DNA from: an uncultured Gammaproteobacteria bacterium
Lineage (GTDB): Bacteria; Patescibacteriota; Patescibacteriia; Magasanikbacterales; JBBTQS01
Direction of reading: 5' to 3'
Assembly (NCBI GenBank): GCA_965230935.1
Contig: OZ246400.1
Span: 246,359 to 310,358 of the forward strand
Length of the DNA: 64,000 nucleotides
Part shown: positions 1 to 64,000 of the stretch, in pieces
Layout of the letters: each line of letters starts with the position of its first letter
How positions within the stretch are numbered: position 1 is the stretch's first letter
Program-made: the position numbers and the translations under genes
Notes under the pieces: generated by a model
The model's database searches: none
Seen by the model: the letters and a program-made list of their open reading frames with translations, nothing else
Told to the model about the DNA's origin: nothing

Positions 1-10
1 GCCATGTAAT

Positions 11-925
11 ATGACTTCAATTATTTTTTTTGGAACAGATGATTTTGCTGCGACGATCCTCTCACAACTCCTCCAAGAATCCTCAGTTACTATTGCTGCT
101 GTCGTTACCAAACCAGATCGTAAACAAGGACGCGGCAGACGACTCCAAAAACCACCTGTTGCAGCCATGATTCCTGATGGCATCGATCTACTTCAACCGG
201 AAAAGCTCAACTTAGAATTTTTAAATACTCTTCGTGCTTATCAAGCGGATCTATTCGTTGTGGTTGCCTATGGTAAACTTCTTCCTAAAGAACTGCTTGA
301 TATCCCGCCAATGAAAACTTGGAATATTCATCCATCGCTTCTCCCTCAATATCGCGGTCCATCCCCTATTGCTTCAGCAATTCTTGCTGGAGATCAATAT
401 ACCGGAACCACAATAATGGAGCTGGACGAAGAAATGGACCATGGGCCAATATTCACCCAACAAAAAATAGCCATTGAGTCGAAAGATACAACAAATACAT
501 TACGCCAAAAACTAGCGACTGTTTCCGGTGATTTACTCCTGAACACTCTTGATCAAGTGATCAATCAAGGCCTCAAACCAACAGAGCAAGATCACGGTCA
601 AGCTACATACACTCACAAACATGGAACAGATGACTATGCCCTTGATTTTACCCAATCAGCTAAATCTGTTTTGCGCAAAATCCGTACTTTTTCTGGCGAA
701 GCATGGTTTATGTTGCCAAATGGCAAACGCTGCAAGGTTTTTGAAGCTAGAATTGTCAATAATTTTCCTGACAATTTACCAACTGGTCATTTGTATTGTC
801 AAAAACAGGGGTGCAGTATTATCTGTGATGAACAAGCAATAGAACTCGCATCTGTTCAGATCGAAGGCAAACAACGTATCGACGGAAAATCATTTGCAAA
901 CGGTATGCGTCACCAAAAAACGTAG
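11..925 (+). CDS. fmt: methionyl-tRNA formyltransferase
   Basis: 304 aa ORF; N-terminal formyltransferase fold motifs (FFGTDDFA, HPSLLPQYRG) and Fmt C-terminal domain. Confidence 0.9.
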   Translation: MTSIIFFGTDDFAATILSQLLQESSVTIAAVVTKPDRKQGRGRRLQKPPVAAMIPDGIDLLQPEKLNLEFLNTLRAYQADLFVVVAYGKLLPKELLDIPPMKTWNIHPSLLPQYRGPSPIASAILAGDQYTGTTIMELDEEMDHGPIFTQQKIAIESKDTTNTLRQKLATVSGDLLLNTLDQVINQGLKPTEQDHGQATYTHKHGTDDYALDFTQSAKSVLRKIRTFSGEAWFMLPNGKRCKVFEARIVNNFPDNLPTGHLYCQKQGCSIICDEQAIELASVQIEGKQRIDGKSFANGMRHQKT

Positions 926-953
926 TTTCATACTCTATCATATTTTTTTCATT

Positions 954-975
954 CCACTTTTCAGTGGTTTTTTAT
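954..975 (+). terminator. intrinsic terminator of fmt
   Basis: hairpin CCACT-tttc-AGTGG followed by TTTTTTAT directly after the fmt stop. Confidence 0.6.
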
Positions 976-976
976 A

Positions 977-1005
977 TTGACAAAAGGCTAATTTTTAGGT
1001 ATAGT
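977..1005 (+). promoter_or_regulatory. sigma70-like promoter of GC-rich cassette A
   Basis: TTGACA (977-982), 17-nt spacer, TATAGT (1000-1005). Confidence 0.6.
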
Positions 1006-1049
1006 ATGTGGTCGCTTTCAAAGACGTGCACAGCTTTCGTGCATCAGTT

Positions 1050-1074
1050 CCTGGGGAGTGTAACATTCCCCAGG
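1050..1074 (+). promoter_or_regulatory. 5' leader stem-loop of cassette A
   Basis: perfect 8-bp inverted repeat CCTGGGGA-N9-TCCCCAGG between promoter and RBS. Confidence 0.5.
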
Positions 1075-1111
1075 GATTGGTGTATGAGAGAATCCTTGGA
1101 AGGGGGAAGTA

Positions 1112-1516
1112 ATGAAACAGCGTCAGGAAAACATCGACAGATTGCTCGCCCGAGTGGTGCATGGGATCTACCCGCACCTCCTCATTGTATGGGTCGAGCC
1201 GAGCGAGCTCCTGGCGCACTCTCGTGCCGGATCGTTTCGCCTAGAAAGCAAAGTGCCGCTGCAATATCGCGCACTGACCGACCGCCGTACGTACGCGCTG
1301 CATTTTGCTCGACACTACCAGGTATGTGAGCAAAACACATGGCGCCCGATCAAGCTCTTTGTGACGTGCGAGGCGCGGATCAAAGATGTGAGCGATGCGA
1401 TGGCCAAACATTTGTTGCACTTGGCACAAACGGCCGCACGCACACAGCCCCGGGGCCGCCTACTGCATTTGCACGATGCCGAGCGGCGCTTTCGTCGAAT
1501 GAACACCCAACACTAA
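1112..1516 (+). CDS. GC-rich orphan protein A (134 aa, unknown function)
   Basis: ORF with strong SD GGAAGGGGGAAG 4 nt upstream of ATG; high-GC codon usage (CTG/GCC/CGC) unlike flanking genes; own promoter and terminator. Confidence 0.7.
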   Translation: MKQRQENIDRLLARVVHGIYPHLLIVWVEPSELLAHSRAGSFRLESKVPLQYRALTDRRTYALHFARHYQVCEQNTWRPIKLFVTCEARIKDVSDAMAKHLLHLAQTAARTQPRGRLLHLHDAERRFRRMNTQH

Positions 1517-1533
1517 CCAACAGAAACAACGAA

Positions 1534-1558
1534 CATCTCAGCCTAGCTGAGATGTTTT
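1534..1558 (+). terminator. intrinsic terminator of cassette A
   Basis: 9-bp stem CATCTCAGC-cta-GCTGAGATG followed by TTTT. Confidence 0.75.
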
Positions 1559-1566
1559 CAATTATC

Positions 1567-1595
1567 TTGACAAATACTATTCTTTGACCTATACT
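1567..1595 (+). promoter_or_regulatory. sigma70-like promoter of cassette B
   Basis: TTGACA (1567-1572), 17-nt spacer, TATACT (1590-1595). Confidence 0.6.
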
Positions 1596-1602
1596 CATCT
1601 CT

Positions 1603-1651
1603 TATATGCAGTGACCAGGAGACGAACCATCGCCTCCTTCTACTGCATATA
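1603..1651 (+). promoter_or_regulatory. structured 5' leader of cassette B
   Basis: 10-bp stem TATATGCAGT...ACTGCATATA enclosing a nested AGGAG...CTCCT stem; a second small CCGC/GCGG stem lies before the SD. Confidence 0.5.
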
Positions 1652-1684
1652 GACCCGCACCGCGGGAAAGGAGCACATCGGCCT

Positions 1685-3109
1685 GTGGCTGATACTCAAC
1701 AGGGTCCCCGCGCTAACGCGCACAACCAGCAGGGCTTTACCCTGCTGCAGGCGATCGCCTATCTGATCGCTCCCGCAGGTGTACTCGCACTGGTGGCAGC
1801 AGGAACAGTGTGGATTGACCTGCCGTTTGTCAGCGAACGCTTCCAGTTCAGGAGCAAGTGGGAGAACTGGATGTTGTCTCAAGTGGTGTTCGGCATGACG
1901 ATGTTGGCGGGCTTTGCACGAGTGCGGCTCCGCCGATACTCAATGATCCACATGGCGATCCTCGGACTGATCATCGTTGTGGGCGTGCGCATCGGCATAA
2001 CCGACATCATGAAGTCCGCGTACTTCGCGCCGCTGGACAATCGTGTCGATTGGCACACCCAACACATCTTCCAGGAAGAAATCAAGGCGCGGTATAGCTT
2101 TGGTTCGGCTGAGCGATCAAAGAGGAACTACCCCCGCTTCACCGAGGAGGAGTGCACGTTCGAGCAGGCCAAGATCGATGACCCGCGGTATTACGAGAGC
2201 GCCTACCGCGAACTTGAGCAGGAGCGACAAGGATACGTGGGCGCAATCAAGGAGCTTCAGGAGGATGTGCAGCGTGGCAAACAGTTGCGCCTTCACCTAC
2301 GGTTGGAATCTTTAGTCTTCCCTACCGTTGCCATCGTTCGCTTGGATCCTAACGCCCGCGTGAGCGCGCGTTACCTGGACAATGGCGTGTGCAGACTCCG
2401 TACAGATCAAGAGGTTGATAAGGTGGGGTTCAGCATGAACCTTGACCCAAAGGACGGCTGGGGTTTTCTGCTTGTGCGTATCGTACGTGCGCTGAACAAC
2501 ACACAGAGTCGAACCGGGATCAGGTGTAACATCAACCAGCTACAAGACCCGATTCGAGAAGTTGGTTGTTTCACCGCAATGACTGAGTACCTTGTCTATG
2601 GTGTGCTCGCAAGAAGGATCCTTCCCTATACCGGCCGGGAATTCGGGAACATAAAAGACTCCCTCAACTGGGACTTCCTGATCCAGGCCTGGAAGGCTGC
2701 TGATGTGATCGCCCAGGATGAGGGGCTGCTATGGGCCGTCATGACAAGCTTTGTGCAGCACCAACTCCCTCGGCTTGATGACCTGGGTCAGGGTCGACTG
2801 GCAGGCTTGCTGTGGGTTCTCTGGCACAAGAGCCACCGAAACCTGGCTGCACTTGCCACAAACACGTTCCTTGAGGCTCGCATACCCACCTCGGTTGAGG
2901 CTTGGTTCATGCGCCGATGGGCCGATGCCGGTCGGCAGGCTCCTGGGATGCGGCAGCTCTGGATCTACCGCTACTGGTTGCTTCGGGCCGGCGAGACGTT
3001 CAAGGTTCCGCAAAAGCTGCTGACGCAGTGGAACCAGGAGCTCAAGCCGGCGATCGGAGGCGCGACCACGCTCAAGCTCAAGGGGCTCTACCTGAAGGAC
3101 CTCAAGTAG
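1685..3109 (+). CDS. GC-rich membrane-anchored protein B (474 aa); paralog of protein C
   Basis: GTG start preceded by AAGGAG with slightly long spacing, so start uncertain; 3 predicted N-terminal TM helices; C-terminal EAWFMRRWADAG...LWIYRYW...GGATTLKLKGLY block shared with ORF 3368-4678. Confidence 0.7.
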   Translation: MADTQQGPRANAHNQQGFTLLQAIAYLIAPAGVLALVAAGTVWIDLPFVSERFQFRSKWENWMLSQVVFGMTMLAGFARVRLRRYSMIHMAILGLIIVVGVRIGITDIMKSAYFAPLDNRVDWHTQHIFQEEIKARYSFGSAERSKRNYPRFTEEECTFEQAKIDDPRYYESAYRELEQERQGYVGAIKELQEDVQRGKQLRLHLRLESLVFPTVAIVRLDPNARVSARYLDNGVCRLRTDQEVDKVGFSMNLDPKDGWGFLLVRIVRALNNTQSRTGIRCNINQLQDPIREVGCFTAMTEYLVYGVLARRILPYTGREFGNIKDSLNWDFLIQAWKAADVIAQDEGLLWAVMTSFVQHQLPRLDDLGQGRLAGLLWVLWHKSHRNLAALATNTFLEARIPTSVEAWFMRRWADAGRQAPGMRQLWIYRYWLLRAGETFKVPQKLLTQWNQELKPAIGGATTLKLKGLYLKDLK

Positions 3110-3145
3110 CGCTCGGAGGCTCAACAACACACAAACAACTACACG

Positions 3146-3169
3146 ATCTAGGATTTCCACATCCTAGAT
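3146..3169 (+). terminator. terminator-like hairpin after cassette B
   Basis: perfect 9-bp inverted repeat ATCTAGGAT-ttccac-ATCCTAGAT; weak T tract. Confidence 0.45.
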
Positions 3170-3199
3170 TCTGTAATTTAGCTAATTTTAGACTCATAC

Positions 3200-3228
3200 T
3201 TGACAAATTCCTCTAATTTTGGTATTGT
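3200..3228 (+). promoter_or_regulatory. sigma70-like promoter of cassette C
   Basis: TTGACA (3200-3205), 17-nt spacer, TATTGT (3223-3228); leader of about 135 nt follows. Confidence 0.55.
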
Positions 3229-3367
3229 TAGTCGTCCAAACCTGGACTCAGGATGCGAGTGTAGCAGCTCGTTTCTGTGACAGTTTTGGAACCTGGGCAC
3301 AAGAAGTGTTCATTGTTTTCCATGAGGGAATTGACAATTAGCTCAGACAGCCACGAGGAGGCAACAC

Positions 3368-4678
3368 ATGAGCGATACGACGAGCGGGGATACCCCCGAG
3401 ATGGTTACCATCCCGTGCACCGAGTGCCGTGCGGACGTGAACATCAGCAAAGAGAGAGCAGCACTGGCCGGCATGATCGGTTGCACCGACTGCGGCAAGG
3501 AGTTCATGTACTCCGGGCCCAGCAGCGAAACCGAGGACTCGGGCCCGCTGGAGCTCCCAAGCCAGGCGAAGCGGCTCAACCCGTTCGTCATCATCGGCCT
3601 CTCGACCATCCTGCTGGTGTCTCTGCTCATCTGGCACCAGTCCACGTCGGGCGACGCCGATCAGGAGGCCGAGAGTACGGCCCCGAGCGCGGTGACGGAG
3701 GACACCCCTGCGGCGGCCGAAGAGGACGAGTCGAATACCTGCACCGACGAGGATGGGTGTGGGGGTGGGAAGCGCTGCTTGAACGGCAAGTGCCAGCTGA
3801 TGGTCAACCACGACTGGGAGTCGGTCAAGGCCATCAACGGCCAAATCGCCAACCCGGTTGCCACCGCGACAGCGTCGACGCCGGTCTTCCCCAAGGACAG
3901 CGAAGACGTTCCGGAGTTCGACGGTTCGGCGACCATGTTGTTGGCCGCGGCGCTCTCCAAGCTCAACCACGACGACATGTGGCCGTATTGGTTGCTCAAG
4001 TGGGGCACGTTCGAGAAGGCCGATGATGCCGATGAGGACGCAGATGGGGTTTACATCTCCCTCGTCGATTCGGTTCTCACCGTCAAGTGGCTTCCGGAGA
4101 TGAGCAGTCCGTCGTGGAAGGGGCCGAGCGACACGCCCGAGTTCACCTACGGCGATCACCTGGTCATCGCGCTTCGGAAGATCGCCGAGGACGAGGAGCA
4201 GTTGGCCGCGCTCATGCCGTGGGCGCTGGGCTACGCCAAGGTTCACCTGCGGCCGCAGTTCTACCCCATGTACCAGGAGTGGCTGCGTCGGCTCTGGCAA
4301 GCGTCCAACACCAACCTCGCCCTGGTCAAGCATCAGGTGCAGAACGGCATCGGCGACCCGGAGGATGACGAGTACACCCGTCCGGGCGACGTGCTGTACG
4401 ACAACGACCTGAAGTTGGAGGGGTGGTTCATGCGCCGCTGGAGCAACGCCGGGGGCGGCAAGGCAGGGAGCGATCGGATCCTGCTGTACCGCTACTGGAT
4501 CGTCAAGGTCATGCAGATGCTCGAGGGCGGCTGCAGTCCGGCCGGGGACACACCCGCGTGTTCCGAGGAGTTGCTGGGATGGGCCAGCGCCGTTCAAGGT
4601 TCGTTCCAGAACGGTGAGGGCGCCACCCTGAAGCACAAGGGGACCTACTTCAGCCAGATCGACACGTTCTGGCCCTGA
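3368..4678 (+). CDS. GC-rich protein C (436 aa): N-terminal Cys4 zinc ribbon, single TM, acidic linker, C-terminal domain paralogous to protein B
   Basis: SD GAGGAGG 6 nt upstream of ATG; CTEC...CTDCG zinc-ribbon-like motif then TM helix FVIIGLSTILLVSLLIW; C-terminal EGWFMRRWSNAG...LLYRYW...GEGATLKHKGTY. Confidence 0.75.
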   Translation: MSDTTSGDTPEMVTIPCTECRADVNISKERAALAGMIGCTDCGKEFMYSGPSSETEDSGPLELPSQAKRLNPFVIIGLSTILLVSLLIWHQSTSGDADQEAESTAPSAVTEDTPAAAEEDESNTCTDEDGCGGGKRCLNGKCQLMVNHDWESVKAINGQIANPVATATASTPVFPKDSEDVPEFDGSATMLLAAALSKLNHDDMWPYWLLKWGTFEKADDADEDADGVYISLVDSVLTVKWLPEMSSPSWKGPSDTPEFTYGDHLVIALRKIAEDEEQLAALMPWALGYAKVHLRPQFYPMYQEWLRRLWQASNTNLALVKHQVQNGIGDPEDDEYTRPGDVLYDNDLKLEGWFMRRWSNAGGGKAGSDRILLYRYWIVKVMQMLEGGCSPAGDTPACSEELLGWASAVQGSFQNGEGATLKHKGTYFSQIDTFWP

Positions 4679-4730
4679 GGTCGGCTCCGACGGCTCCTGA
4701 GCACACACCACAACACAACAACTACTTGCA

Positions 4731-4759
4731 GGCCCGCAGCGCGTACAGCGATGCGGGCC
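4731..4759 (+). terminator. intrinsic terminator of cassette C
   Basis: 8-bp stem GGCCCGCA-N13-TGCGGGCC followed by a T-rich tract. Confidence 0.65.
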
Positions 4760-4794
4760 TCAGTAATTTTAGCTAGTAATCGCCTACCATTCTT

Positions 4795-5487
4795 CTACTC
4801 CAACTTATGCTTTTTTTGCACAATTGATTTGGCAGCCTGATAATCCTGAACTTTTTTACTCCAAGGAAACATCTTATACCAAAACTCTGGAAGCCAACTA
4901 CTCATTGTTCCGGAAGAAATAATCTGAAAAAGAATTTCTGGGACCATCACACCATATTTGCTTTGCTCTGCCATACTAAGCCACACATCCCAATCTTGAA
5001 ATCGCTTCAATTCCGGATCAAATCCACAAAAATCTTTTGCACGAATTAACGCACTGGTGTGAATGTAATTGTTCTGTTTTAACTTTTCTAGATCAAATGG
5101 TTGCGGTGAAAATGTTTTCCATCCAAGTTTGAACCCACCATAGCTATACGACGCTTTTGGATTAGCCACCAAAGCAGTATGGAGTTTTTCAAACATTCTA
5201 GAGTTAAGGACAAGGTCAGCATCACAAAACAATACATACTCCCCTGTTGTCCTACTAAATGCAACATTGCGTGCTGTTGGTGCACCTTGATTCTCTTGCG
5301 TAATATAGTGAGTAGCAGCAAAGTCCTGCGCGACTGATTTGATATCTTCAGTGCTTCCATCATTCACAACAATCACCTCAATCGGCTGGTATGTCTGTGC
5401 ACATATAGACTCAAGTGTTCGACGGAGTGCACCCGACCGATTAAATACCGGCACAACAACGCTAATGAGATTAGGAATCATACTCAA
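4795..5487 (-). CDS. family 2 glycosyltransferase
   Basis: VVVPVFNRSG...VIVVNDGSTED GT2 signature; DAD motif. Confidence 0.8.
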   Translation of the reverse strand: MSMIPNLISVVVPVFNRSGALRRTLESICAQTYQPIEVIVVNDGSTEDIKSVAQDFAATHYITQENQGAPTARNVAFSRTTGEYVLFCDADLVLNSRMFEKLHTALVANPKASYSYGGFKLGWKTFSPQPFDLEKLKQNNYIHTSALIRAKDFCGFDPELKRFQDWDVWLSMAEQSKYGVMVPEILFQIISSGTMSSWLPEFWYKMFPWSKKVQDYQAAKSIVQKKHKLE

Positions 5488-6625
5488 ATATCTGTGTTTT
5501 TTCCTGTTCCCAATTCTGCCATGAAAATTCTTGTGTATACCGTGCCTTTGCTTGAGCTCCCATCTGCTCTCGAGTTGATTGATCCCCGATTAAGTAAATC
5601 ATTGCGTGCGCAAGTGATGGTATGTCCCCTGCAGGAACTACCACACCAGTTTTTCCTTGCAAAACTGCTTCTGGTGCTCCACCGGCATCACTTGCAATAC
5701 TTGACTTGCCATATGATGCAGCCTCAATATAGCTCATACCAAACCCTTCGACATCAGTTCCTGATTGCTGGGTAGGCATAATATATACATCAGCAATTTG
5801 ATACCAAACTGCTTTTTCACTAGCTGAAACAGCACCAATGAACCGTACATTATTTTGTAATTGGTATTGTTGCATCAAAGCCTGTAAGCGTGCAGATTCT
5901 GGCCCTTCTCCAATGACCGCATAGGCAACATTAGGGTGAGTCTTAACCACTTGTGCAAGCGCGATAAGCGTCTGATCAATCCCCTTTCGCGCAACCAATC
6001 GTGCGACAGTAATCATGAGTATTTTCCCTTCAAGTGCATACTGCGAACGCAATGACTCTTGTGCTGCCAAATGAGACTCCTGCGGTGCATCGACATGGGG
6101 ATACCACAACATAATATCTTGTCGATTTGGCACGATTTGCTGAACTTGTGCAGCAGTAAACTTACTATTTGCAACAAGTGTTTTGGCGTTACGTAAAATG
6201 TTTATAAGACGTTTTTTCGCAAATCGTTTTTTCTTAGCCAACAAAATATCCATTCCATGAAAATAAATCCGATACGGAGTACCTAGCTTCTTTTGAATCC
6301 AATAGCAAATAGTCCCAATAGGAAGCACATGCGAGCAATGAATCTCATCAAATTGATATTGTTTTTGTAAACGCCATACGCGGATAAAGAGAAAAAACCA
6401 TCGTGGCCAAAGCCACCGACTAAAAAATCTGGTGTAGAGCATGGTGGGTGGATGCTCATTAACTTTCCAAATGTCTTGCGCACTTTTGTCGCTTTTCTTA
6501 AGATTCTGATCAAGTAAAATCGTAAGCTTGTCAGATGGATATCGACGGTACAGCCCAGAAAGATATTGGGCAACTCCTCCAAGACGTGGAGGAAAGTCAT
6601 GAGTAATTAATAGAATATTCTTCAT
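5471..6625 (-). CDS. family 4 (GT1-type) glycosyltransferase
   Basis: 384 aa; C-terminal EGFGMSYIEAASYGKSSIASDAGG retaining-GT motif. Confidence 0.8.
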   Translation of the reverse strand: MKNILLITHDFPPRLGGVAQYLSGLYRRYPSDKLTILLDQNLKKSDKSAQDIWKVNEHPPTMLYTRFFSRWLWPRWFFLFIRVWRLQKQYQFDEIHCSHVLPIGTICYWIQKKLGTPYRIYFHGMDILLAKKKRFAKKRLINILRNAKTLVANSKFTAAQVQQIVPNRQDIMLWYPHVDAPQESHLAAQESLRSQYALEGKILMITVARLVARKGIDQTLIALAQVVKTHPNVAYAVIGEGPESARLQALMQQYQLQNNVRFIGAVSASEKAVWYQIADVYIMPTQQSGTDVEGFGMSYIEAASYGKSSIASDAGGAPEAVLQGKTGVVVPAGDIPSLAHAMIYLIGDQSTREQMGAQAKARYTQEFSWQNWEQEKTQIFEYDS

Positions 6626-8052
6626 ATGGATGAACGTCGAAACAAATGAGTAAGCTCCTGTGTTGTAGTAACTCGCAAAAAGAGTGCGGCACTAATATAT
6701 ACTACAGAACCAATTAAAATCTCGATCACAAGCGGCACTCGCTGTTGGACAGCAAAAACCACTATTACCATAATAGCGGTTGCCCCAATAATCCGAAAGG
6801 TTTGTGAAAATAATTGTTTCCACGGGATAACAATAATCTTACGGATCATCACTAATCCTACGCCAAACAACAGCGCAAAGCCAAAGGTTGCTGCACCTGC
6901 TGCAGCCAATGCTCCATATTTGGGAATGAGTGCAATGTTAAGCCCAGCGTTTACCACCATAACCAAACCCATAATTGCGGTTTGTACATGTTGTTTGTTG
7001 CATGCATTGAGCACGGAACCCACTGGAAAACTTGCAAAAGAAAAAATAATGCTGAGTATTAATACTTGCAATGGCACTACTGATGCATGATATTGCGCAC
7101 CATAAAAAACAGAGATGATGTCGCTGCTGGTCACTAAAATACCCAATGAGATTGGAAATGCAATGAGCAGAAGGTATCGTGTTGAGTTCACAAATAGTGA
7201 AGCGAGTTTTGCTTTGTTACTTACAAAATACTCACTCATCTTTGGATATACTGACGCAATTAGCGCCATAGGGATAAACTGAAATGCAAATGCGATTTTA
7301 AACGGTACACTATAAATCCCTGCTTCATGTTCACCCACCAGTCGCTCAAGGAGAACACTATCAAATGATGAAGACACTCGGGCAAACACTCCAGCCAATG
7401 CAAATGGAATTGCCATAATAATAATCTTTTTCACTAAGGAGCCGTCCCACGTAAATGAGAACCGAATATCATGTTTTCGTGACAGCATGGTGGCAATATA
7501 TACCACGTTAATTGCACTTGAAATTGCAAATACCCAAATTAATGAAACAAGTGGCAATCCAAAATGAACAGCATACAGTCCTAAAATCATGGTTAATACT
7601 TGACTCCCAAACATACCAATAGCTTCCCAGCGCACATCGTGGAGCGAACGAAATACGGCATAATAGGACAAGTGGATTGAATCTAAAATCATGACAATAC
7701 CTGCTACCAAGATCAACTCACGGAGTTCGGCAGAATACCCGAGCAATATAGTCGTTCCCCAAATTATTCCATAGGCCAAAATTCCGGTAAGAACTTTGGT
7801 ACTCATGATAGTACGTAAATACACACTCGCCTGACTTGATCGCTTTGCTACTTCTCGAGTAAGTACTGGCGACATACCCACGTCGATTAAGATTGAAAAC
7901 ATGGTAGTAAATGACAGTGCAACAAAGTATTTACCGATCTGTGAAACATCAAGCAAGTTTGCCAAAAGCGTAAAATACAAAAAAGAAACGACTTTCTGTC
8001 CTACAGATGCCGTTGTCATAAACGCCGTATTTTTGGCAATCGAGCGAGCCAT
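6622..8052 (-). CDS. polysaccharide biosynthesis protein / Wzx-like flippase (MOP superfamily)
   Basis: about 12 TM helices; start placed at MARSIAKNTAF (the ORF-track start at 8199 runs into the next cassette). Confidence 0.7.
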   Translation of the reverse strand: MARSIAKNTAFMTTASVGQKVVSFLYFTLLANLLDVSQIGKYFVALSFTTMFSILIDVGMSPVLTREVAKRSSQASVYLRTIMSTKVLTGILAYGIIWGTTILLGYSAELRELILVAGIVMILDSIHLSYYAVFRSLHDVRWEAIGMFGSQVLTMILGLYAVHFGLPLVSLIWVFAISSAINVVYIATMLSRKHDIRFSFTWDGSLVKKIIIMAIPFALAGVFARVSSSFDSVLLERLVGEHEAGIYSVPFKIAFAFQFIPMALIASVYPKMSEYFVSNKAKLASLFVNSTRYLLLIAFPISLGILVTSSDIISVFYGAQYHASVVPLQVLILSIIFSFASFPVGSVLNACNKQHVQTAIMGLVMVVNAGLNIALIPKYGALAAAGAATFGFALLFGVGLVMIRKIIVIPWKQLFSQTFRIIGATAIMVIVVFAVQQRVPLVIEILIGSVVYISAALFLRVTTTQELTHLFRRSSI

Positions 8053-8164
8053 AGCAATACTCTTATTGTACGAAAATGAATAAGAAATAGCAATAAAAAG
8101 CAAAATCGTCCAGAGTTCTCTGCACGAAGACGCGTTGTGTATTTTGCTGTGACCCGTGGGCTGC

Positions 8165-8596
8165 TCATGGCGCAGCGACAGCTGTTGTGTGAACCTCAAG
8201 ACTCCAGCTCCGCCAGCTCAAGCCAAGACTTGTCAACGTCTCGACCTCCGAGGGTAGATACTGGAACCACTGACACTTCCGGTCGCACTTGACCACACTC
8301 AACAATAGCTGGTATCCACGAACTGTGGCACGCATGTCGCTCATGAGCGGCACGCGAACCCCGAAGTCCGCCTGACACCCGGCCAACGCAGGCAGGCCGG
8401 CATGACCTTCATCGACCAGCATCATGTCGTCGTCCCCCACAACGCCGGCGCCAAAGAGGGCGACGACGAGACTCCATGCTTGCGATCGATCGATCCCGCT
8501 CCCAAAGACTACTCCCCACTTTCCGGCGTGGCGAGATTGGTGCACAAAGGCGCCTTGGGTCATGTCCCCAACAGCGGCCTCTCCTCGTTGCGGCAT
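8165..8596 (-). CDS. GC-rich orphan protein D (143 aa, unknown function)
   Basis: ATG preceded by AGGAGG (8603-8608 on minus strand); GC-rich codons; sits between Wzx gene and the S9 operon terminator. Confidence 0.65.
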   Translation of the reverse strand: MPQRGEAAVGDMTQGAFVHQSRHAGKWGVVFGSGIDRSQAWSLVVALFGAGVVGDDDMMLVDEGHAGLPALAGCQADFGVRVPLMSDMRATVRGYQLLLSVVKCDRKCQWFQYLPSEVETLTSLGLSWRSWSLEVHTTAVAAP

Positions 8597-8633
8597 ACAT
8601 ACCTCCTACCGCGGTTGTTGAACATATATTCAG

Positions 8634-8662
8634 CATACTCAGATTACTACACCTTTGTCAAC
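8634..8662 (-). promoter_or_regulatory. promoter of cassette D
   Basis: TTGACA at 8662-8657 on the minus strand, immediately after the S9 terminator; -10 hexamer ambiguous (GAGTAT / TATGCT). Confidence 0.45.
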
Positions 8663-8685
8663 AAAAAGGCCGCCTATCGGCGGCC
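8663..8685 (-). terminator. intrinsic terminator of the ribosomal protein operon (after rpsI)
   Basis: GGCCGCC-gata-GGCGGCC hairpin followed by TTTTT on the minus strand. Confidence 0.75.
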
Positions 8686-8710
8686 ATACTATGATTGACT
8701 GAGATGTGCT

Positions 8711-9154
8711 TTAACGTTTACTCCATTGATGTGCACGACGTGCTTTGTGTCGTCCAGGCTTCTTACGTTCTTTAACTCGTGCATCACGAGAAAGAAGTCC
8801 AAGTGATTTAAGCGACTTACGAAGCTCGGCATCAAGGGCTACCAATGCACGTGCAATACCAAGTTGCACCGCTTCCGATTGACCGCGCTTTCCTCCACCG
8901 ACTACTTTAACGGTTACATCAACACCGTCCTCTCGACCGACCGCTTTCAGCGGTGCCATAATAGTCTCTTGCATAGCGACTGTTGGAAAGTATGCTTTCC
9001 AATCTTGATCATTAATGGTAAGTGCTCCTTTTCCAGCAGGAAATAGTCGGATGCGTGCTGATGCACTTTTTCGACGCCCTACTGCTGGGATATAGTCACC
9101 ATTTTTCTCAGGGGCAGCCGTTGTCTTTGTTTCTGAAACGGAAATATTTTCCAT
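8711..9154 (-). CDS. rpsI: 30S ribosomal protein S9
   Basis: C-terminal GGGKRGQSEA...KARRAHQWSKR. Confidence 0.95.
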   Translation of the reverse strand: MENISVSETKTTAAPEKNGDYIPAVGRRKSASARIRLFPAGKGALTINDQDWKAYFPTVAMQETIMAPLKAVGREDGVDVTVKVVGGGKRGQSEAVQLGIARALVALDAELRKSLKSLGLLSRDARVKERKKPGRHKARRAHQWSKR

Positions 9155-9155
9155 A

Positions 9156-9515
9156 TTAAACGGTAATCTTCAAATTCTTAAGTCGTGGTGCGCGGAGTCG
9201 ATTCTTTGGAAGCATTTTTTCTACTGCCATACGCACTACTGCTGTTGGATCTTTTTCCATCATCTTCTTCAAATTGGTTTGTCGCAATCCACCAGGATAC
9301 ATCGTATGTCGGTAATAAATCTTTCCTTCTAATTTACGTTGATCAAAACGCAATTTTGCAGCATTGGTCACTTCAACCTTATCTCCACATAGCTGATGAG
9401 GAGCAAATGTTGGTTTGTGTTTACCTAACAACAAGGTTGCGACTTGGGTAGCTAAACGCCCAACTGATTTGCCAGTTGCATCAATTACATGAGTTGAAAC
9501 TTCGTTTTGCGTCAT
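9156..9515 (-). CDS. rplM: 50S ribosomal protein L13
   Basis: 119 aa, ATGKSVGRLATQVATLL L13 signature. Confidence 0.95.
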   Translation of the reverse strand: MTQNEVSTHVIDATGKSVGRLATQVATLLLGKHKPTFAPHQLCGDKVEVTNAAKLRFDQRKLEGKIYYRHTMYPGGLRQTNLKKMMEKDPTAVVRMAVEKMLPKNRLRAPRLKNLKITV

Positions 9516-9517
9516 AT

Positions 9518-9868
9518 TTAGGTCAATTCAATTACTGCCATTGCCGCTCCATCTCCAGCACGGGGAGGCGTCTTGGTAATACGAGTATACCCACCGGCAC
9601 GATCTGCATACCGAGGAGCGATCTCTTGTGTCAATTTACGCATTGCGCCTTTGGTATACACAGTTTTCAAAATCTGTCGCTTTCCATGCAAAGTATTTTT
9701 CTTTGCTTGGGTGATAAGCTTTTCAACCAATGGCCGAACCGCTTTTGCTTTGGCATGAGTGGTCTGAATCTTTTCACGCAAAATAATCGCTTCAACAAGT
9801 GAACGCAACAATGCCTGGCGGGAAGACGCCTTTCGATCAAGAGTTACTTTTGCGTTTTTATGTCTCAT
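9518..9868 (-). CDS. rplQ: 50S ribosomal protein L17
   Basis: 116 aa, MRHKNAKVTLDRKASSRQALLRSL L17 N-terminus. Confidence 0.95.
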   Translation of the reverse strand: MRHKNAKVTLDRKASSRQALLRSLVEAIILREKIQTTHAKAKAVRPLVEKLITQAKKNTLHGKRQILKTVYTKGAMRKLTQEIAPRYADRAGGYTRITKTPPRAGDGAAMAVIELT

Positions 9869-9871
9869 ACA

Positions 9872-10648
9872 CTATGATACTTGTTCCTCAATGACTCCCT
9901 CCTCCACTGCTTCTGCTACTGGCTCTTCTGCACCTTCATCTGTCAGCTCAGCAGCTACTGATCCACCATCACTGATAACTTGTAAATGACTGGACAAAAT
10001 AGCAGTTGACTGCTCCATTGCCTCTTTCGGTGTAAGCGTGCCATCAGTTTGGATCTTCAACGTCAACTTTTCGTAGTTGGTAATATCACCCACACGGGTG
10101 TTTTCAACGCTATATCCCATGTCAACAACTGGAGTAAAAATGGAATCAATCGCAATCATGCCAAGCTCAAGATTTTCTTCTTCGCGTTGTTCGACGGTAA
10201 CATATCCACGACCGCGCTTCACTACAATATCCATTTCAAGCTCAGTACCAGCATCCGTAATCTCTGCCAAATGGAGATCAGAATTCACCACTTCAACATC
10301 AGCGTTTGCTTCTATGTCTGCAGCAGTCACTGCTCCGGCGCCTTTTTTCTTCAGATGAAGTTTTACTTCACCATCAGCATGTACGCGAACACGTAATTTT
10401 TTTAAGTTAAGCAATACCTGCACTACATCCTCAGCAACACCATCAATACCATCAAATTCATGAGAAACACCTTTAATCTTTACTGCGGTTGCAGCAGCAC
10501 CTGGCAATGATGAAAGTAACACACGGCGATACATATTCCCGAGCGTGGTTCCATATCCGTGATAACACGGAGTAATAATAACCTCAGCGGTGTTATCGGC
10601 ATCAAGGTCAGTATAGGTAACTGAATTTGGTAAAAGTAATTCCTCCAT
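9872..10648 (-). CDS. rpoA: DNA-directed RNA polymerase alpha subunit, lacking the C-terminal domain
   Basis: alpha NTD motifs (ITPCYHGYGTTLGNMYRRVLLSSLPG); only 258 aa, ends in an acidic tail, no alpha-CTD. Confidence 0.85.
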   Translation of the reverse strand: MEELLLPNSVTYTDLDADNTAEVIITPCYHGYGTTLGNMYRRVLLSSLPGAAATAVKIKGVSHEFDGIDGVAEDVVQVLLNLKKLRVRVHADGEVKLHLKKKGAGAVTAADIEANADVEVVNSDLHLAEITDAGTELEMDIVVKRGRGYVTVEQREEENLELGMIAIDSIFTPVVDMGYSVENTRVGDITNYEKLTLKIQTDGTLTPKEAMEQSTAILSSHLQVISDGGSVAAELTDEGAEEPVAEAVEEGVIEEQVS

Positions 10649-10653
10649 ATGAT

Positions 10654-11277
10654 TTAGCGTGAATAAAACTCAATAATTCGTTTAGTATCAAATGCGGTGT
10701 CAAAATCATTGCTTCCCGGGATAGCAACCACTTTCCCTTCAAGTTTACTTGCATCAAGGCTCAACCATGACGGTGGGTCAAACTTCTCTAGTTTTTTTGC
10801 AAGCGGAGCAAAGACTTTAGGATCTTTAACTGTGATACTATCGCCAATTTTGACTCGATACGACGGGATATTTACCTTCTTTCCATTTACACGAATATGT
10901 GCATGAGATACCCGCTGACGCGCTTCAAAACGACTGGCAGCCAGTCCAAGTCGATATACAACATTGTCCAAGCGCAATTCAAGCAGCTGACGTAATACCA
11001 CTTCGGTGTCCCCTTCTTTACGGTTTGCACTTTGCACGTATCGCAAAAATTGGCCTTCAGTCAAGCCGTATGTGCGCTTTGCTTTTTGTTTTTCGCGAAG
11101 CTGCTTACCAAAGTCAGAAAGTCGTCCACGTCGACGCTTGTTTCCGTGCATTCCTGGTGCATATGGCCGACGAGAAACCGGACATTTTGTAGTATAACAC
11201 TTCTCTCCTTTGAGGAAGAGCTTTACTCCTTCGCGGCGACACATGCCACATTTTCCTTTTTGATACTGTACTGGCAT
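10654..11277 (-). CDS. rpsD: 30S ribosomal protein S4
   Basis: start placed at MPVQYQKGKCGMCRREG (typical S4 zinc-ribbon N-terminus); the ORF-track extension to 11340 would overlap rpsK. Confidence 0.9.
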   Translation of the reverse strand: MPVQYQKGKCGMCRREGVKLFLKGEKCYTTKCPVSRRPYAPGMHGNKRRRGRLSDFGKQLREKQKAKRTYGLTEGQFLRYVQSANRKEGDTEVVLRQLLELRLDNVVYRLGLAASRFEARQRVSHAHIRVNGKKVNIPSYRVKIGDSITVKDPKVFAPLAKKLEKFDPPSWLSLDASKLEGKVVAIPGSNDFDTAFDTKRIIEFYSR

Positions 11278-11281
11278 AAAA

Positions 11282-11680
11282 TTAGACTCGACGTCGCTTA
11301 CGAGCTCGACATCCATTATGGGGAACCGGTGTAACATCACGCATAGAAACTACGGCAATATTATTAGCATTGAGCGCACGAATTGCTCCCTCACGCCCTT
11401 GACCAATTCCTTTTACAAAAACATTTACTTCTTTAAGTCCATACACTTCAAGCTTTTCTGCAACATCTTTTACAATCATGCTTGCAGCATATGGCGTTGC
11501 TTTTTTCGGACCTTTAAACCCCACTTGTCCTGCGCTGCTCCATGCCAACACATTCCCTTGTTCGTCAGTAACGGAGACAATGGTATTGTTATAGGTCGCC
11601 TGAATATAGGCATTCCCACGGGAAACCGAGGTAATAACTTTCTTTTTTTTCTTTTTCGCAACTTGCTTTTTAGCAGCCAT
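11282..11680 (-). CDS. rpsK: 30S ribosomal protein S11
   Basis: 132 aa, S11 core with Lys-rich N-terminus. Confidence 0.95.
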   Translation of the reverse strand: MAAKKQVAKKKKKKVITSVSRGNAYIQATYNNTIVSVTDEQGNVLAWSSAGQVGFKGPKKATPYAASMIVKDVAEKLEVYGLKEVNVFVKGIGQGREGAIRALNANNIAVVSMRDVTPVPHNGCRARKRRRV

Positions 11681-11689
11681 AAATAATCA

Positions 11690-12076
11690 TTAGGTCTTTT
11701 GCAATGTTCGGCGACCGGATCCCATAGTAGATCGCTTGTTACCACGAACCGTACGAGAATTCACCTTAGTGCGTTGTCCGCGAACAGGTAATCGCTTAAG
11801 ATGGCGAGAGCCGCGATAACTTTTAATGTCTTTGAGTCGCTTAACGTTACTACTAAGCAATCGGCGTAAATCACCTTCAGTTCGATATTCCTTTTCCACA
11901 ACACGACGCAAACGGTCTTCTTCCTCTTGGGTAAGGTCTTTTACACGGGTATTGGAATCAATATTCGCTTTTTTCAAAATCGCTTGCGCCAAACTTAATC
12001 CAATACCAAATACATATGTGAGAGCTACCTCAACACGCTTATCTTTTGGAATGGTTACTCCTGAGATTCGAGCCAT
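11690..12076 (-). CDS. rpsM: 30S ribosomal protein S13
   Basis: MARISGVTIPKDKRVEVALTYVFGIG. Confidence 0.95.
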   Translation of the reverse strand: MARISGVTIPKDKRVEVALTYVFGIGLSLAQAILKKANIDSNTRVKDLTQEEEDRLRRVVEKEYRTEGDLRRLLSSNVKRLKDIKSYRGSRHLKRLPVRGQRTKVNSRTVRGNKRSTMGSGRRTLQKT

Positions 12077-12079
12077 AGC

Positions 12080-12193
12080 TTATCCTTGACGTTGTTTATG
12101 TTTAGGATTTTTACAAAATACAACCACACGGCGCTTACGGCGTGTTGTCTTACAATCTTTACACATCTTTTTAACCGATGCTCGTACTTTCAT
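12080..12193 (-). CDS. rpmJ: 50S ribosomal protein L36
   Basis: 37 aa [37 protein letters not shown] read by hand from the minus strand; below the ORF-track length cut-off. Confidence 0.9.
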
Positions 12194-12259
12194 GTTTGTG
12201 GTTTTTGCAGTAAAAACGCCGATCACACTGTGATCGGAAAACGTCAGATGAGTACCGCT

Positions 12260-12475
12260 TCAAAATCGGTAGGTAATACGCCCTTTGGTTAAATCATAGG
12301 GCGTCATTTCTACTTTTACACGGTCACCTGCCGTAAGGCGTATACGAAATCTCCGCATCTTTCCTGAAAGATGAGCGATGATTTCATGCGCATTGTCAAG
12401 TTGGACGCGAAAGGTCCCACCAGGTAGTGATTCTTCGATCACTCCTTTAAATTCAACGACGTCTTTTTTTGTCAT
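12260..12475 (-). CDS. infA: translation initiation factor IF-1
   Basis: 71 aa S1-like fold, [19 protein letters not shown]. Confidence 0.95.
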
Positions 12476-12489
12476 AATTGACTGCCAAT

Positions 12490-12518
12490 AGTATAGAGAA
12501 TACGCTCAATCCTGTCAA
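12490..12518 (-). promoter_or_regulatory. sigma70-like promoter upstream of infA
   Basis: minus strand TTGACA-17 nt-TATACT about 15 nt upstream of the infA ATG. Confidence 0.55.
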
Positions 12519-12599
12519 CATTTTTGCCTATACTTTGTGAACCTTATTTTTGGCCTAATTTAGCTAATTAATTTTTTACTTAAACTATACACAACCAAT

Positions 12600-14279
12600 T
12601 TAGTATGTATTCAACAACTCCTGAAACTTCCCATCTGCATAAAATAATACCACAACTTCTCCAGTATCACGATGCTGTTTTTGTGGAGAATCATCACGAA
12701 AAACTAGCTTTACCTGTTCTCCCCTAAAGAGGGCATAGTCATACTCCCATAGTTCTGTGAGAATATATGGTGACTCATACACCGCTTGACCATACCAAAA
12801 CTTGGCATGCACCGGAGTCCCTAAAAAACCATTATCAACCTGCTCCCAGGCAATTGACTGTATTGTATCTGCTGATTTATCACGAGTATAGATCGGCACC
12901 CGTTCTACCACGAATTGCCGTTGTCCATATAATAAGTCAACTGCTTGAGCCAAACCGTTGCGCAATATTGGCGCAACACCATTTGATTCCGGCACACCAA
13001 TAATTACAAGGTGCTTCCCTGGATACGTCTGAGCAATATCTTGAAATTGTGACACAAGTTGTTCGCTTTGCTGACTTGCTTGTGCCCATACTACATGACG
13101 CTCATACACAAATCCACCAAAATAAACCAGGAGAATACCAAGTATAATTGCGCCAACTACTCGACGAGCATTAAGCACCCTCACAAGAAGTACGGCAATG
13201 ATAATACTTATGAAGATACTTGGCGTATATGCAAAACGCTCTCCTTCAATGCTCACAGGATCAAAAGCTAATACCAACATAGGAATGGCACTTACCACGG
13301 CGCTTATCATGAGTAGTGTAACTGTTTTTACAAATTGTTTGCTATACAACAGTACGGCCGTGATTACTCCCAAACCAGCTATTCCTGAAATAACCGGATA
13401 CATCTTCAATACATCAACTCCATTGTGGAGCCATGTTGCCACAGGAATAATAGGGACTAGCATAATATAGGCAAACGTTTCAATCATGCTCCAAACCTGT
13501 ATCTGATTAATACTCACACTATACCCACCTATGGCACCATCAAGCGCAAAGAAGCGTACTCCGACATATATAGCGCCGACAAGTGCAAAGGGAATAAACC
13601 AATATGCCACTTCTTTGTACCAAAGATCATTGCGTGTTTTTCCAAGATTGTAGTATTGGATCCGATCCAAACATACCAACAAAAATGGAAGCATGATTGC
13701 ATGCTCTTTTGAAAGCAATGCAACACCCCACGCAATAAGAGAAAACACTAACCACAATGGTGCGTGTGTTTTGCGGTACCACAAAAATATCACCATGCTT
13801 ATTACCATAAAGGTTGCGGCAAGTGCATCAGGATATCCCGCCACCCACATGATTACCTCAGTATGAGTTGGCATAAGCAAAAATAGTAACGCACTTACTG
13901 CTCCGATTACTCGACTCAGCTTTGTTCGTGAAAAAATACTAGAACACAGCACATACAGTCCAAAACTTGTTACAACATGCAAAGCTAAACTCACAAGATG
14001 GTATGGCACGACCGCAGTTCCAAAACCACGATACAATATGCTCATGAGTAACGTCACCATTGGGCGATACGAGCCACTCGCCTGCTCTCCGGCATAGTTA
14101 CTCAAAAAATATTCTGGAAACTGTGCATCACGTCCAATTACCAACCAATCAAAGGTATCTGAAAGAAAAAAATTATCTACCATGGGAAACCATGCTAATA
14201 CTCCGACAAGCGCAAGGAGCACAAAAAACATTCCCGGACGAAGAAGACGTGCAATTACAAATCCAACCCGTTGGCTCAT
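12600..14279 (-). CDS. GT-C family membrane glycosyltransferase (ArnT/PMT-like)
   Basis: multi-TM; start placed at MSQRVGF; adjacent to a GT2 polyprenyl-phosphate sugar synthase-like gene. Confidence 0.7.
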   Translation of the reverse strand: MSQRVGFVIARLLRPGMFFVLLALVGVLAWFPMVDNFFLSDTFDWLVIGRDAQFPEYFLSNYAGEQASGSYRPMVTLLMSILYRGFGTAVVPYHLVSLALHVVTSFGLYVLCSSIFSRTKLSRVIGAVSALLFLLMPTHTEVIMWVAGYPDALAATFMVISMVIFLWYRKTHAPLWLVFSLIAWGVALLSKEHAIMLPFLLVCLDRIQYYNLGKTRNDLWYKEVAYWFIPFALVGAIYVGVRFFALDGAIGGYSVSINQIQVWSMIETFAYIMLVPIIPVATWLHNGVDVLKMYPVISGIAGLGVITAVLLYSKQFVKTVTLLMISAVVSAIPMLVLAFDPVSIEGERFAYTPSIFISIIIAVLLVRVLNARRVVGAIILGILLVYFGGFVYERHVVWAQASQQSEQLVSQFQDIAQTYPGKHLVIIGVPESNGVAPILRNGLAQAVDLLYGQRQFVVERVPIYTRDKSADTIQSIAWEQVDNGFLGTPVHAKFWYGQAVYESPYILTELWEYDYALFRGEQVKLVFRDDSPQKQHRDTGEVVVLFYADGKFQELLNTY

Positions 14280-14280
14280 G

Positions 14281-14973
14281 TTAGTGTCGTTTACGAATAG
14301 CAATAATATCTTTACACATCTGTATGGTTTGTGGAACAAGACGGATGGTCGATTGACTATTGCGCACAAGCCGTACCGGCAACTCAACGACCTTTATATT
14401 CTCTTGATGCGCACGAGTAAGCAGCTCAACATCAAAGGCAAATCCTGGTGTATGTAAGTCAGTAAAAAGTTGTTGAGCAACATCTTTAGTAAAAAACTTT
14501 ATGCCACACTGTGAATCTTTCCACGGAATACCGGTTATCTTACGTGTCAATACCGAAAATATTTTACTTGCCAGCGAACGTGTGGCACCGTATCCAATCG
14601 TCTTGTGTGCCTGAGGATGTGTTCGCGAACCAATGACAATGTGTGTTCCTGTGTTATCGCGTAATTCATCATACGCAACCCGAATAACCTGCAAATCGTA
14701 AGGTAAATCAATGTCAGTAAACCCCACCACTGATCCACGTGCCTGGAGTATTCCGGTTTGCACAGCTCGACCTTTCCCTTGGTTATTTTTATGTCGCAAT
14801 ACGCGCACTGATGCTCCCCAATGCTCTTGTATTACAATCGGTGTGATACTCCCATCATCAACAATAATAATCTCATAGGCAATGCCAGCCTGATCCAGCC
14901 ATGAGGAAAGCTGCGATACTGAGGTATCGGCAATATCGGCACTTTCATATGCCGGAAGGATTATACTCAACAT
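14281..14973 (-). CDS. GT2 glycosyltransferase (polyprenol-phosphate sugar synthase-like)
   Basis: start placed at MLSIILPAYESADIA...IIIVDDGS; DID motif. Confidence 0.75.
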   Translation of the reverse strand: MLSIILPAYESADIADTSVSQLSSWLDQAGIAYEIIIVDDGSITPIVIQEHWGASVRVLRHKNNQGKGRAVQTGILQARGSVVGFTDIDLPYDLQVIRVAYDELRDNTGTHIVIGSRTHPQAHKTIGYGATRSLASKIFSVLTRKITGIPWKDSQCGIKFFTKDVAQQLFTDLHTPGFAFDVELLTRAHQENIKVVELPVRLVRNSQSTIRLVPQTIQMCKDIIAIRKRH

Positions 14974-14974
14974 A

Positions 14975-16783
14975 CTATGATGTCTGATTGGCGCTGACCG
15001 TTGCTTTAATACGCCGAATTCCTGCAGAACATGATTCTTCTTTGGTAATTGTGAACGAACCAAGCTCCTGCGTATTACTCACGTGTGGCCCACCACAAAT
15101 CTCCACAGAGAAAAATCCCTGCTCATCATCACCAACATAATACACTTTCAGCTTATCCAGAGTAGCATACTTATCATCAAAGTACCCCAACGCATCCTGT
15201 GCCTTGGCTTCTGCAGGAGTGAGTTCTTTACAATACACCGGCAACCCCTTCTTGATTTGTTCATTTACCACTTGCTCAACTTGCGCAATTTGCTCAGAGG
15301 TTAACTTTTGCGGATAATTAAAATCAAACCGAAGTCGCTTGGCAGTAATATTACTCCCTTTTTGTTGCACATCCTCACCCAACACATTTTTAAGCGCTTT
15401 ATGCATCAAATGAGTTGCGGTATGCAAGCGGACTGTTTCTGCTGAATGATCAGCCAGCCCACCTTCAAATTTTTGTGCTGCACCGGCGCGAGAAAGTTCT
15501 TGGTGTTTACAAAATTCTTCTTGAAACTTCTGTTTATCTATCACTTGCCCATATTCTGCGACCACCTCTTGTGTTAACTCGATAGGAAACCCATACGACT
15601 GATACAAATTAAATGCATCAGTACCGGTAATCTTGCCTTGTGCATCCCACATTTTTTTAAGCTCCTGAAGTCCATTGGCTAGTGTTTTTTCAAACTTTTG
15701 CACTTCTTGAATAAGCACGTCAGTAATTGTCTTTTCTTGTCCATCAAGATGTGTGTACAGTGGTTGCATAGTTTGTACGGATGCCATAGCAGTTTGGGCA
15801 ATCATATCTTGAATCACCGTCACCTCAAGCGTGCGAGCGATGCGAACAACTCTTCGAATGAGCCGACGCAATACATACCCTTGATCCTTATTGCTCGGAA
15901 ATACTCCATCAGCAATCATCATTGCACTTGCACGCACATGATCAGCAATAACACGCACGTTCCGTTGTACTGACACATCAGTATGCGCGTGTTTTGCATC
16001 TTCAACCCAACTCAAAATAGTACTCATGATTGGAGCGAACAGCTCGGTGTCATAGACACTCTGCTTTCCTTGCAATACCATCAATACCCGCTCAAGCCCC
16101 AAACCGGTATCTACGTTTTGCTGTGCCAAAGGTTGATATGATCCGTCCACCTGCTTGTCATATTGCATGAATACATCATTCCAAATCTCAACCCACCGGT
16201 CATCTAATGGGTCAAAGTCTTCTGGTGGTTCTTGATCAGCACTCCAATAAAACATCTCCGTATCAGGACCACACGGACCGGTTTGACCAGCCGGACCCCA
16301 CCAGTTTTCTTTTCGATCAAGATAGGCAATACGTTGCGTGCTCACACCAAGTGATCGCCAAATATCAGCAGATTCCGTATCTCGAGGAACAACATCATCC
16401 CCTTGATACACGGTAAATGCCAAGTGTGACAATGGAATATATAATTGTTCTGTTAGAAAAGAAAAGCTCCACGTAATTGCTTCTTGCTTAAAGTAATCAC
16501 CAAGCGACCAGTTCCCAAGCATGGTAAAAAAAGTATTGTGAGTTGCATCACCAACTTCATCAATATCTCCGGTACGTACACATCGTTGATAATCGACCAA
16601 ACGCGTACCGCACGGATGCTTCTCTCCCATTAAATATGGGACTAGTGGATGCATCCCAGCTGTAGTAAATAGCACGGTAGGGTCATTTTCTGGAATGAGT
16701 GGTGCTGAAGGAATCTGCACATGGCCATGCGATTCAAAAAACCCAATATACTGATCGATAAGTTGTTTCGCGGTAATTTGCAT
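14975..16783 (-). CDS. alaS: alanine--tRNA ligase, short form lacking the C-Ala domain
   Basis: class II AlaRS catalytic core plus HxxxH...CxxxH editing domain; 602 aa. Confidence 0.9.
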   Translation of the reverse strand: MQITAKQLIDQYIGFFESHGHVQIPSAPLIPENDPTVLFTTAGMHPLVPYLMGEKHPCGTRLVDYQRCVRTGDIDEVGDATHNTFFTMLGNWSLGDYFKQEAITWSFSFLTEQLYIPLSHLAFTVYQGDDVVPRDTESADIWRSLGVSTQRIAYLDRKENWWGPAGQTGPCGPDTEMFYWSADQEPPEDFDPLDDRWVEIWNDVFMQYDKQVDGSYQPLAQQNVDTGLGLERVLMVLQGKQSVYDTELFAPIMSTILSWVEDAKHAHTDVSVQRNVRVIADHVRASAMMIADGVFPSNKDQGYVLRRLIRRVVRIARTLEVTVIQDMIAQTAMASVQTMQPLYTHLDGQEKTITDVLIQEVQKFEKTLANGLQELKKMWDAQGKITGTDAFNLYQSYGFPIELTQEVVAEYGQVIDKQKFQEEFCKHQELSRAGAAQKFEGGLADHSAETVRLHTATHLMHKALKNVLGEDVQQKGSNITAKRLRFDFNYPQKLTSEQIAQVEQVVNEQIKKGLPVYCKELTPAEAKAQDALGYFDDKYATLDKLKVYYVGDDEQGFFSVEICGGPHVSNTQELGSFTITKEESCSAGIRRIKATVSANQTS

Positions 16784-16823
16784 ACATCACTAGTGTACAG
16801 AATGTACTCTTTTTGGACAAGAT

Positions 16824-17897
16824 TTAGGTAATAACTCCTCCGCCCAAACACTCGGTCTTGTTATACAATACTGCATACTGTCCCGGAGTGACCCCCCATT
16901 GCTTATCAACAAAAACAATTATAATACCTTCTCCATTTGCCGCATATGTAATTTCAGCAGTAACAAGTGACTGTCGGTGACGCAATCGAACAAAGCATGA
17001 AAGAGGCAATGAAGGTTCTTTACCGCTAATCCAATGCATATCTTTCACCGTAACAGTATCATCAAACAACAATGCGCTTTCTTTGCGCACTACAATGAGC
17101 TGATTCTTTTCCCAATTCTTTTTCGCAACATAAAGCGGGTCACCCCCACCAGGTTGCGTAAACCCATGCCGTTGCCCACGCGTGTACAATGGCAACCCAT
17201 CATGCCTGCCAATGACGTTTCCATCTTCTGCCACTACATTTCCTGGCGTGCAGCCCACCCTTCCCTTTAAAAACTCACGCATAGGAACTTCTCCAACAAA
17301 ACAAATCCCCATACTCTCCGGCATATCCTCAGTTCCTAATCCTCGCTCTTGTGCCATGTGTTTCACTTGCGTTTTAGTGTATTTGCACAATGGAAAAAAC
17401 GCTTTACTCAATTGATCTTGATTAAGTTGATGGAGAAAATACGTTTGATCTTTATTCTCATCCTTTGCACGCAATAAATGATATCCGTCTTTATCCTGAG
17501 ATACACCAGCATAGTGTCCGGTGGCCACTGCATCACACCCCAATCGCTCTGCGGCACGCAAAAAATAACCAAACTTAATAAATTGATTACATAACACATC
17601 AGGATTTGGTGTGTTCCCCTGTGCATACTGCTTAAGCATGGACTGATACACATGCTCGCGATACTGTTTTTCAAAATCAAAAAAATGCAGTGCGATACCG
17701 AGTTTAGCTGCAACACGCTGCGCACTCCGATGATCGGCACGCCAGGCACATACACCATACTGATCTTTTTCATCTGACCAGTTTTTCATAAAGCCCCCCA
17801 CTACTTCATACCCTTGCTCAACCAAAAGTGCCGCAGCGACTGATGAGTCAACACCACCACTAATGCCAACTAATATTTTTCGAGACTTTTTGACCAT
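16824..17897 (-). CDS. mnmA: tRNA-specific 2-thiouridylase
   Basis: ILVGISGGVDSSVAA PP-loop, MnmA length and motifs. Confidence 0.9.
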   Translation of the reverse strand: MVKKSRKILVGISGGVDSSVAAALLVEQGYEVVGGFMKNWSDEKDQYGVCAWRADHRSAQRVAAKLGIALHFFDFEKQYREHVYQSMLKQYAQGNTPNPDVLCNQFIKFGYFLRAAERLGCDAVATGHYAGVSQDKDGYHLLRAKDENKDQTYFLHQLNQDQLSKAFFPLCKYTKTQVKHMAQERGLGTEDMPESMGICFVGEVPMREFLKGRVGCTPGNVVAEDGNVIGRHDGLPLYTRGQRHGFTQPGGGDPLYVAKKNWEKNQLIVVRKESALLFDDTVTVKDMHWISGKEPSLPLSCFVRLRHRQSLVTAEITYAANGEGIIIVFVDKQWGVTPGQYAVLYNKTECLGGGVIT

Positions 17898-17981
17898 AGG
17901 GTACTAGTGTGTCGCAACAGAGTCTGTCTGTCAATACAAAAGAGCCTTTTCAGGCTCTTTTGCACCTTTGTAAGTAATACA

Positions 17982-20900
17982 TTATTCAGCAACAAACCCC
18001 GTTGGGAACTTAATCATCTCTTCACGGTCTACAATCTGAGACCCGAGCACAAAGGTAAGTGCTGCTGGAGAAACATCTCGATACAACTCTGGAATAGCAT
18101 TTGCCTCAATAGCTGCATCATTTGCAAACATTCGCCACATACCACCTTCAACAAAGTAGGTTTGATCATCTTGAATTACTACTGCTCCATTTGGATATCG
18201 CACTGTGTCAATCACCTCGCCTAGATCATAATTCACAAACATAGCATCAGAAACATCAATTACACGATCTGCCCAATCATCTCCATATAACGCAGTTGCC
18301 AACTCTTCAGTTTTGATCCAGTGCAGCTTTGATCCGGTACCAATAGCATACGTCGCCTCTACTGTAGTGAGTTTAATCAATTTAGTCCCGGGACGTACTG
18401 TCATATTTGCACCAAGAGTGATTGCAGACATTACATCTTGCGACACAGTCCGAACTCCTGAGAAATCATCGCCATACCATGTGGCATACACTGATTGACT
18501 TGGGAATGCATGACGTTTTCCATCAACGCCGTAGTAATACACGGTATCAACATCAGCGGTTTTAATCAGATCTGCACGGGATAACTCAGCGACCTCTTGT
18601 ACAACTTCGACAGGGGCACCTGGAGCCGGTGTAGACGTGCCAGGATCTACCGGTTCATTTGCTGGTGGCTCAGATGGTGGGATAACAAGCAAATCACTTG
18701 CCAACTCAATCGTATCGGAGACAACTACAGAGGTGAACCCGCCCGAATTGGCGAACTTAGCATATACGGTCTTTACCCCATCACCTTCAGATAAGGTAAA
18801 GCTTTTACTAGATACATACGGCTCCCAAACACTATTGGCAAATGTTGGATCTTCACTCACTAACATTTCAGACGCACCACTCACACCCAATGACAATGTC
18901 ACGGTTTGCGTTGTGGTTATTTCATTTCCTTGATCAATACTAATTGATGGATCTTGCGGATAGTTTGGTGATGATTGGGTGTCATCGCCGCTCAAAGCAA
19001 CACTCTTAAGCGCAAGAGTTGCGCTTCCGGTATCAGTACCATCCTCATTATCAGTATACGCAATACTCAATGTTTCAGCGCCACTTACCTCTAAAATACT
19101 GTTTGACGCAATCGCATTACTGGTGTTATCCACAATAATTGATCCGGTAAATGTCTCTGAGACCACCGTTGTCTCTGTTAATGTCACGGTTTCACTATCA
19201 CCAAGCTGTGAAGTCACCGTAACAGTAACCGTTTCCGCTGAAGCGGCGTCTAAATTTTCATCTTGATCAACCACTCGGAAATACAGTGTCATACCATCCT
19301 CTAGTGTTGTCGAGATAATTGTGTTTTGTCCACTATCAGTGGCATTGACCCCCTCTTGCCCTTTCAAAATAACCGATGAACCACCTTGGGTGATCTCACC
19401 AGTATTGGTGATATCACCAGTCACGGTCAGATTGTTATTGTTTACATTAATAGTACTATTAACATTACTCACACTTAAGGCACCTTCAACCGTAACATTG
19501 GATTGTAATGTGTAAGTAGTACTTCCGTTTACCGTCAAATTTCCAAACGGTCCTCCAGTCACGTTAGTTGCAGAACCACCTGAAAGGATTACAGTTGAAT
19601 CCTCAGCAAAATCATGATTACCATCTCCGGCAAATATCGCACTAGTCCCATCAACAGTGAGGGTTGATCCTGAATTAAGTTGGAACAGACTGCCAGTTCC
19701 TATAGTCAATGAGCTGATAGTTAAACTATCGTCCGTTAACAATTCAGCATCATCACTATCAATATCCACAGCACCAAGATCCAAAGATCCGGAAGAAACA
19801 GTAATCGTTGAAGTTGAACTTCCATCAAATGTATATGCACCTGATCCATGAGTTACCGTCCCACCTGCTTGAGTAAAGCTACCGGCATGGTTGATTGCTG
19901 ACGTACCCCATTGAAGTGTTCCATTTGATGAAACCGTCACCAGACCTTCAATGTCGGCAGCATTGTTATTTGTTGAAAGATCAAGCGTGCTTGAGGTAAT
20001 AGTAACGGCGCCATTAACATCAAGGGTTGTTGTGTCAGCAGCAATCACAATTCCACCAGTGTTATTGATGGTCATATTTTGAAAAGCGGCAGTACTTGAA
20101 ACTGTCTGTGCCGCGCTTGTCCCATCAAAGGTTAAGGTTCCTGAACCCGGTGTAACCACACCTGCACCATTTTGTGTAAGGTTTCCAGCCATAGTAACGG
20201 CGCCCGAACCCCACGCAAGTGCTGCATTGGCATTGTCTGCAACACTAATCGCACCATCAGCATTAAGTACAGCATTATTTGTTGATAGATCGAGCGTACT
20301 TGATGTAATTGTAAGTGTGCCACCTACTGTAAGCGTTTGCCCAGATGCTACAATCACATTTCCAGCGGTTTTGTTAATGGTCAGTCCACCTTCAAGAGAT
20401 TGGTTATCAAAATCAATAGTTTGATTCCCGGCTGTTTGATCACCATCTAAGGTAAGTGTGGCTGAACCCGAGGACATAGTTGCTGAGTCATTTACCGTAA
20501 TATTCCCGGAAACAGTGATCGCTCCACTTCCCCATTGCATAGTAGCTTCCGCAGCATCAGCCAAAGTTAAACTTCCACCAGCACCACCCTCTTGGAGATC
20601 CATTGCCGCATTATTGGTCTCAAGGTTAAGATTGCCTAGTGTGATGGTGAACGTACCAGCGATAGTTAAATTACCACTCACAGTAAGATCATCGCTCGTG
20701 CCGCCGCCAGAATTATTTAATGTCATTGGGCCATATACCTCTCCAGCGCCCCCGGTAGTAAATTCTTGATCAGCAGCTCCATCAAATGTAATTTGTGGAC
20801 AATGCCCTTCTCCACAATCAAAAAATGTTCCACTGTTCACCGCAAAATCACCCGCAGCAGTAACTGTGGCTGCAAGCTGTAGTGTGCCAGAATCTAAATC

Positions 20901-21371
20901 AACTCCACCATCGAAATCCATTGTCCCTGCGCTAAACGTTGAGGTTACTGTTCCACCATTCACGAATGTCGGACCGCTAATTTTAAGACTATTACTCCCA
21001 ACATTAAGCGTTCCAGCAATTACTGTAGTTGACGCAATCGTTAACGTGCTACTACTTAATGTCACCGTTCCGGTATACCCGGTTGCCAAATGCACTTGCA
21101 AATCTTGGGCTGAGATAAAACTACTATCCCAGGTTGCATTATTTCCAGATGTCGCATCAAACGTGAGAATATCCCCTGCACTTGGCAATGTATTTGCATC
21201 CCAATTGGCAGCAGTACTCATGTTGGTATCACCTGCTCCACCACCATCCCAGGTCTTAACAGCAGCATGTGCACTTTGCATGCTTAATAATATGGCGACG
21301 AGCGCAATTCCCAAACTTAAAAGAAATCTCTTCTGTGAAAGAAGATGATAAAACAAGTGTCCTGAATTCAT
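17982..21371 (-). CDS. large secreted surface protein with beta-helix-like Thr/Gly/Asn-rich repeats
   Basis: 1129 aa; N-terminal signal peptide ending ..SAHAA; three roughly 75-aa internal repeats (TITSSTLDLSTNN...GSGTLTFDG); distinct C-terminal domain of about 250 aa. Confidence 0.8.
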   Translation of the reverse strand: MNSGHLFYHLLSQKRFLLSLGIALVAILLSMQSAHAAVKTWDGGGAGDTNMSTAANWDANTLPSAGDILTFDATSGNNATWDSSFISAQDLQVHLATGYTGTVTLSSSTLTIASTTVIAGTLNVGSNSLKISGPTFVNGGTVTSTFSAGTMDFDGGVDLDSGTLQLAATVTAAGDFAVNSGTFFDCGEGHCPQITFDGAADQEFTTGGAGEVYGPMTLNNSGGGTSDDLTVSGNLTIAGTFTITLGNLNLETNNAAMDLQEGGAGGSLTLADAAEATMQWGSGAITVSGNITVNDSATMSSGSATLTLDGDQTAGNQTIDFDNQSLEGGLTINKTAGNVIVASGQTLTVGGTLTITSSTLDLSTNNAVLNADGAISVADNANAALAWGSGAVTMAGNLTQNGAGVVTPGSGTLTFDGTSAAQTVSSTAAFQNMTINNTGGIVIAADTTTLDVNGAVTITSSTLDLSTNNNAADIEGLVTVSSNGTLQWGTSAINHAGSFTQAGGTVTHGSGAYTFDGSSTSTITVSSGSLDLGAVDIDSDDAELLTDDSLTISSLTIGTGSLFQLNSGSTLTVDGTSAIFAGDGNHDFAEDSTVILSGGSATNVTGGPFGNLTVNGSTTYTLQSNVTVEGALSVSNVNSTINVNNNNLTVTGDITNTGEITQGGSSVILKGQEGVNATDSGQNTIISTTLEDGMTLYFRVVDQDENLDAASAETVTVTVTSQLGDSETVTLTETTVVSETFTGSIIVDNTSNAIASNSILEVSGAETLSIAYTDNEDGTDTGSATLALKSVALSGDDTQSSPNYPQDPSISIDQGNEITTTQTVTLSLGVSGASEMLVSEDPTFANSVWEPYVSSKSFTLSEGDGVKTVYAKFANSGGFTSVVVSDTIELASDLLVIPPSEPPANEPVDPGTSTPAPGAPVEVVQEVAELSRADLIKTADVDTVYYYGVDGKRHAFPSQSVYATWYGDDFSGVRTVSQDVMSAITLGANMTVRPGTKLIKLTTVEATYAIGTGSKLHWIKTEELATALYGDDWADRVIDVSDAMFVNYDLGEVIDTVRYPNGAVVIQDDQTYFVEGGMWRMFANDAAIEANAIPELYRDVSPAALTFVLGSQIVDREEMIKFPTGFVAE
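19930..20800 (-). repeat. in-frame tandem coding repeats within the surface protein gene
   Basis: repeated peptide blocks L(D/N)L(S/E)TNN...WGSGA(I/V)T..GN(I/L)T; coordinates approximate. Confidence 0.4.
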
Positions 21372-21434
21372 ATAGTAATCATTTTTACTATTTTATATGG
21401 TAGTAGTATATCAAATCTCTGATATATGAACAAA

Positions 21435-22037
21435 CTAATTTGTCACCAAATACAGACGATCAGCCAATGAATCGTATGGTTCTACGGCCACAACCTCAAC
21501 ACCAGTCTGTTGTGCTTGTTGCACCAACCTATCATTGAGTGCACAAACATATGCGACTTCCTTTTCTTTTGCCTTCACTGTTTTGGCCCATAGCCCCCGC
21601 TGCATAATATTATTTTTGATGGTTTGATGATTGGCCTCCAACAGAACATAGCGCACACGAAGATCATACTTGGCAAATTCTCCAACATGAGTTGGCATAA
21701 GGTTTACCCCCTCAATAACCACACCAACATCGCGTAGAGCTGGATTTTCGCTTGTAATAAGGTCTTGTACCACCGGCCAAATTTCCCCTGCCTCATCACA
21801 AAACTGACGGATAAAATCATCAACCGTGTGCTCAAAAAAATACTTTTCCGGGTCTTTTTCCAAAAAAAAGTGGATTCCTGGATAGGTGTGTTTATGACTA
21901 ACGCTGCGCGCGATCCGGCGAATCGTATCAGTACCCAAATAATCAAACTTGAACTGATGTGCCAAAGCACGCGCAGCGGTGCTCTTCCCGATTGCAGGCG
22001 CACCACCGATCAACAATATTGATTTTTGTTTTTGCAT
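21435..22037 (-). CDS. P-loop NTPase / kinase-like protein
   Basis: Walker A GGAPAIGKST near the N-terminus; 200 aa. Confidence 0.6.
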   Translation of the reverse strand: MQKQKSILLIGGAPAIGKSTAARALAHQFKFDYLGTDTIRRIARSVSHKHTYPGIHFFLEKDPEKYFFEHTVDDFIRQFCDEAGEIWPVVQDLITSENPALRDVGVVIEGVNLMPTHVGEFAKYDLRVRYVLLEANHQTIKNNIMQRGLWAKTVKAKEKEVAYVCALNDRLVQQAQQTGVEVVAVEPYDSLADRLYLVTN

Positions 22038-22039
22038 AT

Positions 22040-24091
22040 CTACTCAAAGGTTACCACATCACCGGCCTTGAGTGGCTTGGCTGAAGTATCCTCCTGTTGT
22101 GTGTTTTGCACTGCGTTTTGTACTGGTTGAGGTGACGCTGGCGCCGCTTCAGCTGGCTGCTCTGATTGAACCTTTTCTTTCTTTGGCGAACCCACCTCTT
22201 CTTTCTTCTTCCGTTTACGACGGCGACGTTTGCGCTTCTTCTTCTCTTCAGATGATGGAGATTCTGTCTCGTCATCAGTAGCATTAGGCTGTAACGTCTC
22301 AAGAGTAACGTCTGGCTCAGTAGGCGCTGGAGATTCCACAGGTTCAGTTGTATCAGGCAACTGGCGCTTTTGCTCTTTTTCTTTAGTTGGTGGCGTTTTC
22401 TTTTTCTTTTTTTCTCCTGTTGAAAGAGGCTCAGCAGCTTCAGTTGGTTTCTTAGAGTTTTTTGTATCTTGAATTTCTTTTTTCGGTTCTCTTTTCTCAA
22501 TCGCCTTTTTTCCTTGTTTTAGTGCTTCTTTTTGTTCTTTAAGTGCATCAAGAACCTGCTGTGGCACTGACGGTGGTGGCTTACCCTCCTGTCGGTCTTT
22601 CATCGCATCTGGATAACAGTCACGACAATAAGTTGGTCGCTTTCCATCCGGTGGGAAAGGCACATCAGTTTCATTAAGACATCGCCAACAATGTGTTTTA
22701 TACGGATGGCGCTGCTCATCCGGAATATCAGCTTCTTTCACGCGGGATGCTTTTTTCTTACCACCAGATTCTTTTGCGGACAAAAATTCTTCAACATCAA
22801 CTTCGGCCATACCACTCCACTCTAAAATCTTCTCCTCAATTTGTGCTCGTGGTGTTGCATATCGCTCTCGAGTGACCTTGATGACCTTGTCCGCACTTGC
22901 AGTTGATGAACCAATTGGCGGTAACCCAGACGCACTAAACGGCTTTGACGCTACCCCATCGATCATCAGCCGCATATATACATGAAACTTTGGCAAGTTC
23001 ACAATATCCTGCTCCGTAAACACCGGGTCAAACTCTTTTGCTAAAAACTCCGCATCCTTAGCACCTACCCGATACGCAATAATAGTTCCGACGTTACCAA
23101 ATACTGCAGAAGCAACAGTTTCCTCGAGCTGCTCAATGTATTGATGTGCCATTACCAAACCAAGTCGATACTTACGAGCTTCCGATAGAATATTGGCAAA
23201 TGAATCTGTGGCAAAGTTTTGAAACTCATCAACATAGAGGAAAAAATCTTTACGGTCTTCTTCCGGAATATCAACGCGCTCCATTGCTGAAAGCTGCAAC
23301 TTCGTCACCAACATACCACCCAGCAACCGCGACGCATCCTCACCCACACGTCCTTTAGACAAGTTGATGATAAAAATCTTGCGCTCATCCATGATCTTGC
23401 GAATATCGATTGTGGATTTTACCTGGGCAACAATATTTCGCATGATCGAACCAGACAAAAACTGACCGATTTTGTTTTGAATTGGTGCTACTGCCTCTTG
23501 CTGATACCGATCATTATAGTTCGCAAATTCTGTGAGCCAAAATGCCTTTACCACCGGGTCAGTAACATTGACGATAATTTTTTTACGATATACCGGATCA
23601 GCAAGTAAACGATTGATACCGAGCAAGGTAGTTCCTGGATTTTCCAAAAGTGCCAAAATGGTGTTATTCAAGATGTATTCCATTCGTGAACTCCACATGT
23701 CAATCCAGATTTTTTTGAACACACTCATCAAGCCTGATGCAATCAAATGGCGATGCGACTCATTTTTAAGTTCCAAAATATTGAAACCAATCGGATAATC
23801 TGCGTCAGACGGGTTGAAGTACACCACATCGTTGATTCGCTCATTGGGAATATAATCAATAATTTTCTCAGCTGAATCGCCGTGTGGGTCAATCAGCGCA
23901 ATACCATGGCCATTATAAATGTCTGATAGCACCATGTTTTCAAGCATGGTCGTTTTTCCCATGCCGGTTTTCCCAATCAAGTACACATGACGGCGACGAT
24001 CATCCAATTTGATACCAAAACGCCGCTTCTGATTACGAAAATCAGTTTGCGCAAACACGGTTACTTCACTTTTAATCGGATTTTCTGACAT
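22040..24091 (-). CDS. VirD4/TraD-like (type IV coupling protein family) ATPase with Lys/Glu-rich C-terminal tail
   Basis: Walker A GKTGMGKTT, Walker B FLYVDEFQNF, AHQ motif; C-terminal CWRC...CRDC zinc-finger-like motif and KKKRKRRRRKRKKKEE low-complexity tail. Confidence 0.7.
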   Translation of the reverse strand: MSENPIKSEVTVFAQTDFRNQKRRFGIKLDDRRRHVYLIGKTGMGKTTMLENMVLSDIYNGHGIALIDPHGDSAEKIIDYIPNERINDVVYFNPSDADYPIGFNILELKNESHRHLIASGLMSVFKKIWIDMWSSRMEYILNNTILALLENPGTTLLGINRLLADPVYRKKIIVNVTDPVVKAFWLTEFANYNDRYQQEAVAPIQNKIGQFLSGSIMRNIVAQVKSTIDIRKIMDERKIFIINLSKGRVGEDASRLLGGMLVTKLQLSAMERVDIPEEDRKDFFLYVDEFQNFATDSFANILSEARKYRLGLVMAHQYIEQLEETVASAVFGNVGTIIAYRVGAKDAEFLAKEFDPVFTEQDIVNLPKFHVYMRLMIDGVASKPFSASGLPPIGSSTASADKVIKVTRERYATPRAQIEEKILEWSGMAEVDVEEFLSAKESGGKKKASRVKEADIPDEQRHPYKTHCWRCLNETDVPFPPDGKRPTYCRDCYPDAMKDRQEGKPPPSVPQQVLDALKEQKEALKQGKKAIEKREPKKEIQDTKNSKKPTEAAEPLSTGEKKKKKTPPTKEKEQKRQLPDTTEPVESPAPTEPDVTLETLQPNATDDETESPSSEEKKKRKRRRRKRKKKEEVGSPKKEKVQSEQPAEAAPASPQPVQNAVQNTQQEDTSAKPLKAGDVVTFE

Positions 24092-24093
24092 AA

Positions 24094-25635
24094 TTACACA
24101 AATGGGAGATTCTCTGGTGGGGTATCATCGACCGGCTCAGTTGGTTCTTCTGTTGATTGTACCACCTCTTCACCTGTATCTACGGGTGTATCTGATGACT
24201 CTGACATATCAAACGGCTCATCAGCATACGGCAAAGGCTGATCAGCAAGCGCCGTAGTCGCCACTTTTCCACTTCCAGGGCGCGATCCACCAACCGGTGC
24301 TAAGGTATCGCCAGACGGCAACCCCATAGGCGCTTCGCCACGCTTCCCAACTGTTTTTTGCAGTAATGGCGCGCGAACCGTATTTACTGGGAAATGCCAC
24401 AACGACGCCAACTCCTCGACATTCAAAATAAACTTTTCAACACCAAGCCATGCACTGCGCCCCTTATACGCACTCATAATCTTAGTGCGGCGAGAATCTT
24501 TGCGGGTTTCCATAAACACGTAGTGCGCCGATGTTCCGGTGCGCTTATACGCGGGTTTGAGTCCATTCGTATCTTCTTTGGTAAACTGCTTAATCGCACC
24601 GACCACCCCGTAGACAATCCGCGACTTATCAAATACTTCGTGCTTTGCAATATATAAATTGCGCACTTTTACCATCCAACCGATCTTCGATACTTTGCGC
24701 TCAATAGCTTTGACCTTGTCAACCTCCCCCGGTGTCATGCTCCAAATACCGGTATTAAAATCAGGCTTGTCAGGTTCTGAATCTCCAGCATCAAATGCTG
24801 GTGGATCACCTTCCCCAATCAGGCCATGGATCGCGAGTTGCATCAAATAAATTGGGAAAAAGAATATTTTAAACAGCGGCCCGGCTTTTTTCTTGGTCGC
24901 CTTACCCAACATCTCTCGCGCCATTTCAAATCCACCTTCTTTCCAGCTCTGCCCGGTTGGGAACAAAATAATCTGAAACCATGCTTGCTCATCCTTACCA
25001 ATACGCGAGTACGTCTCCAAAAGCGCAGCCATCGGGTCTTTAAACTCCTGAGAAAGCTTATCTTCAAACTCCATGTGGGTTTTGATTGGGATGTAATGCG
25101 AATCAACAAGCTCAAACTCACACCCCCACACCTTCCACACAGGATCAGGAAATTTTGTTGGAAAATCTGTCGTATAATCTTCAATCTCTGTAATCTCGGC
25201 ATCAGGATATTGGGCATAAATAATTGATTCAACTAAATCTCGAAAGAGCTTTTCAGTCATGATCACAAACTGGATATATCCTTCAATGCTGATGATTTCA
25301 AAACTAAACCATTGTTGAAATTGTCCATCCCAATAAATCTCTCGCAAATCTCGGGTCATGTGCGCACCGGCTAAATGCGCAAAAATGTTCTCTACCGCGA
25401 GCGGGCTTTGTTCATTTTCCTTTGGAATATCAATCGCCAAAAATTGCCACTCAAATCGCCCAATGAACACACCAAACCGACGAATCTGATACATTTCCAT
25501 GCTCATGCGAAAGAGCACATAAAACAAAATCATCCATCCACCATAGTAATACATGAACACAAACAAATCACGGCCAGAGACGATGTTCTGTCCGAATACA
25601 AGATTAATGCTTTCGATGAATGAGTCTAAAAACAC
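24094..25635 (-). CDS. integral membrane protein of unknown function, operonic with the VirD4-like ATPase
   Basis: 513 aa, N-terminal TM helices, acidic C-terminus; stop abuts the downstream ATPase start (3-nt gap). Confidence 0.65.
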   Translation of the reverse strand: MFLDSFIESINLVFGQNIVSGRDLFVFMYYYGGWMILFYVLFRMSMEMYQIRRFGVFIGRFEWQFLAIDIPKENEQSPLAVENIFAHLAGAHMTRDLREIYWDGQFQQWFSFEIISIEGYIQFVIMTEKLFRDLVESIIYAQYPDAEITEIEDYTTDFPTKFPDPVWKVWGCEFELVDSHYIPIKTHMEFEDKLSQEFKDPMAALLETYSRIGKDEQAWFQIILFPTGQSWKEGGFEMAREMLGKATKKKAGPLFKIFFFPIYLMQLAIHGLIGEGDPPAFDAGDSEPDKPDFNTGIWSMTPGEVDKVKAIERKVSKIGWMVKVRNLYIAKHEVFDKSRIVYGVVGAIKQFTKEDTNGLKPAYKRTGTSAHYVFMETRKDSRRTKIMSAYKGRSAWLGVEKFILNVEELASLWHFPVNTVRAPLLQKTVGKRGEAPMGLPSGDTLAPVGGSRPGSGKVATTALADQPLPYADEPFDMSESSDTPVDTGEEVVQSTEEPTEPVDDTPPENLPFV

Positions 25636-25698
25636 AAAAGCGTCTTTGGCTTAGTATACCATAAGACGCCTGCCTTTTATACTGGATTGTCCTGAAAA

Positions 25699-25866
25699 TT
25701 AATCTGGAACTAAGAAACTAAAGACCGCCATGTATGCAATCGGCAAAAAGATTACTCCCATCCACCACCATCCCTTACCACCAGCATAGTACGCAGCACT
25801 AAACACCACAAAAAACATGATAGTCGTAATGAACGAGTAAATATGTCGCCAGACTTTATCCTCCAT
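25699..25866 (-). CDS. small hydrophobic protein (55 aa)
   Basis: hand-translated MEDKVWRHIYSFITTIMFFVVFSAAYYAGGKGWWWMGVIFLPIAYMAVFSFLVPD; GGAGG-like SD not obvious. Confidence 0.35.
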   Translation of the reverse strand: MEDKVWRHIYSFITTIMFFVVFSAAYYAGGKGWWWMGVIFLPIAYMAVFSFLVPD

Positions 25867-25902
25867 AGATGTCAGTAGTATACCACAGCAATGTGTGGCC
25901 TG

Positions 25903-26808
25903 CTATTGTTTTTTACGCCAATTGGAAAAATCCACCAAAAGCGGTGAGGCTAGGAAAATCGAAGAGTAGGTACCGGCGACAGTACCGATGATCAGCACTA
26001 ACATAAAGTCCTTAACGGTCTCACCACCAAAAAAATAGATAGCAACCATGGCAAACAACGTTGTGATTGAGGTATTGATCGAACGCGTAATTGTTTCATT
26101 AATACTATTGGTCACATTATCAACAAACGATCGCTTTGGATGCAGCAGTAAATTCTCGCGAATTCGGTCAAAGGTCACAATAGTGTCATTAACTGAAAAT
26201 CCAAAGATGGTCAGCAATGCCACCACAAACAAAGTGTCTGCTTCAAATCCGCCAAACTGACCAAGTGCCGCCACAACTCCGGCCGGAATTGCCACATCAT
26301 GAATCAGTGCAACAATTGCAGCAATACCATATTTCCATGAGGATACTGGACGAGAAACTTTGCGAAATGCCCATGCAACATAGAGTACGATTGCCAACAC
26401 CACAATACCAATTGCCCAAAATGATTTGGACTTCAACTCACTACTAATTGACGGTCCGATGGTTTCGTACCGAATCTCGCTCAGTGGAGTCTCCGGTGCT
26501 AAATCTTCTAGATGCGCGACAACCGTCTTATGTTCGTCCACAGACAAGAACGGCAAACGCAACAATACATTTTGCTCTTCCACTGGTTGTACTACTGCAC
26601 TGGCAATAAAGTCCAATCCTTCGATATCTGCACGAACCTCCTGAATATCCGGTCGTGCACCATCATACGACACCTCCATAAGCGCACCGCCGGTAAAGTC
26701 AATTCCTAGTCGAAAACCCCACAACGAAATCGCAACAAAACTCAGAACGACTAAGATACCGGAAAGGGTGTACCAAATTTTTCGTGTTTGAACAATTGGA
26801 ATACGCAT
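25903..26808 (-). CDS. secF: protein translocase subunit SecF
   Basis: 301 aa, SecF TM topology, GIDFTGG motif. Confidence 0.9.
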   Translation of the reverse strand: MRIPIVQTRKIWYTLSGILVVLSFVAISLWGFRLGIDFTGGALMEVSYDGARPDIQEVRADIEGLDFIASAVVQPVEEQNVLLRLPFLSVDEHKTVVAHLEDLAPETPLSEIRYETIGPSISSELKSKSFWAIGIVVLAIVLYVAWAFRKVSRPVSSWKYGIAAIVALIHDVAIPAGVVAALGQFGGFEADTLFVVALLTIFGFSVNDTIVTFDRIRENLLLHPKRSFVDNVTNSINETITRSINTSITTLFAMVAIYFFGGETVKDFMLVLIIGTVAGTYSSIFLASPLLVDFSNWRKKQ

Positions 26809-26811
26809 AGC

Positions 26812-28863
26812 TTACAAGTCACTATCTACTTTAGGTGTCCCCAAGATCGCCCGAGTATGCTCATCAAGACGCGGCAAGAAAAACCGCAACAAGAATCGCG
26901 TAATAAAGATGGCACTGATCATACTAATGATCACACCGATGGAAAGCGTGAGGGCAAATCCTTTAATCACACTGGTCCCAAACCAGAACAAAATACCACT
27001 CGTAATCAATGTCGAAACGTTTGCATCACGAATTGATGTCCATGCCCGACGGAATCCAAGCTCGACCGCTTGATGGAGACGCTTTCCCTTCCATCGCTCT
27101 TCTTTAATGCGCTCAAAGATAATGATATTAGCATCCACAGCAATTCCAAGTGACAAGATAAACCCAGCTACTCCTGAGACAGTCAAGGTCACCGGGATAA
27201 ATTTGAAAATCGCTAACACAATTATGCTGTAGATCACGAGTGCAAAAAACGCGAGTAAGCCAGCAAGACGATAGTACGCGATAATAAAGATGCTGACCAA
27301 AATGAATCCGATAAGCGCTGCATTAAGACTGCGCGCCAATGACTCTGCTCCAAGACTCGCGCCAACACGCTGCTCACTCACCAACTCAATTGGAAGTGGC
27401 AATGCACCGGCATTAAGGTCTTTGGCCAAATCTTTCGCCTCAGTAATACTAAAGTTGCCGCTGATGACTGCTTCGCCATTGGTAATCTCTTGCTGGACGG
27501 TTGGCACGCTGATCGCCACACCATCAAGGAAAATCGCCACTGGCTGATTCAAGTTTCGTTTTGTAATTTCTGCAAACAACTCTTTTCCTTGTTTGTTAAA
27601 CCGAAGTCCTACCTGCGGAATTCCGGAGTTTGGATCAAACTGAACAGTTGCACGCTCAAGATACGCACCGGTAAGCTCAGTATTTTTCCACTCACTTACC
27701 GGAGGGCGAAGATCAGTCTCAGTGGTTTTCTCAATAAACACTGCTGAAAGATTATATTGCGTACCACGAGTCTCGTCACGCTTATGAATCAAATGATATC
27801 CAAATGGCGTTTCCACCGCAGATGAGATTTCATCAACGCTAAGAGCAAACAACGCCGCTTCAAATTCAGGGACCGTCTGCCCACGAGAAAGCTCACCAAG
27901 TTCTCCACCGGCCGCTGCGGACTCGTCATTTGAATGAATGGTTGCTAGTGCGGCAAAATTTTGTGTGGTTGCTTGAGTTGCAATTTCAGAAATTTTGGCG
28001 AACGCCTCTTCCTTGTTAAGTCCACTTGGACATTGCTCTACCGCTGAACCCTCAAAACAGACCAAAATATGGCTTGCCGTTGCTGTTATTGCCACTTCTT
28101 CCTCTCCTCTATCTTTAAGCAAATAATATCCGTTTTCAAAATCCTCAACAACTCGAGAAACAAAGCCGGTTTGATGTGCCGTGGCCCATTCAATCACTTG
28201 TGCATTAGCCTCGCCTTCACGAATGCTAAATTCACCATTTTGCTTTGCTGAAACTTCGTCCTCACTAAATTCAGCCGCCACTTCTTCAAATGACTTGCTG
28301 CGCAAAGCCGCGAGTGCCTCTTGCGCTTTAGCAAACGCTTCTTCGTTTTTACTATTGAGCTGCGCTTGTTCCTCTTCAGTCAATGGCGGCTGCTCACTTA
28401 CTCCGGGCTCTTTAAACTCCAAAAGTGGTGTTTCTCCAATAGAATCAACTGCTGCTTGAATATCAGTAACTCCAGGAAGCTCAACAATGACACGGTTGAT
28501 GTCCCCTTGCTTATTGGTCTGTACCAATGGTTCACCAACACCAAATGCATTTACGCGTCGCTCGATCACATCACGTACCCCACGAACCGCCTCATCCACA
28601 TCTTGATCAGGAGCCAGTGGTGTAGTATTTACTTCATAAACTAAGTGCGCACCACCCACCAAATCAAGACCCAATCGAAAAGTATCTTTTTCAAAATTCA
28701 ACTCACCAATACCAAACCCTACTGAGCCTTTAAGCCATTGCGAAGTCTTGTTATACGTAGCTGGAAAATCAAAAATCGCCAACAACACAAATAGAACAAT
28801 AAGCCCCAGTAGTTTTAGGCGCATTTTCTTGTGAGAATCTGGTCGATCTTTAACTTCCATCAT
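26812..28863 (-). CDS. secD: protein translocase subunit SecD with an inserted parvulin-type PPIase domain
   Basis: SecD N- and C-terminal TM domains (LGLDLVGGAHLVYEV...); internal ASHILV...GGELGELSRGQTVPEFEAALFAL...TPFGYHLI parvulin signature. Confidence 0.85.
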   Translation of the reverse strand: MMEVKDRPDSHKKMRLKLLGLIVLFVLLAIFDFPATYNKTSQWLKGSVGFGIGELNFEKDTFRLGLDLVGGAHLVYEVNTTPLAPDQDVDEAVRGVRDVIERRVNAFGVGEPLVQTNKQGDINRVIVELPGVTDIQAAVDSIGETPLLEFKEPGVSEQPPLTEEEQAQLNSKNEEAFAKAQEALAALRSKSFEEVAAEFSEDEVSAKQNGEFSIREGEANAQVIEWATAHQTGFVSRVVEDFENGYYLLKDRGEEEVAITATASHILVCFEGSAVEQCPSGLNKEEAFAKISEIATQATTQNFAALATIHSNDESAAAGGELGELSRGQTVPEFEAALFALSVDEISSAVETPFGYHLIHKRDETRGTQYNLSAVFIEKTTETDLRPPVSEWKNTELTGAYLERATVQFDPNSGIPQVGLRFNKQGKELFAEITKRNLNQPVAIFLDGVAISVPTVQQEITNGEAVISGNFSITEAKDLAKDLNAGALPLPIELVSEQRVGASLGAESLARSLNAALIGFILVSIFIIAYYRLAGLLAFFALVIYSIIVLAIFKFIPVTLTVSGVAGFILSLGIAVDANIIIFERIKEERWKGKRLHQAVELGFRRAWTSIRDANVSTLITSGILFWFGTSVIKGFALTLSIGVIISMISAIFITRFLLRFFLPRLDEHTRAILGTPKVDSDL

Positions 28864-28914
28864 AATCTGAAAACCTGGGCACAGTGTATCGTAAAGTTAT
28901 TTTAAGGACAAGGC

Positions 28915-31671
28915 CTACCCATGACATTTCTTATATTTCTTTCCACTTCCACAATGGCATGGGTCATTACGTCCAATCTTCTGCCCATGATCGTCTCGTG
29001 CTTTTACCTCTACTGGGGACAACGCACTCATGGCAGTGCCGACATTATCTTTAGTGCGCTGTGCCAATGCTGATTGCTTTGCCATGGTTTTGGCCGCACC
29101 ACTTACACTTACCCCTTGGCGATTCAATAATCCTTGATATTGTTCAATTGCTCCGTGAACTTTAAACATGGCATATACCACATCTTTACGTACCAATTGT
29201 TGCATTTGATCAAATAATTGATGCCCTTGCCGTTTATACTCCACCAGTGGGTCACGTTGCCCATATCCTTGCAACCCGATTCCGGAACGTAGATAACTCA
29301 TAGCTTGCAAATGATCCACCCACAACGAATCATATGCCCGTAGCAAAATATTCTTTTCAATATCTTGCAGATAGGGCGCATTTTCAGCACTACTCACCAC
29401 TTCTTGATACTGCTCTTGTGCATAGGTTTGTACCATTTGAGTCAGTTCTTCGCGCTTTTTGATCACTGGAATATTCTTGTTTTCCCACAATACCCCAAGT
29501 TCTTTCACAAAACTCTCGGAGAGTGGTAATCCTTTTTTAAGATCTTCAACACACTCCTCAAAGCGCCATATGGTCTCATCTGGAGAGTTCGTGAACCACC
29601 CAATTACAGCGGCCATCTCTTCTGTTACCATCTGTCCAATCAGTTGATTAAGTCCATCTTCGATCTCTGTAGCATCCAACACCGCCCGTCGTTTGCCATA
29701 CATTACTTCACGATGACGATTGAGCACATCATCATATTCCAGTAAGTGTTTACGTGAATCAAAGTTATTCCCTTCCACTTTTTTCTGCGAACTCTCGAGT
29801 GCGCGCGAGATCAAATTGTGCTGGATAGGAGTGTCATCAGGCAACTTAAGCCGCTGCATCATGGTTTTCATCCGATCACCAGAGAAAATACGCATCAAAT
29901 CATCTTCGGTTGAGACAAAAAACTGCGTCTCACCCGGATCACCTTGTCGTCCAGCACGACCACGTAACTGATTATCAATGCGACGCGACTCATGGCGCTC
30001 AGTACCAATAACAAACAATCCACCAATTCCTTTAATTTCTTGCGAACTCTCTGCAGTACCAGGATTTCCACCCAACACAATATCCACACCACGACCAGCC
30101 ATGTTCGTAGCGAGCGTCACTGCTCCGCGTTTACCAGCCTGCGCAATAATTTCTGCCTCTCGTTTGTGATTTTTCGCATTGAGCACTTCATGCGCAACAC
30201 CATTGCGTTCCAAAAGCTGACTTAACGCCTCGTTTTTCTCAATTGAAATCGTACCTACCAACACCGGTTGGCCAGCAGTATTACGCTTTTTAATCTCGGC
30301 CAGCACCGCATTCATCTTTGCTTGCTCAGTTTTGAAAATCAAATCCTGCTGGTCAATGCGGGCAATTGACTTGTTGGTCGGAATAACCACGACATTTAAC
30401 CCATAAATCTTGTAAAACTCCTCACTTTCAGTAAAAGCCGTACCAGTCATTCCAGAAAGCTTAGGATACATACGAAAATAATTCTGAAATGTCACCGTAC
30501 CTAGAGTTTGGCTTTCTTTTTGTACCTCTACTCCTTCTTTCGCTTCAATTGCTTGATGCAACCCTTCACTATATCGACGTCCTGGCATCAATCGGCCGGT
30601 AAACTGATCCACAATCATGACTTGCCCATCACGCACCACATAATCTTTATCTCGTGCAAAAACAGCCATTGCCTTAAGCGCCTGCTCAATATGATGCACC
30701 GTACGCAGGCCACCTTCAACATAAATATTGCCCATACCAAGTGTTTGCTCCACTTTGGCAATTCCAGCATCAGTCAATGTTGCAGCTCGCGCCTTTTCAT
30801 CAACCTTATAGTCTGTTTCTTTTTGAAGACTGCGAACCAGACGGGCAAATTTAAAATACTCTTCTGTTGCCTCAGCTGCTGGTGCACTAATAATCAGTGG
30901 GGTCCGTGCCTCATCAATCAAGATTGAGTCAATTTCATCAACAATAGCGTAATTGTATGGCCGCTGAACCATATTCGCCTTATCACGCACCATGTTGTCA
31001 CGCAAGTAATCAAATCCAAACTCATTGTTGGTTCCGTACGTGATGTCGCACTGATAGGCTTCTTGGCGTTGTGCCGGACGCAAATAGGATTCTTCTACTT
31101 CAAAACTGCCGGTTTCATCGCGATGCTCATCGCGCTCAGATCCTTCGTCTGGCTGTGGCGCGTTTTGATAAGTTTTGTCATAAATAAACGTACGATTTTG
31201 TGTTTGGATGATTCCAATGGAAAGCCCTAAGAAATCATAAATCTGTCCCATCCATACGGCGTCACGTTTGGCCAAATAATCATTGACGGTCACAACATGC
31301 GCCCCCTTACCTGAAAGTGCATTCAAATATACTGGTGCAGTTGAAGTAAGTGTTTTTCCTTCACCAGTACGCATTTCAGCGATTTGTCCTTGATGCAATG
31401 CTGCCCCACCCATAAGCTGCACATCATAATGCCGCTGACCAAGCACGCGCTTTGCTGCTTCACGAACTGTAGCAAATGCTTCTGGCAAAAGCTCATCAAC
31501 GCTCTCGCCAGCATCAAGACGCTTCCTAAATTCAGGGGTTTTTGCCTTCAATTGCTCATCAGTCAAAGGGGTAAATTGATCTTCCAGTGCATTTACTGCT
31601 TTGGCCACTCCCTGAAGACGTTTAAGCTCTTTTTTATTAGGATCTCCTAGTAGTTTTTTCAAAAATGACAT
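28915..31671 (-). CDS. secA: preprotein translocase ATPase SecA
   Basis: 918 aa, DEAD-like motor, C-terminal CHCGSGKKYKKCHG zinc-binding tail. Confidence 0.95.
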   Translation of the reverse strand: MSFLKKLLGDPNKKELKRLQGVAKAVNALEDQFTPLTDEQLKAKTPEFRKRLDAGESVDELLPEAFATVREAAKRVLGQRHYDVQLMGGAALHQGQIAEMRTGEGKTLTSTAPVYLNALSGKGAHVVTVNDYLAKRDAVWMGQIYDFLGLSIGIIQTQNRTFIYDKTYQNAPQPDEGSERDEHRDETGSFEVEESYLRPAQRQEAYQCDITYGTNNEFGFDYLRDNMVRDKANMVQRPYNYAIVDEIDSILIDEARTPLIISAPAAEATEEYFKFARLVRSLQKETDYKVDEKARAATLTDAGIAKVEQTLGMGNIYVEGGLRTVHHIEQALKAMAVFARDKDYVVRDGQVMIVDQFTGRLMPGRRYSEGLHQAIEAKEGVEVQKESQTLGTVTFQNYFRMYPKLSGMTGTAFTESEEFYKIYGLNVVVIPTNKSIARIDQQDLIFKTEQAKMNAVLAEIKKRNTAGQPVLVGTISIEKNEALSQLLERNGVAHEVLNAKNHKREAEIIAQAGKRGAVTLATNMAGRGVDIVLGGNPGTAESSQEIKGIGGLFVIGTERHESRRIDNQLRGRAGRQGDPGETQFFVSTEDDLMRIFSGDRMKTMMQRLKLPDDTPIQHNLISRALESSQKKVEGNNFDSRKHLLEYDDVLNRHREVMYGKRRAVLDATEIEDGLNQLIGQMVTEEMAAVIGWFTNSPDETIWRFEECVEDLKKGLPLSESFVKELGVLWENKNIPVIKKREELTQMVQTYAQEQYQEVVSSAENAPYLQDIEKNILLRAYDSLWVDHLQAMSYLRSGIGLQGYGQRDPLVEYKRQGHQLFDQMQQLVRKDVVYAMFKVHGAIEQYQGLLNRQGVSVSGAAKTMAKQSALAQRTKDNVGTAMSALSPVEVKARDDHGQKIGRNDPCHCGSGKKYKKCHG

Positions 31672-31764
31672 AGTGGGTCGAAAACAGACCTATTTTAGCA
31701 CTAAGTCAAATAAACAACAAGCCCAACAATTTAGTCTTTTTGGCTAATTTTAGCTATCAAAGCC

Positions 31765-31793
31765 TTGACAAAAGGCCAAAAATGTGCTATGAT
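31765..31793 (+). promoter_or_regulatory. sigma70-like promoter of cassette E
   Basis: TTGACA (31765-31770), 17-nt spacer, TATGAT (31788-31793); preceded by a CTAATTTTAGCTA motif. Confidence 0.6.
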
Positions 31794-31839
31794 AGACACA
31801 CGTTTTTTGACATTCTCACCTTTTGTCCCGGGAGGACCC

Positions 31840-32130
31840 ATGAACCAGAACTCGAACCCCATCACCTTCGCCGACTTCTTCAGTGCCTTCGCGCTCCTGC
31901 TGCTCGCGGTGCTCGTCGTCACGATCCCGGTGTGGGCCCCGAGCCTCTTCGACGAGGCGGCCTTCCCGGTCAACCTGAGCCAGTTCGCTCAGGCCACGAT
32001 CATCGGGTGCCTCTTCGGCGCCGGCCTGGCCACGCTGATGGTCCGCGCGATGTGCGCGACCACCCACCTGGCGCCGGCCTACGCCACGGAGTGCGACGAC
32101 GACTACGTCGACCTCGACTTCGACGGCTGA
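31840..32130 (+). CDS. GC-rich small membrane protein E (96 aa)
   Basis: SD GGGAGGA 3 nt upstream of ATG; two predicted TM segments; acidic C-terminus ECDDDYVDLDFDG; the ORF-track start at 31765 would begin inside the promoter. Confidence 0.65.
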   Translation: MNQNSNPITFADFFSAFALLLLAVLVVTIPVWAPSLFDEAAFPVNLSQFAQATIIGCLFGAGLATLMVRAMCATTHLAPAYATECDDDYVDLDFDG

Positions 32131-32172
32131 TCACCACACAGCGCGGGCAGCGCTAAACCCACCTGCCCACCG

Positions 32173-32214
32173 AAAGCCCCGACGCGGATTTCTAACACGC
32201 GACGGGGCTTTTCG
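32173..32214 (+). terminator. intrinsic terminator of cassette E
   Basis: AAAGCCCCGACGCG...CGCGACGGGGCTTT stem followed by TTTCG. Confidence 0.65.
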
Positions 32215-32239
32215 AATACAAAAATTGTGAGGTGATTAT

Positions 32240-32590
32240 TTATTCTTGCACAAACTCTTTTTGTGCACGAATCGCATTACGATCCTTGTGCTTCTGCTTG
32301 CCTTTCAATTTTTCAAGTTCAATTTTAAGGTGGTCTTTTACTTTATCAATTGCCTTGTACAGATCCTCTGCATCTTTGGTCACACGAATGGTGTGAAGTT
32401 TTGGTACATGCAGATTTACTTCAGCATAAAAAATCTTACCTTTATTATGATGGTGGGTGCGCATTCCGATATCAATCTCTACTTTGACAATATGATCATG
32501 GAATTTACTTAGTGATTCAATTTTATCAGTTGCATATTGTTTAAGCGCTTCTGTCAAATCAATCCCGGTTCCTTGAATAGTTATGGTCAT
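32240..32590 (-). CDS. hpf: ribosome hibernation promoting factor
   Basis: start placed at MTITIQGTGIDLTEALKQYATDKI (S30AE/RaiA family). Confidence 0.85.
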   Translation of the reverse strand: MTITIQGTGIDLTEALKQYATDKIESLSKFHDHIVKVEIDIGMRTHHHNKGKIFYAEVNLHVPKLHTIRVTKDAEDLYKAIDKVKDHLKIELEKLKGKQKHKDRNAIRAQKEFVQE

Positions 32591-32601
32591 AGTATTTTTG
32601 T

Positions 32602-33588
32602 TTAAAATCCGAGTAAACAAATCTCCTCTTCTAAAGAGATCCCATATTGAGTATACACTGTGGTTTTGATCTGCTCAATGAGCTCTTTTACCTGTGCTGC
32701 GGAAGCGCCTTTTTCATTGAGAATAAAGTTGCCATGAGCTTGCGACACTGATGCCTTACCAACATGGGTGCCTTTAAGCCCGCTATGCTCAATAAGCCAT
32801 CCTGCTGGTATTTTTTTGGAGTCTAAAAACTGCTGTGGGATGTCATGACCCTTTAAATCGATAATTTCTTGATCGGTTATCTCTTTGTTTTTAAAAATAC
32901 ACCCGGTTGAAGCATACCCTTTTGGTTGGGTTTCCATACGATACTGCAGATATTCTTGCAGCTTTTTCATACTCTCTTGCTTGTCACCATGGACCAACGT
33001 AAGAGTCACTGACAATACAATCCCGCCGTTCTCTTTAAACATACTGTGGCGATACCCAAATGCACATTCAGCGTTGCCTAAGTCCACTATCTCGCCATCA
33101 ATAAGTGCCGTCACTGAGGTAACTGCATCTTTCATCTCACCTGTTGATGCACCGGAATTTCCCCGCACGGCTCCGCCAATTGTTCCCGGGACTCCAACTC
33201 CCCATTCAAATCCAGTGAGTCCTGCAGCAACACTTTTTTGTGCGATCTCAACCGTCTTGACTCCTGCTTGTGCTATAACCACGGTATCGGCAATCGTGAG
33301 TTCAGTGAGTTTAAGCTGAATCACTACACCATCAAATCCTTCATCAGCCACCAAAAGATTGCTTCCTCCACCCAATACAAAGGTTTGGATATCATATTCT
33401 GCTGCAAGCGCGAGCACGTCTTGGAGTTGTGCAATTGACGTTACCGTAACTAGATATCGTGCCGGCCCACCAATTTTAAAAGAGGTCAGTCGACTCATGG
33501 AAACATTGCGCTTCACTGATTCCGCCACCTCTTGAAGTTGCGAATACATTACATCATTGCTCATACTATTTGACCAAGTTCCTTGCAA
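32602..33588 (-). CDS. murB: UDP-N-acetylenolpyruvoylglucosamine reductase
   Basis: FAD-binding FKIGGPARYLV motif; exact start uncertain. Confidence 0.85.
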   Translation of the reverse strand: MQGTWSNSMSNDVMYSQLQEVAESVKRNVSMSRLTSFKIGGPARYLVTVTSIAQLQDVLALAAEYDIQTFVLGGGSNLLVADEGFDGVVIQLKLTELTIADTVVIAQAGVKTVEIAQKSVAAGLTGFEWGVGVPGTIGGAVRGNSGASTGEMKDAVTSVTALIDGEIVDLGNAECAFGYRHSMFKENGGIVLSVTLTLVHGDKQESMKKLQEYLQYRMETQPKGYASTGCIFKNKEITDQEIIDLKGHDIPQQFLDSKKIPAGWLIEHSGLKGTHVGKASVSQAHGNFILNEKGASAAQVKELIEQIKTTVYTQYGISLEEEICLLGF

Positions 33589-34966
33589 TCAAATCTATAG
33601 TTCCTGCACCCATAACTAACACAACATCGTCGGGCTCTACAATATCGCGCAAACGCTGCTCTGTTGCCTCAAGCGAACCAGTATATTCCACTGTGCATTC
33701 CGGATGTGCTTTGGCAATTGCATCAGTGAGTGCGCGTGAGTTTATATTTTGATATTGTGCCTCTTCTCTTCCGGCGACGTCATAGACATCACTCATCAAT
33801 ACATGATCTGCATGATGAAAACTATTCACAAAATCGTCAAATAACTCTTTGGTGCGCGCATGTTGATGGGGCTGATATGCCACAATGATACGATGATTTT
33901 CATACCATTCGCGTGCTGCATGGATAGTCGCATCAATAGCAGTTGGATGATGTGCATAATCAGAAACTACAGTTGCCATATTATACTTACCCACCACCTC
34001 AAATCGACGCCAAATTCCGGTAAAACCCTCAAGCGAATCACGAATACTTGGCAATGGAACCTGCATCTCTTGCGCCACTACAATTGCTGCTAATGCATTA
34101 CTTACATTAAAACGCCCAGGAATCCGCACACTCATTTTCGTATCCTCATATCCCTGTGTGGTTGGCAGTGTTGCTGTAAAATAAGACACTCCATTGTGGA
34201 GCACCACATTGCTGGCCATAATATCAGCCTCTTCGGCAATACCATAAAGCAACGTTTTACCGCCCCAGTTTAAGCGAGCACGGACTGAGCGATCATCATA
34301 ATTTTTAACGTACACTCCGGATTTTGGTAAACGATTCACAAACTCTTGCATTTGCACGAACACATCATCCACACTTTGATAGTAATCAGGATGATCATAT
34401 TCAACGTTGGTGACAACCGCAATATCCGGACTCAGTAATCGCATGTTTCCCTGATACTCACATGCTTCCACCACCAAAATATTACTCTCTCCCATATCGA
34501 GATTGCCATGGGTGAACGCAGTGCATCGTGAGCCAACAAATACGGTTGGTGCAAAACCAGCATTCTTTAAAATCAATCCAATCATTGCGGTCACGGTAGA
34601 CTTACCATGCGTACCACTAATCGCAATAGTTTTCTTTTTCTCACTTAGTAACGCAAGAAATCCCGGGTAATTCAGTGTTGGAATCTTGCGCTCATATGCC
34701 AAAGTCAACTCCTCATTGGATGACGGCACTGCAGGTGAGTAGATCACCAGATCAACTTGTTTTGGTAAATTTCGTGCGTCATTCCCAACAAATATGGTAA
34801 TACCCAAATCGCGCAACTCGTCCAATGTCTCGGACTCTACCGCATCAGAGCCCAGCACAGTAATACCTGACAAATGCAAATATTTAGCGGCAGCACTGAC
34901 ACCAATGCCTCCGATTCCGACACAGTACGCGGTCTTAATATTGTCGAGTGTAGGTGTTTTTGTCAT
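33566..34966 (-). CDS. murC: UDP-N-acetylmuramate--L-alanine ligase
   Basis: GIGGIGVSAAA..., Mur ligase GTHGKSTVT P-loop. Confidence 0.9.
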   Translation of the reverse strand: MTKTPTLDNIKTAYCVGIGGIGVSAAAKYLHLSGITVLGSDAVESETLDELRDLGITIFVGNDARNLPKQVDLVIYSPAVPSSNEELTLAYERKIPTLNYPGFLALLSEKKKTIAISGTHGKSTVTAMIGLILKNAGFAPTVFVGSRCTAFTHGNLDMGESNILVVEACEYQGNMRLLSPDIAVVTNVEYDHPDYYQSVDDVFVQMQEFVNRLPKSGVYVKNYDDRSVRARLNWGGKTLLYGIAEEADIMASNVVLHNGVSYFTATLPTTQGYEDTKMSVRIPGRFNVSNALAAIVVAQEMQVPLPSIRDSLEGFTGIWRRFEVVGKYNMATVVSDYAHHPTAIDATIHAAREWYENHRIIVAYQPHQHARTKELFDDFVNSFHHADHVLMSDVYDVAGREEAQYQNINSRALTDAIAKAHPECTVEYTGSLEATEQRLRDIVEPDDVVLVMGAGTIDLIARNLVK

Positions 34967-34998
34967 ACAACTTGTGTGTACTGTACCAGGTTCGTGAG

Positions 34999-35027
34999 TT
35001 GCTGTCGATATGAAAAAATGGTATCAT
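34999..35027 (+). promoter_or_regulatory. promoter-like element upstream of GC-rich mini-ORF
   Basis: TTGCTG-17 nt-TATCAT ending 28 nt before the ATG. Confidence 0.4.
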
Positions 35028-35055
35028 AATGGCACAACCTCTCCTGGAGTACACC

Positions 35056-35184
35056 ATGCTCGACAACCATGAGCCCCAGCGGGCTGTTGAGCGTGGATCA
35101 GGTCTGCCGTTCGTGGCCACTCTCTTTTTGACTCTGACCCTCCTGCTCGGTGCACTCCTGAATCTGGCCTCGTACCTTGGCTGA
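35056..35184 (+). CDS. GC-rich mini-ORF (42 aa, single TM)
   Basis: hand-translated MLDNHEPQRAVERGSGLPFVATLFLTLTLLLGALLNLASYLG; GC-rich codons; below the ORF-track cut-off. Confidence 0.45.
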   Translation: MLDNHEPQRAVERGSGLPFVATLFLTLTLLLGALLNLASYLG

Positions 35185-35227
35185 CCTTCTCTCCCCGCCG
35201 GCCGCCTGCTCCAAGGACCCCCACGTT

Positions 35228-35252
35228 CCCGCGATTTCGAACGATCTCGCGG
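35228..35252 (+). terminator. hairpin after mini-ORF
   Basis: CCCGCGA-N11-TCGCGGG inverted repeat; no clear T tract. Confidence 0.35.
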
Positions 35253-35413
35253 GTCCGACTCTCTTAAGTCCAATTTTCATGATTTTTATCTCACTTGAAC
35301 ATCAATAAGAGGACTTGTAAGGCCGATATTGTGCCCGAGATCTTAGGGCGCGGTACTGGCCTTTTTCATTTATGTAAATTCTGATAAAGTTTGGTTACCT
35401 AATTGACATTGCT

Positions 35414-36703
35414 ATGCATACACTTCCTATACAAGATCCTGATATCGCGTCGCTTATTCAGGCGGAAACTGCGCGACAGCAACACGGACTTGAAATGATC
35501 CCCAGTGAAAATCACACCTCGCCTGCAGTACTTGAGGCATTAGGTTCACGATTAACTGACAAATACTCTGAAGGTTATCCTGGCCTGCGCTATTACGGAG
35601 GATGTGATGTTGTAGACCAAGTAGAAAACATTACCCGTGATCGAGCAAAAGCATTGTTTGGCGTTGATCATGCCAATGTACAACCCTACTCCGGATCACC
35701 AGCGAATATGGCGGTCTATTACGCCCTCGCTGATCCAGGAGATACTATCATGGGCATGAAGCTTTTTTTTGGTGGACATATGACGCACGGACTTAAAGTG
35801 AATTTTTCCGGCACACTATACCGTTCAGTACAATATGGTACCGGTGAAGATGGTGTACTTGACTATGAACAAATGAAAGAGCTGGCTTTGGCAGAACAAC
35901 CCAAAGTGATTTACGCCGGCGCAACCGCATATCCGCGATTCTTTGACTGGAAAAAACTTCGTGAGATCGCTGATGCGTGTGGCGCTTGGTTTGTTGCTGA
36001 TATTTCTCATATTGCTGGACTGATTGTTGGTGATGCCCATCCATCGCCTGTTGGATTTGCCCATGTGATTACTACCACAACACACAAAACCCTTCGCGGC
36101 CCACGCGGGGCAATGATTTTGTGTAACGGAAACAAGTCTACACCACTTAAAAAAGTGCAGCGCACTGCAGAAAACCTTCCCACTTTAATTGATCGTGCAG
36201 TAATTCCAGGTTTGCAAGGTGGGCCACACAACCACCAAACCGCAGCAATTGCCGTTGCGCTCAAAGAGGCGGCGCAACCAGAATTTAAAACGTATGCGCA
36301 GCAGATTGTGAAAAACGCGGCAGCATTAGCTGAGACATTACTGGAGAATGACTTTGAGCTGGTTACTGGTGGCACCGACAATCATTTGATCCTCAGTGAT
36401 CTAACTACCAAGAACGTCAGTGGAAAGGATGCAGAAGCTGCACTGGGCAAGGCCGGAATTACGGTTAACAAAAACACAGTTCCATTTGATAAGCGCTCAC
36501 CGTTCGATCCCTCTGGTATTCGTATGGGAACCCCGGCAATCACTACTCGTGGCATGCATGAGGAACACATGAAACAAATCGGAATATGGATTACTGAAGC
36601 GGTCCACCATCATGATGATGATGCCAAATTGCACACCATTCACGAACAAGTTACGAAGTTGTGTGCTGAGTTCCCAATCTACCCATCAACCAATGCCAAC
36701 TAA
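35414..36703 (+). CDS. glyA: serine hydroxymethyltransferase
   Basis: 429 aa; PLP site TTTTHKTLRGPRG. Confidence 0.95.
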   Translation: MHTLPIQDPDIASLIQAETARQQHGLEMIPSENHTSPAVLEALGSRLTDKYSEGYPGLRYYGGCDVVDQVENITRDRAKALFGVDHANVQPYSGSPANMAVYYALADPGDTIMGMKLFFGGHMTHGLKVNFSGTLYRSVQYGTGEDGVLDYEQMKELALAEQPKVIYAGATAYPRFFDWKKLREIADACGAWFVADISHIAGLIVGDAHPSPVGFAHVITTTTHKTLRGPRGAMILCNGNKSTPLKKVQRTAENLPTLIDRAVIPGLQGGPHNHQTAAIAVALKEAAQPEFKTYAQQIVKNAAALAETLLENDFELVTGGTDNHLILSDLTTKNVSGKDAEAALGKAGITVNKNTVPFDKRSPFDPSGIRMGTPAITTRGMHEEHMKQIGIWITEAVHHHDDDAKLHTIHEQVTKLCAEFPIYPSTNAN

Positions 36704-37550
36704 ATACCTCAACGGAAAACACCTTGCCCAGCAAGTGATCGCTCAGCTCAAAACCATTGTTGCTGAGGATTCAATGACGCCAGGAATGGCGGCGATTTTG
36801 GTTGGTGATGATGCTGCGTCTGAGTTGTATGTTCGGCTAAAAGAAAAAAGTTGCAAGACCATTGGCACCCACTTTGAAAAACACACCTTTCCCAAGGATG
36901 TAGAACAAAAAACTCTTGAGAAGGTTATTACCCAGCTCAATACTCGTGAAGACATTCATGCTATTTTGGTACAACTCCCTCTTCCTGAGCATCTTAATGC
37001 TGATGCCGTGATTGCCTGTATTGATCCGAACAAAGATGTTGATGGCTTTCATCCAAAAAACATCGCGCGGTATCTTGCATACGAAAAACCATTCATCCGA
37101 CCGGTGCTTATTCGTGCGATTTTACGTTTGATTCAAGCTACTGAGGAATTTCTTCGGGGAAAACATGCTGTGATTCTTGGGAACAGCGATGTGTTTATGC
37201 GCCCACTTGGCACGTCGCTACTGCGTCGAGATATGCAGGTCATTTGGCAAACACTTGATGATGAGGGTTGGGAGGAGCATGTGGCTCAAGCAGACTTACT
37301 CATCACCGCATTGGGCAAACCACATATTATTACTAAAAAGCATGTAAAGCCTGGGGTGATTTGTATTGACATTGGTATCACCAAACAAGAAGACGCTGTG
37401 CACGGTGATATTACTCCAGACGTGTCAGCGGTGGCAAGTTGGATGACTCCGGTTCCTGGTGGTGTTGGTCCGATGACTGTTGCCATGTTAATGCAAAACG
37501 TTGTTGAATTAGCACAACAAATCTATGTCAAAGAGTACCGTGGTTCCTAA
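36693..37550 (+). CDS. folD: bifunctional methylenetetrahydrofolate dehydrogenase/cyclohydrolase
   Basis: start placed at MPTKYLNGKHLAQQV, overlapping the glyA stop; ILVQLPLP motif. Confidence 0.9.
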   Translation: MPTKYLNGKHLAQQVIAQLKTIVAEDSMTPGMAAILVGDDAASELYVRLKEKSCKTIGTHFEKHTFPKDVEQKTLEKVITQLNTREDIHAILVQLPLPEHLNADAVIACIDPNKDVDGFHPKNIARYLAYEKPFIRPVLIRAILRLIQATEEFLRGKHAVILGNSDVFMRPLGTSLLRRDMQVIWQTLDDEGWEEHVAQADLLITALGKPHIITKKHVKPGVICIDIGITKQEDAVHGDITPDVSAVASWMTPVPGGVGPMTVAMLMQNVVELAQQIYVKEYRGS

Positions 37551-37965
37551 AACACAAATGGATTCATTTGCACAAACACTCACCACTTCATTACACGGTG
37601 GTGATGTGGTGCTACTCTCCGGAGAGCTTGGCGCCGGCAAAACAACACTCACCAAAGGAATTGCACGTGCCCTTGGGTTATCCAACACTATCACGAGTCC
37701 AACGTTTACCTTGATGAATATTTATTCGGTCAATACCCATCCCACAATCAAAACATTGGCGCATATTGATACATATCGACTGGAGACTTTGGACGAACTG
37801 CGTACTATTGGTGTGCAAGAATATGTTGGACGCAATGATGTACTTACCATTGTTGAATGGCCAGAAAAACTGACAGAATTTTTTGCGCAAAAAAATATCC
37901 CACTACCCTATCGTGAGATTCATATTGAGGGCACTGGGGACGAACGCAAGATCACGTCCCAATAA
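37525..37965 (+). CDS. tsaE: tRNA threonylcarbamoyladenosine biosynthesis protein TsaE
   Basis: 146 aa; P-loop LSGELGAGKTTL. Confidence 0.85.
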   Translation: MSKSTVVPKTQMDSFAQTLTTSLHGGDVVLLSGELGAGKTTLTKGIARALGLSNTITSPTFTLMNIYSVNTHPTIKTLAHIDTYRLETLDELRTIGVQEYVGRNDVLTIVEWPEKLTEFFAQKNIPLPYREIHIEGTGDERKITSQ

Positions 37966-39069
37966 CTAGAGAATTGGCGACATCCATTCACCAATTTGCT
38001 CAAGGATCTGATTGCGAATTGGCCGCGCTTTCCATTCTTGTGGGTCAAACAACTTTGCCTCTTTTTTCCAAGAACGTAAAATACCATCAAGATCGCTCAC
38101 CATTTTCTTTTTTGTAAACGACAAATCTGCCTCGTGGTTATAAAAAAAACTTCGCGGATCAATGTTACTACTCCCTACCATACCAAAGTTTCCATCAACC
38201 ACAAGTGCTTTGCCGTGCATCATTCGTCCAAGAAGATGTAATGTGATCCCCATATGATGGAACGTAGGAATTCGCGCATGGATTGCATAGGTAATGAGCG
38301 CAATATCAGAAAATAATGGGGTAATTACATCAATAGTTACCCCACGCGCAATTGCTTTTTCCATTGCAGCCATGAGTTTTTTATCCGGCAAAAAATACGG
38401 TGTGGCAATAACTACCCGCTGCTTTGCCTGACGCATAGCATTAAGATACACCCGTCGGATTGCACTGTGCTCTTTAAACCGACGATACGGATGTGTAAAC
38501 ACAAATTTGATGTGCCGCGCCTGCTCTTTGGCACGGCGAATCGGATGACGCAGCAGTGTTTTCACATGATGACGAACCCCACCGCCATGCAACCAAATCT
38601 TTGCAAACGAACGTACTAATGGCGCAACCCAATCCTCACCAACAATTTTGACATGTACATCAAGCCAGTGGCCAAAATCTTTTCGAACATTAACCCCACC
38701 GATAAAGCCAACCCTACGATCAATAATAAGCACCTTACGATGATTGCGATGAAACAATCGACGAAAACTTTTAAAAATCCGCTTAAACGCCAAGGATTGA
38801 AACGACAATACTTTAGCTCCGGCGGCTTGCAATCGCCTGAGTGCTGAAACCGAAAACCAAAAACTACCAATACCATCTAATACCACCTTGACATCAAGAC
38901 CGGCTTGAGCACGTTCGACCAAAATATCAACAAACGCGTGACCAATCTCATCATCAACAAAAACATAGGATTCAAGATAAATAGAACGCTCTGCTTGGCG
39001 CAGCGCATCTTTCATTGCCTCCCAAGTATCTTCAGTATTCTTATAAAATTCCCACTGCATACCGATCAA
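37966..39069 (-). CDS. phospholipase D family protein (cardiolipin synthase-like)
   Basis: 367 aa; two HxK(x4)D-type motifs (HAKIVG..., HGKALVVDGNFGMVGSSN). Confidence 0.75.
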   Translation of the reverse strand: MIGMQWEFYKNTEDTWEAMKDALRQAERSIYLESYVFVDDEIGHAFVDILVERAQAGLDVKVVLDGIGSFWFSVSALRRLQAAGAKVLSFQSLAFKRIFKSFRRLFHRNHRKVLIIDRRVGFIGGVNVRKDFGHWLDVHVKIVGEDWVAPLVRSFAKIWLHGGGVRHHVKTLLRHPIRRAKEQARHIKFVFTHPYRRFKEHSAIRRVYLNAMRQAKQRVVIATPYFLPDKKLMAAMEKAIARGVTIDVITPLFSDIALITYAIHARIPTFHHMGITLHLLGRMMHGKALVVDGNFGMVGSSNIDPRSFFYNHEADLSFTKKKMVSDLDGILRSWKKEAKLFDPQEWKARPIRNQILEQIGEWMSPIL

Positions 39070-39881
39070 CGGACAAATGCACTGCGCAACTTTGCCACAA
39101 TAAATAGTATGGTAAACACAGCAGCACCAAACAACACAATGATCGCGCCGGATGGCATATCAAGATAATACGAGCTTACAAGCCCCCCTAGGACAATAAC
39201 CTCGGAAAATAAAATACTTTGCACAAACATGCTCTTAAATGATCGAGCGAGCAGTCGCCCGGTCGCAACCGGCAAAATCAATAATGCACTAATCAATACG
39301 ATTCCCAAGAGCTTCACTCCAATAACGACGGTAACCGCTAAAAAGATGTAGAGGAGTAACTCAGCGGCCAACACCGGGATGCCCGAAAGCCATGCCATTT
39401 CTTTGTTAATAATCATCAGTACAATACTTTTGTATAACAAAAGTAGTACCACAGTGGTCACTACTGAAAATGGAATAATCACCAACAGATCACTATACGC
39501 AATGGTTAAGATGTTTCCAAACAAATAACTGATAAGGTCTGGTTGATATCCACTTTGCAATGACATCAAGACAATACCCAACGCCAAACCAGTGGTGAAT
39601 AAAAATCCTAATACGGTATCGCTTTTGAGTTTTGAATACCGATCAAAAAGCACCATCACGATGGCGAATACTACGGCGATAATCAGTGCTGTCCACAAAG
39701 GATTAACTCCAACCAATAACCCAATAGCAATACCGGCAAGCGATGCATGAGCTACTCCATCGCCAAAAAACGCCATCCCACGTGCGGTTACAAACACTCC
39801 AAGCAACGCAAGTGGAACGGCCACTGCGGCACCAGCAATAAGTGCGCGTTGCATAAATGGAAGCGTAAATAGCTCAAGCAT
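39066..39881 (-). CDS. metal ABC transporter permease (ZnuB-like)
   Basis: 271 aa, 8 TM, ABC-3 family pattern. Confidence 0.8.
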   Translation of the reverse strand: MLELFTLPFMQRALIAGAAVAVPLALLGVFVTARGMAFFGDGVAHASLAGIAIGLLVGVNPLWTALIIAVVFAIVMVLFDRYSKLKSDTVLGFLFTTGLALGIVLMSLQSGYQPDLISYLFGNILTIAYSDLLVIIPFSVVTTVVLLLLYKSIVLMIINKEMAWLSGIPVLAAELLLYIFLAVTVVIGVKLLGIVLISALLILPVATGRLLARSFKSMFVQSILFSEVIVLGGLVSSYYLDMPSGAIIVLFGAAVFTILFIVAKLRSAFVR

Positions 39882-39882
39882 A

Positions 39883-40641
39883 CTAATGATGGTGATGGTG
39901 ATGAGTAGCTCCTTCGCCGTAAAGTGCTGCCAAATTCTTGTCTTTCATCACTTGCTGCGGCGCACCAGAACACAACAGCCGTTGATTCACACACAGCACA
40001 AGGTCGGCATACTTATGAACGACTTCCATTTCATGCGACACAACTAAAATGGTCACGTCATATCGTTGTCGAATACGATCAATGTGTTCGTAAATAGATT
40101 TGGAACCAACCGTATCGATATTACTTACCGGCTCATCAAGCACCAAGAGTTTTGGTTTTCCCAAAAGCGCTCTGGCAATCAGTACGCGTTGCAATTGCCC
40201 ACCTGACAATGCGGACAGTGCCGAGCTGCCATGGTCTTCCATGGCAACTTCAGCAAGTGCTCGCTTCATCGTACGCCCAGATTTACCTGCGCTGGTGAGT
40301 GATAAAAATTCATTTACGGTAATTGGAAAATCCGAGTCAACAAAAAACCGCTGTGGTACATAGCCGATTTGTTCACGAATTTGTTTTGGTTTTTTACCAA
40401 AAATTCTAATCGTACCATCATCTACTGGCATAATACCCATGATAGCTCGCACCAATGTGGTCTTACCACTCCCATTAGGGCCAACGAGCATGGTGATACT
40501 TTTTCGTGGAACCTCAAAAGAGATGTTTTGCAACACCTCTCGAGAGTCAATGCGCACACTTACATTGTTTACCGCAATGACATTGTCTTTTGTTTTGACG
40601 GCTTCTGCCATGTGAATATGACTACTCAAGTGCTTCAACAA
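39883..40641 (-). CDS. metal ABC transporter ATP-binding protein (ZnuC-like) with C-terminal hexahistidine
   Basis: Walker A GPNGSGKTT, signature LSGGQLQRV; ends GEGATHHHHHH. Confidence 0.85.
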   Translation of the reverse strand: MLKHLSSHIHMAEAVKTKDNVIAVNNVSVRIDSREVLQNISFEVPRKSITMLVGPNGSGKTTLVRAIMGIMPVDDGTIRIFGKKPKQIREQIGYVPQRFFVDSDFPITVNEFLSLTSAGKSGRTMKRALAEVAMEDHGSSALSALSGGQLQRVLIARALLGKPKLLVLDEPVSNIDTVGSKSIYEHIDRIRQRYDVTILVVSHEMEVVHKYADLVLCVNQRLLCSGAPQQVMKDKNLAALYGEGATHHHHHH

Positions 40642-41581
40642 CAGTATTCACATTATACCGCATCATGTCAATGTAGGATACTCGGTCGGCGACTCCACCA
40701 AGAGGATCAAGCATTACCACCGGCAATCCAGTGTCAGAAGAAAAGGACGCGATAGCGGCATCGGAAAGCTGCGCTTCGCTCCAAATCATCTGTACCGGCT
40801 CATCACTATGCTCAATTGCCTCAAGCAACTCATGTAAATATTGTGGTGTTGGCTCTTCACCTGCTGCCGGTTCAAATACGCCTACAATCTCCAAATCAAA
40901 ACTATCAGCAAAATACCCCCATGCATCATGTAACGTAATCACATGCGTATCTTCATATGGTGCAATCACCTTTGTAAGTTCTTCTTGGGTTCTATCGAGT
41001 GTTGTGCGGTATGTCGTAGCACGCTGTTGGTATTGTGCAGCATGTGCCGGATCAAGTCCTGCTAAGGTATTGGCCGCTGTCTGAGCCATCTTGCTAGCAT
41101 TATCAAACGCAAGCCAATAATGTGGGTCAATTCCCTCATGGCCATGGCCATCGTCATCTTCGTCAGCCTCATCATGGCCATGTTCGTCTTCTTCGGCAAA
41201 TTCACGTAACGTAACCCCATCGTCAACTACAATAACGTTGATACCAGGAATATTTTCTTGAACAGACAACACCCAATGATCAATCCCATGACCAATGGCA
41301 AAAATCGTTCTCACGTCTTGGAGTTCTCGAATTTGTTTGGGTGAAAACGAAAACAGGTGTGGACTTGCACCGCTTGGTAGAATCTGTACAACATCAGCGG
41401 TATCACCTGCAACTTGGGATACGATATCGGCAAGGGGAGCAATCGTTGCCGCAACAGTTATTTTTCCATCAGGGATGCTCGCAGTGGTATGATCTTCTTG
41501 TAGCTCACTGGCGACATACCATAACCCGGCTGCGCCAAAAATAATCACGAGAACGCTTACAACTAACAGTGTTTTTTTCAT
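40622..41581 (-). CDS. metal-binding lipoprotein (ZnuA-like)
   Basis: signal peptide; His/Asp/Glu-rich loop EEDEHGHDEADEDDDGHGHEG typical of Zn-specific cluster A-I SBPs. Confidence 0.85.
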   Translation of the reverse strand: MKKTLLVVSVLVIIFGAAGLWYVASELQEDHTTASIPDGKITVAATIAPLADIVSQVAGDTADVVQILPSGASPHLFSFSPKQIRELQDVRTIFAIGHGIDHWVLSVQENIPGINVIVVDDGVTLREFAEEDEHGHDEADEDDDGHGHEGIDPHYWLAFDNASKMAQTAANTLAGLDPAHAAQYQQRATTYRTTLDRTQEELTKVIAPYEDTHVITLHDAWGYFADSFDLEIVGVFEPAAGEEPTPQYLHELLEAIEHSDEPVQMIWSEAQLSDAAIASFSSDTGLPVVMLDPLGGVADRVSYIDMMRYNVNTVVEALE

Positions 41582-41618
41582 AGGTAAAAAGAAAATTATT
41601 ATAAGAGAAGAATAGTAG

Positions 41619-41690
41619 TACCGCCAAGGGGAATCGAACCCCTGTTCCCAGGATGAGAACCTGATGTCCTAACCACTAGACGATGGCGGC
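41619..41690 (-). tRNA. tRNA-Glu (anticodon CUC)
   Basis: hand-folded cloverleaf: acceptor GCCGCCA/TGGCGGT (G1-U72), D-arm GTCT-AGTGGTTA-GGAC, anticodon stem TCAGG/CCTGG with loop TTCTCAT, T-arm AGGGG-TTCGATT-CCCCT; CCA not encoded. Confidence 0.75.
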
Positions 41691-41738
41691 GGTTAGTGGC
41701 CCTATTGTGCCGCAGCGTATTGGTTTTGTCAATGACTA

Positions 41739-43040
41739 CTAACTCGTCAACCACTTCCCATACTGGCGCACCAACACTTGTTTTGCTTCAAGTGGATTAG
41801 CCATAACCTCACGAGTTACTTTTTCCATACGCACACCTTGTGACCCTTTGATAAGGATAACATCACCTTGTTTGATTTTCTCTTGAACAAATTTTCCAGC
41901 ACTGACTGAATCATTAAACTTAGCAATCCGATGCTCCTCCATACCAGCTTCCTGTGCCCCATGGGCAATATGTTTGCTTGCTTCACCAGCCGTTACCAAA
42001 AAATCAATCTGATACTGCGCAATTAACTCCCCTATCTTTGCATGTTCATCTTCAGTCATGCTCCCCAACTCCAACATATCCCCGAGCACGGCATAGCGTT
42101 CCGCTCCTTGAGAGATCTCAACCATTGCCAATGCTTCGATCGCGCGACGGGCCGCCAAAGGTGATGAGTTGTAGGTATCATCAATCAACATTGTGTTCTT
42201 AATACCAGGAACCAAATGCATGCGTCCCGGAGCACCACGATAATGCGAAAGGCCTTCGCCTATCTCAATGATATTCATGCCATAGGAAAGTCCTACCGCA
42301 ACTGCCGCCAACCCAGGATAAATATGCTGCCGGCCAATTACATTTGGGAGTGTGATTGGCACAGTAGAACCTTTGTGTTCAATTTTAAACTGCATCCCCA
42401 TGACCAGTCCACGTTCACCATACGCCAGACGCATATCAGACGCACGCACATCAGCATGGTCGGTAAACCCATACGTAAATACATGGGATTTCAATTTTGG
42501 TTTAATTTGCATGACGCGCTCATCATCAGCATTAATAACCGCAGCTCCGGCAGTTGGCACTGACAACACCAGGTGTTGTTTTTCTTTAGCAACACGCTCG
42601 ATAGTTTTGAAAAATTCAACGTGTGCCGGAGCAATAGCGGTTAACACACCAACTTTCGGCGGGCAAAATTCAACCAAATAGGCAATGTCACCTGGATGAT
42701 CTGCACCCATTTCCACGATCAACATCTCTGGATATTGTGGATCTTTGTGGAGCAACAATCGAAACCCCTCGAACATCAACTCAACCCAACCAGTGATTGA
42801 TCGGCCGGGGCTCTCCAATCCTAAAATGGTCATCGGCACACCAATTTGGTCATTGTAACTTCGAATACTCTGACGAACTCGAAATTTAGGAGATAGCGCA
42901 GCATAAATCGCCTCTCGCGTTGAAGTTTTCCCAACTGATCCAGTAATGGCAATGACTTCGGGCTTATATTTAGTAAGAATGGCACGACTGAGAATACGGA
43001 GTAACCAATGGACAATAGCTCGCATACAATAATTATTCAC
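41739..43040 (-). CDS. murF: UDP-N-acetylmuramoyl-tripeptide--D-alanyl-D-alanine ligase
   Basis: Mur ligase P-loop ITGSVGKTSTREA; MurF length; start may be a few codons downstream. Confidence 0.8.
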   Translation of the reverse strand: MNNYCMRAIVHWLLRILSRAILTKYKPEVIAITGSVGKTSTREAIYAALSPKFRVRQSIRSYNDQIGVPMTILGLESPGRSITGWVELMFEGFRLLLHKDPQYPEMLIVEMGADHPGDIAYLVEFCPPKVGVLTAIAPAHVEFFKTIERVAKEKQHLVLSVPTAGAAVINADDERVMQIKPKLKSHVFTYGFTDHADVRASDMRLAYGERGLVMGMQFKIEHKGSTVPITLPNVIGRQHIYPGLAAVAVGLSYGMNIIEIGEGLSHYRGAPGRMHLVPGIKNTMLIDDTYNSSPLAARRAIEALAMVEISQGAERYAVLGDMLELGSMTEDEHAKIGELIAQYQIDFLVTAGEASKHIAHGAQEAGMEEHRIAKFNDSVSAGKFVQEKIKQGDVILIKGSQGVRMEKVTREVMANPLEAKQVLVRQYGKWLTS

Positions 43041-44811
43041 TAGGAGGAATACTTAAATACTGTACCAGGAATTTTGCCATTCTACCAAAATAGGGCGCTG
43101 CGCTTTGTGAAGACCACCTACGTGCCGGTTTTTCGAACTTACTCAAAATCACAAACTGCGGATCCTCGGTTGGGCCATATCCAACAAAGGTGTGATTAGT
43201 CTCTTCAGTATATCCTCCTGGTCCTGGAATCTGCGCGGTTCCGGTTTTCCCACCTAAATGATAGCCTTCTACGCCAGCTTGGCGTTTGTACGTTTGTTCA
43301 ATAACACTGGTAAGCATTCCGGAGATAAGATTTGCCGCCCGTGAAGAGATGACCCGCTCCACTTCGCGCGGTTCGATGACATGTACGGTGCCATCGGCAT
43401 GACGAATCTCTTCAACAATGTATGGTTGCATGCGAATCCCATTGTTTGCCATGGCAGCATAGGCTGATGCCAGTTGGAGTGGTGTTGCCGTTAATCCTTG
43501 TCCAAATGAACCGGTTGCTGCGTAAATATCACCATCTTTGTCCAGAGAATCTACATTACCAGCAACTTCGGTGTCTAACTCAATGCCACTTTTCTCACCA
43601 AATCCGAACTTACGCACATATTTAGCAAAATCTTTATTACCGAGCTTATCAACTACAAAAATCATTCCGGTATTAATTGATTCTTCTAGCACCTTGGTCA
43701 TACTTACCTCATTACCAAACGACTTTTGCAATGCATTGCGAATGGTAAACTGACCCAACTTAACTGAACCAGGATCATCAAACGTGAGCTCTGGAGTTAC
43801 CACTCCTTTATCCAGTGCTGCTGCCATGGTCACGGTTTTAAACACCGAACCTGGTTCATATGCCGTAAAAATTGCTTGATTGTTATAGATCGTCACTCCT
43901 TCCACCTCGTTATAGATGTTTGGATCAAACGTTGGCCAACTACACATCGCTTTAATCGCGCCAGTTTTGGGATCCATAATCACTGCTGCAGCTTGTTGCG
44001 CTTCAACTTCGATCGCAATATTTTCCAACTCATCACATGCTTTATTTTGAATGACACGATCAATGGTTAACACCACATCAGTGCCATCTTTAGCTGCTTT
44101 GTGTGATCGCGTAGCAACCGGAATCCATGCCCCAAACGCATCACGCTCCCCCTCTATAAATCCTTGGTCACCGGCAAGCAGTTCTTGATGATACCCTTCA
44201 ATACCATACAAACCCGTAGGCTGCCCATCAGAATTCAGGCCATAAAATCCTAACACATGCGATGCAAAATCTCCTTCAGGAAAAAAACGATATGGTTTGC
44301 GTACAAAATACACCCCTGGGAACTCCTTAGCGTCGATTGCTTGCTTATGTTCTTCGCTCACCCGCGACTCATGCGAGATGGGAATGTACGGATCATCGCT
44401 AGCTGACTGATCAATTTCTAAAAATACGTTGAAACGTGTATCAGCATCCCAACCAAGAATCCCGGCAAGCCCTACTGCAGTTTCTTCTGGATCTGGATTT
44501 TCTCGATTGTCGATGAAAAGCTGATAAACATTACGGTTCATGGCAAGTGGATAGAGGTCATCTGGATTATTCGCATCTCGAACAAAAATTGATCCGCGCG
44601 ATGGAAGTAATGATCGATACAAATCATGAGTTCCAGAAGCTAGCGCCGTATAGAATGTATGCTGAATCACCTGCATACTGAACAAACGCAAAATCATAAT
44701 CACCACAAAAATAATGACGCCTATAGTGACAAGACGCAGCCGAGATTCGTACGGCTGCGTAAGCACGAGGGTGTTGCGTTTGCGTGATGAACCTTGTCCT
44801 TTAACGCGCAT
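43033..44811 (-). CDS. class B penicillin-binding protein (FtsI/PBP2-like transpeptidase)
   Basis: SVFK (SxxK), SIN (SxN), KTGTAQ (KTG) motifs; start placed at MRVKGQ before the TM anchor. Confidence 0.85.
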   Translation of the reverse strand: MRVKGQGSSRKRNTLVLTQPYESRLRLVTIGVIIFVVIMILRLFSMQVIQHTFYTALASGTHDLYRSLLPSRGSIFVRDANNPDDLYPLAMNRNVYQLFIDNRENPDPEETAVGLAGILGWDADTRFNVFLEIDQSASDDPYIPISHESRVSEEHKQAIDAKEFPGVYFVRKPYRFFPEGDFASHVLGFYGLNSDGQPTGLYGIEGYHQELLAGDQGFIEGERDAFGAWIPVATRSHKAAKDGTDVVLTIDRVIQNKACDELENIAIEVEAQQAAAVIMDPKTGAIKAMCSWPTFDPNIYNEVEGVTIYNNQAIFTAYEPGSVFKTVTMAAALDKGVVTPELTFDDPGSVKLGQFTIRNALQKSFGNEVSMTKVLEESINTGMIFVVDKLGNKDFAKYVRKFGFGEKSGIELDTEVAGNVDSLDKDGDIYAATGSFGQGLTATPLQLASAYAAMANNGIRMQPYIVEEIRHADGTVHVIEPREVERVISSRAANLISGMLTSVIEQTYKRQAGVEGYHLGGKTGTAQIPGPGGYTEETNHTFVGYGPTEDPQFVILSKFEKPARRWSSQSAAPYFGRMAKFLVQYLSIPPSE

Positions 44812-44830
44812 ATGCGAGTAGTATACCACC

Positions 44831-44858
44831 TTTACTTTTTGGCTAAAAATGCTATAGT
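44831..44858 (+). promoter_or_regulatory. promoter-like element upstream of cca
   Basis: TTTACT-16 nt-TATAGT ending 8 nt before the cca ATG. Confidence 0.4.
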
Positions 44859-44866
44859 CGTGGAGT

Positions 44867-46345
44867 ATGAGCAAGAAATTGACCTTACCACAATTTATTG
44901 AAGAGGTTTTGCAAACGCTTCGTGATGCCAATCACCAAGCGTATGTTGTTGGTGGTGCAATTCGTGACTTGCTCATGGGCAACACTACGACTGATTGGGA
45001 CTTGGCCACTGACGCAACACCGGAGCAAATTCAAGCATTATTTGCAGATCATGTATATGAAAATGAATTTGGAACCGTGACACTCAAATGCGTGTCAGAA
45101 AATTCCCCAAACGCTGTTGTACCAGTAGGGCAGAAAGTGGAAATCACTCCTTTTCGTAGTGAGCATGGGTATGCAGACAAACGTCGTCCAGACACAGTAC
45201 AATTTGGTGTATCGCTCAAAGAAGATTTGTCACGACGCGACTTTACTATCAATGCCATTGCTTATGATGGTACCGCTCTTGTCGATCCTTTCAACGGACG
45301 AGATGATATTGCACAAAAGATTATTCGCACGGTTGGCTCACCTGATGAACGTCTTACAGAAGATGCGTTGCGCATGTTACGCGCTATTCGTTTTGCCACC
45401 ACACTTGGATTTACCATTGATCCGCAGACACAGGAGTCGATTAAAAAACACAGCAAGGCGATCACACAAATCTCTGCAGAACGTATTCGGGATGAGCTGA
45501 TCAAAATTGTTGAGGCACACACAAAGCCATCGACCGGCTTTCGACTCATGCATGATACTGGCTTACTTGCGTACATCATGCCAGAGCTTGAAGTTGGTAT
45601 TGGTGTTGGACAAAACAAACACCATATTTATACGGTGTTTGAACATAATTTGCTTTCACTCGACTTTGCAGCTGAGTATGAATATAGCACTGCAGTGCGT
45701 TTGGCGGCACTACTTCATGACATTGGAAAACCGGCAACCAAAGAAGGCGAAGGCCATGACTGCACGTTTTACAATCACGCCCAAGTTGGTGCCAAACAAG
45801 CACGTGATATTTTGATCCGACTTAAATTACCAAAAGCACTTGGTAAAAAAATCGTAACCTTGGTGCGCAATCATATGTTTTTCTATGATGTAGATGCCGT
45901 TACTGATGCTGCGATTCGCCGGTTAGTCAAAAAAGTTGGTCCAGAGAATATTCAAGATCTACTCAAAGTACGTATTGCCGAGCGTAAAGGTTCGGGTGTT
46001 CCTAAGGCACGACCGTACCGATTGCGTCACTTGGAGTATATGATTGAAAAAGTTGCTCGCGATCCGATTTCAGTGAAGATGCTTAAGCTCAATGGGGACA
46101 TCATGATCAATGAATTTGACATGAAGCCGGGTCCGCGTATGGGTTGGATTTTGAATGCCTTACTTGAAGACGTGCTGGATGACCCTACGCGCAACACTCG
46201 TGAGTATCTTGAAGCACGTATGAAGGAATTGGATGCCATGAGTGATGATCAACTCAGTGCATTAGCACAAGCTGGAAAAGAAGCAGCGGCACAAAAAGAA
46301 GCGCAAGCGCTGGGTGAGATCAAGAAAAAATTTCACGTTAAATAG
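44867..46345 (+). CDS. cca: CCA-adding tRNA nucleotidyltransferase with HD domain
   Basis: VVGGAIRDLLMG...DWDLAT polymerase beta head motifs; HD domain LLHDIGKP. Confidence 0.85.
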   Translation: MSKKLTLPQFIEEVLQTLRDANHQAYVVGGAIRDLLMGNTTTDWDLATDATPEQIQALFADHVYENEFGTVTLKCVSENSPNAVVPVGQKVEITPFRSEHGYADKRRPDTVQFGVSLKEDLSRRDFTINAIAYDGTALVDPFNGRDDIAQKIIRTVGSPDERLTEDALRMLRAIRFATTLGFTIDPQTQESIKKHSKAITQISAERIRDELIKIVEAHTKPSTGFRLMHDTGLLAYIMPELEVGIGVGQNKHHIYTVFEHNLLSLDFAAEYEYSTAVRLAALLHDIGKPATKEGEGHDCTFYNHAQVGAKQARDILIRLKLPKALGKKIVTLVRNHMFFYDVDAVTDAAIRRLVKKVGPENIQDLLKVRIAERKGSGVPKARPYRLRHLEYMIEKVARDPISVKMLKLNGDIMINEFDMKPGPRMGWILNALLEDVLDDPTRNTREYLEARMKELDAMSDDQLSALAQAGKEAAAQKEAQALGEIKKKFHVK

Positions 46346-46361
46346 TGCGGTGCAAAAAGAA

Positions 46362-46394
46362 GAAGCGCTCCATCAGGGCGCTTTCTTGTTGTTT
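46362..46394 (+). terminator. intrinsic terminator of cca
   Basis: GAAGCGC-loop-GCGCTTT stem followed by CTTGTTGTTT. Confidence 0.55.
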
Positions 46395-46452
46395 GATGTA
46401 GTATTTTGTTGACGTCTAACTTCCGCTGAGGCGCGTCGCGATCCCCTTCTTC

Positions 46453-47667
46453 CTAAGCAGACGGGCGTTTCAGCCAGGTCCAAGGAACGGTAAATCGGCG
46501 ACTCTCACGCCAGATATACCCTTCCTCTTGTGCTCGGGAGATATATGCACGAATCGAATCAGTTGAAATTCCACCACCAAATGATTCTGGGGTCAGATGA
46601 TGATGATAGAAGTCACGGCCGCCGGTGGAATCCCAAAGATGAACCAGTCGGTCAGACCAAGGCATCTCGAGCCGGGTTACCTGTGGTGGAGATGGGGCCT
46701 TCAACCAGTAGCACGCATTCGGATGGTTCTCAGCGCACCGGATGTACCCTTCCTTGCGTGCACGGCCCAGGTACGATTTAAGAGTGCCTTTAGAAACGCC
46801 ACCACCGAACGATTCGGCGCTGATCTCATCTCGAGAAAAGTCACTTCCACCGGTAGACTTCCAAAAGTAAAAAAGCCGCAATTCCCAAGGAATTTTTTGC
46901 TTATTCACTCTACTGCGATGTCGATTTGGTTCTTCACCACGCACACTACTATCAGCAGTTGCACCAACGTTCGTAGGCCTAGATGAAGGTTTCTGACCGT
47001 ACGGGTGTTCGCCTATCAAGGCAAAACCAGAGACCGAGATGCTATACCAATCACCCTCAAGACAAGCGCCGGTCAAGCGGTCTTCGTCGCAGCGAGACAA
47101 CAACATGTGATCCAACAGCATATCCATTACATCACCGATCTGCTCAAAGCCCAGTTTACCGAGCTTATCATCAGTAGCGGTTCTACGAATTGCCTGCCGA
47201 ACCAAGTCTTCCGGGAACGTCGGAATCTCGTTTAGATGGTATCCTGTCTGCTCGAAGATGTGGTGCAACACACGACGTAGTGCTTCATCAATCTGCAGCG
47301 AAGTACTCACATCGCCATCATAGCAAACACCAGGACGGTACGGTTCCCCTTCCCGGAACCACCCAACGTGACTCCTCCCGATCATGTCAAAAGCCGATGC
47401 CGTCATCTGAAGACGACGGTTCCTTCTTCCCTTGTACCCCACACTACCACGTGTGAGCAAGAAACGCTCTTCCATCACCGCAACCAACTGGGCACGACTC
47501 TTCACACCTAACTGTCTTTGCAGTTGTGTAGGCAGCGCTTCGCGAATCCATTTCTTAAGCTGCGCTTGTGTGAATGTGCGACGAACGCCTCTCCGGTATC
47601 CTGTTTTGCGAAAAAGCGCTTTGACCACTTCACGAAGAAGGTCGTACTGCGCCTGATTTCTCTGCAT
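46453..47667 (-). CDS. GC-rich protein F (about 405 aa) with internal tandem roughly 65-aa repeat
   Basis: start placed at MQRNQAQ (ATG 47665-47667) because of the strong SD AGGGGGGAG; repeats WELRLFYFWKSTGGSDF...ESFGGGVS...EGYI and WSDRLVHLWDSTGGRDF...ESFGGGIS...EGYI. Confidence 0.7.
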   Translation of the reverse strand: MQRNQAQYDLLREVVKALFRKTGYRRGVRRTFTQAQLKKWIREALPTQLQRQLGVKSRAQLVAVMEERFLLTRGSVGYKGRRNRRLQMTASAFDMIGRSHVGWFREGEPYRPGVCYDGDVSTSLQIDEALRRVLHHIFEQTGYHLNEIPTFPEDLVRQAIRRTATDDKLGKLGFEQIGDVMDMLLDHMLLSRCDEDRLTGACLEGDWYSISVSGFALIGEHPYGQKPSSRPTNVGATADSSVRGEEPNRHRSRVNKQKIPWELRLFYFWKSTGGSDFSRDEISAESFGGGVSKGTLKSYLGRARKEGYIRCAENHPNACYWLKAPSPPQVTRLEMPWSDRLVHLWDSTGGRDFYHHHLTPESFGGGISTDSIRAYISRAQEEGYIWRESRRFTVPWTWLKRPSA

Positions 47668-47809
47668 TTTGATCTCCCCCCTAAGGGTCTTGTGTTGATG
47701 AAATTGACCAATTAGCTGAGTATAGTTAATCATTTTATATTATTTTGTCAAGAATAAATTAAGACAAATATAAAATTTACATATCCTTTTACTCCGTGTA
47801 CACTAAATT

Positions 47810-49132
47810 GTGAAACACATCAGTAACAGTATGAAAAAACTCCTAAAAAAACTCTTCCCCGAATCAGTTTGGCTCCTCTACCATCGCCTGCAAGCAACGT
47901 TGGCAAGTATTTGGTATCGCAATCCATCCAAATCACTCGTGATTGTTGGCGTAACCGGCACAAAAGGAAAATCCACAACATGCAACTTTATCTGGTCAGT
48001 CTTGCAAACCACGGGACACAAAACCGCGTTGACCGGCACGGCCAATTTTCGTATTGGTGGTCATGAGGAGCTTAATCCGTATCACCTTTCCATGCCAGGC
48101 CCATGGATTATTCAAAAGTTTTTGCGCAGGGCAGTCAAAGCAGGCTGCTCGCACGCCGTGGTTGAAGTAACGTCTGAGGGAATTAAACAACACCGTCACC
48201 GTGGCATTGACTATGATGTTGCTGTGTTTACTAATCTTACTCCAGAACATCTTCCGTCTCATGGTGGGAGTTTTGAAAACTATCGTGCTGCAAAAGGCCA
48301 GTTGTTTGCAACGCTTGCACGATCGTCCAAAAAATCAACGATAAAAGTACTCAACAATGACAGTGATCAAGTCGACTTTTTTGCTCAATTTCACTCAAGC
48401 AAAACCATTACCTATGGTATGCACCACCAAGCAGATTTGATGGCAACGGATATTGCGCATAGTGCTCATGGTGTACAATTTGTAATCGGTTCTGGACAGT
48501 ATAGTATACAATTTCCTGGCTATTTTAATGTAAGTAATGCATTAGCAGCGGTAGCAGTTGCCAGAGCGCTTGGTATCGGTGTGGATCATATTCGTGCTGG
48601 GATTGCGCATCTTGAAGGCGTGCCCGGACGAATGGAGCGCATTGACGCTGGGCAGAACTTTTCCGTATGGGTTGATTATGCTCATGAGAAAGAATCAATG
48701 GGTGGTTTGCTCGAAGCGCTTCATGCGATTCGAAAAGAAATGAGCCAAAATATTATTGTACTGCTTGGTGCTGAGGGCGGCGGGCGTGATAAAACCAAAC
48801 GCCCGATCATGGGACACCAAGTTGGTGAGATGGCTGACTATGTCGTGATAAGCAATGTTGATCCCTATGAAGATGATCCGCTCCCGATTATTGAAGACAT
48901 TGCGAAAGCAGCTGAAGAAAAAGGGAAAGTTCGAGATAAAAATCTATTTTGTATTGAAGATCGTCGTGCTGGGATTGCCAAAGCGCTATCACTTGCAAAC
49001 CCTGGCGATCTCGTGGCGATCACCGGCAAAGGAGCCGAACAATCAATCGTGATCGGTGGGGTCAAAAGTGATTGGGACGATCGAGATGTGGTTCGTGAAG
49101 AATTACAAAAGATGTCATCATACATGCTTTAA
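47810..49132 (+). CDS. Mur ligase family protein (MurE-like)
   Basis: VIVGVTGTKGKSTT P-loop; Mur ligase middle and C-terminal domains. Confidence 0.75.
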   Translation: MKHISNSMKKLLKKLFPESVWLLYHRLQATLASIWYRNPSKSLVIVGVTGTKGKSTTCNFIWSVLQTTGHKTALTGTANFRIGGHEELNPYHLSMPGPWIIQKFLRRAVKAGCSHAVVEVTSEGIKQHRHRGIDYDVAVFTNLTPEHLPSHGGSFENYRAAKGQLFATLARSSKKSTIKVLNNDSDQVDFFAQFHSSKTITYGMHHQADLMATDIAHSAHGVQFVIGSGQYSIQFPGYFNVSNALAAVAVARALGIGVDHIRAGIAHLEGVPGRMERIDAGQNFSVWVDYAHEKESMGGLLEALHAIRKEMSQNIIVLLGAEGGGRDKTKRPIMGHQVGEMADYVVISNVDPYEDDPLPIIEDIAKAAEEKGKVRDKNLFCIEDRRAGIAKALSLANPGDLVAITGKGAEQSIVIGGVKSDWDDRDVVREELQKMSSYML

Positions 49133-49153
49133 TCCAGATGTCAAGATAAAAAA

Positions 49154-49173
49154 CAGCTCACTTTCGTGAGCTG
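49154..49173. terminator. bidirectional hairpin between convergent genes
   Basis: CAGCTCAC-tttc-GTGAGCTG, with an A tract upstream (T tract on the minus strand). Confidence 0.55.
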
Positions 49174-49196
49174 CCTAAATATAAATCAACTTTTTA

Positions 49197-49502
49197 CTAT
49201 TTCTTGCCACCAAAATCCTCCCAATGCTTTTTCAAATATTCAGTGAGGAACTCCTTTACATCACCGGCAATGTGTTTGTGCTGCGCATATTCATCAACCA
49301 ACTTCTTCACCACACGATTGTAGGCTGCTTTGGTTGGTTTTTTCAGATCTTTCATGCGCTCTTGCGCCAGGTTCAACAATTCCTGAGCCTTTTTCTCAAG
49401 CTTTTTCTTGGTTTTCTTCCCTTGCGCAGTTTGTAAATACTTTGATGCAAACACACCAACAGCAAGACCTAACAACAGGCCCTTGCCAAACTTCTTTTTC
49501 AT
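49197..49502 (-). CDS. YtxH-like small membrane-anchored coiled-coil protein
   Basis: 101 aa; N-terminal TM GLLLGLAVGVFASKYL then a Lys/Glu-rich helix. Confidence 0.55.
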   Translation of the reverse strand: MKKKFGKGLLLGLAVGVFASKYLQTAQGKKTKKKLEKKAQELLNLAQERMKDLKKPTKAAYNRVVKKLVDEYAQHKHIAGDVKEFLTEYLKKHWEDFGGKK

Positions 49503-49511
49503 AGTGCGATA

Positions 49512-49916
49512 TTAGAGTGCTAAGGTTGCACCAAGTGAAAATGCGCCACCACCAAGTACATAGAGCATCAGCCCCAGTACAAAGAGCATAAGGTTGTAAT
49601 CATACCCTCCCTTAAACCCTTTTTCAAATCCAGTAACCGCAATTGCCACGATCATGATCATCGCGAGCAAGAACCCCCAAATCGGTGTCATAAACCCAAT
49701 GAGGACAAACAGTCCACCAAAGAATTCTACAAACCCGACAAGGTAGACGAAAAACCGTGGAGACGGAATACGTTTTTTCTTAAAAAACTTTGTAGTCTCC
49801 TTGACAGTCTTTGCGTCAAAGATCTTTGGGTAGCCGTGTGCCATAAAAATGAACCCCACGACAATACGTACCAACAATAATGATACGTGTACAGCCAATG
49901 TTGACATAAAGATCAA
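49512..49916 (-). CDS. DoxX family membrane protein
   Basis: 134 aa, 4 TM, DoxX-like pattern. Confidence 0.7.
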   Translation of the reverse strand: MIFMSTLAVHVSLLLVRIVVGFIFMAHGYPKIFDAKTVKETTKFFKKKRIPSPRFFVYLVGFVEFFGGLFVLIGFMTPIWGFLLAMIMIVAIAVTGFEKGFKGGYDYNLMLFVLGLMLYVLGGGAFSLGATLAL

Positions 49917-49940
49917 AAATGAACGAATTAAAAGTTATGA

Positions 49941-51179
49941 TTACGTGGCTTGAGTATACCACAGATGATAGGTATCTGCCATGGAATCCCAAGAAAAATC
50001 CTGCTGAACCTTTTGTAATGCATGTTGGATATATTGTTGACGCTTTTGCGGATGCTGAATCAAATCATCAAGTGCGTTTGTGAGTGCACTGATCGAACCA
50101 GGCGCAACCAATACCCCGGATTTACCATGATCCATCACTGTTGCGACTCCCGGTAAATCACTCGCAACACAAAATACTTGCGCTGCCATCGCTTCTAAAA
50201 GCACCAAACCAAAGGCTTCTCCCCTACCAATTGAGGGCAATACAAAGATGTCCGCTGCCCAAAACCACTGTGGCAACTCTTGATAATCAACTGCCCCAAC
50301 AAAATGAATGCGACTGTCAAACGAAGTGGTAAGTCGCTCATACACCGACCGTCTATCTCCATCTCCTACAATAATAAGTTGTGCCGGGCTTTTTACTTTG
50401 CTCCACGCTTGAATCAAGATATCCACACCTTTAAACGCATGAGCAGTATCTAACCCACCAACAAATAAAACCGTGGGTAACTGTGGATCTAAGCCATGCT
50501 GACGATAAAATTCATCTGCAACCGGTTGTCGTAAAAACCGATCGACATCTACACCAAATGGCGCTTCAACCACTTTTGCATTATTTGCTTTGAACCACTC
50601 CCCATTAGTATGCGCCTGTGCATATTCTTTGGTACTCACAAATACAGTATCAGCAGCGCTTAATATTTTTTGTGTATGGTGATGGGCATACCACCGCGCA
50701 TACAGACCACGCAATCCTGGAAGGTCCGGGTCCATGTGATAGGTCACAAAAAATCTTTTGCTTGGGTATTGCTTGCGCCATTTTGGCAACAGCTCTGCAG
50801 TAAAATAAAACGGATAATGTAAATGGACAATATCAGCATCTTGGAGCTGATCTGCTATTTTGATCCGCGCTGAATTACCATAATGAAAAGATGACCTGAT
50901 GCGATGAGTGATATATGTTTGCTCCGCTTCTTTTTGCACCGCAGACTCCGCCGTATTGCCGACAGTCGCCTTACCCGGCTGTGGCGACTGGAGGGAATTG
51001 GGCGGAGTCGGTGATGGAGAATACGCAGGAGCAAACACCTCAACATCATACCCACGCTTGGCCATCTGCTCAGCATGGCGTTTGGCAACATACCCAATAC
51101 CACCATGGTACGGTGGAAACACCGGAGTAATAATCGCCAAGCGTGGCATATTATTTGCTATTCTTTTTACGATACTCAC
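49941..51179 (-). CDS. family 4 (GT1-type) glycosyltransferase
   Basis: 412 aa; GT-B fold motifs (EAFGLVLLEAMA). Confidence 0.8.
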   Translation of the reverse strand: MSIVKRIANNMPRLAIITPVFPPYHGGIGYVAKRHAEQMAKRGYDVEVFAPAYSPSPTPPNSLQSPQPGKATVGNTAESAVQKEAEQTYITHRIRSSFHYGNSARIKIADQLQDADIVHLHYPFYFTAELLPKWRKQYPSKRFFVTYHMDPDLPGLRGLYARWYAHHHTQKILSAADTVFVSTKEYAQAHTNGEWFKANNAKVVEAPFGVDVDRFLRQPVADEFYRQHGLDPQLPTVLFVGGLDTAHAFKGVDILIQAWSKVKSPAQLIIVGDGDRRSVYERLTTSFDSRIHFVGAVDYQELPQWFWAADIFVLPSIGRGEAFGLVLLEAMAAQVFCVASDLPGVATVMDHGKSGVLVAPGSISALTNALDDLIQHPQKRQQYIQHALQKVQQDFSWDSMADTYHLWYTQAT

Positions 51180-51492
51180 TCAGTGCCTCATCGCGCACTG
51201 AGGAAGTGAGATGATCTTCCAATTTTTCAAGCCGGACAAAAATTTTGAAAATAAGGTAAAAAATAACGAGAATGGAAATATACGTTGCGGTGTCTACCCC
51301 CCGACCCACACCAATAACTTCGGCAATACGATCAAGCCACTCAGGCTGCAGAGCAAATGCAATCACTGATGCCCATATCACTACTGCTAATGATCCTAAT
51401 GCATGAGACAACTCCCGTTTGCGTACCCGGACAAACACTCGCGTGAGTGCAAACAGGGCAAAGAGAATAAAAATTACTTGAACAACTACCAT
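51151..51492 (-). CDS. small membrane protein (DUF2304-like) associated with GT2 genes
   Basis: 113 aa, 3 TM; the pairing with a downstream GT2 is typical of this family. Confidence 0.5.
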   Translation of the reverse strand: MVVVQVIFILFALFALTRVFVRVRKRELSHALGSLAVVIWASVIAFALQPEWLDRIAEVIGVGRGVDTATYISILVIFYLIFKIFVRLEKLEDHLTSSVRDEALSEYRKKNSK

Positions 51493-51495
51493 AGA

Positions 51496-52170
51496 TTACA
51501 AAAATTTACGTAAGGCAATCTTTGCTACCGTACGAAATCCACCTCCAAGACTTTGCCCCTTACTTAATGAATATTCAGTATATACCGGTTTAATGGGCAC
51601 TTCTTGGATATTCAAATTCAGGCGATGGACTTCACGTACAAACTCAGACGACACATCCATATGATTAGCACTGATGTGCAAGCGCCCCAACGTGTCTCGC
51701 GAAAATGCACGCAATCCTGATTGACTATCGCTCACCCATGCACCATGAAATACCCATGTAACAACATTTCCAATCCAGTTAAACACCCGCCGAGTCCATG
51801 GCATTTGTCCACTTTGTAAAAATCGGGAACCGATCACCATATCGACACTGTTCTCAATAATAGGCGCAGCAACGCGTGCAACATCTTGAGAATCATGTTG
51901 TCCATCAGCATCATATGTCACCACCACTTGTGCACCGAGCTCATGGGCAAGGGTGAGTCCGGTTTTAAGCGCTGCTCCTAATCCACGATTGATACGATGA
52001 TGCACTACATGCACGCCACACTCTTGTGCAATGGCACCAGTTGCATCTGCAGAACCATCGTTAACCACAATCACGCGCGATGGACTCACGCGTTGGGTAA
52101 GTTGCGCCAACACTGCTCCGATAACTGGAGCTTCGTTGTACGCTGGCATAACGACATACACCTGCTCCAT
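51496..52170 (-). CDS. family 2 glycosyltransferase
   Basis: start placed at MEQVYVVMPAYNEAP...VIVVNDGSAD. Confidence 0.8.
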   Translation of the reverse strand: MEQVYVVMPAYNEAPVIGAVLAQLTQRVSPSRVIVVNDGSADATGAIAQECGVHVVHHRINRGLGAALKTGLTLAHELGAQVVVTYDADGQHDSQDVARVAAPIIENSVDMVIGSRFLQSGQMPWTRRVFNWIGNVVTWVFHGAWVSDSQSGLRAFSRDTLGRLHISANHMDVSSEFVREVHRLNLNIQEVPIKPVYTEYSLSKGQSLGGGFRTVAKIALRKFL

Positions 52171-52180
52171 ACTCCGTAAT

Positions 52181-53194
52181 TTATAACCCGAGAATTTGCT
52201 TGTGGGCAATCGTATAATCAATAGTCTTAGTCAATCCGTCCTCAAGACGTACGAGTGGCAACCAACCAAGTCGCTCTTTGGCCTTAACCGTATTTGGCAT
52301 TGCGAGTGGCGACATAAATGGCAAAGGATCCTCATGTGTAATGGTTGAGGTAGAGCTGGTCTTAGCAATAATCATCTGCGCAACATCAACAATGACGTGA
52401 GACTCTGATCCACCAAAGTTTACCGGCCCCAATCCCGGACCTGACTTCATGAGCTTGGTCATGCCGTCCACAGCATCAGTAACATACATAAGTGAGGTAG
52501 TAAAACTATCATCTCCATATACCACCATATCCTTGCCCTCGAGCGCATCAACGATAAAATCAGGAATCATTTGACCATCAAATAACTTCATGCGTGGGCC
52601 GTATGTACGGAAAATTCGAGCGATTTTAACATCAATGCCATGTACTTGCTCGTATGTCGCTACACAAGTTTCTCCAAATCGCTTACCTTCATCATAACAT
52701 CCACGAGGAGATAAGTGATTCATGGTTCCTTCATGACTTTCTTCAAATGCATTCCCATCAGCTGGGCGCGGACCATACACTACCGATGAACTTGCATACA
52801 AAAACTTGGCTTTATACCGTACGGCAAGATCAAGCGCATTGATCACGCCAATGCTGTTGCTCTGCAAGGTGTTCATCTTTAAATCATCAAAATTCTTGGC
52901 ACTGGTTGGACACGCAAGGTGATAGATCTCCTGCACTCCTTGAAATTGCACTTTGAATTTCTCAAGCTCTGGAAACCTCTCTAAATCAAGCGGTTGATTA
53001 ATGTCATGCTTAATAAATTCAAAATTCTCAAATTGCATCAGGTGCTCGATGTTCTTGGCAGTACTGTTGGATAAATCGTCCAAACAGATCACTTTTGCGT
53101 CTTTAAGCAACTTTTCACATAAATGCGAACCGATAAACCCGGCACCACCGGTAACGAGCACATTTTTTTGTTCAAAAATAGGAGTTTCTGACAT
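52181..53194 (-). CDS. UDP-glucuronate decarboxylase (UDP-xylose synthase-like SDR)
   Basis: VLVTGGAGFIGSHL, YxxxK, UXS-like length. Confidence 0.8.
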   Translation of the reverse strand: MSETPIFEQKNVLVTGGAGFIGSHLCEKLLKDAKVICLDDLSNSTAKNIEHLMQFENFEFIKHDINQPLDLERFPELEKFKVQFQGVQEIYHLACPTSAKNFDDLKMNTLQSNSIGVINALDLAVRYKAKFLYASSSVVYGPRPADGNAFEESHEGTMNHLSPRGCYDEGKRFGETCVATYEQVHGIDVKIARIFRTYGPRMKLFDGQMIPDFIVDALEGKDMVVYGDDSFTTSLMYVTDAVDGMTKLMKSGPGLGPVNFGGSESHVIVDVAQMIIAKTSSTSTITHEDPLPFMSPLAMPNTVKAKERLGWLPLVRLEDGLTKTIDYTIAHKQILGL

Positions 53195-53256
53195 ACAATT
53201 GATAGTTGAAATCTAGGCGTATTGTACAGGAAATCGCCCACATATAGCAAGAAATA

Positions 53257-53285
53257 TTGACAGAAACTCAATTACTTACTACAAT
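53257..53285 (+). promoter_or_regulatory. sigma70-like promoter of cassette G
   Basis: TTGACA (53257-53262), 17-nt spacer, TACAAT (53280-53285). Confidence 0.6.
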
Positions 53286-53343
53286 ACCTTTCCATTGAAG
53301 GAAACAACACCAACCTCTAGTAGCGAAAGCTAAGGAGTCTGAC

Positions 53344-54021
53344 GTGCACACCAATCCGATCCTAACCGCTGCCTTGCTGATCGTGGCATTGACGTTGGCC
53401 GGGTGCGGCGGCCCGGAGCAGCTCGTCAACACCGGGCAGACGCATTTGATCCGCACCGGGACGGAGGACGCCGAACATCATCCCGCCTGCATCGACCTGC
53501 CGTTGCAAGTCAAGCAGGGTGAGCACATCACGCTGAAGCACGTCCCCGAGACGTCACAACAGCACGCGGTGTGCTATGTCGGCGATTGGGATGAGTTGTT
53601 TGGACGAAGCACCAGTGTGCTGATTAATCCTGCGCGGTATTGGCCGACCATCATTGACCTGAACCTGTGGTGGGACAAGGTGATGAAGGGTCAGAGCAAG
53701 CCGCAGCAGGGCTCTACCGAGAACCTCACCTACTGGTACGTCTTCGACAAGGGAGCCGTGTACAACGGCAGCATTCTCACGATCTGTACCAAGGACGTTC
53801 GAGAAAACCTCAAAAAAGGCGGCCACGCGTCGGTAGGATGGGGAGTCCAAATGACAACTGGAATGTCGGAGTTTTTCCTGCATGTTGTGAAGACGCTCAT
53901 CGAAAGTGGAACACTCGGATCTGATGCCACCATCGACCCGCTGATGCCGATCCCAGCGGCACTGGATGGCCTTGGTAAGGATCCGCGATTCTGCTCGCAG
54001 GTCTTGATCAAGCACAACTAA
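53344..54021 (+). CDS. GC-rich predicted lipoprotein G (225 aa, unknown function)
   Basis: GTG start after SD AAGGAG; signal peptide with lipobox LTLAGC; GC-rich codons. Confidence 0.7.
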   Translation: MHTNPILTAALLIVALTLAGCGGPEQLVNTGQTHLIRTGTEDAEHHPACIDLPLQVKQGEHITLKHVPETSQQHAVCYVGDWDELFGRSTSVLINPARYWPTIIDLNLWWDKVMKGQSKPQQGSTENLTYWYVFDKGAVYNGSILTICTKDVRENLKKGGHASVGWGVQMTTGMSEFFLHVVKTLIESGTLGSDATIDPLMPIPAALDGLGKDPRFCSQVLIKHN

Positions 54022-54037
54022 CAACTTACAACCACAA

Positions 54038-54071
54038 CGACCTGCACGTAATGCGGGTCGTTTGTATTTTT
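54038..54071 (+). terminator. intrinsic terminator of cassette G
   Basis: CGACCTGC-acgtaat-GCGGGTCG stem (one G-U pair) followed by TTTGTATTTTT. Confidence 0.65.
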
Positions 54072-54088
54072 AATTGTAATGGCTATTC

Positions 54089-56218
54089 TTATGGCAAAAT
54101 TCCCACTTGCAACCCCCCTCGATAAAATCGATCAAATGCACGAAATTCACTCAATAACTGCCCACTCAGCGAGAATACACGAACAAATGATTGTGCGCCT
54201 TTACCTGGACCAGCCACAATTGCGCCACGTGCTGCTGCAACATTGATTCCTCCACGAAATCCTGCATCCCAGGCCAAGAATAGATTTTGCGTCTGTGTAT
54301 TATCAAATGGACGTGTTGCAATATATGGTCGCGTACCAGGAGAAGCACCGAGTACAATATCGGCCACACCATTATTATCTACATCATCAAGTGCTAATCG
54401 TGGACGCGCAGACTTCATGTCAGTAATAATCCAATGATTAGCAAATGCGCCGTCTGCACTCCATGCTTCAATAAATTGATCATCCCCTTTTTGCTCGCTT
54501 ACAATTACTCGCGGCCTCCCATTGACCAACCCTGACCCCATATACATCCCGAATGGATACTGTCGCTGGCCAGGCGAGAACTTACTAAAGCGCTTCCCTT
54601 CGTGGGTAAAAATTTTGATAAACTCGGAGTCACCTGAGAGCGGCACTGCACCAATTTCAAATTTGCCATCCTTACCAACATCAATCACACTCACGCGAAC
54701 CCCGCGCGTGTCATCAAGCTCACCGACAAAAAACGATTGCTCGAGCTGACCGGTTTTCGAAAATATCCGAACCTCTGGCGTAGAACCAACTCCTTTTCCA
54801 ACAACAATCTCAGATTCCCCATCACCATCGACGTCACCACCTGCCAAAGTTACCCCACCAATAAAGTCATCTTCAAATGCACTAAACACGGTCTGCAAAT
54901 CTCCCTGACTATCAAATAGTTTGATCGTTGCAGATCGCCCATATTGCGGACCAACAATAATGTCCCAACCAAACGCCGACGGCGTTGGTGTAGCGATTAG
55001 CTCGATAGTTGGCGGACTGACCTCTGGTTCGTCTGTACCCTCTGGCTCTTGTACAACGTCTGGCTCGTCTGTAGAAATATTTTGCTGTGCCAACAATAAT
55101 GCAGCCTCAACATTAAGTCTGCCAGTCCCCATGTCAAGCGCCTTCAGTTTATTTTTATCGGATATATCATCAGTACTTTGTTTGATAAAACCGGTAATCT
55201 GCTCCGGAGTAAATGTTGGGTCAATCGATTTAATAAGCGCAGCCGTGCCACTAACCAGTGGTGCGGCAACTGAAGTGCCGCTCCATTGCCCACCATACGT
55301 CTGCGTAAATCCATCAGAAAGTGACTCCACTAAGGTGCTGGGTAAAAATTCACCTGGTGCACTCACATCGACGCATGCTGAACCATAATTTGAAAAGTCT
55401 GACAACGCGTCATTTTCATCAACAGCAGCTACACCAATAATCATGTCATATTTAATCACCGGATGGCGATAACATACCGGGTAATAGGGCTCGAAATCTA
55501 AATCTTTTGGGAGTTCATTCTCAAGTGCATTCCCTGCGGCTGCCACAATCGTAACTCCAGCGTTGTATGCATTGGTCAGTGCGGTTTGCAAATCACCAGC
55601 AGCAGCGTTTCCTACCAAACTCATATTGATAATGTCTGCACCTTGCGCAGTTGCATATTCAACTGCACGCAATGCCATGAGGGTATCCCCCACCCCGGTA
55701 CTGTCCAAAATTCGCAACGGCATAATGCGGACCTTCCAACTTACTCCAGTTCCAGCCGTGTTGTTGTTCCCAACCGCACCGATCAGCCCTGCCACAATGG
55801 TTCCATGGTTAAGCGCCACTTCATTAAAATCACCCGTGGTATCAGGACCAGGATCATTATCCTCAAACACAAAATCCCACCCATAATAATCATCAACAAA
55901 TCCATTGTTATCATTATCCACGCCATCATTTGGAATCTCAGCATCGTTAGTCCAGATATTGGCCGCCAAATCTGGATGGTCGACATCAACACCAGTATCG
56001 AGCACCGCAACGATAATCTCGCGATCTCCTCGAGTAATGTCCCACGCCCTCTCAAGTGCAATATTACCCCATGGTTTGAGCCGCATATACTGGGGATCGT
56101 TAGGTACAGCGGCCTGCGCAGTACTGCCAACAAACAAAAAAGTAACCGCAACTGTTGCGGTGATGAGTCTGAGCCATGTGAAGCCGACCAACCCTCTGGC
56201 CTTGAACAAAACAGTCAT
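54089..56218 (-). CDS. secreted S8 (subtilisin-like) peptidase with C-terminal FG-GAP/beta-propeller-like region
   Basis: signal peptide; catalytic D (VAVLDTGVD), H (HGTIVAG), S (GTSVAAP). Confidence 0.85.
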   Translation of the reverse strand: MTVLFKARGLVGFTWLRLITATVAVTFLFVGSTAQAAVPNDPQYMRLKPWGNIALERAWDITRGDREIIVAVLDTGVDVDHPDLAANIWTNDAEIPNDGVDNDNNGFVDDYYGWDFVFEDNDPGPDTTGDFNEVALNHGTIVAGLIGAVGNNNTAGTGVSWKVRIMPLRILDSTGVGDTLMALRAVEYATAQGADIINMSLVGNAAAGDLQTALTNAYNAGVTIVAAAGNALENELPKDLDFEPYYPVCYRHPVIKYDMIIGVAAVDENDALSDFSNYGSACVDVSAPGEFLPSTLVESLSDGFTQTYGGQWSGTSVAAPLVSGTAALIKSIDPTFTPEQITGFIKQSTDDISDKNKLKALDMGTGRLNVEAALLLAQQNISTDEPDVVQEPEGTDEPEVSPPTIELIATPTPSAFGWDIIVGPQYGRSATIKLFDSQGDLQTVFSAFEDDFIGGVTLAGGDVDGDGESEIVVGKGVGSTPEVRIFSKTGQLEQSFFVGELDDTRGVRVSVIDVGKDGKFEIGAVPLSGDSEFIKIFTHEGKRFSKFSPGQRQYPFGMYMGSGLVNGRPRVIVSEQKGDDQFIEAWSADGAFANHWIITDMKSARPRLALDDVDNNGVADIVLGASPGTRPYIATRPFDNTQTQNLFLAWDAGFRGGINVAAARGAIVAGPGKGAQSFVRVFSLSGQLLSEFRAFDRFYRGGLQVGILP

Positions 56219-56284
56219 TTTCGCTATAGTTCCTCCAGTTATTGATATATTTAGTATACGATGTAGTCCAGAGACTGTCTAGCT

Positions 56285-57676
56285 ATGCACGGATCTTCTG
56301 CAACAATTAAAAAAGTCTTTCTACTCTTGGGTGATGTAATTTTGCTCTATGGCGCCTTAGCACTGACCTTACGCCTGCGTTATGGCGCAGCTGACTTTGT
56401 CACCCAATGGGACGCGCACTTGCTACCATTTAGCATGATCTTTTTGCTGTGGATTGTAATCTTCTACATTAGTAGTTTGTACGACATCCAAAAGGCAAAA
56501 AATAATGTTCATTTTTATCGTCACTTTTTTGAAGCACTGATTGCTGCCGGCGCTATTGCCATTGGCTTTTTCTACGTAATCCCCTTCTTTTATATTGCGC
56601 CAAAAACAAACCTGGTGATTGTACTCGGTATTTTTGCATTTTTGTTTACCCTGTGGCGCATGGCATACAATCATTGGATTGCCCCACGATTACTTCGTCG
56701 TCGGTTGTTGTTTGTTGGTCGCACGGAAGAAGCTGAGGAATTGATTACTGCTTTTCAGGCTGATTCACAACTCGGGTATTTGCCGGTAGCATTGGTTGAT
56801 TTAACAGAACACGAAGGCAAACCAATTAAAAACGTTGAAATTTATAAATCACTCAAACATATCCGCGCCATTGTTACGGCATATGAGATCGATACGGTTG
56901 TGCTGGGAATTGATATTCACGAACAATCAGAACTTACTCAAGAATTGTATGAGTTAATCTTTTGGGACTTGGACATTGTGAACGTCAGCACATTATACGA
57001 GCATATCACAGGCCGTGTTGCACTCTCATCACTCTCTGAATCATGGTTTTTAGAAAATCTCAACTCCACACATACTCGACTGTATGACATTTTCCGCTGG
57101 GTCGTTGATTATGTTGTTGCTGCGGTCTTGATTTTACTTACCGCACTCTTAACGCCAATTATCGCACTACTCATTAAAAGTACCAGTCCGGGACCATTGT
57201 TTTATTCACAAAAACGAATTGGGAAAAACGGTAAGCCGTTTACGTTGTATAAATTTAGAACCATGAAAGCACTTTCAAAAGACGGTTCAGCTGAAGTAGA
57301 TGGTGCGCAAATGACCCAAGAAAAAGACGATCGCATCACACGCTTTGGTAACTTCTTGCGCAAGACCCGTATTGATGAGTTTCCTCAATCACTCAATATT
57401 TTAAAGGGTGAGATGAGTTTGATTGGACCACGACCAGAGCGCCAAGCATTTGTTGATAAAGTTGAGGGAACTATGCCATTTTTCACGGTTCGTAATATTG
57501 TTCGTCCTGGTATGACCGGCTGGGCACAAATTAATTATCCGTATGCGAAAAGTACGCGTGAGCTCCTGATCAAACTGCAGTACGATTTATACTATATTAA
57601 AAATCGCTCGATCATGATTGATATTGCGATCTTCTTGAAGACCATTAATGTGTTGGTGCGACGTAAAGGGATTTAG
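56285..57676 (+). CDS. polyprenyl glycosylphosphotransferase (WbaP/EpsB-like sugar transferase)
   Basis: 4-5 N-terminal TM helices; C-terminal bacterial sugar transferase domain (PGPLFYSQKRIGKNGKPF...KFRTM). Confidence 0.85.
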   Translation: MHGSSATIKKVFLLLGDVILLYGALALTLRLRYGAADFVTQWDAHLLPFSMIFLLWIVIFYISSLYDIQKAKNNVHFYRHFFEALIAAGAIAIGFFYVIPFFYIAPKTNLVIVLGIFAFLFTLWRMAYNHWIAPRLLRRRLLFVGRTEEAEELITAFQADSQLGYLPVALVDLTEHEGKPIKNVEIYKSLKHIRAIVTAYEIDTVVLGIDIHEQSELTQELYELIFWDLDIVNVSTLYEHITGRVALSSLSESWFLENLNSTHTRLYDIFRWVVDYVVAAVLILLTALLTPIIALLIKSTSPGPLFYSQKRIGKNGKPFTLYKFRTMKALSKDGSAEVDGAQMTQEKDDRITRFGNFLRKTRIDEFPQSLNILKGEMSLIGPRPERQAFVDKVEGTMPFFTVRNIVRPGMTGWAQINYPYAKSTRELLIKLQYDLYYIKNRSIMIDIAIFLKTINVLVRRKGI

Positions 57677-57700
57677 ACCACACCACATATCGTCATCATG

Positions 57701-57726
57701 CACACCACAACTGTGGTGTGTTTTGG
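57701..57726 (+). terminator. intrinsic terminator of the sugar transferase gene
   Basis: 9-bp stem CACACCACA-ac-TGTGGTGTG followed by TTTTGG. Confidence 0.7.
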
Positions 57727-57737
57727 TATGGCGCACA

Positions 57738-57766
57738 TTGACAATCTTCAAAAAATCTGCTATACC
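57738..57766 (+). promoter_or_regulatory. sigma70-like promoter of cassette H
   Basis: TTGACA (57738-57743), 17-nt spacer, TATACC. Confidence 0.55.
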
Positions 57767-57810
57767 ATGATCAGCTAAAACTCTGAAAGCCGAAAGGCAC
57801 CTGGAGGGCA

Positions 57811-58410
57811 ATGCCCACCTTTGAGGACTTGAAGCGCTGTCTTGTAATGGGAATGCGCGAGATTAAGCGACGTCATGAAGACGAGATGTATGAGCTGAGT
57901 GAGAAGCTGAACGACTTTTTGTACAGCATCCACGTCGCTCAATGGCAAAAGCATGATGACGCCGCCCCACTTCCCGAGGACTTCATCACCAAGACGCCCC
58001 CCGGAACACAGCTCACCTCCAAGGCGAGTGGCGTGTTTACCCGGATGCGGGCGTTTTTGGCGGAAAAAGACCTGGTGGCTGTCTACGACATCTATGTGAC
58101 ACCGGACAGTGACGGTGGCGCCACCTACACGCTCACGCGCAACGGCTCGCGACTCGAGCAAAAAAGGATCGCTGAGCTGGGCGACCCGGCGATCTTCAGT
58201 GAGATTGCCCTGGTCTGGCTGCCAAGGCAAAAACTCCACTCGAAAATCGGGCTTGACCTTGAGATCAAGGCGATCCGCGAAACCGCCATTGCGCAAGGCA
58301 TCTCGCCGGATGATACGGAGGCGTTCCAGGAGGCCACCGGCAAACACCTCGCTCTGGCAGCGGTAGGCCACCTGCTCAGAAGTGGAAAACTGCGAGACTC
58401 ATCGGACTAA
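57811..58410 (+). CDS. GC-rich orphan protein H (199 aa, unknown function)
   Basis: SD GGAGGG 3 nt upstream of ATG; GC-rich; own terminator. Confidence 0.7.
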   Translation: MPTFEDLKRCLVMGMREIKRRHEDEMYELSEKLNDFLYSIHVAQWQKHDDAAPLPEDFITKTPPGTQLTSKASGVFTRMRAFLAEKDLVAVYDIYVTPDSDGGATYTLTRNGSRLEQKRIAELGDPAIFSEIALVWLPRQKLHSKIGLDLEIKAIRETAIAQGISPDDTEAFQEATGKHLALAAVGHLLRSGKLRDSSD

Positions 58411-58426
58411 CAACTCACACAACAAC

Positions 58427-58463
58427 AAACCCACCAAGCGAACGCGAGGTGGGTTTGGGATTT
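58427..58463. terminator. hairpin terminator after cassette H (possibly bidirectional)
   Basis: 9-bp stem AAACCCACC-N12-GGTGGGTTT followed by GGGATTTT; the convergent minus-strand gene ends about 25 nt downstream. Confidence 0.7.
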
Positions 58464-58487
58464 TAAATTATTTGTAAACCTGTTTCC

Positions 58488-59339
58488 CTACTCAATAATT
58501 CCTGATTTAAACTTTTCAAGCTCTTGCTCAACGGTTGGCACTTCTTCGAGTGATTCACCCCGATCCTCAAGTATTTTGAGAAGACGCTCGTACTCTTCAA
58601 ATGCAGCAGTGTTTTGCGGTTCTAGTGCAGAAATCTTGGCGCGATCAGTCAGTGCTGCACGAATGTCATCAATAGATTCGTTGTACACTGCTCGAGACTT
58701 GAGTATTTCGTCAACACCAACCACAATACGATTTAACGCACGCGAATAAATTTCCAGGACCACACTTGGATCTGATTTCAAATTATACTGATGCACTTCT
58801 GCCAGCTTGACATAGTTAGCCGCAAGTCCGGGTGAAAGAGTGATCGCGCGCTCGTAAAACTCGATCGTTCGGTCATAATTGTTAAGCTCACGATGAATTC
58901 CGGCAGCGTTTTGATACAACAATCCATTATTCTCACCGAATAATTCGATCGCGTCATCATAAATACTAGCAGCATGTTGCAAACCGTACTCCAATCCATG
59001 AACTAACCCAACAGACTTCCAATAGCGTGCTGCTTCAATATGAGGGATCATGTCGTCTTTGGCATCAGTTCCAAACTTGGCTTTCCATTCATCTGCTTGA
59101 CGAATCAGATTAGCAACAGAATCCTGATCTTCTTGGGAGAGCTGCGCAACTTCTTTTTCAAATTTCGCATAGGCATACGACTCACTTTGGTAATACCATC
59201 CACCGGCTGCGAGTGCAATGACCAAAATGATAACTAACGTAAACACAAACCGCAATGAACGTGCCTGCTTTTTTTCGTGGGTACTTGGTTGCGTTGATGC
59301 TGGTTCTTGAGTGGTGTTTTCCATATGATTAGGCAACAT
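58488..59339 (-). CDS. membrane-anchored TPR repeat protein
   Basis: N-terminal TM then TPR-like helices (YYERAITLSPGLAANYVKLAEVH). Confidence 0.6.
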   Translation of the reverse strand: MLPNHMENTTQEPASTQPSTHEKKQARSLRFVFTLVIILVIALAAGGWYYQSESYAYAKFEKEVAQLSQEDQDSVANLIRQADEWKAKFGTDAKDDMIPHIEAARYWKSVGLVHGLEYGLQHAASIYDDAIELFGENNGLLYQNAAGIHRELNNYDRTIEFYERAITLSPGLAANYVKLAEVHQYNLKSDPSVVLEIYSRALNRIVVGVDEILKSRAVYNESIDDIRAALTDRAKISALEPQNTAAFEEYERLLKILEDRGESLEEVPTVEQELEKFKSGIIE

Positions 59340-60234
59340 TATAAAATTCTTTTACCTGACGAATTCCCTCTTCAATGTCCACTGACGGTGTCCAATTAAG
59401 AAGCTCTTTGGCAAGTGAGATGTCTGCTAAGGTGTCATGCGGTTCGAGTCGCGGTGGAATATATTCTGTCTCACCCCCAAACATAGCCGCAATATCATTG
59501 ATACTTTGATTGGCTCCTGCGCCAATATTGATTATCTCACCTTGGCCGGCCTTTTCACTGTTCATCGCTGCCAAGTTAGCACGCACCACATCGTCAACAT
59601 GGGTAAAGTCGCGGGTCTGGGTTCCATCACCAGTGATGGTAAGCTTTTTGCCTTCGCGAAGTTGGCGCACAAACACAGACATGACCGTGACGTATGCACC
59701 TTTCTCAGCCATACGTGGACCATACACATTAAAGTACCGAAGTGAAACGGTTTCTAAATTGTAGATCAAGGCAAAAAGACGGGCATAATGTTCGCCAACA
59801 TGTTTTTGCAATCCATACGGACTCATAGGGTTTGGAAACATATCCTCGCGTAGTGGCATTGGACTACCATCACCATACGCAGAGCTTGACGCACTATAGA
59901 CCACACGCTTCACCCCGGCATCGCGAGCTGCCACAAACACGTGCAGAGTGGCGTCGATATTATGCCCATGCGTTTCGATTGGATTTTCAATGGAGGTTTG
60001 TACCCGTGGGAGTGCGGCGCAATGGAATACACCATCCACGCCTTTAAACAGCGGACCAATCTTGTCGAGGTCTCGCAAATCTACATCATGATGAATAACA
60101 CCATCACGCAAATTTTCTTTTGCGCCGGTCAAAAAATTGTCGATCACATGGACGGTGTGTCCGTCTTTAAGGAGTGCATCGCAGATATGGGAGCCAATGA
60201 ATCCGGCTCCGCCAGTAACGAGGTAGGTCGCCAT
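59329..60234 (-). CDS. NAD-dependent epimerase/dehydratase (UDP-sugar 4-epimerase-like)
   Basis: YLVTGGAGFIGSH; SDR YxxxK; 301 aa. Confidence 0.8.
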   Translation of the reverse strand: MATYLVTGGAGFIGSHICDALLKDGHTVHVIDNFLTGAKENLRDGVIHHDVDLRDLDKIGPLFKGVDGVFHCAALPRVQTSIENPIETHGHNIDATLHVFVAARDAGVKRVVYSASSSAYGDGSPMPLREDMFPNPMSPYGLQKHVGEHYARLFALIYNLETVSLRYFNVYGPRMAEKGAYVTVMSVFVRQLREGKKLTITGDGTQTRDFTHVDDVVRANLAAMNSEKAGQGEIINIGAGANQSINDIAAMFGGETEYIPPRLEPHDTLADISLAKELLNWTPSVDIEEGIRQVKEFYNVA

Positions 60235-60323
60235 AACAGGAGTTTAAAGCTAAATATAGTGAAATAATACCCTATTTTTGCCTAAAGTGCAACTGGTTTT
60301 TTACCGTCAATAATCGGCTAAAA

Positions 60324-60352
60324 CTTGACAAATTTTCGTATTCATGGTAGGC
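60324..60352 (+). promoter_or_regulatory. sigma70-like promoter of cassette I
   Basis: TTGACA (60324-60329), 17-nt spacer, TAGGCT (weak -10). Confidence 0.45.
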
Positions 60353-60373
60353 TTACGCCACGTTCTTTGATTT

Positions 60374-60389
60374 TTGGCCCTCTAGGGCC
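60374..60389 (+). promoter_or_regulatory. perfect palindrome in the cassette I leader (candidate operator or RNA hairpin)
   Basis: TGGCCCT-ct-AGGGCCA between the promoter and the SD. Confidence 0.45.
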
Positions 60390-60413
60390 ACCACTTTTTG
60401 CCTTGGAGGCGCT

Positions 60414-61214
60414 ATGAAGCACCCGAGACAGTTGAGCAGGTTCGCTCTTTGGCTGAACATTGCCAGGCAGGCGTACCAGCGTTGGAATCACCGCCGTGCG
60501 GTGGTTCCAGCCCAGATGGGCTACCCGGACTCGTACCAGGAGCCCAAGGCCATCGAGGATCAGCTCCACATCCTGCGCCAGTACTTCCCCGAGCTGGGCG
60601 TTGCCCGGTTGGCGGACGCGCGCCAGGTGCTCCCTGAGGGCGCCGAGGGGTGGTTTGCCATCCCGAAGTGGCAGGCGCTGGGCGACACCTACTGTGAGGC
60701 GTTGCACCGCGTGTTTGCGGCGCTGCGCCAGAGCCGCTATGTGGAGGATCTGCTCAACCAGTTTGGGCCGGTCACGGATCTGCAGCTGCAGACCACCGAG
60801 CACACCCGCGACGCGATGAACTACATCGCCGCGGAGCAGGACCGCCGGACGTTCGAGGGGAACATCCTCATGATCCCCTGCCAGTTCGGCGCGAACCACG
60901 CGGGCGAGTCGGATCTTCGCGTGCGCGCCACGTTGCGCCACGACGAGTTCGCGCTCTCCACCTTCGCGGTGGCGTGCATGGTGTTGACCCACCCGGATCG
61001 GTTTGTCAGCGATGGCACCCTGGGTGTGCACTGCACCGGTGACGGCTTCAGCCAGATCACGCAGGACCACCGCGAGTTCCACGGCTTCTGCGACACGCCC
61101 TGCTTCTTCTTCGACCGCGGGAGCGACGGGCACGACAAGCTGTGGCTCAGCAGCGACCTGGTGCGGATCCCGCGATACCACACCGGGGCGGCCACCGGGT
61201 TCATAGTCGAGTAA
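60414..61214 (+). CDS. GC-rich orphan protein I (266 aa, unknown function)
   Basis: SD GGAGG 5 nt upstream of ATG; Cys/His-rich C-terminal half (HCTGDGF...HGFCDTPCFFFD). Confidence 0.7.
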   Translation: MKHPRQLSRFALWLNIARQAYQRWNHRRAVVPAQMGYPDSYQEPKAIEDQLHILRQYFPELGVARLADARQVLPEGAEGWFAIPKWQALGDTYCEALHRVFAALRQSRYVEDLLNQFGPVTDLQLQTTEHTRDAMNYIAAEQDRRTFEGNILMIPCQFGANHAGESDLRVRATLRHDEFALSTFAVACMVLTHPDRFVSDGTLGVHCTGDGFSQITQDHREFHGFCDTPCFFFDRGSDGHDKLWLSSDLVRIPRYHTGAATGFIVE

Positions 61215-61271
61215 CGCGTCGAGGCGCGGCCGACAACCCACCAGACATAAACCAATTCAAACAACCACTTC

Positions 61272-61310
61272 CCCGCCAAGGCGCACGCTGAGGCGGGTTA
61301 GTGTTTTTTC
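61272..61310 (+). terminator. hairpin after cassette I
   Basis: CCCGCC-N15-GGCGGG followed by TTAGTGTTTTTTC. Confidence 0.45.
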
Positions 61311-62149
61311 TTGCGATTTTTGATAACTTTAATCTTTTTAGCAAAAGAGTTTGGATAGTCTGTGTAAATTCCGACACGATAATCACCATCGTCCGGACGT
61401 GCCCACTTTTTCTTAATCTCGCCTCCTGGATAATATGGCAACTTGCCAATGGCAAAAAAGACTTGTTGAGGGTTTGTGTATACAAGCTTACCCGCCAAAA
61501 GTGCATTACGGTCAATTTCAGAAAGTAAAAATAATGTTTGATAAATCGCAACGAGCACCGCTCCAGCAAGCACGTTCATAAGTACGCTTCCGTCTCGCAA
61601 TTCAAATAACAACATGGCGATAATGAGTGAAAGTACAATCAAAATAAACCAATGCGTACCAGATACCACTGGCTTTGCCGTAAGTGATAGCTCTTGGTGA
61701 GTTTGATAGAGTGACTTTTTCTCATTCACCAAGTACGGATGGAGATTTTTTGCAACGTCTGTTTTGGGCTTCAGTAAATCCATGGCACTGATAATGTCTT
61801 TGAGATCATCTTTGCCATAGTATTCCAAAAACTGATAATCGAGTGATGCAATCATAAACGCATCAATTGCATTGGCTACTTTTTTAGCGCCAGCGCGACT
61901 GATTTGTTTTGCAGTTTCATAAACCGCCATCAATGTTGCATTAAGCTCTGCGATTAAGGTTTGCATGCGTAGATAATTGGACGTCGTGGTTCCAATAAAA
62001 AATCCAATAAGGATAACAAAGAACAATGCCACCACCGTAAGGATGGTTGCCACATCAAAAGTAAAATCAAAAAGTTCGACAAAAAAAGGACTGACAAATA
62101 GCAGGAGTCCAAGTACAACGTTCAAAAAAATCTTAAGGTGCTTGTGCAT
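61298..62149 (-). CDS. hypothetical membrane protein
   Basis: 283 aa; N-terminal and C-terminal TM helices; no recognised motif. Confidence 0.55.
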   Translation of the reverse strand: MHKHLKIFLNVVLGLLLFVSPFFVELFDFTFDVATILTVVALFFVILIGFFIGTTTSNYLRMQTLIAELNATLMAVYETAKQISRAGAKKVANAIDAFMIASLDYQFLEYYGKDDLKDIISAMDLLKPKTDVAKNLHPYLVNEKKSLYQTHQELSLTAKPVVSGTHWFILIVLSLIIAMLLFELRDGSVLMNVLAGAVLVAIYQTLFLLSEIDRNALLAGKLVYTNPQQVFFAIGKLPYYPGGEIKKKWARPDDGDYRVGIYTDYPNSFAKKIKVIKNRKKKH

Positions 62150-62185
62150 AGGTATCGCAAGTATACCATAGCGATGGCGTGCGCT

Positions 62186-62611
62186 CTACAAACTTTTTAT
62201 AAATGCGTCAGCTGAGTCAAAATGTTTGTTGAAAATCAAATACAAAGTTTCGGTTTCTTTTTGTTCACCCACCACAATACATTCTTTGCCCATTCCATAT
62301 GCTGCTCCGGCCTCCATGTGTGATGACTTCCCTGCTGGCAACAACAGAACCAATTTTTCTGAATCGCGTAGTGCGTTCATGTCAGTATCAAACACCTCGC
62401 GCACATCTGGATCAGTGCGCCAATCCTGTACTGCTTCAAACTTGGCCATGGCCTCTTCTGGATTGCAATTGAGATCGCCAACATGATTTTTTGATGCATC
62501 GGTTTCTAAAAAACAATAGACCTTTTTGCCTTTTTCGCGCATTTTAGCAAGTAAATCTAAGACAATGTCTTTGTTACGAAATCGGGAGGCAAGAAAATAC
62601 TCGTATTGCAT
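62186..62611 (-). CDS. nucleoside 2-deoxyribosyltransferase-like protein
   Basis: 141 aa; LLLPAGKSSHMEAGAAYGMGKECIVV resembles the NDT/Rcl-family nucleoside-binding core. Confidence 0.45.
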   Translation of the reverse strand: MQYEYFLASRFRNKDIVLDLLAKMREKGKKVYCFLETDASKNHVGDLNCNPEEAMAKFEAVQDWRTDPDVREVFDTDMNALRDSEKLVLLLPAGKSSHMEAGAAYGMGKECIVVGEQKETETLYLIFNKHFDSADAFIKSL

Positions 62612-62613
62612 AC

Positions 62614-63987
62614 TTACGACAGTGTTGGCGAACCAACCGCAATGATGGTATACCCTGCTTTTTGTAACTCAGCGTAATCATTTTGTACCATCCGACGACC
62701 ATCAACAATGCAATATGGCGCTGGTGCAAGTTCTTGAATGGTTTTGCCAACAGAACGGAATCGTGGCCAATCAGTAAGGATAAAACATGCACTAGTGTTG
62801 GTGATTGCCTCTTGCTCATTGTCATGACTGGTGATCTTGAGTCCATCAATAGCTGGGAGCTGGTCTGCTGACACTTCTGGATCATACACTTGAACTTGTG
62901 CAACCCCTTGCGCTTTTAACCACTCAAGTACCATTGGCCCGGCTGAGTTTCGAATATCATTGGTGTCTTGTTTAAATGCCATGCCAAGGACGGCCACACT
63001 CGCGCCTTTGAGCTGACATGTTTTTTCTTGGGCAACGCGGCTGAGAAAATCTTCAAAATGATTGTGATTGAGCGCAATGGCATTCTCTTGCATGGTAACA
63101 TCGGCTTGCTTTTGGGTAAGCTGATATGCCAAAGACTTGGTATCTTTTTCCAGACACGAGCCACCAGCGTAGAGACTGTCATAAAATCCCCAGTTGCCGA
63201 TGCGCTTATCAGAAGTGATGATCGAGCGAATATTTTCGAACTTCACATTGTCAAACTTCTCAGCAGTTCGTCCAACGACGTTGAAACAGGTCATGAGCCG
63301 ATTAAAGAGGAGAAAATTTGCCAGGAGTTTGCCGGCTGCTGCTTCGTGTGGATTGACTTCGATATACGGAATAGTGCTGCTGTTGTAAAACCGATCGTAA
63401 ATGTTTCGCATCACAACAAAATCTTGCTGGTTCCATGCACCAACCACGATTCGTGATGGGTGCAGATTTCCTTCGATTGCTTTTCCCTCAACGAGGAACT
63501 CTGGATTTGATACCACGCCAAAATTCTTTACCCCTTCTTTTTCAAGGACATCACTTGCATAGGTTGCGGTTTCGATTGGGACAGTGCTTTTGTTGACCAA
63601 AACAATGTATTTGGATTGATCGCCATTGTTGCGCTTGGCCATGGCAGTTGCAAGTTGCTCCAGGGCCGCGTCGTAGTACTTCATCTCGGTAGAGCCATCT
63701 TCGCGGTGCGGTGTTGGCACACAGATAAAGATTGCATCGGTGCTGTCAAGCTGACTCTCTACTTGAGTGTAATCTGTGGTAAAGCTGATGTTGTTTTTGT
63801 GTGAGATGAGCAGATCTGCCAAGCCGCGCTCGTATAGACAGGATTCGATCGTAGTTTTGTCGTTTGAGCCGAGTTTATCTACGCGCTCTTGGCTAATGTC
63901 AAAAACAAGCACGTTGTGCCCAGAGTCTGCCATGGCTGCTGCAGTTGTTGCGCCGACAAAGCCAGCGCCGATAAAGGTGAGGGTCAT
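62614..63987 (-). CDS. ugd: UDP-glucose/GDP-mannose dehydrogenase family protein
   Basis: LTFIGAGFVGATTAA Rossmann N-terminus, catalytic Cys region (ASTGCIFKN-like GGSCLEKD). Confidence 0.85.
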   Translation of the reverse strand: MTLTFIGAGFVGATTAAAMADSGHNVLVFDISQERVDKLGSNDKTTIESCLYERGLADLLISHKNNISFTTDYTQVESQLDSTDAIFICVPTPHREDGSTEMKYYDAALEQLATAMAKRNNGDQSKYIVLVNKSTVPIETATYASDVLEKEGVKNFGVVSNPEFLVEGKAIEGNLHPSRIVVGAWNQQDFVVMRNIYDRFYNSSTIPYIEVNPHEAAAGKLLANFLLFNRLMTCFNVVGRTAEKFDNVKFENIRSIITSDKRIGNWGFYDSLYAGGSCLEKDTKSLAYQLTQKQADVTMQENAIALNHNHFEDFLSRVAQEKTCQLKGASVAVLGMAFKQDTNDIRNSAGPMVLEWLKAQGVAQVQVYDPEVSADQLPAIDGLKITSHDNEQEAITNTSACFILTDWPRFRSVGKTIQELAPAPYCIVDGRRMVQNDYAELQKAGYTIIAVGSPTLS

Positions 63988-64000
63988 AGGTTATTCAAAA

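What the first reader, a model, noticed from the sequence alone, without database searches (positions are those of the whole stretch)
31760..32215. Cassette E: GC-rich 96-aa double-TM protein with acidic tail, inserted between secA and hpf
A perfect TTGACA-17-TATGAT promoter with a GGGAGGA SD drives a small ORF. It encodes two hydrophobic helices (FADFFSAFALLLLAVLVVTIPVWAP; ATIIGCLFGAGLATLMV) and a strongly acidic C-terminus (ECDDDYVDLDFDG), followed by a GC-rich terminator. Small membrane proteins of this kind often act as toxins, holin-like proteins or regulators of membrane complexes. Its composition shows it belongs to the foreign set.
Basis: partly seen in the sequence, partly recalled or inferred. 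Interest (0 to 1): 0.55.

Follow-up and report, generated by a model that had tools for sequence, protein, structure and literature searches.

The report
Self-contained GC-rich small membrane-protein cassette
Between the housekeeping genes secA and hpf of an uncultured ultra-small (Patescibacteria) bacterium sits a self-contained gene unit with its own promoter and terminator, encoding a 96-residue two-helix membrane protein with no known relative; it is one of about ten such GC-rich units in the window, and its function is unknown.

Summary
At 31765-32214 (+) there is a TTGACA-17-TATGAT promoter with an extended -10, a GGGAGGA ribosome-binding site, a 96-codon ORF (31840-32130) and a strong hairpin terminator, lying antisense between secA and hpf.

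The ORF is real coding sequence with alien codon usage: GC at codon positions 1/2/3 is 0.61/0.43/0.97, against GC3 of about 0.38 in host genes. It encodes two hydrophobic helices and an acidic tail.

It is an orphan. Its only credible match among about 15 billion proteins is the same gene from the same strain.

Nothing supports a toxin or holin: there is no lysin, antitoxin or antisense promoter, and the tail is acidic rather than basic.

The context says more. The window holds about ten units of the same build. In related genomes the hpf-secA gap is either empty (52-234 bp) or holds different GC-rich small genes on the antisense strand. The TTGACAAA-type promoter appears only where the gap is occupied.

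I read cassette E as a moron-like accessory expression unit from the Patescibacteria mobile gene pool that makes a small two-pass membrane protein, possibly for envelope protection. That function is inferred, not shown. Why these ORFs are GC-rich is unexplained.

The parts
31765..31793 (+). Sigma-70-type promoter: -35 TTGACA (31765-31770), 17-nt spacer, extended -10 TGcTATGAT (-10 hexamer 31788-31793). The inferred transcription start is near 31800.
   Evidence: 11 of 12 matches, TG present. The 29-nt block recurs with 4-5 mismatches at the same position in L105, L111 and L129.
31794..31839 (+). Short leader of host-like composition (35-45% GC up to about 31825), with no significant predicted structure. 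It contains the SD GGGAGGA at 31830-31836.
   Evidence: z = +0.94; 20-nt GC profile.
31840..32130 (+). ORF of 96 aa plus stop: MNQNSNPITFADFFSAFALLLLAVLVVTIPVWAPSLFDEAAFPVNLSQFAQATIIGCLFGAGLATLMVRAMCATTHLAPAYATECDDDYVDLDFDG
   Evidence: GC1/2/3 0.61/0.43/0.97. Orphan status.
31867..31935 (+). Codons for hydrophobic helix 1 (residues about 10-32).
   Evidence: Kyte-Doolittle maximum 2.68; AF2 helix 10-32.
31984..32052 (+). Codons for hydrophobic helix 2 (residues about 49-71). It contains the small-xxx-small motif G56-C-L-F-G60-A-G62. R69, the only basic residue, lies at its C-terminal end.
   Evidence: Kyte-Doolittle maximum 1.85; AF2 helix 46-77; sequence read directly.
32089..32127 (+). Codons for the acidic tail ECDDDYVDLDFDG (7 acidic residues of 13), predicted disordered.
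32145..32168 (+). First 3' stem-loop (GGGCAG...CUGCCC), within a C/A-rich 3' UTR.
32171..32214 (+). Intrinsic terminator: GC-rich stem AAAGCCCCGACGCG / CGCGACGGGGCUUU followed by a T run. It ends 26 bp before the stop codon of convergent hpf.
   Evidence: z = -5.1. The GC-rich block ends at about 32212.

Best explanation
Cassette E is a self-contained accessory expression unit of the phage-'moron' type. It lies antisense in the hpf-secA intergenic slot of a Patescibacteria (Magasanikbacteria-like) chromosome.

Shown:
- It has a near-consensus promoter, a strong SD, a genuinely coding ORF with alien codon usage, and its own terminator.
- The slot is empty in many relatives and holds different cargo in others.
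- The promoter comes with the cargo.

Inferred:
- It is transcribed constitutively as a monocistronic mRNA of about 410 nt.
- The 96-aa product inserts into the cytoplasmic membrane as a helical hairpin, probably N-in/C-in. This rests on the single Arg after helix 2.
- It may self-associate through the GxxxG-like face of helix 2.
- It presents a disordered, highly acidic tail as an interaction or decoy surface.

Most likely role (inferred by analogy only): a non-essential envelope-level function such as blocking phage genome entry (superinfection exclusion) or modulating a membrane complex. It is not a lytic or toxic function.
For: - Anatomy and coding signal.
- Same build in about 10 units of the window. 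7 of the 11 perfect TTGACA-N16-18-TAnnnT sites in 64 kb sit just upstream of GC-rich ORFs.
- No unit has a Pfam, NCBIfam, PHROG or PADLOC family. Several are envelope proteins: E has two TM helices, F one TM helix, and H a lipoprotein signal LAGC.
- murB-hpf-secA synteny is conserved in 54 related metagenome loci. The gap is 52-234 bp in 19 of them and 483-1775 bp in 35, often with higher GC than the locus.
- An antisense TTGAC[AT]-type promoter is present in 0 of 17 empty gaps and 18 of 31 occupied gaps, after removing duplicate loci.
- L105 and L111 are about 85% identical in their flanks. They share the promoter and the 3' UTR from the stop codon onwards, but carry different leader-plus-ORF segments (45 aa against 114 aa, the latter with GC3 0.89).
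- Sister cassette J belongs to a family also found on 4 IMG/VR viral contigs and on a phage-like contig with terminase, recombinase and a DGR.
- Morons are defined by insertion between otherwise adjacent genes, their own promoter and terminator, and deviant GC. The first one described, HK97 gp15, is a small inner-membrane superinfection-exclusion protein (PMC3594210).
- No integrase or transposase lies beside the cassettes; the flanks are housekeeping genes.
Against: - There is no expression data, so promoter and terminator are predictions only.
- E has no homologue, so conservation, selection and function cannot be tested.
- No close relative of the strain exists (next hpf 67%, best SecA 62%). 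The insertion boundaries are therefore inferred from composition only.
- The unit is on a chromosome, not in a recognisable prophage, so it is not a moron in the strict sense.
- The topology rests on one Arg, and the AF2 model has only low-to-moderate confidence (pLDDT 64.5).
- The envelope-protection role is pure analogy.
Confidence: 0.5

Rival explanations
1. Membrane toxin or holin-like protein. The small hydrophobic protein would permeabilise the membrane, either as a type I-like toxin or as a holin.
For: It is a small protein with two hydrophobic helices and a charged C-terminus. A GxxxG-like motif could support oligomerisation. Such proteins are common orphans.
Against: - There is no endolysin, antitoxin or second gene in the unit.
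- No minus-strand promoter for an antisense RNA lies inside 31840-32215.
- The promoter is near-consensus with no visible operator, and the SD is strong. That would be lethal for a real toxin.
- The tail is acidic (net about -7), whereas holin tails are typically basic (from my own knowledge).
- At 96 aa with 2 TM helices it is outside the usual type I toxin range.
- PADLOC and PHROGs give no match.
- The gene is intact and identical in three samples.
Confidence: 0.1
2. Recently acquired passenger DNA with no function in this host. The ORF was a real gene in a very GC-rich donor, landed next to a promoter by chance, and has not yet decayed.
For: GC3 of 0.97 against a host value of 0.38 implies very little amelioration. 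It has no homologues. Patescibacteria genomes are reported to carry up to 13% horizontally acquired DNA (PMC12455944).
Against: - The GC-rich block runs exactly from the SD to the terminator and is coupled to a lineage-type TTGACAAA promoter. That arrangement repeats in about 10 units here and in relatives.
- The ORF is intact.
- In small, streamlined genomes of this kind, useless DNA is expected to be lost quickly (general knowledge).
- GC-rich genes persist in the same slot across lineages whose SecA proteins are only 64-79% identical.
Confidence: 0.15
3. Lineage-resident 'slot' gene rather than an import. E would be one of a class of small genes long housed in conserved intergenic slots of these bacteria. 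Their high GC3 would be maintained by selection or a biased process, so composition would not indicate foreignness.
For: - A 6-Cys zinc-ribbon family (63-91 aa, GC3 0.61-0.86 for the seven motif-matched members, against host 0.24-0.51) occupies the same antisense position in at least 7 loci. Their SecA proteins are only 64-79% identical.
- Members of the J family are GC-richer than their surroundings in 5 of 7 separate contigs examined outside the window.
Against: E itself has no relative in any of these slots. Cargo differs even between genomes that are 85% identical, which indicates turnover. Two J homologues have host-like GC3 (0.33 and 0.375).
Confidence: 0.2
4. Accessory subunit of the neighbouring machinery: a Sec translocon partner in the manner of SecG or YajC, or a partner of the ribosome-hibernation factor.
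For: It lies directly between secA-secDF and hpf. SecG is also a small two-TM protein (from my own knowledge).
Against: It has no similarity to any Pfam or NCBIfam family, including Sec components. It is on the opposite strand with its own promoter and terminator. Its codon usage is alien. The slot is empty or differently filled in relatives.
Confidence: 0.03
5. Assembly chimera or a non-coding GC-rich RNA gene.
For: GC-rich islands in lower-GC genomes are sometimes structured RNAs or misassemblies.
Against: The junctions are identical in a 185-kb ENA contig, two Logan contigs, a 1.45-kb ENA contig and, by record, a 931-kb NCBI contig. No Rfam family matches, even at E <= 1. The 3-base periodicity is extreme.
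Confidence: 0.02

Closest known systems
Phage 'morons' (Juhala/Hendrix definition; for example the HK97 gene 15 unit)
   Same: It is a single-gene unit inserted between genes that are adjacent in relatives. It has its own promoter and terminator, and its base composition differs from its neighbours. The prototype product, gp15, is a small inner-membrane protein (PMC3594210).
   Different: It sits in a housekeeping operon of a chromosome, not in a phage or prophage. About 10 such units are dispersed over 64 kb. The promoter module is shared and the cargo is exchanged at a conserved slot. The ORFs are GC-rich relative to their context in the window and in most, though not all, related contigs examined.
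Integron gene cassettes
   Same: Small, mostly orphan single-ORF units with a structured element just after the stop codon. Cargo varies between relatives at a fixed place.
   Different: Each unit has its own promoter. The units are dispersed rather than arrayed. No IntI-type integrase or attI was seen among the ORFs I scanned. The 3' hairpins look like intrinsic terminators with T runs, not attC sites.
Small membrane superinfection-exclusion or immunity proteins (HK97 gp15, P22 SieA; T4 Imm from my own knowledge)
   Same: Small, poorly conserved inner-membrane proteins expressed constitutively from autonomous units.
   Different: There is no sequence or family relationship, and no phage-exclusion phenotype has been tested. 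The acidic tail has no counterpart that I know of.
Class II holins and type I toxins (Hok, TisB and similar)
   Same: Small size and hydrophobic helices.
   Different: It has no lysis partner or antisense RNA. The tail is acidic rather than basic. It is longer than type I toxins, and the promoter appears unregulated.

Membership tests
Phage moron | Inserted between two genes that are adjacent in related genomes | tested here: met
   The hpf-secA gap is 52-234 bp in 19 related loci and 568 bp here.
Phage moron | Own promoter and own terminator flanking the ORF | tested here: met
   Sequence predictions only. No transcript data.
Phage moron | Base composition different from the surrounding genes | tested here: met
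   GC 0.67 and GC3 0.97, against 0.36-0.47 and about 0.38 in the neighbours.
Phage moron | Resides in a phage or prophage genome | tested here: not met
   The flanks are secDF, secA, hpf, murB and murC. No phage genes lie nearby. E is absent from viral contigs and from phage GenBank records.
Integron gene cassette | Promoterless ORF followed by an attC recombination site, in an array next to intI/attI/Pc | tested here: not met
   The unit has its own promoter. The units are dispersed. No integrase was found among the 20 flanking proteins scanned. attC structure was not formally modelled.
Holin (class II) | Two TM domains with a charged (typically basic) C-terminus, encoded next to an endolysin in a lysis module | tested here: not met
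   Two TM helices are present. The tail is acidic, no lysin gene is adjacent, and there is no PHROG match.
Type I toxin-antitoxin | Hydrophobic peptide of fewer than about 60 aa, with an overlapping or adjacent antisense RNA gene | tested here: not met
   The protein is 96 aa with 2 TM helices. No minus-strand promoter-like site lies within 31840-32215. No Rfam sRNA matches.
Sec accessory proteins (SecG/YajC) | Sequence membership of the SecG or YajC families | tested here: not met
   No Pfam or NCBIfam match at E <= 0.1. No PDB match better than E = 0.017, and that match is to an unrelated kinase.
Superinfection-exclusion membrane proteins (functional class) | Blocks genome entry of incoming phage when expressed | not testable with these tools
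   This needs a cultivable host-phage system. Only the analogy to HK97 gp15 is available.

The most novel reading that the evidence does not exclude
E would be one instance of an undescribed cassette system in Patescibacteria and their phages.

- The units are dispersed and monocistronic, built as [TTGACAAA-type promoter - short leader - strong SD - GC-rich, mostly orphan ORF - C/A-rich tract - terminator].
- They occupy conserved intergenic slots inside housekeeping operons, usually antisense.
- The leader-plus-ORF segment is exchanged between shared promoter and 3' modules.
- High GC3 is actively maintained rather than ameliorated, for an unknown reason such as mRNA stability, escape from an AT-directed nuclease or silencer, or biased gene conversion at recombination-prone slots.
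Probability: 0.35. Interest if true: 0.75.

Novelty: new variant of a known kind. Interest (0 to 1): 0.52.

Why it matters
Patescibacteria have tiny, streamlined genomes and depend on host cells, and most of their accessory genes are uncharacterised.

About 11% of this 64-kb window consists of autonomous, strongly promoted, GC-rich, mostly orphan single-gene units. They sit in slots that are empty or differently filled in relatives.

If that picture is right, it points to an organised way of acquiring and expressing accessory functions, many of them envelope-targeted. These could include phage exclusion and host attachment.

It would also warn against reading GC deviation in these genomes as simple transfer from a GC-rich donor. 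Finally, it gives a concrete sequence signature with which to mine thousands of existing metagenome-assembled genomes.

For cassette E itself, the practical outcome is a corrected gene model. The 96-aa sense ORF replaces both the 83-aa antisense and the 113-aa extended ORFs called in public assemblies. It also yields a testable membrane-protein hypothesis.

Tried and rejected
- **Homology for E.** None of these gave anything useful:
  - the word-indexed search of 5.8 billion protein clusters found only the gene itself;
  - full HMMER against 1.84 billion representatives found itself plus one spurious repeat-protein hit;
  - Pfam, NCBIfam, PHROGs and PADLOC;
  - PDB sequences;
  - phage GenBank by tblastn and plasmids by blastn;
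  - IMG/VR;
  - all loci held.
- **Exact-sequence look-ups.** Two returned nothing because my gene starts differed from those on record.
- **SecA scan of GTDB genomes.** Universal motifs swamped it. The best hits were 45-62% identical, so no close relative was found.
- **Promoter pattern in viral contigs.** The 89 hits were generic strong phage promoters (my reading: Firmicutes-type), and only two of them were followed by GC-richer DNA. This was uninformative. It also shows that part of the spacer similarity is just the strong-promoter consensus.
- **First GC3-outlier ORF survey.** It was dominated by off-frame artefacts and I discarded it. The island-based version is noisy and I used it only qualitatively.
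- **Literature.** The project accession PRJEB17505 appears in no paper in the library.
- **Fold search.** I did not run it, because the AF2 model is a low-confidence helical hairpin and the matches would be meaningless.
- **Integron reading.** Rejected: the units have their own promoters, are dispersed, and no integrase was seen.
- **RNA-gene and chimera readings.** Rejected.
- **A3 and H cassettes.** No close relatives in viral contigs.

Full report
**What is there**

Reading 31400-32600 and listing ORFs shows secA (28915-31671, minus strand) and hpf/RaiA (32240-32590, minus strand, PF02482 in the public gene table). They are separated by 568 bp.

On the plus strand, this gap contains in order:
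- TTGACA (31765), a 17-nt spacer, then TATGAT (to 31793) with a TG extended -10. This is the best of 10 promoter-like sites in the 30.5-36.5 kb region scanned.
- A leader of about 40 nt with no significant structure (z = +0.94).
- GGGAGGA at 31830-31836.
- A 3' region that folds at -35.3 kcal/mol (z = -5.1). Its main hairpin, AAAGCCCCGACGCG...CGCGACGGGGCUUUU, ends 26 bp before the hpf stop codon.

**Is the ORF real?**

Length alone is weak evidence. At this composition a 96-codon open frame has a probability of about 0.16, and three other ORFs of 80-138 aa overlap it.

The codon-phase signal settles it. GC at positions 1/2/3 is 0.61/0.43/0.97, and third positions are C61 G33 T2 A0. That spread (0.54) was never reached in 20,000 shuffles, where the maximum was 0.29. 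Host genes nearby have GC3 of 0.31-0.40.

Public gene callers disagree. One assembly has a 113-aa sense ORF that starts inside the -10 hexamer. Three others have an 83-aa antisense ORF whose GC1 of 0.92 is the mirror image of the true frame. The 96-aa model fits the SD and the point where the coding signal begins.

**The protein**

- Kyte-Doolittle hydropathy gives two segments, residues about 10-32 (maximum 2.68) and about 49-71 (maximum 1.85).
- A single-sequence AlphaFold2 model gives helices 10-32 and 46-77 and a disordered tail, with low-to-moderate confidence (pLDDT 64.5).
- There are no lysines. The single arginine (R69) follows helix 2, which weakly suggests an N-in/C-in hairpin.
- Helix 2 carries G56xxxG60xG62.
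- The last 13 residues (ECDDDYVDLDFDG) include 7 acidic ones.

**Orphan status**

The word-indexed search of 5.8 billion clusters returns one protein, which is the same gene. Full HMMER against 1.84 billion representatives of about 15 billion proteins returns that protein plus one spurious hit.

Nothing else matched. Pfam, NCBIfam, PHROGs, PADLOC, PDB, phage GenBank, plasmids and IMG/VR were all negative. No Rfam family matches, even at E <= 1.

**Source and reality of the junction**

The locus is 100% identical in a 185-kb ENA contig, two Logan contigs and a 1.45-kb ENA contig, from three runs of PRJEB17505. The hpf protein is also recorded on a 931-kb NCBI contig. So this is a real, clonal genome.

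The organism is a Patescibacteria/CPR bacterium. Its nearest named hpf relatives are Candidatus Magasanikbacteria, and there is no close relative: the next hpf is 67% identical and the best SecA 62%. No polymorphism data exist.

**The window-wide pattern**

The window is 45.8% GC but has islands of 54-64% GC at 1121-4780, 8121-8630, 31811-32240, 35021-35300, 46411-46840, 53311-54030, 57921-58430 and 60381-61320.

Eight of the units I read closely (A1, A2, A3, B, E, H, I, J) share the same build:
- a perfect TTGACA with a 17-nt spacer and a -10 hexamer;
- a short leader of host-like composition;
- a strong SD;
- a GC-rich ORF (GC3 0.65-0.97);
- often a C/A-rich tract right after the stop codon;
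- a hairpin with a T run.

F (35029-35184) has an imperfect -35 (TTGCTG), and G (46453-47733) has GC3 of only 0.49; I did not read G's flanks.

Seven of the 11 perfect TTGACA-N16-18-TAnnnT sites in 64 kb precede these ORFs.

None of the ten proteins has a Pfam, NCBIfam, PHROG or PADLOC family. E and F are small membrane proteins, H has a lipoprotein signal, and A2 and A3 share a C-terminal domain.

The flanking genes are housekeeping or cell-envelope genes: fmt, glycosyltransferases, rpsI, cca, Mur ligases, epimerases and a subtilase. No integrase or transposase was seen.

**The slot in relatives**

An hpf-based scan of metagenome contigs gave 80 loci. In 54 of them the order murB-hpf-secA is conserved. 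The hpf-secA gap is 52-234 bp in 19 and 483-1775 bp in 35, often with higher GC than the locus: L111 0.53 against 0.37, L136 0.54 against 0.37, L105 0.50 against 0.38.

The cargo differs between loci and usually lies antisense. Examples:
- a 114-aa ORF with GC3 0.89 in L111;
- a 45-aa ORF in L105;
- two tandem units in L129, each ending in the same 3' module of about 55 nt;
- a recurrent family of 63-91-aa proteins with six conserved cysteines (CxxC...CxxCGH...CxCxxC), found in at least 7 loci.

These lineages have SecA proteins only 64-79% identical, yet GC3 in that family is 0.61-0.86 against host values of 0.24-0.51.

An antisense TTGAC[AT]-type promoter is found in 0 of 17 empty gaps and 18 of 31 occupied gaps, and most of these begin TTGACAAA.

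E's 29-nt promoter recurs with 4-5 mismatches at the same position in L105, L111 and L129. Part of that similarity is simply the strong-promoter consensus, as the viral scan showed.

L105 and L111 are about 85% identical in their flanks. They share the promoter and the 3' UTR from the stop codon onwards, but differ completely in the leader and ORF.

**Where the cargo circulates**

E has no relatives, so I used a sister cassette. J (266 aa, GC3 0.89) has six distant homologues. Their contexts are:
- One is on a phage-like contig with terminase, a serine recombinase and a DGR. There it is again a GC-rich island, with GC3 0.81 against about 0.45.
- Two are in CPR-like chromosomal contexts with host-like GC3.
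- Four further members lie on IMG/VR viral contigs. Each is GC-richer than its contig, with GC3 0.64-0.80 against contig GC 0.37-0.49.

So the gene pool is shared with phages of these bacteria. High GC goes with most members of the family rather than with any identifiable GC-rich donor genome.

**Interpretation**

These features match the definition of a phage moron: insertion between otherwise adjacent genes, own promoter and terminator, and deviant GC. The prototype product, HK97 gp15, is a small inner-membrane superinfection-exclusion protein (PMC3594210).

The unit fails one defining feature, because it is not in a phage or prophage. I therefore say it works like a moron, and I do not file it as one.

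The integron reading fails on promoters, arrangement and the absence of an integrase.

The toxin and holin readings lack a partner gene, an antisense promoter and a basic tail. They also sit badly with an unregulated near-consensus promoter.

A Sec-accessory role has no sequence support, and the slot's variability argues against it.

My best account has two parts. First, E is a constitutively expressed accessory unit that makes a two-pass membrane protein with a cytoplasmic acidic tail. I hold this with fair confidence as far as the unit and the membrane protein go. Second, it has an envelope-protective or complex-modulating role. I hold this with low confidence, because it rests on analogy only.

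**Unexplained**

- Why are the ORFs of these units so GC-rich (E is 0.97 at third positions) while their promoters are of the host lineage's AT-rich type?
- Why does this persist in deeply diverged lineages?
- What does the C/A-rich tract after the stop codons do? (note)

General horizontal transfer in Patescibacteria, up to 13% of genome length and mostly between Patescibacteria, is documented (PMC12455944). I found no description of this cassette architecture in the two literature searches I ran for it.

**Verdict**

The single gene is an ordinary-looking orphan. The system it belongs to is the interesting part.

Noticed in passing
window 977-1560, 1567-3170, 3200-4770, 8100-8690 (-), 35000-35290, 46411-47733 (-), 53257-54070, 57738-58460, 60325-61310: About nine further GC-rich units, most built like E (perfect TTGACA promoter, SD, GC-rich ORF with GC3 0.65-0.89, hairpin terminator); F (35029-35184) has an imperfect -35 (TTGCTG) and G (46453-47733) has GC3 of only 0.49. 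They are inserted between housekeeping genes. None of their proteins matches Pfam, NCBIfam, PHROGs or PADLOC.
   Followed up: partly
window 1685-3109 and 3368-4678: Cassette proteins A2 (474 aa) and A3 (436 aa) share a C-terminal domain (WFMRRW..AG..LYRYW; tblastn E about 1e-6). A3 starts with a CxxC...CxxC zinc-ribbon-like segment and has one TM helix. A2 has an N-terminal 'GFTLLQ' that resembles a prepilin motif; that resemblance is from memory and was not tested.
   Followed up: partly
window 1498-1537, 3117-3148, 4696-4727, 54013-54042, 58405-58445, 61230-61279; L121 and L124 just after the stop of the 2-TM cassette; L129 near 7055: A C/A-rich, G/T-poor tract (CAACAAC, ACAACAACTAC and similar) lies directly after the stop codon of many cassettes, before the terminator hairpin. 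It occurs in the window and in distant relatives. Its function is unknown. In E it is weaker (TCACCACACAGC).
   Followed up: partly
L117, L121, L123, L124, L129, L136 (three copies), L145, L087: hpf-secA gap, antisense strand: A family of 63-91-aa proteins with six conserved cysteines (CxxC...CxxC(G)H...CxCxxC) and raised GC3 (0.61-0.86 in the seven motif-matched members). It recurs in the same slot in lineages whose SecA proteins are only 64-79% identical.
   Followed up: partly
L105 6578-6912 vs L111 6449-6935: These two genomes are about 85% identical in their flanks. They share the cassette promoter and the 3' UTR from the stop codon onwards, but carry unrelated leader-plus-ORF segments (45 aa against 114 aa). 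This is a clean example of cargo replacement.
   Followed up: yes
L129 6440-7320 (minus strand): Two tandem GC-rich cassettes each end in the same 3' module of about 55 nt (TCGGATGGTyTGCAAAAATAAACCCCGCCGTGT...ACACGGCGGGGTTTTGTTT).
   Followed up: no
L259-L262 (IMG/VR), L163: Homologues of cassette J on viral or phage-like contigs are GC-rich islands in each of these five contigs. In the IMG/VR contigs their 3' UTRs carry 3-5 copies of a CTTGA motif before the terminator. In L163 the gene lies next to a DGR (bAvd plus reverse transcriptase).
   Followed up: partly
L105 6880-6909, 6360-6470; L111 6237-6330, 12028-12137: A palindromic repeat (TTCCCCTCCCCCTTGTAGGGGGAGGAAAA and variants) occurs several times per locus around the cassette. 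It looks like a REP- or MITE-type element.
   Followed up: no
window 31816-32067 (-) and 31789-32130 (+): Public assemblies annotate either an 83-aa antisense ORF or a 113-aa sense ORF that starts inside the -10 hexamer. The codon-phase GC signal and the SD support the 96-aa ORF instead.
   Followed up: yes
window 17985-25635 (-): A VirD4/TrwB-like coupling ATPase with a treble-clef zinc finger (22043-24091) is flanked by large ORFs with no family (1129 aa and 513 aa). This may be a type IV secretion-like or DNA-transfer module.
   Followed up: no
window 46453-47733 (-): The 426-aa protein (G) has an internal duplication near its C-terminus (...W.STGG.DF....L..ESFGGG.S....K.Y..RA..EGYI..., twice). 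It has weak winged-helix hits and a GC-rich 3' part.
   Followed up: no
window 32098-32118 (residues 87-93): The tail segment DDDYVDL superficially resembles acidic [W/F/Y]xx[L/I/V] short linear motifs such as eukaryotic LC3-interacting regions. This is recalled from memory, was not tested, and is quite possibly chance.
   Followed up: no

Follow-up and report, generated by a model that had tools for sequence, protein, structure and literature searches.

A singleton protein of a Patescibacteria genome with two predicted tandem winged-helix domains

The window, a 64,000-nucleotide stretch of a Patescibacteria (CPR) genome, carries on its minus strand a gene for a 404-aa protein that stands alone between the convergent cca gene and the divergent murE gene, among housekeeping neighbours. 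The locus sits on a 931-kb contig and is 100% identical across three assemblies from two sequencing runs of one project. The positions of the features discussed below are collected in Table 1.

Table 1. Features of the gene, its product and the surrounding DNA (positions are those of the window)
Feature	Position	Strand	Basis or remark
Coding sequence of the 404-aa protein	46453..47667	-	Stop codon 46453-46455 included; ORF list and sequence
Shine-Dalgarno-like sequence AGGGGGGAG	47674..47682	-	6-nt spacer to ATG at 47667; direct sequence reading
In-frame upstream ATG	47731..47733	-	NCBI/ENA gene call starts here, 426 aa
Promoter-like region TTGTCT-17-AATAAT	47739..47767	-	Consensus scan match only; Patescibacteria promoter type not established
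Inverted repeat ATTTTATATT / AATATAAAAT	47732..47776		10+10-nt perfect arms, 25 nt apart
GC-rich hairpin with T-runs on both strands	46362..46384		Bidirectional terminator-like site
N1 module, aa 5-107	47347..47655	-	Sequence comparison
N2 module, aa 124-224, N1 paralogue	46996..47298	-	Sequence comparison
Linker, aa 225-257	46897..46995	-	Few hydrophobic residues, basic patch RHRSRVNKQK, predicted unstructured
C1 winged-helix domain, aa 258-327	46687..46896	-	AF2, Foldseek (PDB and BFVD), sub-threshold Pfam
C2 winged-helix domain, aa 334-404, C1 paralogue	46456..46668	-	44% identity, sub-threshold Pfam

Read from its first ATG, the dominant minus-strand ORF extends over 46453-47733 and corresponds to 426 aa. 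The ATG at 47667-47665 is preceded by a Shine-Dalgarno-like sequence and gives the 404-aa protein. Public gene calls are divided, the Logan call using the 404-aa start and the NCBI/ENA call the 426-aa start. Since the upstream ATG has no Shine-Dalgarno sequence and lies inside promoter-like AT-rich DNA, it is probably not the true start. The first-pass annotation had described a 405-aa protein preceded by a strong Shine-Dalgarno sequence; both the ORF and the ribosome-binding site stand, with the length corrected to 404 aa.

At this base composition, 404 open codons would arise by chance with a probability of ~3e-9. The gene has its own ribosome-binding site, a terminator-like site and upstream promoter-like elements. 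It had been called GC-rich, which is true only to a moderate degree: the gene is 51.5% GC and its GC3 is 0.49, compared with 0.28-0.45 for the housekeeping neighbours in the window. Other islands in the window lie well above it (GC3 0.66-0.89). The encoded protein is basic, with a pI of 9.6. We conclude that the Patescibacteria genome has here a genuine protein-coding gene, specific to its lineage, whose product is cytoplasmic.

The gene shares with the divergent murE an AT-rich spacer of 142 bp, at 47668-47809. The TTGACA element noticed earlier in this spacer is indeed there, at 47751-47746 in DNA of 32-36% GC, and is overlapped by the TTGTCT-17-AATAAT region. A consensus scan found no properly spaced -10 element for TTGACA; it pairs TTGTCT (47767) with AATAAT at the 17-nt spacing. 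The inverted repeat overlaps these promoter-like elements. Perfect arms of at least 10 nt were reached in 6 of 300 shuffles, and the repeat is plausible as a weak candidate operator. At the other end of the gene, the terminator-like hairpin is common to the convergent cca gene and the gene studied here.

Comparison with related genomes places the gene in a variable setting. Relatives of the neighbouring MurE are numerous in Patescibacteria, the closest being 72%, 68-69% and 62% identical to it. In three relative lineages the gene order is PBP2(-), cca(+), the interval in question, murE(+), DoxX(-) and GT4(-), followed in conserved order by DUF2304, GT2, epimerase, S8 peptidase and Bac_transf. 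What lies between cca and murE differs: in two lineages it is an orphan of 281 or 246 aa together with a VTT/PAP2/LssY_C membrane protein, in the third it is four orphans, and in the window it is the present gene only, on the opposite strand. By tblastn, phmmer and hmmsearch the interval proteins of the relatives are unrelated to the 404-aa protein. We therefore regard the gene as accessory and its location as hypervariable.

The first-pass annotation had spoken of a 'cassette'. At the locus we found no boundary repeats, att-like sites, integrase, transposase, partition ATPase or mobile-element genes, and no flanking direct or inverted repeats in common with other islands. Iterons and tandem or iterated DNA repeats were likewise not found within 46200-48000. 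An integron-type or other mobile gene cassette was therefore rejected for want of recombination sites, boundary repeats, integrase or transposase. Given such borders, 'cassette' is a label rather than a structure.

The protein has the layout N1-N2, a linker of ~33 aa and C1-C2, that is, it contains two separate internal duplications. The C-terminal one had been reported as a tandem repeat of roughly 65 aa. The repeat itself is beyond doubt: the Smith-Waterman score between C1 and C2 is 164, compared with 24 +/- 4.3 for shuffled sequences (n=500, max 55; z = 32). Its unit, though, is 70-71 aa, with a period of 76 aa (228 nt; also DNA repeat D2). The two copies are 44% identical over 70 columns with one gap, share 31 invariant positions and are joined by a Pro-rich connector of 6 residues. 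A profile built from C1 and C2 matches exactly two copies in the 404-aa protein, and all motifs of the block quoted in the first-pass annotation are present. At the DNA level C1 and C2 are only 57% identical. Different codons are used at 17 of the 31 residues that are identical between them, and dN is 0.51 against a dS of 1.35 (dN/dS ~0.37). These values indicate that the duplication is old and that conservation acted at the protein level, which also speaks for a genuinely coding ORF.

The N-terminal duplication does not figure in the first-pass annotation. N1 and N2 are 21% identical over ~100 columns, and their Smith-Waterman score of 63 (24 +/- 3.9 for shuffled sequences; z = 10) was reached by none of 500 shuffles. 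Landmarks common to both are LR.V...F..TGY, TF, IR, LG, LL.R and S.F..IG. Divergence between them is saturated (dN 0.97, dS 3.6). The N1/N2 duplication is older than the C1/C2 duplication. The two modules are of opposite charge: the N1 segment (aa 1-115) has a pI of 11.6 and 25 K/R in 115 aa, whereas the pI of the N2 segment (aa 116-230) is an acidic 4.8. Comparison of the N profile with the C profile by hhalign gave a probability of 0.2%, indicating no relation.

The basic N-terminal region had been likened to a winged-helix module. This we could not confirm: the region belongs to the N1/N2 duplication, for which neither a Pfam nor a PDB sequence match was obtained. The low-confidence full-length model (pLDDT 37) predicts three helices that recur in N1 and N2. 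An HTH-like residue pattern, and only a pattern, is visible at LQRQLGVKSRAQLVAVMEE / LGKLGFEQIGDVMDMLLDH. The stretches LQRQLG-VKSRAQLVAVMEE / LGKLG-FEQIGDVMDMLLDH have the look of an HTH and are followed by the basic, wing-like GYKGRRNRRLQ, from which we infer a possible N-terminal HTH with a basic wing.

For the C-terminal repeat the situation is much clearer. AlphaFold2 (AF2) was run on C1 with C2 as its sole alignment partner (a two-row alignment), and the resulting model reached a pLDDT of 91.1 and a pTM of 0.78, the five models ranging from 88.7 to 91.1 in pLDDT. Structure prediction of one repeat unit, which the first-pass annotation had proposed as a check, thus returned a winged helix. 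The model contains helix H1 (residues 4-15), a strand (20-21), H2 (27-30), H3 (36-48) and two further strands (52-54 and 61-64). Its predicted topology, H1-b1-H2-turn-H3-b2-wing-b3, is that of a canonical winged helix-turn-helix in a compact domain of ~70 aa. In sequence terms the order of elements is H1 WELRLFYFWKST, b1, H2 AESF, the GGG turn, H3 KGTLKSYLGRARK, b2 IRC and b3 ACYW. The repeat motifs fall into place on this fold: helix 1 corresponds to W(E/S)(L/D)RL..(F/L)W, the loop with strand 1 to STGG.DF, helix 2 with its turn to ESFGGG, and the recognition helix, continuing into the first wing strand, to S...(L/I)..Y..RA..EGYI, with W-L-K-x-P-S closing the wing. Basic residues are located on H3 and the wings; R45, R53 and K66 of the repeat are kept, and the C2 recognition helix has few basic residues. 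A Tyr in H3 and a Trp in the final strand of the wing are common to C1 and C2. In the single-sequence AF2 model of the full-length protein (the same model of pLDDT 37), a helix and a hairpin occupy equal positions in C1 and C2.

Structure comparison agreed with this assignment. Among the best 50 PDB matches of the C1 model obtained with Foldseek, most are winged-helix domains and DNA-binding regulators containing one. They include Zur, cullin WHB, Zalpha, MarR, BigR, CymR, IdeR and LexA, as well as Cdc6, Vps25, MecI and the pNOB8 centromere-binding protein. Most probabilities lie at 0.8-1.0, and TM-scores are ~0.5-0.69, with the highest (0.66-0.69) belonging to cullin WHB domains; E-values are only 1e-2 to 8e-2 for these PDB matches and 1e-2 to 1e-1 for all Foldseek matches, none being below 1e-3. 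Predicted viral structures (BFVD), searched in the same way, likewise gave winged-helix matches. In Pfam no family reached its gathering score. The sub-threshold matches are HTH_24 (E 0.007; 16.4 bits against the required 21.9), Sigma70_r4_2 (13.8 against 25.7) and, for C2, PaaX and the MCM_C winged helix. All of them cover the ESFGGG...EGYI part (H2-H3) of one or the other copy.

The model thus shows C1 and C2 as canonical winged helix-turn-helix domains. The fold is thereby assigned, and a particular family is not. Fold places the C units in the winged-helix superfamily, sequence in no curated family, so that the repeat, which the first-pass annotation did not recognise, proves to be known at the level of the fold superfamily and not at that of the sequence family. 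The same annotation had suggested a duplicated ligand- or nucleic-acid-binding module. The duplication and a plausible nucleic-acid-binding role stand, but the module is a winged helix-turn-helix and not a new kind.

Searches for homologues were extensive and returned none. A word-indexed search of ~5.8 billion proteins and protein clusters with the full protein recovered only the protein itself, and the C1/C2 profile produced zero candidates in the same collection. An exhaustive phmmer search of 1.84 billion cluster representatives returned the protein itself and two WD40 proteins, none of them a homologue. The WD40 matches pair 'VWDSTSG' with 'LWDSTGG', which we judged to be chance similarity to the WD motif. 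WD40 membership was rejected also because that family has ~40-aa blades with GH...WD spacing, while the present repeat has a 76-aa period and was modelled with confidence as an alpha/beta winged helix. Degenerate-pattern scans found nothing in viral contigs, nor in metagenome contigs with the whole protein and the repeat profile, and tblastn found nothing similar in 50,697 phage and 72,556 plasmid records. No significant match came from PHROGs, NCBIfam or PADLOC. When PDB sequences were searched with the C and N profiles and with the whole protein, only chance matches turned up (phytochrome B, CyaA, RNR, epoxide hydrolase); a Zalpha chimera, 7c0j, was a weak match with an E-value of 0.25. Within the collections searched the protein therefore appears as a singleton.

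In our view the protein is a nucleic-acid binder specific to its lineage, probably a regulator that binds DNA, in which a single chain forms a pseudo-dimer; we give this reading a probability of roughly 0.55. The most likely role of this accessory gene would be to supply a DNA-binding regulator or a nucleoid-associated protein. We infer that the C1-C2 pair would act as the pseudo-dimer, its two recognition helices (S-K/T-x-x-L/I-K/R-x-Y-L/I-x-R-A) entering successive major grooves of the DNA and its two basic wings, with the conserved R53 and K66, contacting the neighbouring minor grooves or the backbone. C1 and C2 would then do in one chain the job of MarR, ArsR or Fur-type homodimers. The very basic N1 may add non-specific or second-site nucleic-acid contacts, and the acidic N2 probably no longer binds and has turned to regulation or to protein contacts. 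One possible site of action is the candidate palindrome in the gene's own promoter region, which is common to the divergent murE.

Winged-helix domains serve also as protein-protein modules. The protein might accordingly be an adaptor with scaffold-type winged helices, as in cullin WHB, ESCRT-II Vps25/Vps22, ScpB or MukE, a reading that we find doubtful. It draws on the best TM-scores, which are those of cullin WHB, on the match to the tandem winged-helix Vps25 and on the paucity of basic residues in the C2 recognition helix. However, a strongly basic protein, extremely so in its N1 segment, with R45, R53 and K66 conserved, fits this role poorly; the sequence-level hints all lead to DNA-binding families, and the solitary gene between cca and murE has no co-encoded partner. 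Unlikely, too, is a more far-reaching version of the nucleic-acid-binding reading. The protein would then be the founder of an unseen family of single-chain, four-module nucleic-acid binders, with N1/N2 of a fold other than the winged helix, having arisen by two rounds of internal duplication in a hypervariable CPR locus, and it might silence or regulate the other GC-rich foreign islands of this genome.

That the ORF is non-functional or decaying foreign DNA, recently acquired or spurious and without a present role, seems improbable. Such an origin would suit a singleton with no homologue found anywhere, lodged in a hypervariable interval. It does not suit an intact frame of 404 codons with a strong Shine-Dalgarno sequence and a terminator-like site, the protein-level conservation of the repeat seen in its dN/dS, or a confident globular AF2 fold.

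We regard it as quite improbable that the protein is a replication initiator, or a partition or centromere-binding protein, of a mobile element, integrated or degraded, by analogy with the Rep_3 initiators RepA/RepE with their WH1-WH2 domains, TubR and the pNOB8 centromere binders. The iterons or tandem DNA repeats expected of such a locus were not found nearby, mobile-element genes such as an integrase or a partition ATPase are absent from the interval, neither Rep_3 nor another profile of Pfam, PHROGs or PADLOC was matched, and the phage and plasmid records hold nothing similar. This outweighs the tandem winged helices, the basic pI, the atypical GC3, the variable interval and the presence of TubR, a phage replisome organiser and the pNOB8 protein among the structural matches.

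Least probable is a binder of RNA or unusual DNA structures, SelB-like on an RNA hairpin or Zalpha-like on Z-DNA/Z-RNA: Zalpha domains (4wcg, 4kmf; poxvirus E3L-type) are among the structural matches, 7c0j is the weak sequence match, both copies keep the Tyr in H3 and the Trp in the last wing strand, and Zalpha domains occur in tandem too, but these matches score no higher than ordinary regulators do, and in our alignment to ADAR1 Zalpha the Tyr is two residues off register and the signature Asn is absent. None of these rival readings has positive support.

The genomes of Patescibacteria are very small, with few regulators that can be recognised and a large number of orphan genes. With the tandem winged-helix reading, one such orphan is now interpreted, and a hypervariable locus gains a candidate DNA-binding protein. 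With an internal repeat serving as its own alignment, the fold could be predicted confidently, an inexpensive annotation route for singleton genes. The general picture stays unchanged unless the target or the N-terminal module proves unusual.

Among known systems, the homodimeric regulators (MarR, ArsR/SmtB such as BigR, Rrf2 such as CymR, Fur/Zur and BlaI/MecI) share the H1-b1-H2-turn-H3-b2-wing-b3 arrangement. They are among the best structural matches and present two winged-helix units together, as is the case here, where the weak HTH_24 match covers the recognition helix. In contrast to these regulators, both units lie in one polypeptide, the dimerisation helix and the ligand or metal site are absent, an extra duplicated N-terminal module is present, and the threshold of no family profile is reached.

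Tandem winged-helix proteins are well known, examples being Rep_3 initiators, ScpB, SelB and Zalpha-Zbeta proteins. The Rep_3 initiators (RepA/RepE/pi) carry WH1 and WH2 in tandem within a single basic chain, and each domain reads part of a DNA site. The present gene differs in being chromosomal, between housekeeping genes, and a Rep_3-type initiator was rejected on the absent Pfam match and the lack of iterons or origin-like DNA nearby. The tandem Zalpha/Zbeta proteins (ADAR1, ZBP1, PKZ, poxvirus E3L, CyHV-3 ORF112) resemble the repeat in that they have small winged helices of ~65-75 aa and appear as structural matches. Here, however, the protein is of bacterial origin, and it resembles them no more closely than it does generic regulators.

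A further comparison is with the AlkZ/YcaQ glycosylases, bacterial proteins of ~400 aa with tandem wHTH motifs and a positively charged DNA-binding surface, with three wHTH motifs as the scaffold of a C-shaped protein (PMC7367128). Membership in this group was rejected: an HTH_42 (PF06224) match at E <= 10 was absent in Pfam, and none was found among PDB sequences. The 404-aa protein has a Q48-L49-Q50 triplet, which is too short to link it with AlkZ/YcaQ. Instead of three wHTH motifs it has 2+2 internally duplicated modules, a layout that is unusual and introduces no new principle.

The interval between cca and murE, which in the window holds the orphan gene, is hypervariable among related Patescibacteria. 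When window positions 46346-47809 were compared with the corresponding intervals of three related loci (L004, 2518-6000; L006, 2771-6000; L008, 3028-6000), gene content was found to differ by lineage and to consist mostly of orphan genes, and the flanking gene order was found to be conserved. Directly upstream of murE in a distant Saccharibacteria MAG (L003; MurE 46% identical) there is likewise an unrelated ORF, of 318 aa (4936-5892, plus strand). For the orphan gene in the window, the annotated start differs between public gene calls: NCBI/ENA place it at ATG 47733 (426 aa) and Logan at ATG 47667 (404 aa). Only the latter is accompanied by a Shine-Dalgarno site.

Base composition also varies. 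Overall GC content is 51-52% in L006 and L008, taken as whole loci (MurE ~68% identical), and 42-44% in L004 and the genome of the window. GC content thus shifts strongly within this lineage, and as an argument for a foreign origin of the orphan gene it is therefore weakened.

The window contains five further GC-rich islands, with GC3 of 0.66-0.89 as opposed to 0.28-0.45 in the host genes. ORFs without a Pfam match are encoded in each of the five, and a search of the window for boundary repeats common to the islands found none. The epimerase and S8 peptidase genes of related genomes are separated by only ~30 bp, which marks the island lying between these genes in the window (53344-54021) as an insertion.

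Features of the window discussed in this section
Feature	Window position	Strand	Location or basis
GC-rich island	1000-5000		GC3, orphan ORFs
GC-rich orphan ORF	1685-3109	+	adjoins ORF 3368-4678
GC-rich orphan ORF	3368-4678	+	adjoins ORF 1685-3109
GC-rich island	8165-8596		GC3, orphan ORFs
Small YtxH-like gene	49197-49502	-	between murE and DoxX-like gene
GC-rich island	53344-54021		between epimerase and S8 peptidase genes
GC-rich island	57811-58410		GC3, orphan ORFs
GC-rich island	60414-61214		GC3, orphan ORFs

The two adjoining orphan ORFs of the first island look like paralogues. They have in common a C-terminal motif, E(A/G)WFMRRW..AG......(I/L)YRYW, which is also seen in the DNA as a 35-nt repeat (2897-2931 and 4418-4452, 80% identical). 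Long ORFs are present on both strands within 3338-4711.

On the other side of murE, the YtxH-like gene is absent between murE and the DoxX-like gene in L006 and L008. Within murE itself, a 49-nt stretch (48513-48561) is 84% complementary to 34074-34122, which lies in an opposite-strand ORF (33566-34966). Should this ORF encode another Mur ligase, the complementarity would represent a conserved coding motif rather than a mobile repeat.

Follow-up and report, generated by a model that had tools for sequence, protein, structure and literature searches.

Inside a conserved envelope-biosynthesis cluster of a Patescibacteria (CPR) chromosome we found a foreign single-gene unit, cassette G, which codes for a predicted exported orphan protein and is represented in the ENA and NCBI annotations by a spurious antisense open reading frame (ORF) instead. 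Throughout the text, the window means the whole 64-kb stretch of DNA that was analyzed. We have high confidence that cassette G is real, autonomous, foreign and protein-coding. Its product, judged by the features of its amino acid sequence, is most likely an exported, membrane-tethered accessory protein. The overall explanation that we favor, with confidence slightly better than even, is a horizontally acquired ‘moron-like’ single-gene islet that would yield an exported, lipid-anchored accessory surface factor.

Chromosomal setting and architecture of cassette G

The window is natural chromosomal DNA of a Patescibacteria bacterium and was independently recovered by the ENA and Logan assemblies. 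The ENA contig ERZ930065 k127_33187, assembled with MEGAHIT from run ERR2281800, matches window positions 42181-63194 over 21 kb with a single mismatch, at 60787. A Logan contig from run ERR2281800 matches positions 50715-53667 exactly and thereby spans the left junction of cassette G. NCBI likewise has records of the products of cassettes D, F and H (see the last section) and of the antisense product at G, and the longest contig that carries them measures 931,061 bp. A synthetic or planted insert was considered and rejected, since the ENA and Logan contigs over the locus agree with the window. ENA and Logan contigs terminate within or at cassettes in three places, namely 53667 (inside G), 3830 (inside C) and 1114 (where A begins). 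Such ends may reflect strain-level presence/absence or coverage effects.

The genes around the cassette belong to the chromosomal core (fmt, rpsI/rplM, rpoA, infA, alaS, mnmA, secA, secDF, mur ligases, PBP and the CCA enzyme) and include a glycosyltransferase/epimerase cluster. The best relatives of the neighboring epimerase are found in Patescibacteria MAGs. No phage genes were detected among the window ORFs scanned, and the locus does not lie in a prophage; neither was there any recombinase or mobility gene among the window proteins scanned.

The comparison with syntenic relatives identifies cassette G as an addition. The three closest relatives (L004, L005 and L006), whose epimerases are 75%, 67% and 67% identical to that of the window, keep the same gene order as the window, UDPGdh-Epi301-p283-BacTransf-S8-Epi337-GT2-DUF2304-GT4-DoxX-Mur. 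However, the distance from the stop codon of the S8-peptidase gene to the start of the UDP-sugar epimerase gene is 894 bp in the window, whereas it amounts to 72 bp in L004 and to ~30-40 bp in both L005 and L006. We therefore consider ~822 bp of this spacer to be a lineage-specific insertion, and tblastn found no match to cassette G in any of these three relatives. The native sequences on either side, the S8 stop codon and the host epimerase promoter, have been kept. The latter (TTGCTA-18-TACAAT, 53221-53250, minus strand) lies outside the insertion, where it stands back-to-back with the promoter of the cassette, and the corresponding position of L004 also carries a TTGCTA-type promoter. Based on this retained promoter and on the spacers of the relatives, the added DNA can be placed at about 53251-54072 (plus strand), although both boundaries are inferred ones. 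It consists almost exactly of a promoter, a leader, an ORF, a spacer and a terminator, and its orientation opposes that of both neighboring genes. There are no direct or inverted repeats, attC-like sites or target-site duplications flanking cassette G.

An earlier note on this DNA had described an autonomous promoter-SD-ORF-terminator cassette, and at the level of sequence signals this description is supported. The sigma-70-type promoter TTGACA-17-TACAAT that it had named is present at 53257-53285 on the plus strand. The promoter agrees with the consensus at 11 of 12 positions and is the sole such match in the 64 kb (0.01 expected); the host infA gene carries a promoter of the same type. Transcription is predicted to start near 53292. 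The 58-nt leader (53286-53343) contains the Shine-Dalgarno sequence AAGGAG (53332-53337), located six nucleotides 5' of the GTG codon at 53344, from which translation probably starts. A small GAAA-loop hairpin can be drawn in the leader at 53315-53337, with CCUC pairing with GGAG of the Shine-Dalgarno sequence; statistically, it is not significant (z = -0.71). The ORF itself runs from this GTG to a TAA stop codon (53344-54021, plus strand) and, as previously proposed, encodes 225 aa. The stop codon is followed by a C/A-rich, G/T-poor spacer, CAACTTACAACCACAAC (54022-54038), of a kind common to all nine cassettes of the window, and by an intrinsic terminator (54036-54072) made of a hairpin (54036-54062) and a T-run extending to 54072. 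The terminator is strong (dG = -17.7 kcal/mol, z = -5.0). Its presence had been correctly noted, but not the length of its stem, which comprises 10-11 base pairs and not eight.

The ORF is also GC-rich, again in line with the earlier description: its GC content is 0.57 compared to 0.46 for the window. The difference is most pronounced at third codon positions, where GC content (GC3) reaches 0.74 and exceeds the mean of 50 host genes (0.39 ± 0.05) by about 6.7 SD. We considered whether such values could represent the GC3-rich codons of highly expressed native genes and rejected this possibility. The ribosomal protein genes have GC3 of only 0.28-0.38, and therefore the composition of G does not stem from expression-linked codon bias. 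The codon composition of cassette G is foreign.

Coding strand and the antisense annotation

Two properties of the DNA identify the plus-strand ORF as a real protein-coding one. GC content at codon positions 1/2/3 is 0.57/0.41/0.74, a period-3 pattern in which positions 3 and 2 differ with Fisher p = 2e-12. Moreover, 225 codons were not reached in any of 2000 dinucleotide shuffles of the segment, for which the longest ORF averaged 107 ± 28 codons, with a maximum of 223. Despite this, an exact look-up in a collection of ~15 billion proteins did not return the 225-aa protein. Its absence is explained by the annotators' choice of the opposite strand. What is on record from NCBI is the product of the antisense call (P0006).

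GC-rich DNA yields long ORFs in several frames, and two alternatives to the plus-strand gene have to be weighed against this background. According to one of them, the true gene is the antisense 109-aa ORF at 53554-53883 (minus strand), the choice of both public annotation pipelines, ENA and NCBI. We judge this ORF to be spurious and its being the true gene very improbable. Its length is about the chance mean for the segment (107 codons), it has neither a Shine-Dalgarno sequence nor a promoter, and its product forms a singleton cluster with no family on record. Every signal of the cassette (promoter, Shine-Dalgarno sequence, C/A-rich spacer and terminator) belongs to the plus strand. The same antisense frame can be extended to a 156-aa ORF with a TTG start (53554-54024, minus strand), and GC content at its codon positions 1/2/3, 0.68/0.41/0.54, is the mirror image of a GC3-rich sense gene, that is, the signature of the opposite strand. 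Cassettes I and C have likewise been given antisense calls. The other alternative, to which we attach just as little probability, takes the GC-rich segment for a non-coding RNA gene or an assembly chimera rather than a protein gene. Besides the general tendency of GC-rich DNA to produce long ORFs, an RNA gene would agree with the cassette having its own promoter and terminator. It would not agree with the strong period-3 pattern or with an ORF that spans exactly the distance between the Shine-Dalgarno sequence and the pre-terminator spacer, and Rfam has no match in cassette G. A chimera is contradicted by the ENA and Logan contigs over the locus, which show zero differences inside the cassette.

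The public antisense calls are located at 53554-53883 (minus strand) in G, 60342-61241 (minus strand) in I and 3338-3829 (minus strand) in C. As they replace the sense ORFs, the proteins of these three cassettes are missing from protein databases. The miscall at G is thus repeated in at least two sister cassettes, and compositionally foreign islets may be systematically missing from protein catalogues. If so, they would look more ‘orphan’ than they are.

The cassette G protein and its N-terminal signal

Homology searches with the G protein were negative throughout. Nothing was found in Pfam or in a PDB sequence search, in PHROGs or PADLOC, in a word-indexed search of 5.8 billion proteins or in a full phmmer scan of 1.84 billion representatives. 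Similarly, scans of contigs from genome, viral and metagenome collections, with confirmation by tblastn, yielded nothing, and there was no tblastn match among phage and plasmid records. The only matches, two weak and sub-threshold ones in NCBIfam, were to lipoprotein signal models. AlphaFold2 run without an alignment did not produce a fold for either the full-length protein or the mature domain (pLDDT of 36 and 37). We counted the absence of homologs and of a fold against our best explanation. No part of G is repeated within the window, and no template repeat of a diversity-generating retroelement (DGR), differing at adenines only, was found there for G.

The mature part would comprise 205 aa (22.7 kDa) with a pI of ~6, thus mildly acidic, and four further cysteines (positions 49, 77, 148 and 217), in keeping with an extracytoplasmic protein. 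It had been characterized as Trp/Tyr-rich. Tryptophan is indeed enriched (six residues, 2.9%), but tyrosine is not (five residues, 2.4%).

The N-terminus had been interpreted as that of a lipoprotein, and it does have the corresponding organization. A predicted signal peptide of 20 residues, MHTNPILTAALLIVALTLAG, is followed directly by Cys21 of the lipobox L-A-G-C (53344-53406, plus strand, including the Cys21 codon TGC at 53404-53406). The h-region, ILTAALLIVALTL, covers residues 6-18, where the hydropathy of 13-mers peaks at 2.78; the protein has no other hydrophobic segment. The L-A-G-C motif matches the core expression of PROSITE PS51257 ([LVI][ASTVI][GAS]C, with uncharged preceding residues), and the lipobox cysteine, at residue 21, lies after the hydrophobic h-region and within the required range of 15-35. 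On the other hand, the first seven residues, MHTNPIL, include neither Lys nor Arg. The sequence therefore falls outside the side rule of PS51257, and for the same n-region it also fails G+LPP-type patterns. Among window ORFs of at least 60 aa, G has the only convincing lipoprotein-type N-terminus. Lipidation of the G protein is plausible in view of this sequence.

No lgt or lspA gene is present within the 64-kb window, and tblastn searches with Lgt and LspA as queries matched only a non-CPR locus, in an amount of DNA far too small for such a search to be informative. The ZnuA-family solute-binding protein of the host (40622-41581, minus strand) starts with MKKTLLVVSVLVIIFGAAGLWYV, a hydrophobic anchor devoid of Cys or a lipobox. 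A Cys-free anchor on a solute-binding protein is unusual for a single-membrane bacterium, and its presence hints that the lineage may not rely on lipid anchoring. A literature search on CPR lipoproteins returned nothing specific. Among other CPR bacteria, Saccharibacteria are predicted to have signal peptides of the SPII type (PMC7427843).

In the moron-like islet explanation, a transcript from near 53292 would be translated from GTG 53344, and the 20-residue N-terminal signal would direct the protein through Sec. Lgt would then lipidate Cys21, LspA would cleave before it, and the 205-aa domain with its four cysteines and some enrichment in tryptophan would remain tethered at the outer face of the cell membrane. 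There, it might act as an accessory surface factor that either blocks the entry of phages or competitors or modulates contact with the host cell of the episymbiont. In CPR/Patescibacteria, which are episymbionts of ultra-small size and reduced genome, host-cell attachment and phage defence are believed to be controlled by surface proteins. A known parallel is provided by exclusion lipoproteins of mobile elements, such as T5 Llp, phi80/HK022 Cor, TP-J34 Ltp and F-plasmid TraT, and also by lambda Bor. These are small lipobox-bearing proteins that act at the surface and are encoded by autonomous units on horizontally moving DNA. G would share the small size, the lipobox and the autonomous unit on horizontally moving DNA with them, but it shows no similarity to them in sequence or fold. 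The role in surface exclusion or cell contact, proposed by analogy, is the most speculative step of the explanation, and we offer it as a guess. The candidate role as an interaction or immunity factor suggested in the earlier note is equally conjectural.

Two other fates of the gene product have to be considered. The protein might be exported and yet remain unlipidated, as a signal-anchor protein or a substrate of signal peptidase I, in a host that lacks Lgt/LspA or rarely uses them. We regard this as possible, if rather doubtful. It would be in keeping with the Cys-free start of the host ZnuA-type binding protein and with the absence of Lys and Arg from the n-region of G; besides, since the gene is foreign, its signal evolved in another organism. 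However, a lipobox L-A-G-C that follows a hydrophobic core of 13 residues at the canonical distance constitutes a specific pattern, the sole convincing one of its kind among the ORFs inspected, and the SPII-type predictions for Saccharibacteria (PMC7427843) concern bacteria of the same radiation. Alternatively, the cassette might be recently acquired passenger DNA, its intact ORF being functionless or unexpressed in this host. An orphan protein whose composition has not shifted towards that of the host would be expected in this case, and the contig ends at 53667, 3830 and 1114 could reflect a presence/absence polymorphism. What makes us consider it quite unlikely is the state of preservation: a near-consensus promoter of the host type, a well-spaced Shine-Dalgarno sequence, an intact ORF of 225 codons and a strong terminator are all in place, the promoter of the neighboring epimerase has been retained, and the same tidy format recurs in nine cassettes.

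The set of nine cassettes and comparison with known systems

Together with G, the window holds at least nine GC-rich units of the same build. Eight of them have promoters starting at 977, 1567, 3200, 31765, 53257, 57738 and 60325 on the plus strand and at 8661 on the minus strand, while the ninth, cassette F (46453-47733, minus strand), is less extreme. A perfect TTGACA -35 element is present in eight cassettes. Seven of these eight account for 7 of the 11 matches to TTGACA-N16-18-TANNNT in the window; the eighth, cassette H (57738), with its TATACC -10 element, falls outside this pattern. In all nine cassettes, the stop codon is separated from the terminator by a C/A-rich, G/T-poor tract such as CAACAACACACAAACAA, with C or A at no fewer than 15 of 17 nt. 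This level is reached by only 6 of 49 host genes (Fisher p = 5e-7) and by 8% of random windows. The units also differ from host genes in orientation. Seven of the nine are on the plus strand, compared to 7 of 49 host genes (Fisher p = 3e-4), the other 42 host genes being on the minus strand, and most cassettes therefore run in the direction opposite to that of their neighbors. Repeats, attC-like sites, duplications or recombinases flanking the nine units were not found. The motif GCTAATTTTAG is present upstream of cassettes C and E, at a count that does not exceed chance.

In contrast to the uniform build, the encoded proteins are mutually unrelated. The G protein is related to none of the others, and only the B and C proteins have something in common, their C-terminal domain. 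This shared domain of B (1685-3109) and C (3368-4678) is ~80 aa long (blastp E = 3e-9) and features the motif W-F-M-R-R-W ... Y-R-Y-W; at their N-termini, the two proteins have membrane or zinc-ribbon-like features. None of the nine proteins scored above the curated cut-off in Pfam, PHROGs or PADLOC, the F protein having a sub-threshold match to HTH_24 only. The F protein (46453-47733, minus strand) consists of 426 aa, has an internal duplication of ~75 aa and a weak winged-helix match, and the GC3 of its gene is only 0.49. Four cassette proteins could be found in the protein collection, each in a cluster of one or two sequences.

Relatives provide few counterparts to these units. When 67 loci of relatives were searched for the complete cassette architecture, almost no instances emerged, and cassettes H and I are absent from relatives at the corresponding positions. 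The slot of cassette F, between the CCA-enzyme gene and a Mur-ligase gene, is filled by different DNA in each relative. L004, a relative with 34% GC, has a small islet of its own at 17790-18220 (minus strand), between the CCA-enzyme and PBP genes. This islet has higher GC content and consists of the promoter TTGACT-17-TACAAT, a Shine-Dalgarno sequence, an ORF and a terminator; the same site is empty in the genome of the window.

Among known systems, cassette G may be compared with phage morons. A moron is defined as an addition that is absent from related genomes, has its own promoter and terminator and deviates in GC content (PMC3594210). Like HK97 gene 15 and lambda bor (PMC3594210), G is one extra gene at a place where the relatives have two genes side by side. 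As far as can be told from its sequence, it has its own sigma-70-type promoter and its own intrinsic terminator, and its GC content is unlike that of the surroundings (GC3 of 0.74 versus 0.39 ± 0.05). The product of such morons is an accessory envelope protein, which is also what we propose for G. Unlike phage morons, which reside in phages or prophages, G is located among cell-envelope genes of the core chromosome in a CPR bacterium, and it is one of at least nine cassettes within 64 kb with the TTGACA(A) -35 element, the 17-nt spacer and the C/A-rich tract in common. A literature search on CPR morons returned nothing specific.

Two further systems resemble the set rather than G itself. Integron gene cassettes are likewise discrete units with unrelated orphan ORFs, and part of the units described here are similarly arranged in tandem (A-B-C, 977-4790). 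However, integron cassettes have attC sites and an integrase, neither of which was seen here, and they are collected in one array, whereas the present units are scattered between genes, each with its own promoter and terminator. The other system is PeSL (promoter-early stem-loop), reportedly described by Arbiol et al. in 2010 as mobile regulatory cassettes of T4-type phages. In PeSLs, a terminator stem-loop lies directly beside a promoter around orphan genes, an arrangement also seen at the A/B, B/C and D junctions. The PeSLs, though, share their sequence and act by homologous recombination in phage genomes, while the hairpins found here all differ and belong to a bacterial chromosome.

The common format of the nine units raises a broader interpretation, in which G would be a product of an undescribed CPR route of gene acquisition that brings in foreign orphan ORFs as uniformly formatted, insulated units. 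The format would include the TTGACA(A) -35 element, the 17-nt spacer, a strong Shine-Dalgarno sequence, the C/A-rich tract and the terminator. The units would be placed in intergenic regions of the core chromosome, mostly opposite to host genes, and one cassette family would be common with a DGR-bearing phage. At present, we consider such a route unlikely, and we put it forward tentatively. If the shared format does reflect a common mechanism, reduced genomes would have a novel means of acquiring accessory functions. In our opinion, the cassette set and the annotation blind spot are of more interest than G alone.

The phage link mentioned above comes from cassette I (60325-61300). Its 266-aa protein belongs to a small unnamed family with six distant metagenomic homologs, one of them encoded on a terminase-bearing contig (L085, in the region 1855-3269). 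The gene of this homolog is GC-rich (0.62, with GC3 of 0.81) in surroundings of 37-45% GC, and it has a -10-like element upstream and a terminator downstream. The homolog is the variable protein of a DGR. All differences between its variable region (VR, 2606-2737) and the template repeat (TR, 3138-3269) fall on adenines of the template, and the adjacent genes encode bAvd and a reverse transcriptase. No DGR template repeat for cassette I was found within the window. The presence of an I homolog on the terminase-bearing contig indicates that one or more of the cassette families move within a gene pool associated with phages, and this fits the moron concept (PMC3594210). Adjacent to cassette I, at 61298-62611 (minus strand), there are two genes with host-like GC content, coding for a bestrophin-like protein of 283 aa and an uncharacterized protein of 141 aa. 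In the window, these two genes intervene between UDPGdh and Epi301, which are directly adjacent in the relatives.
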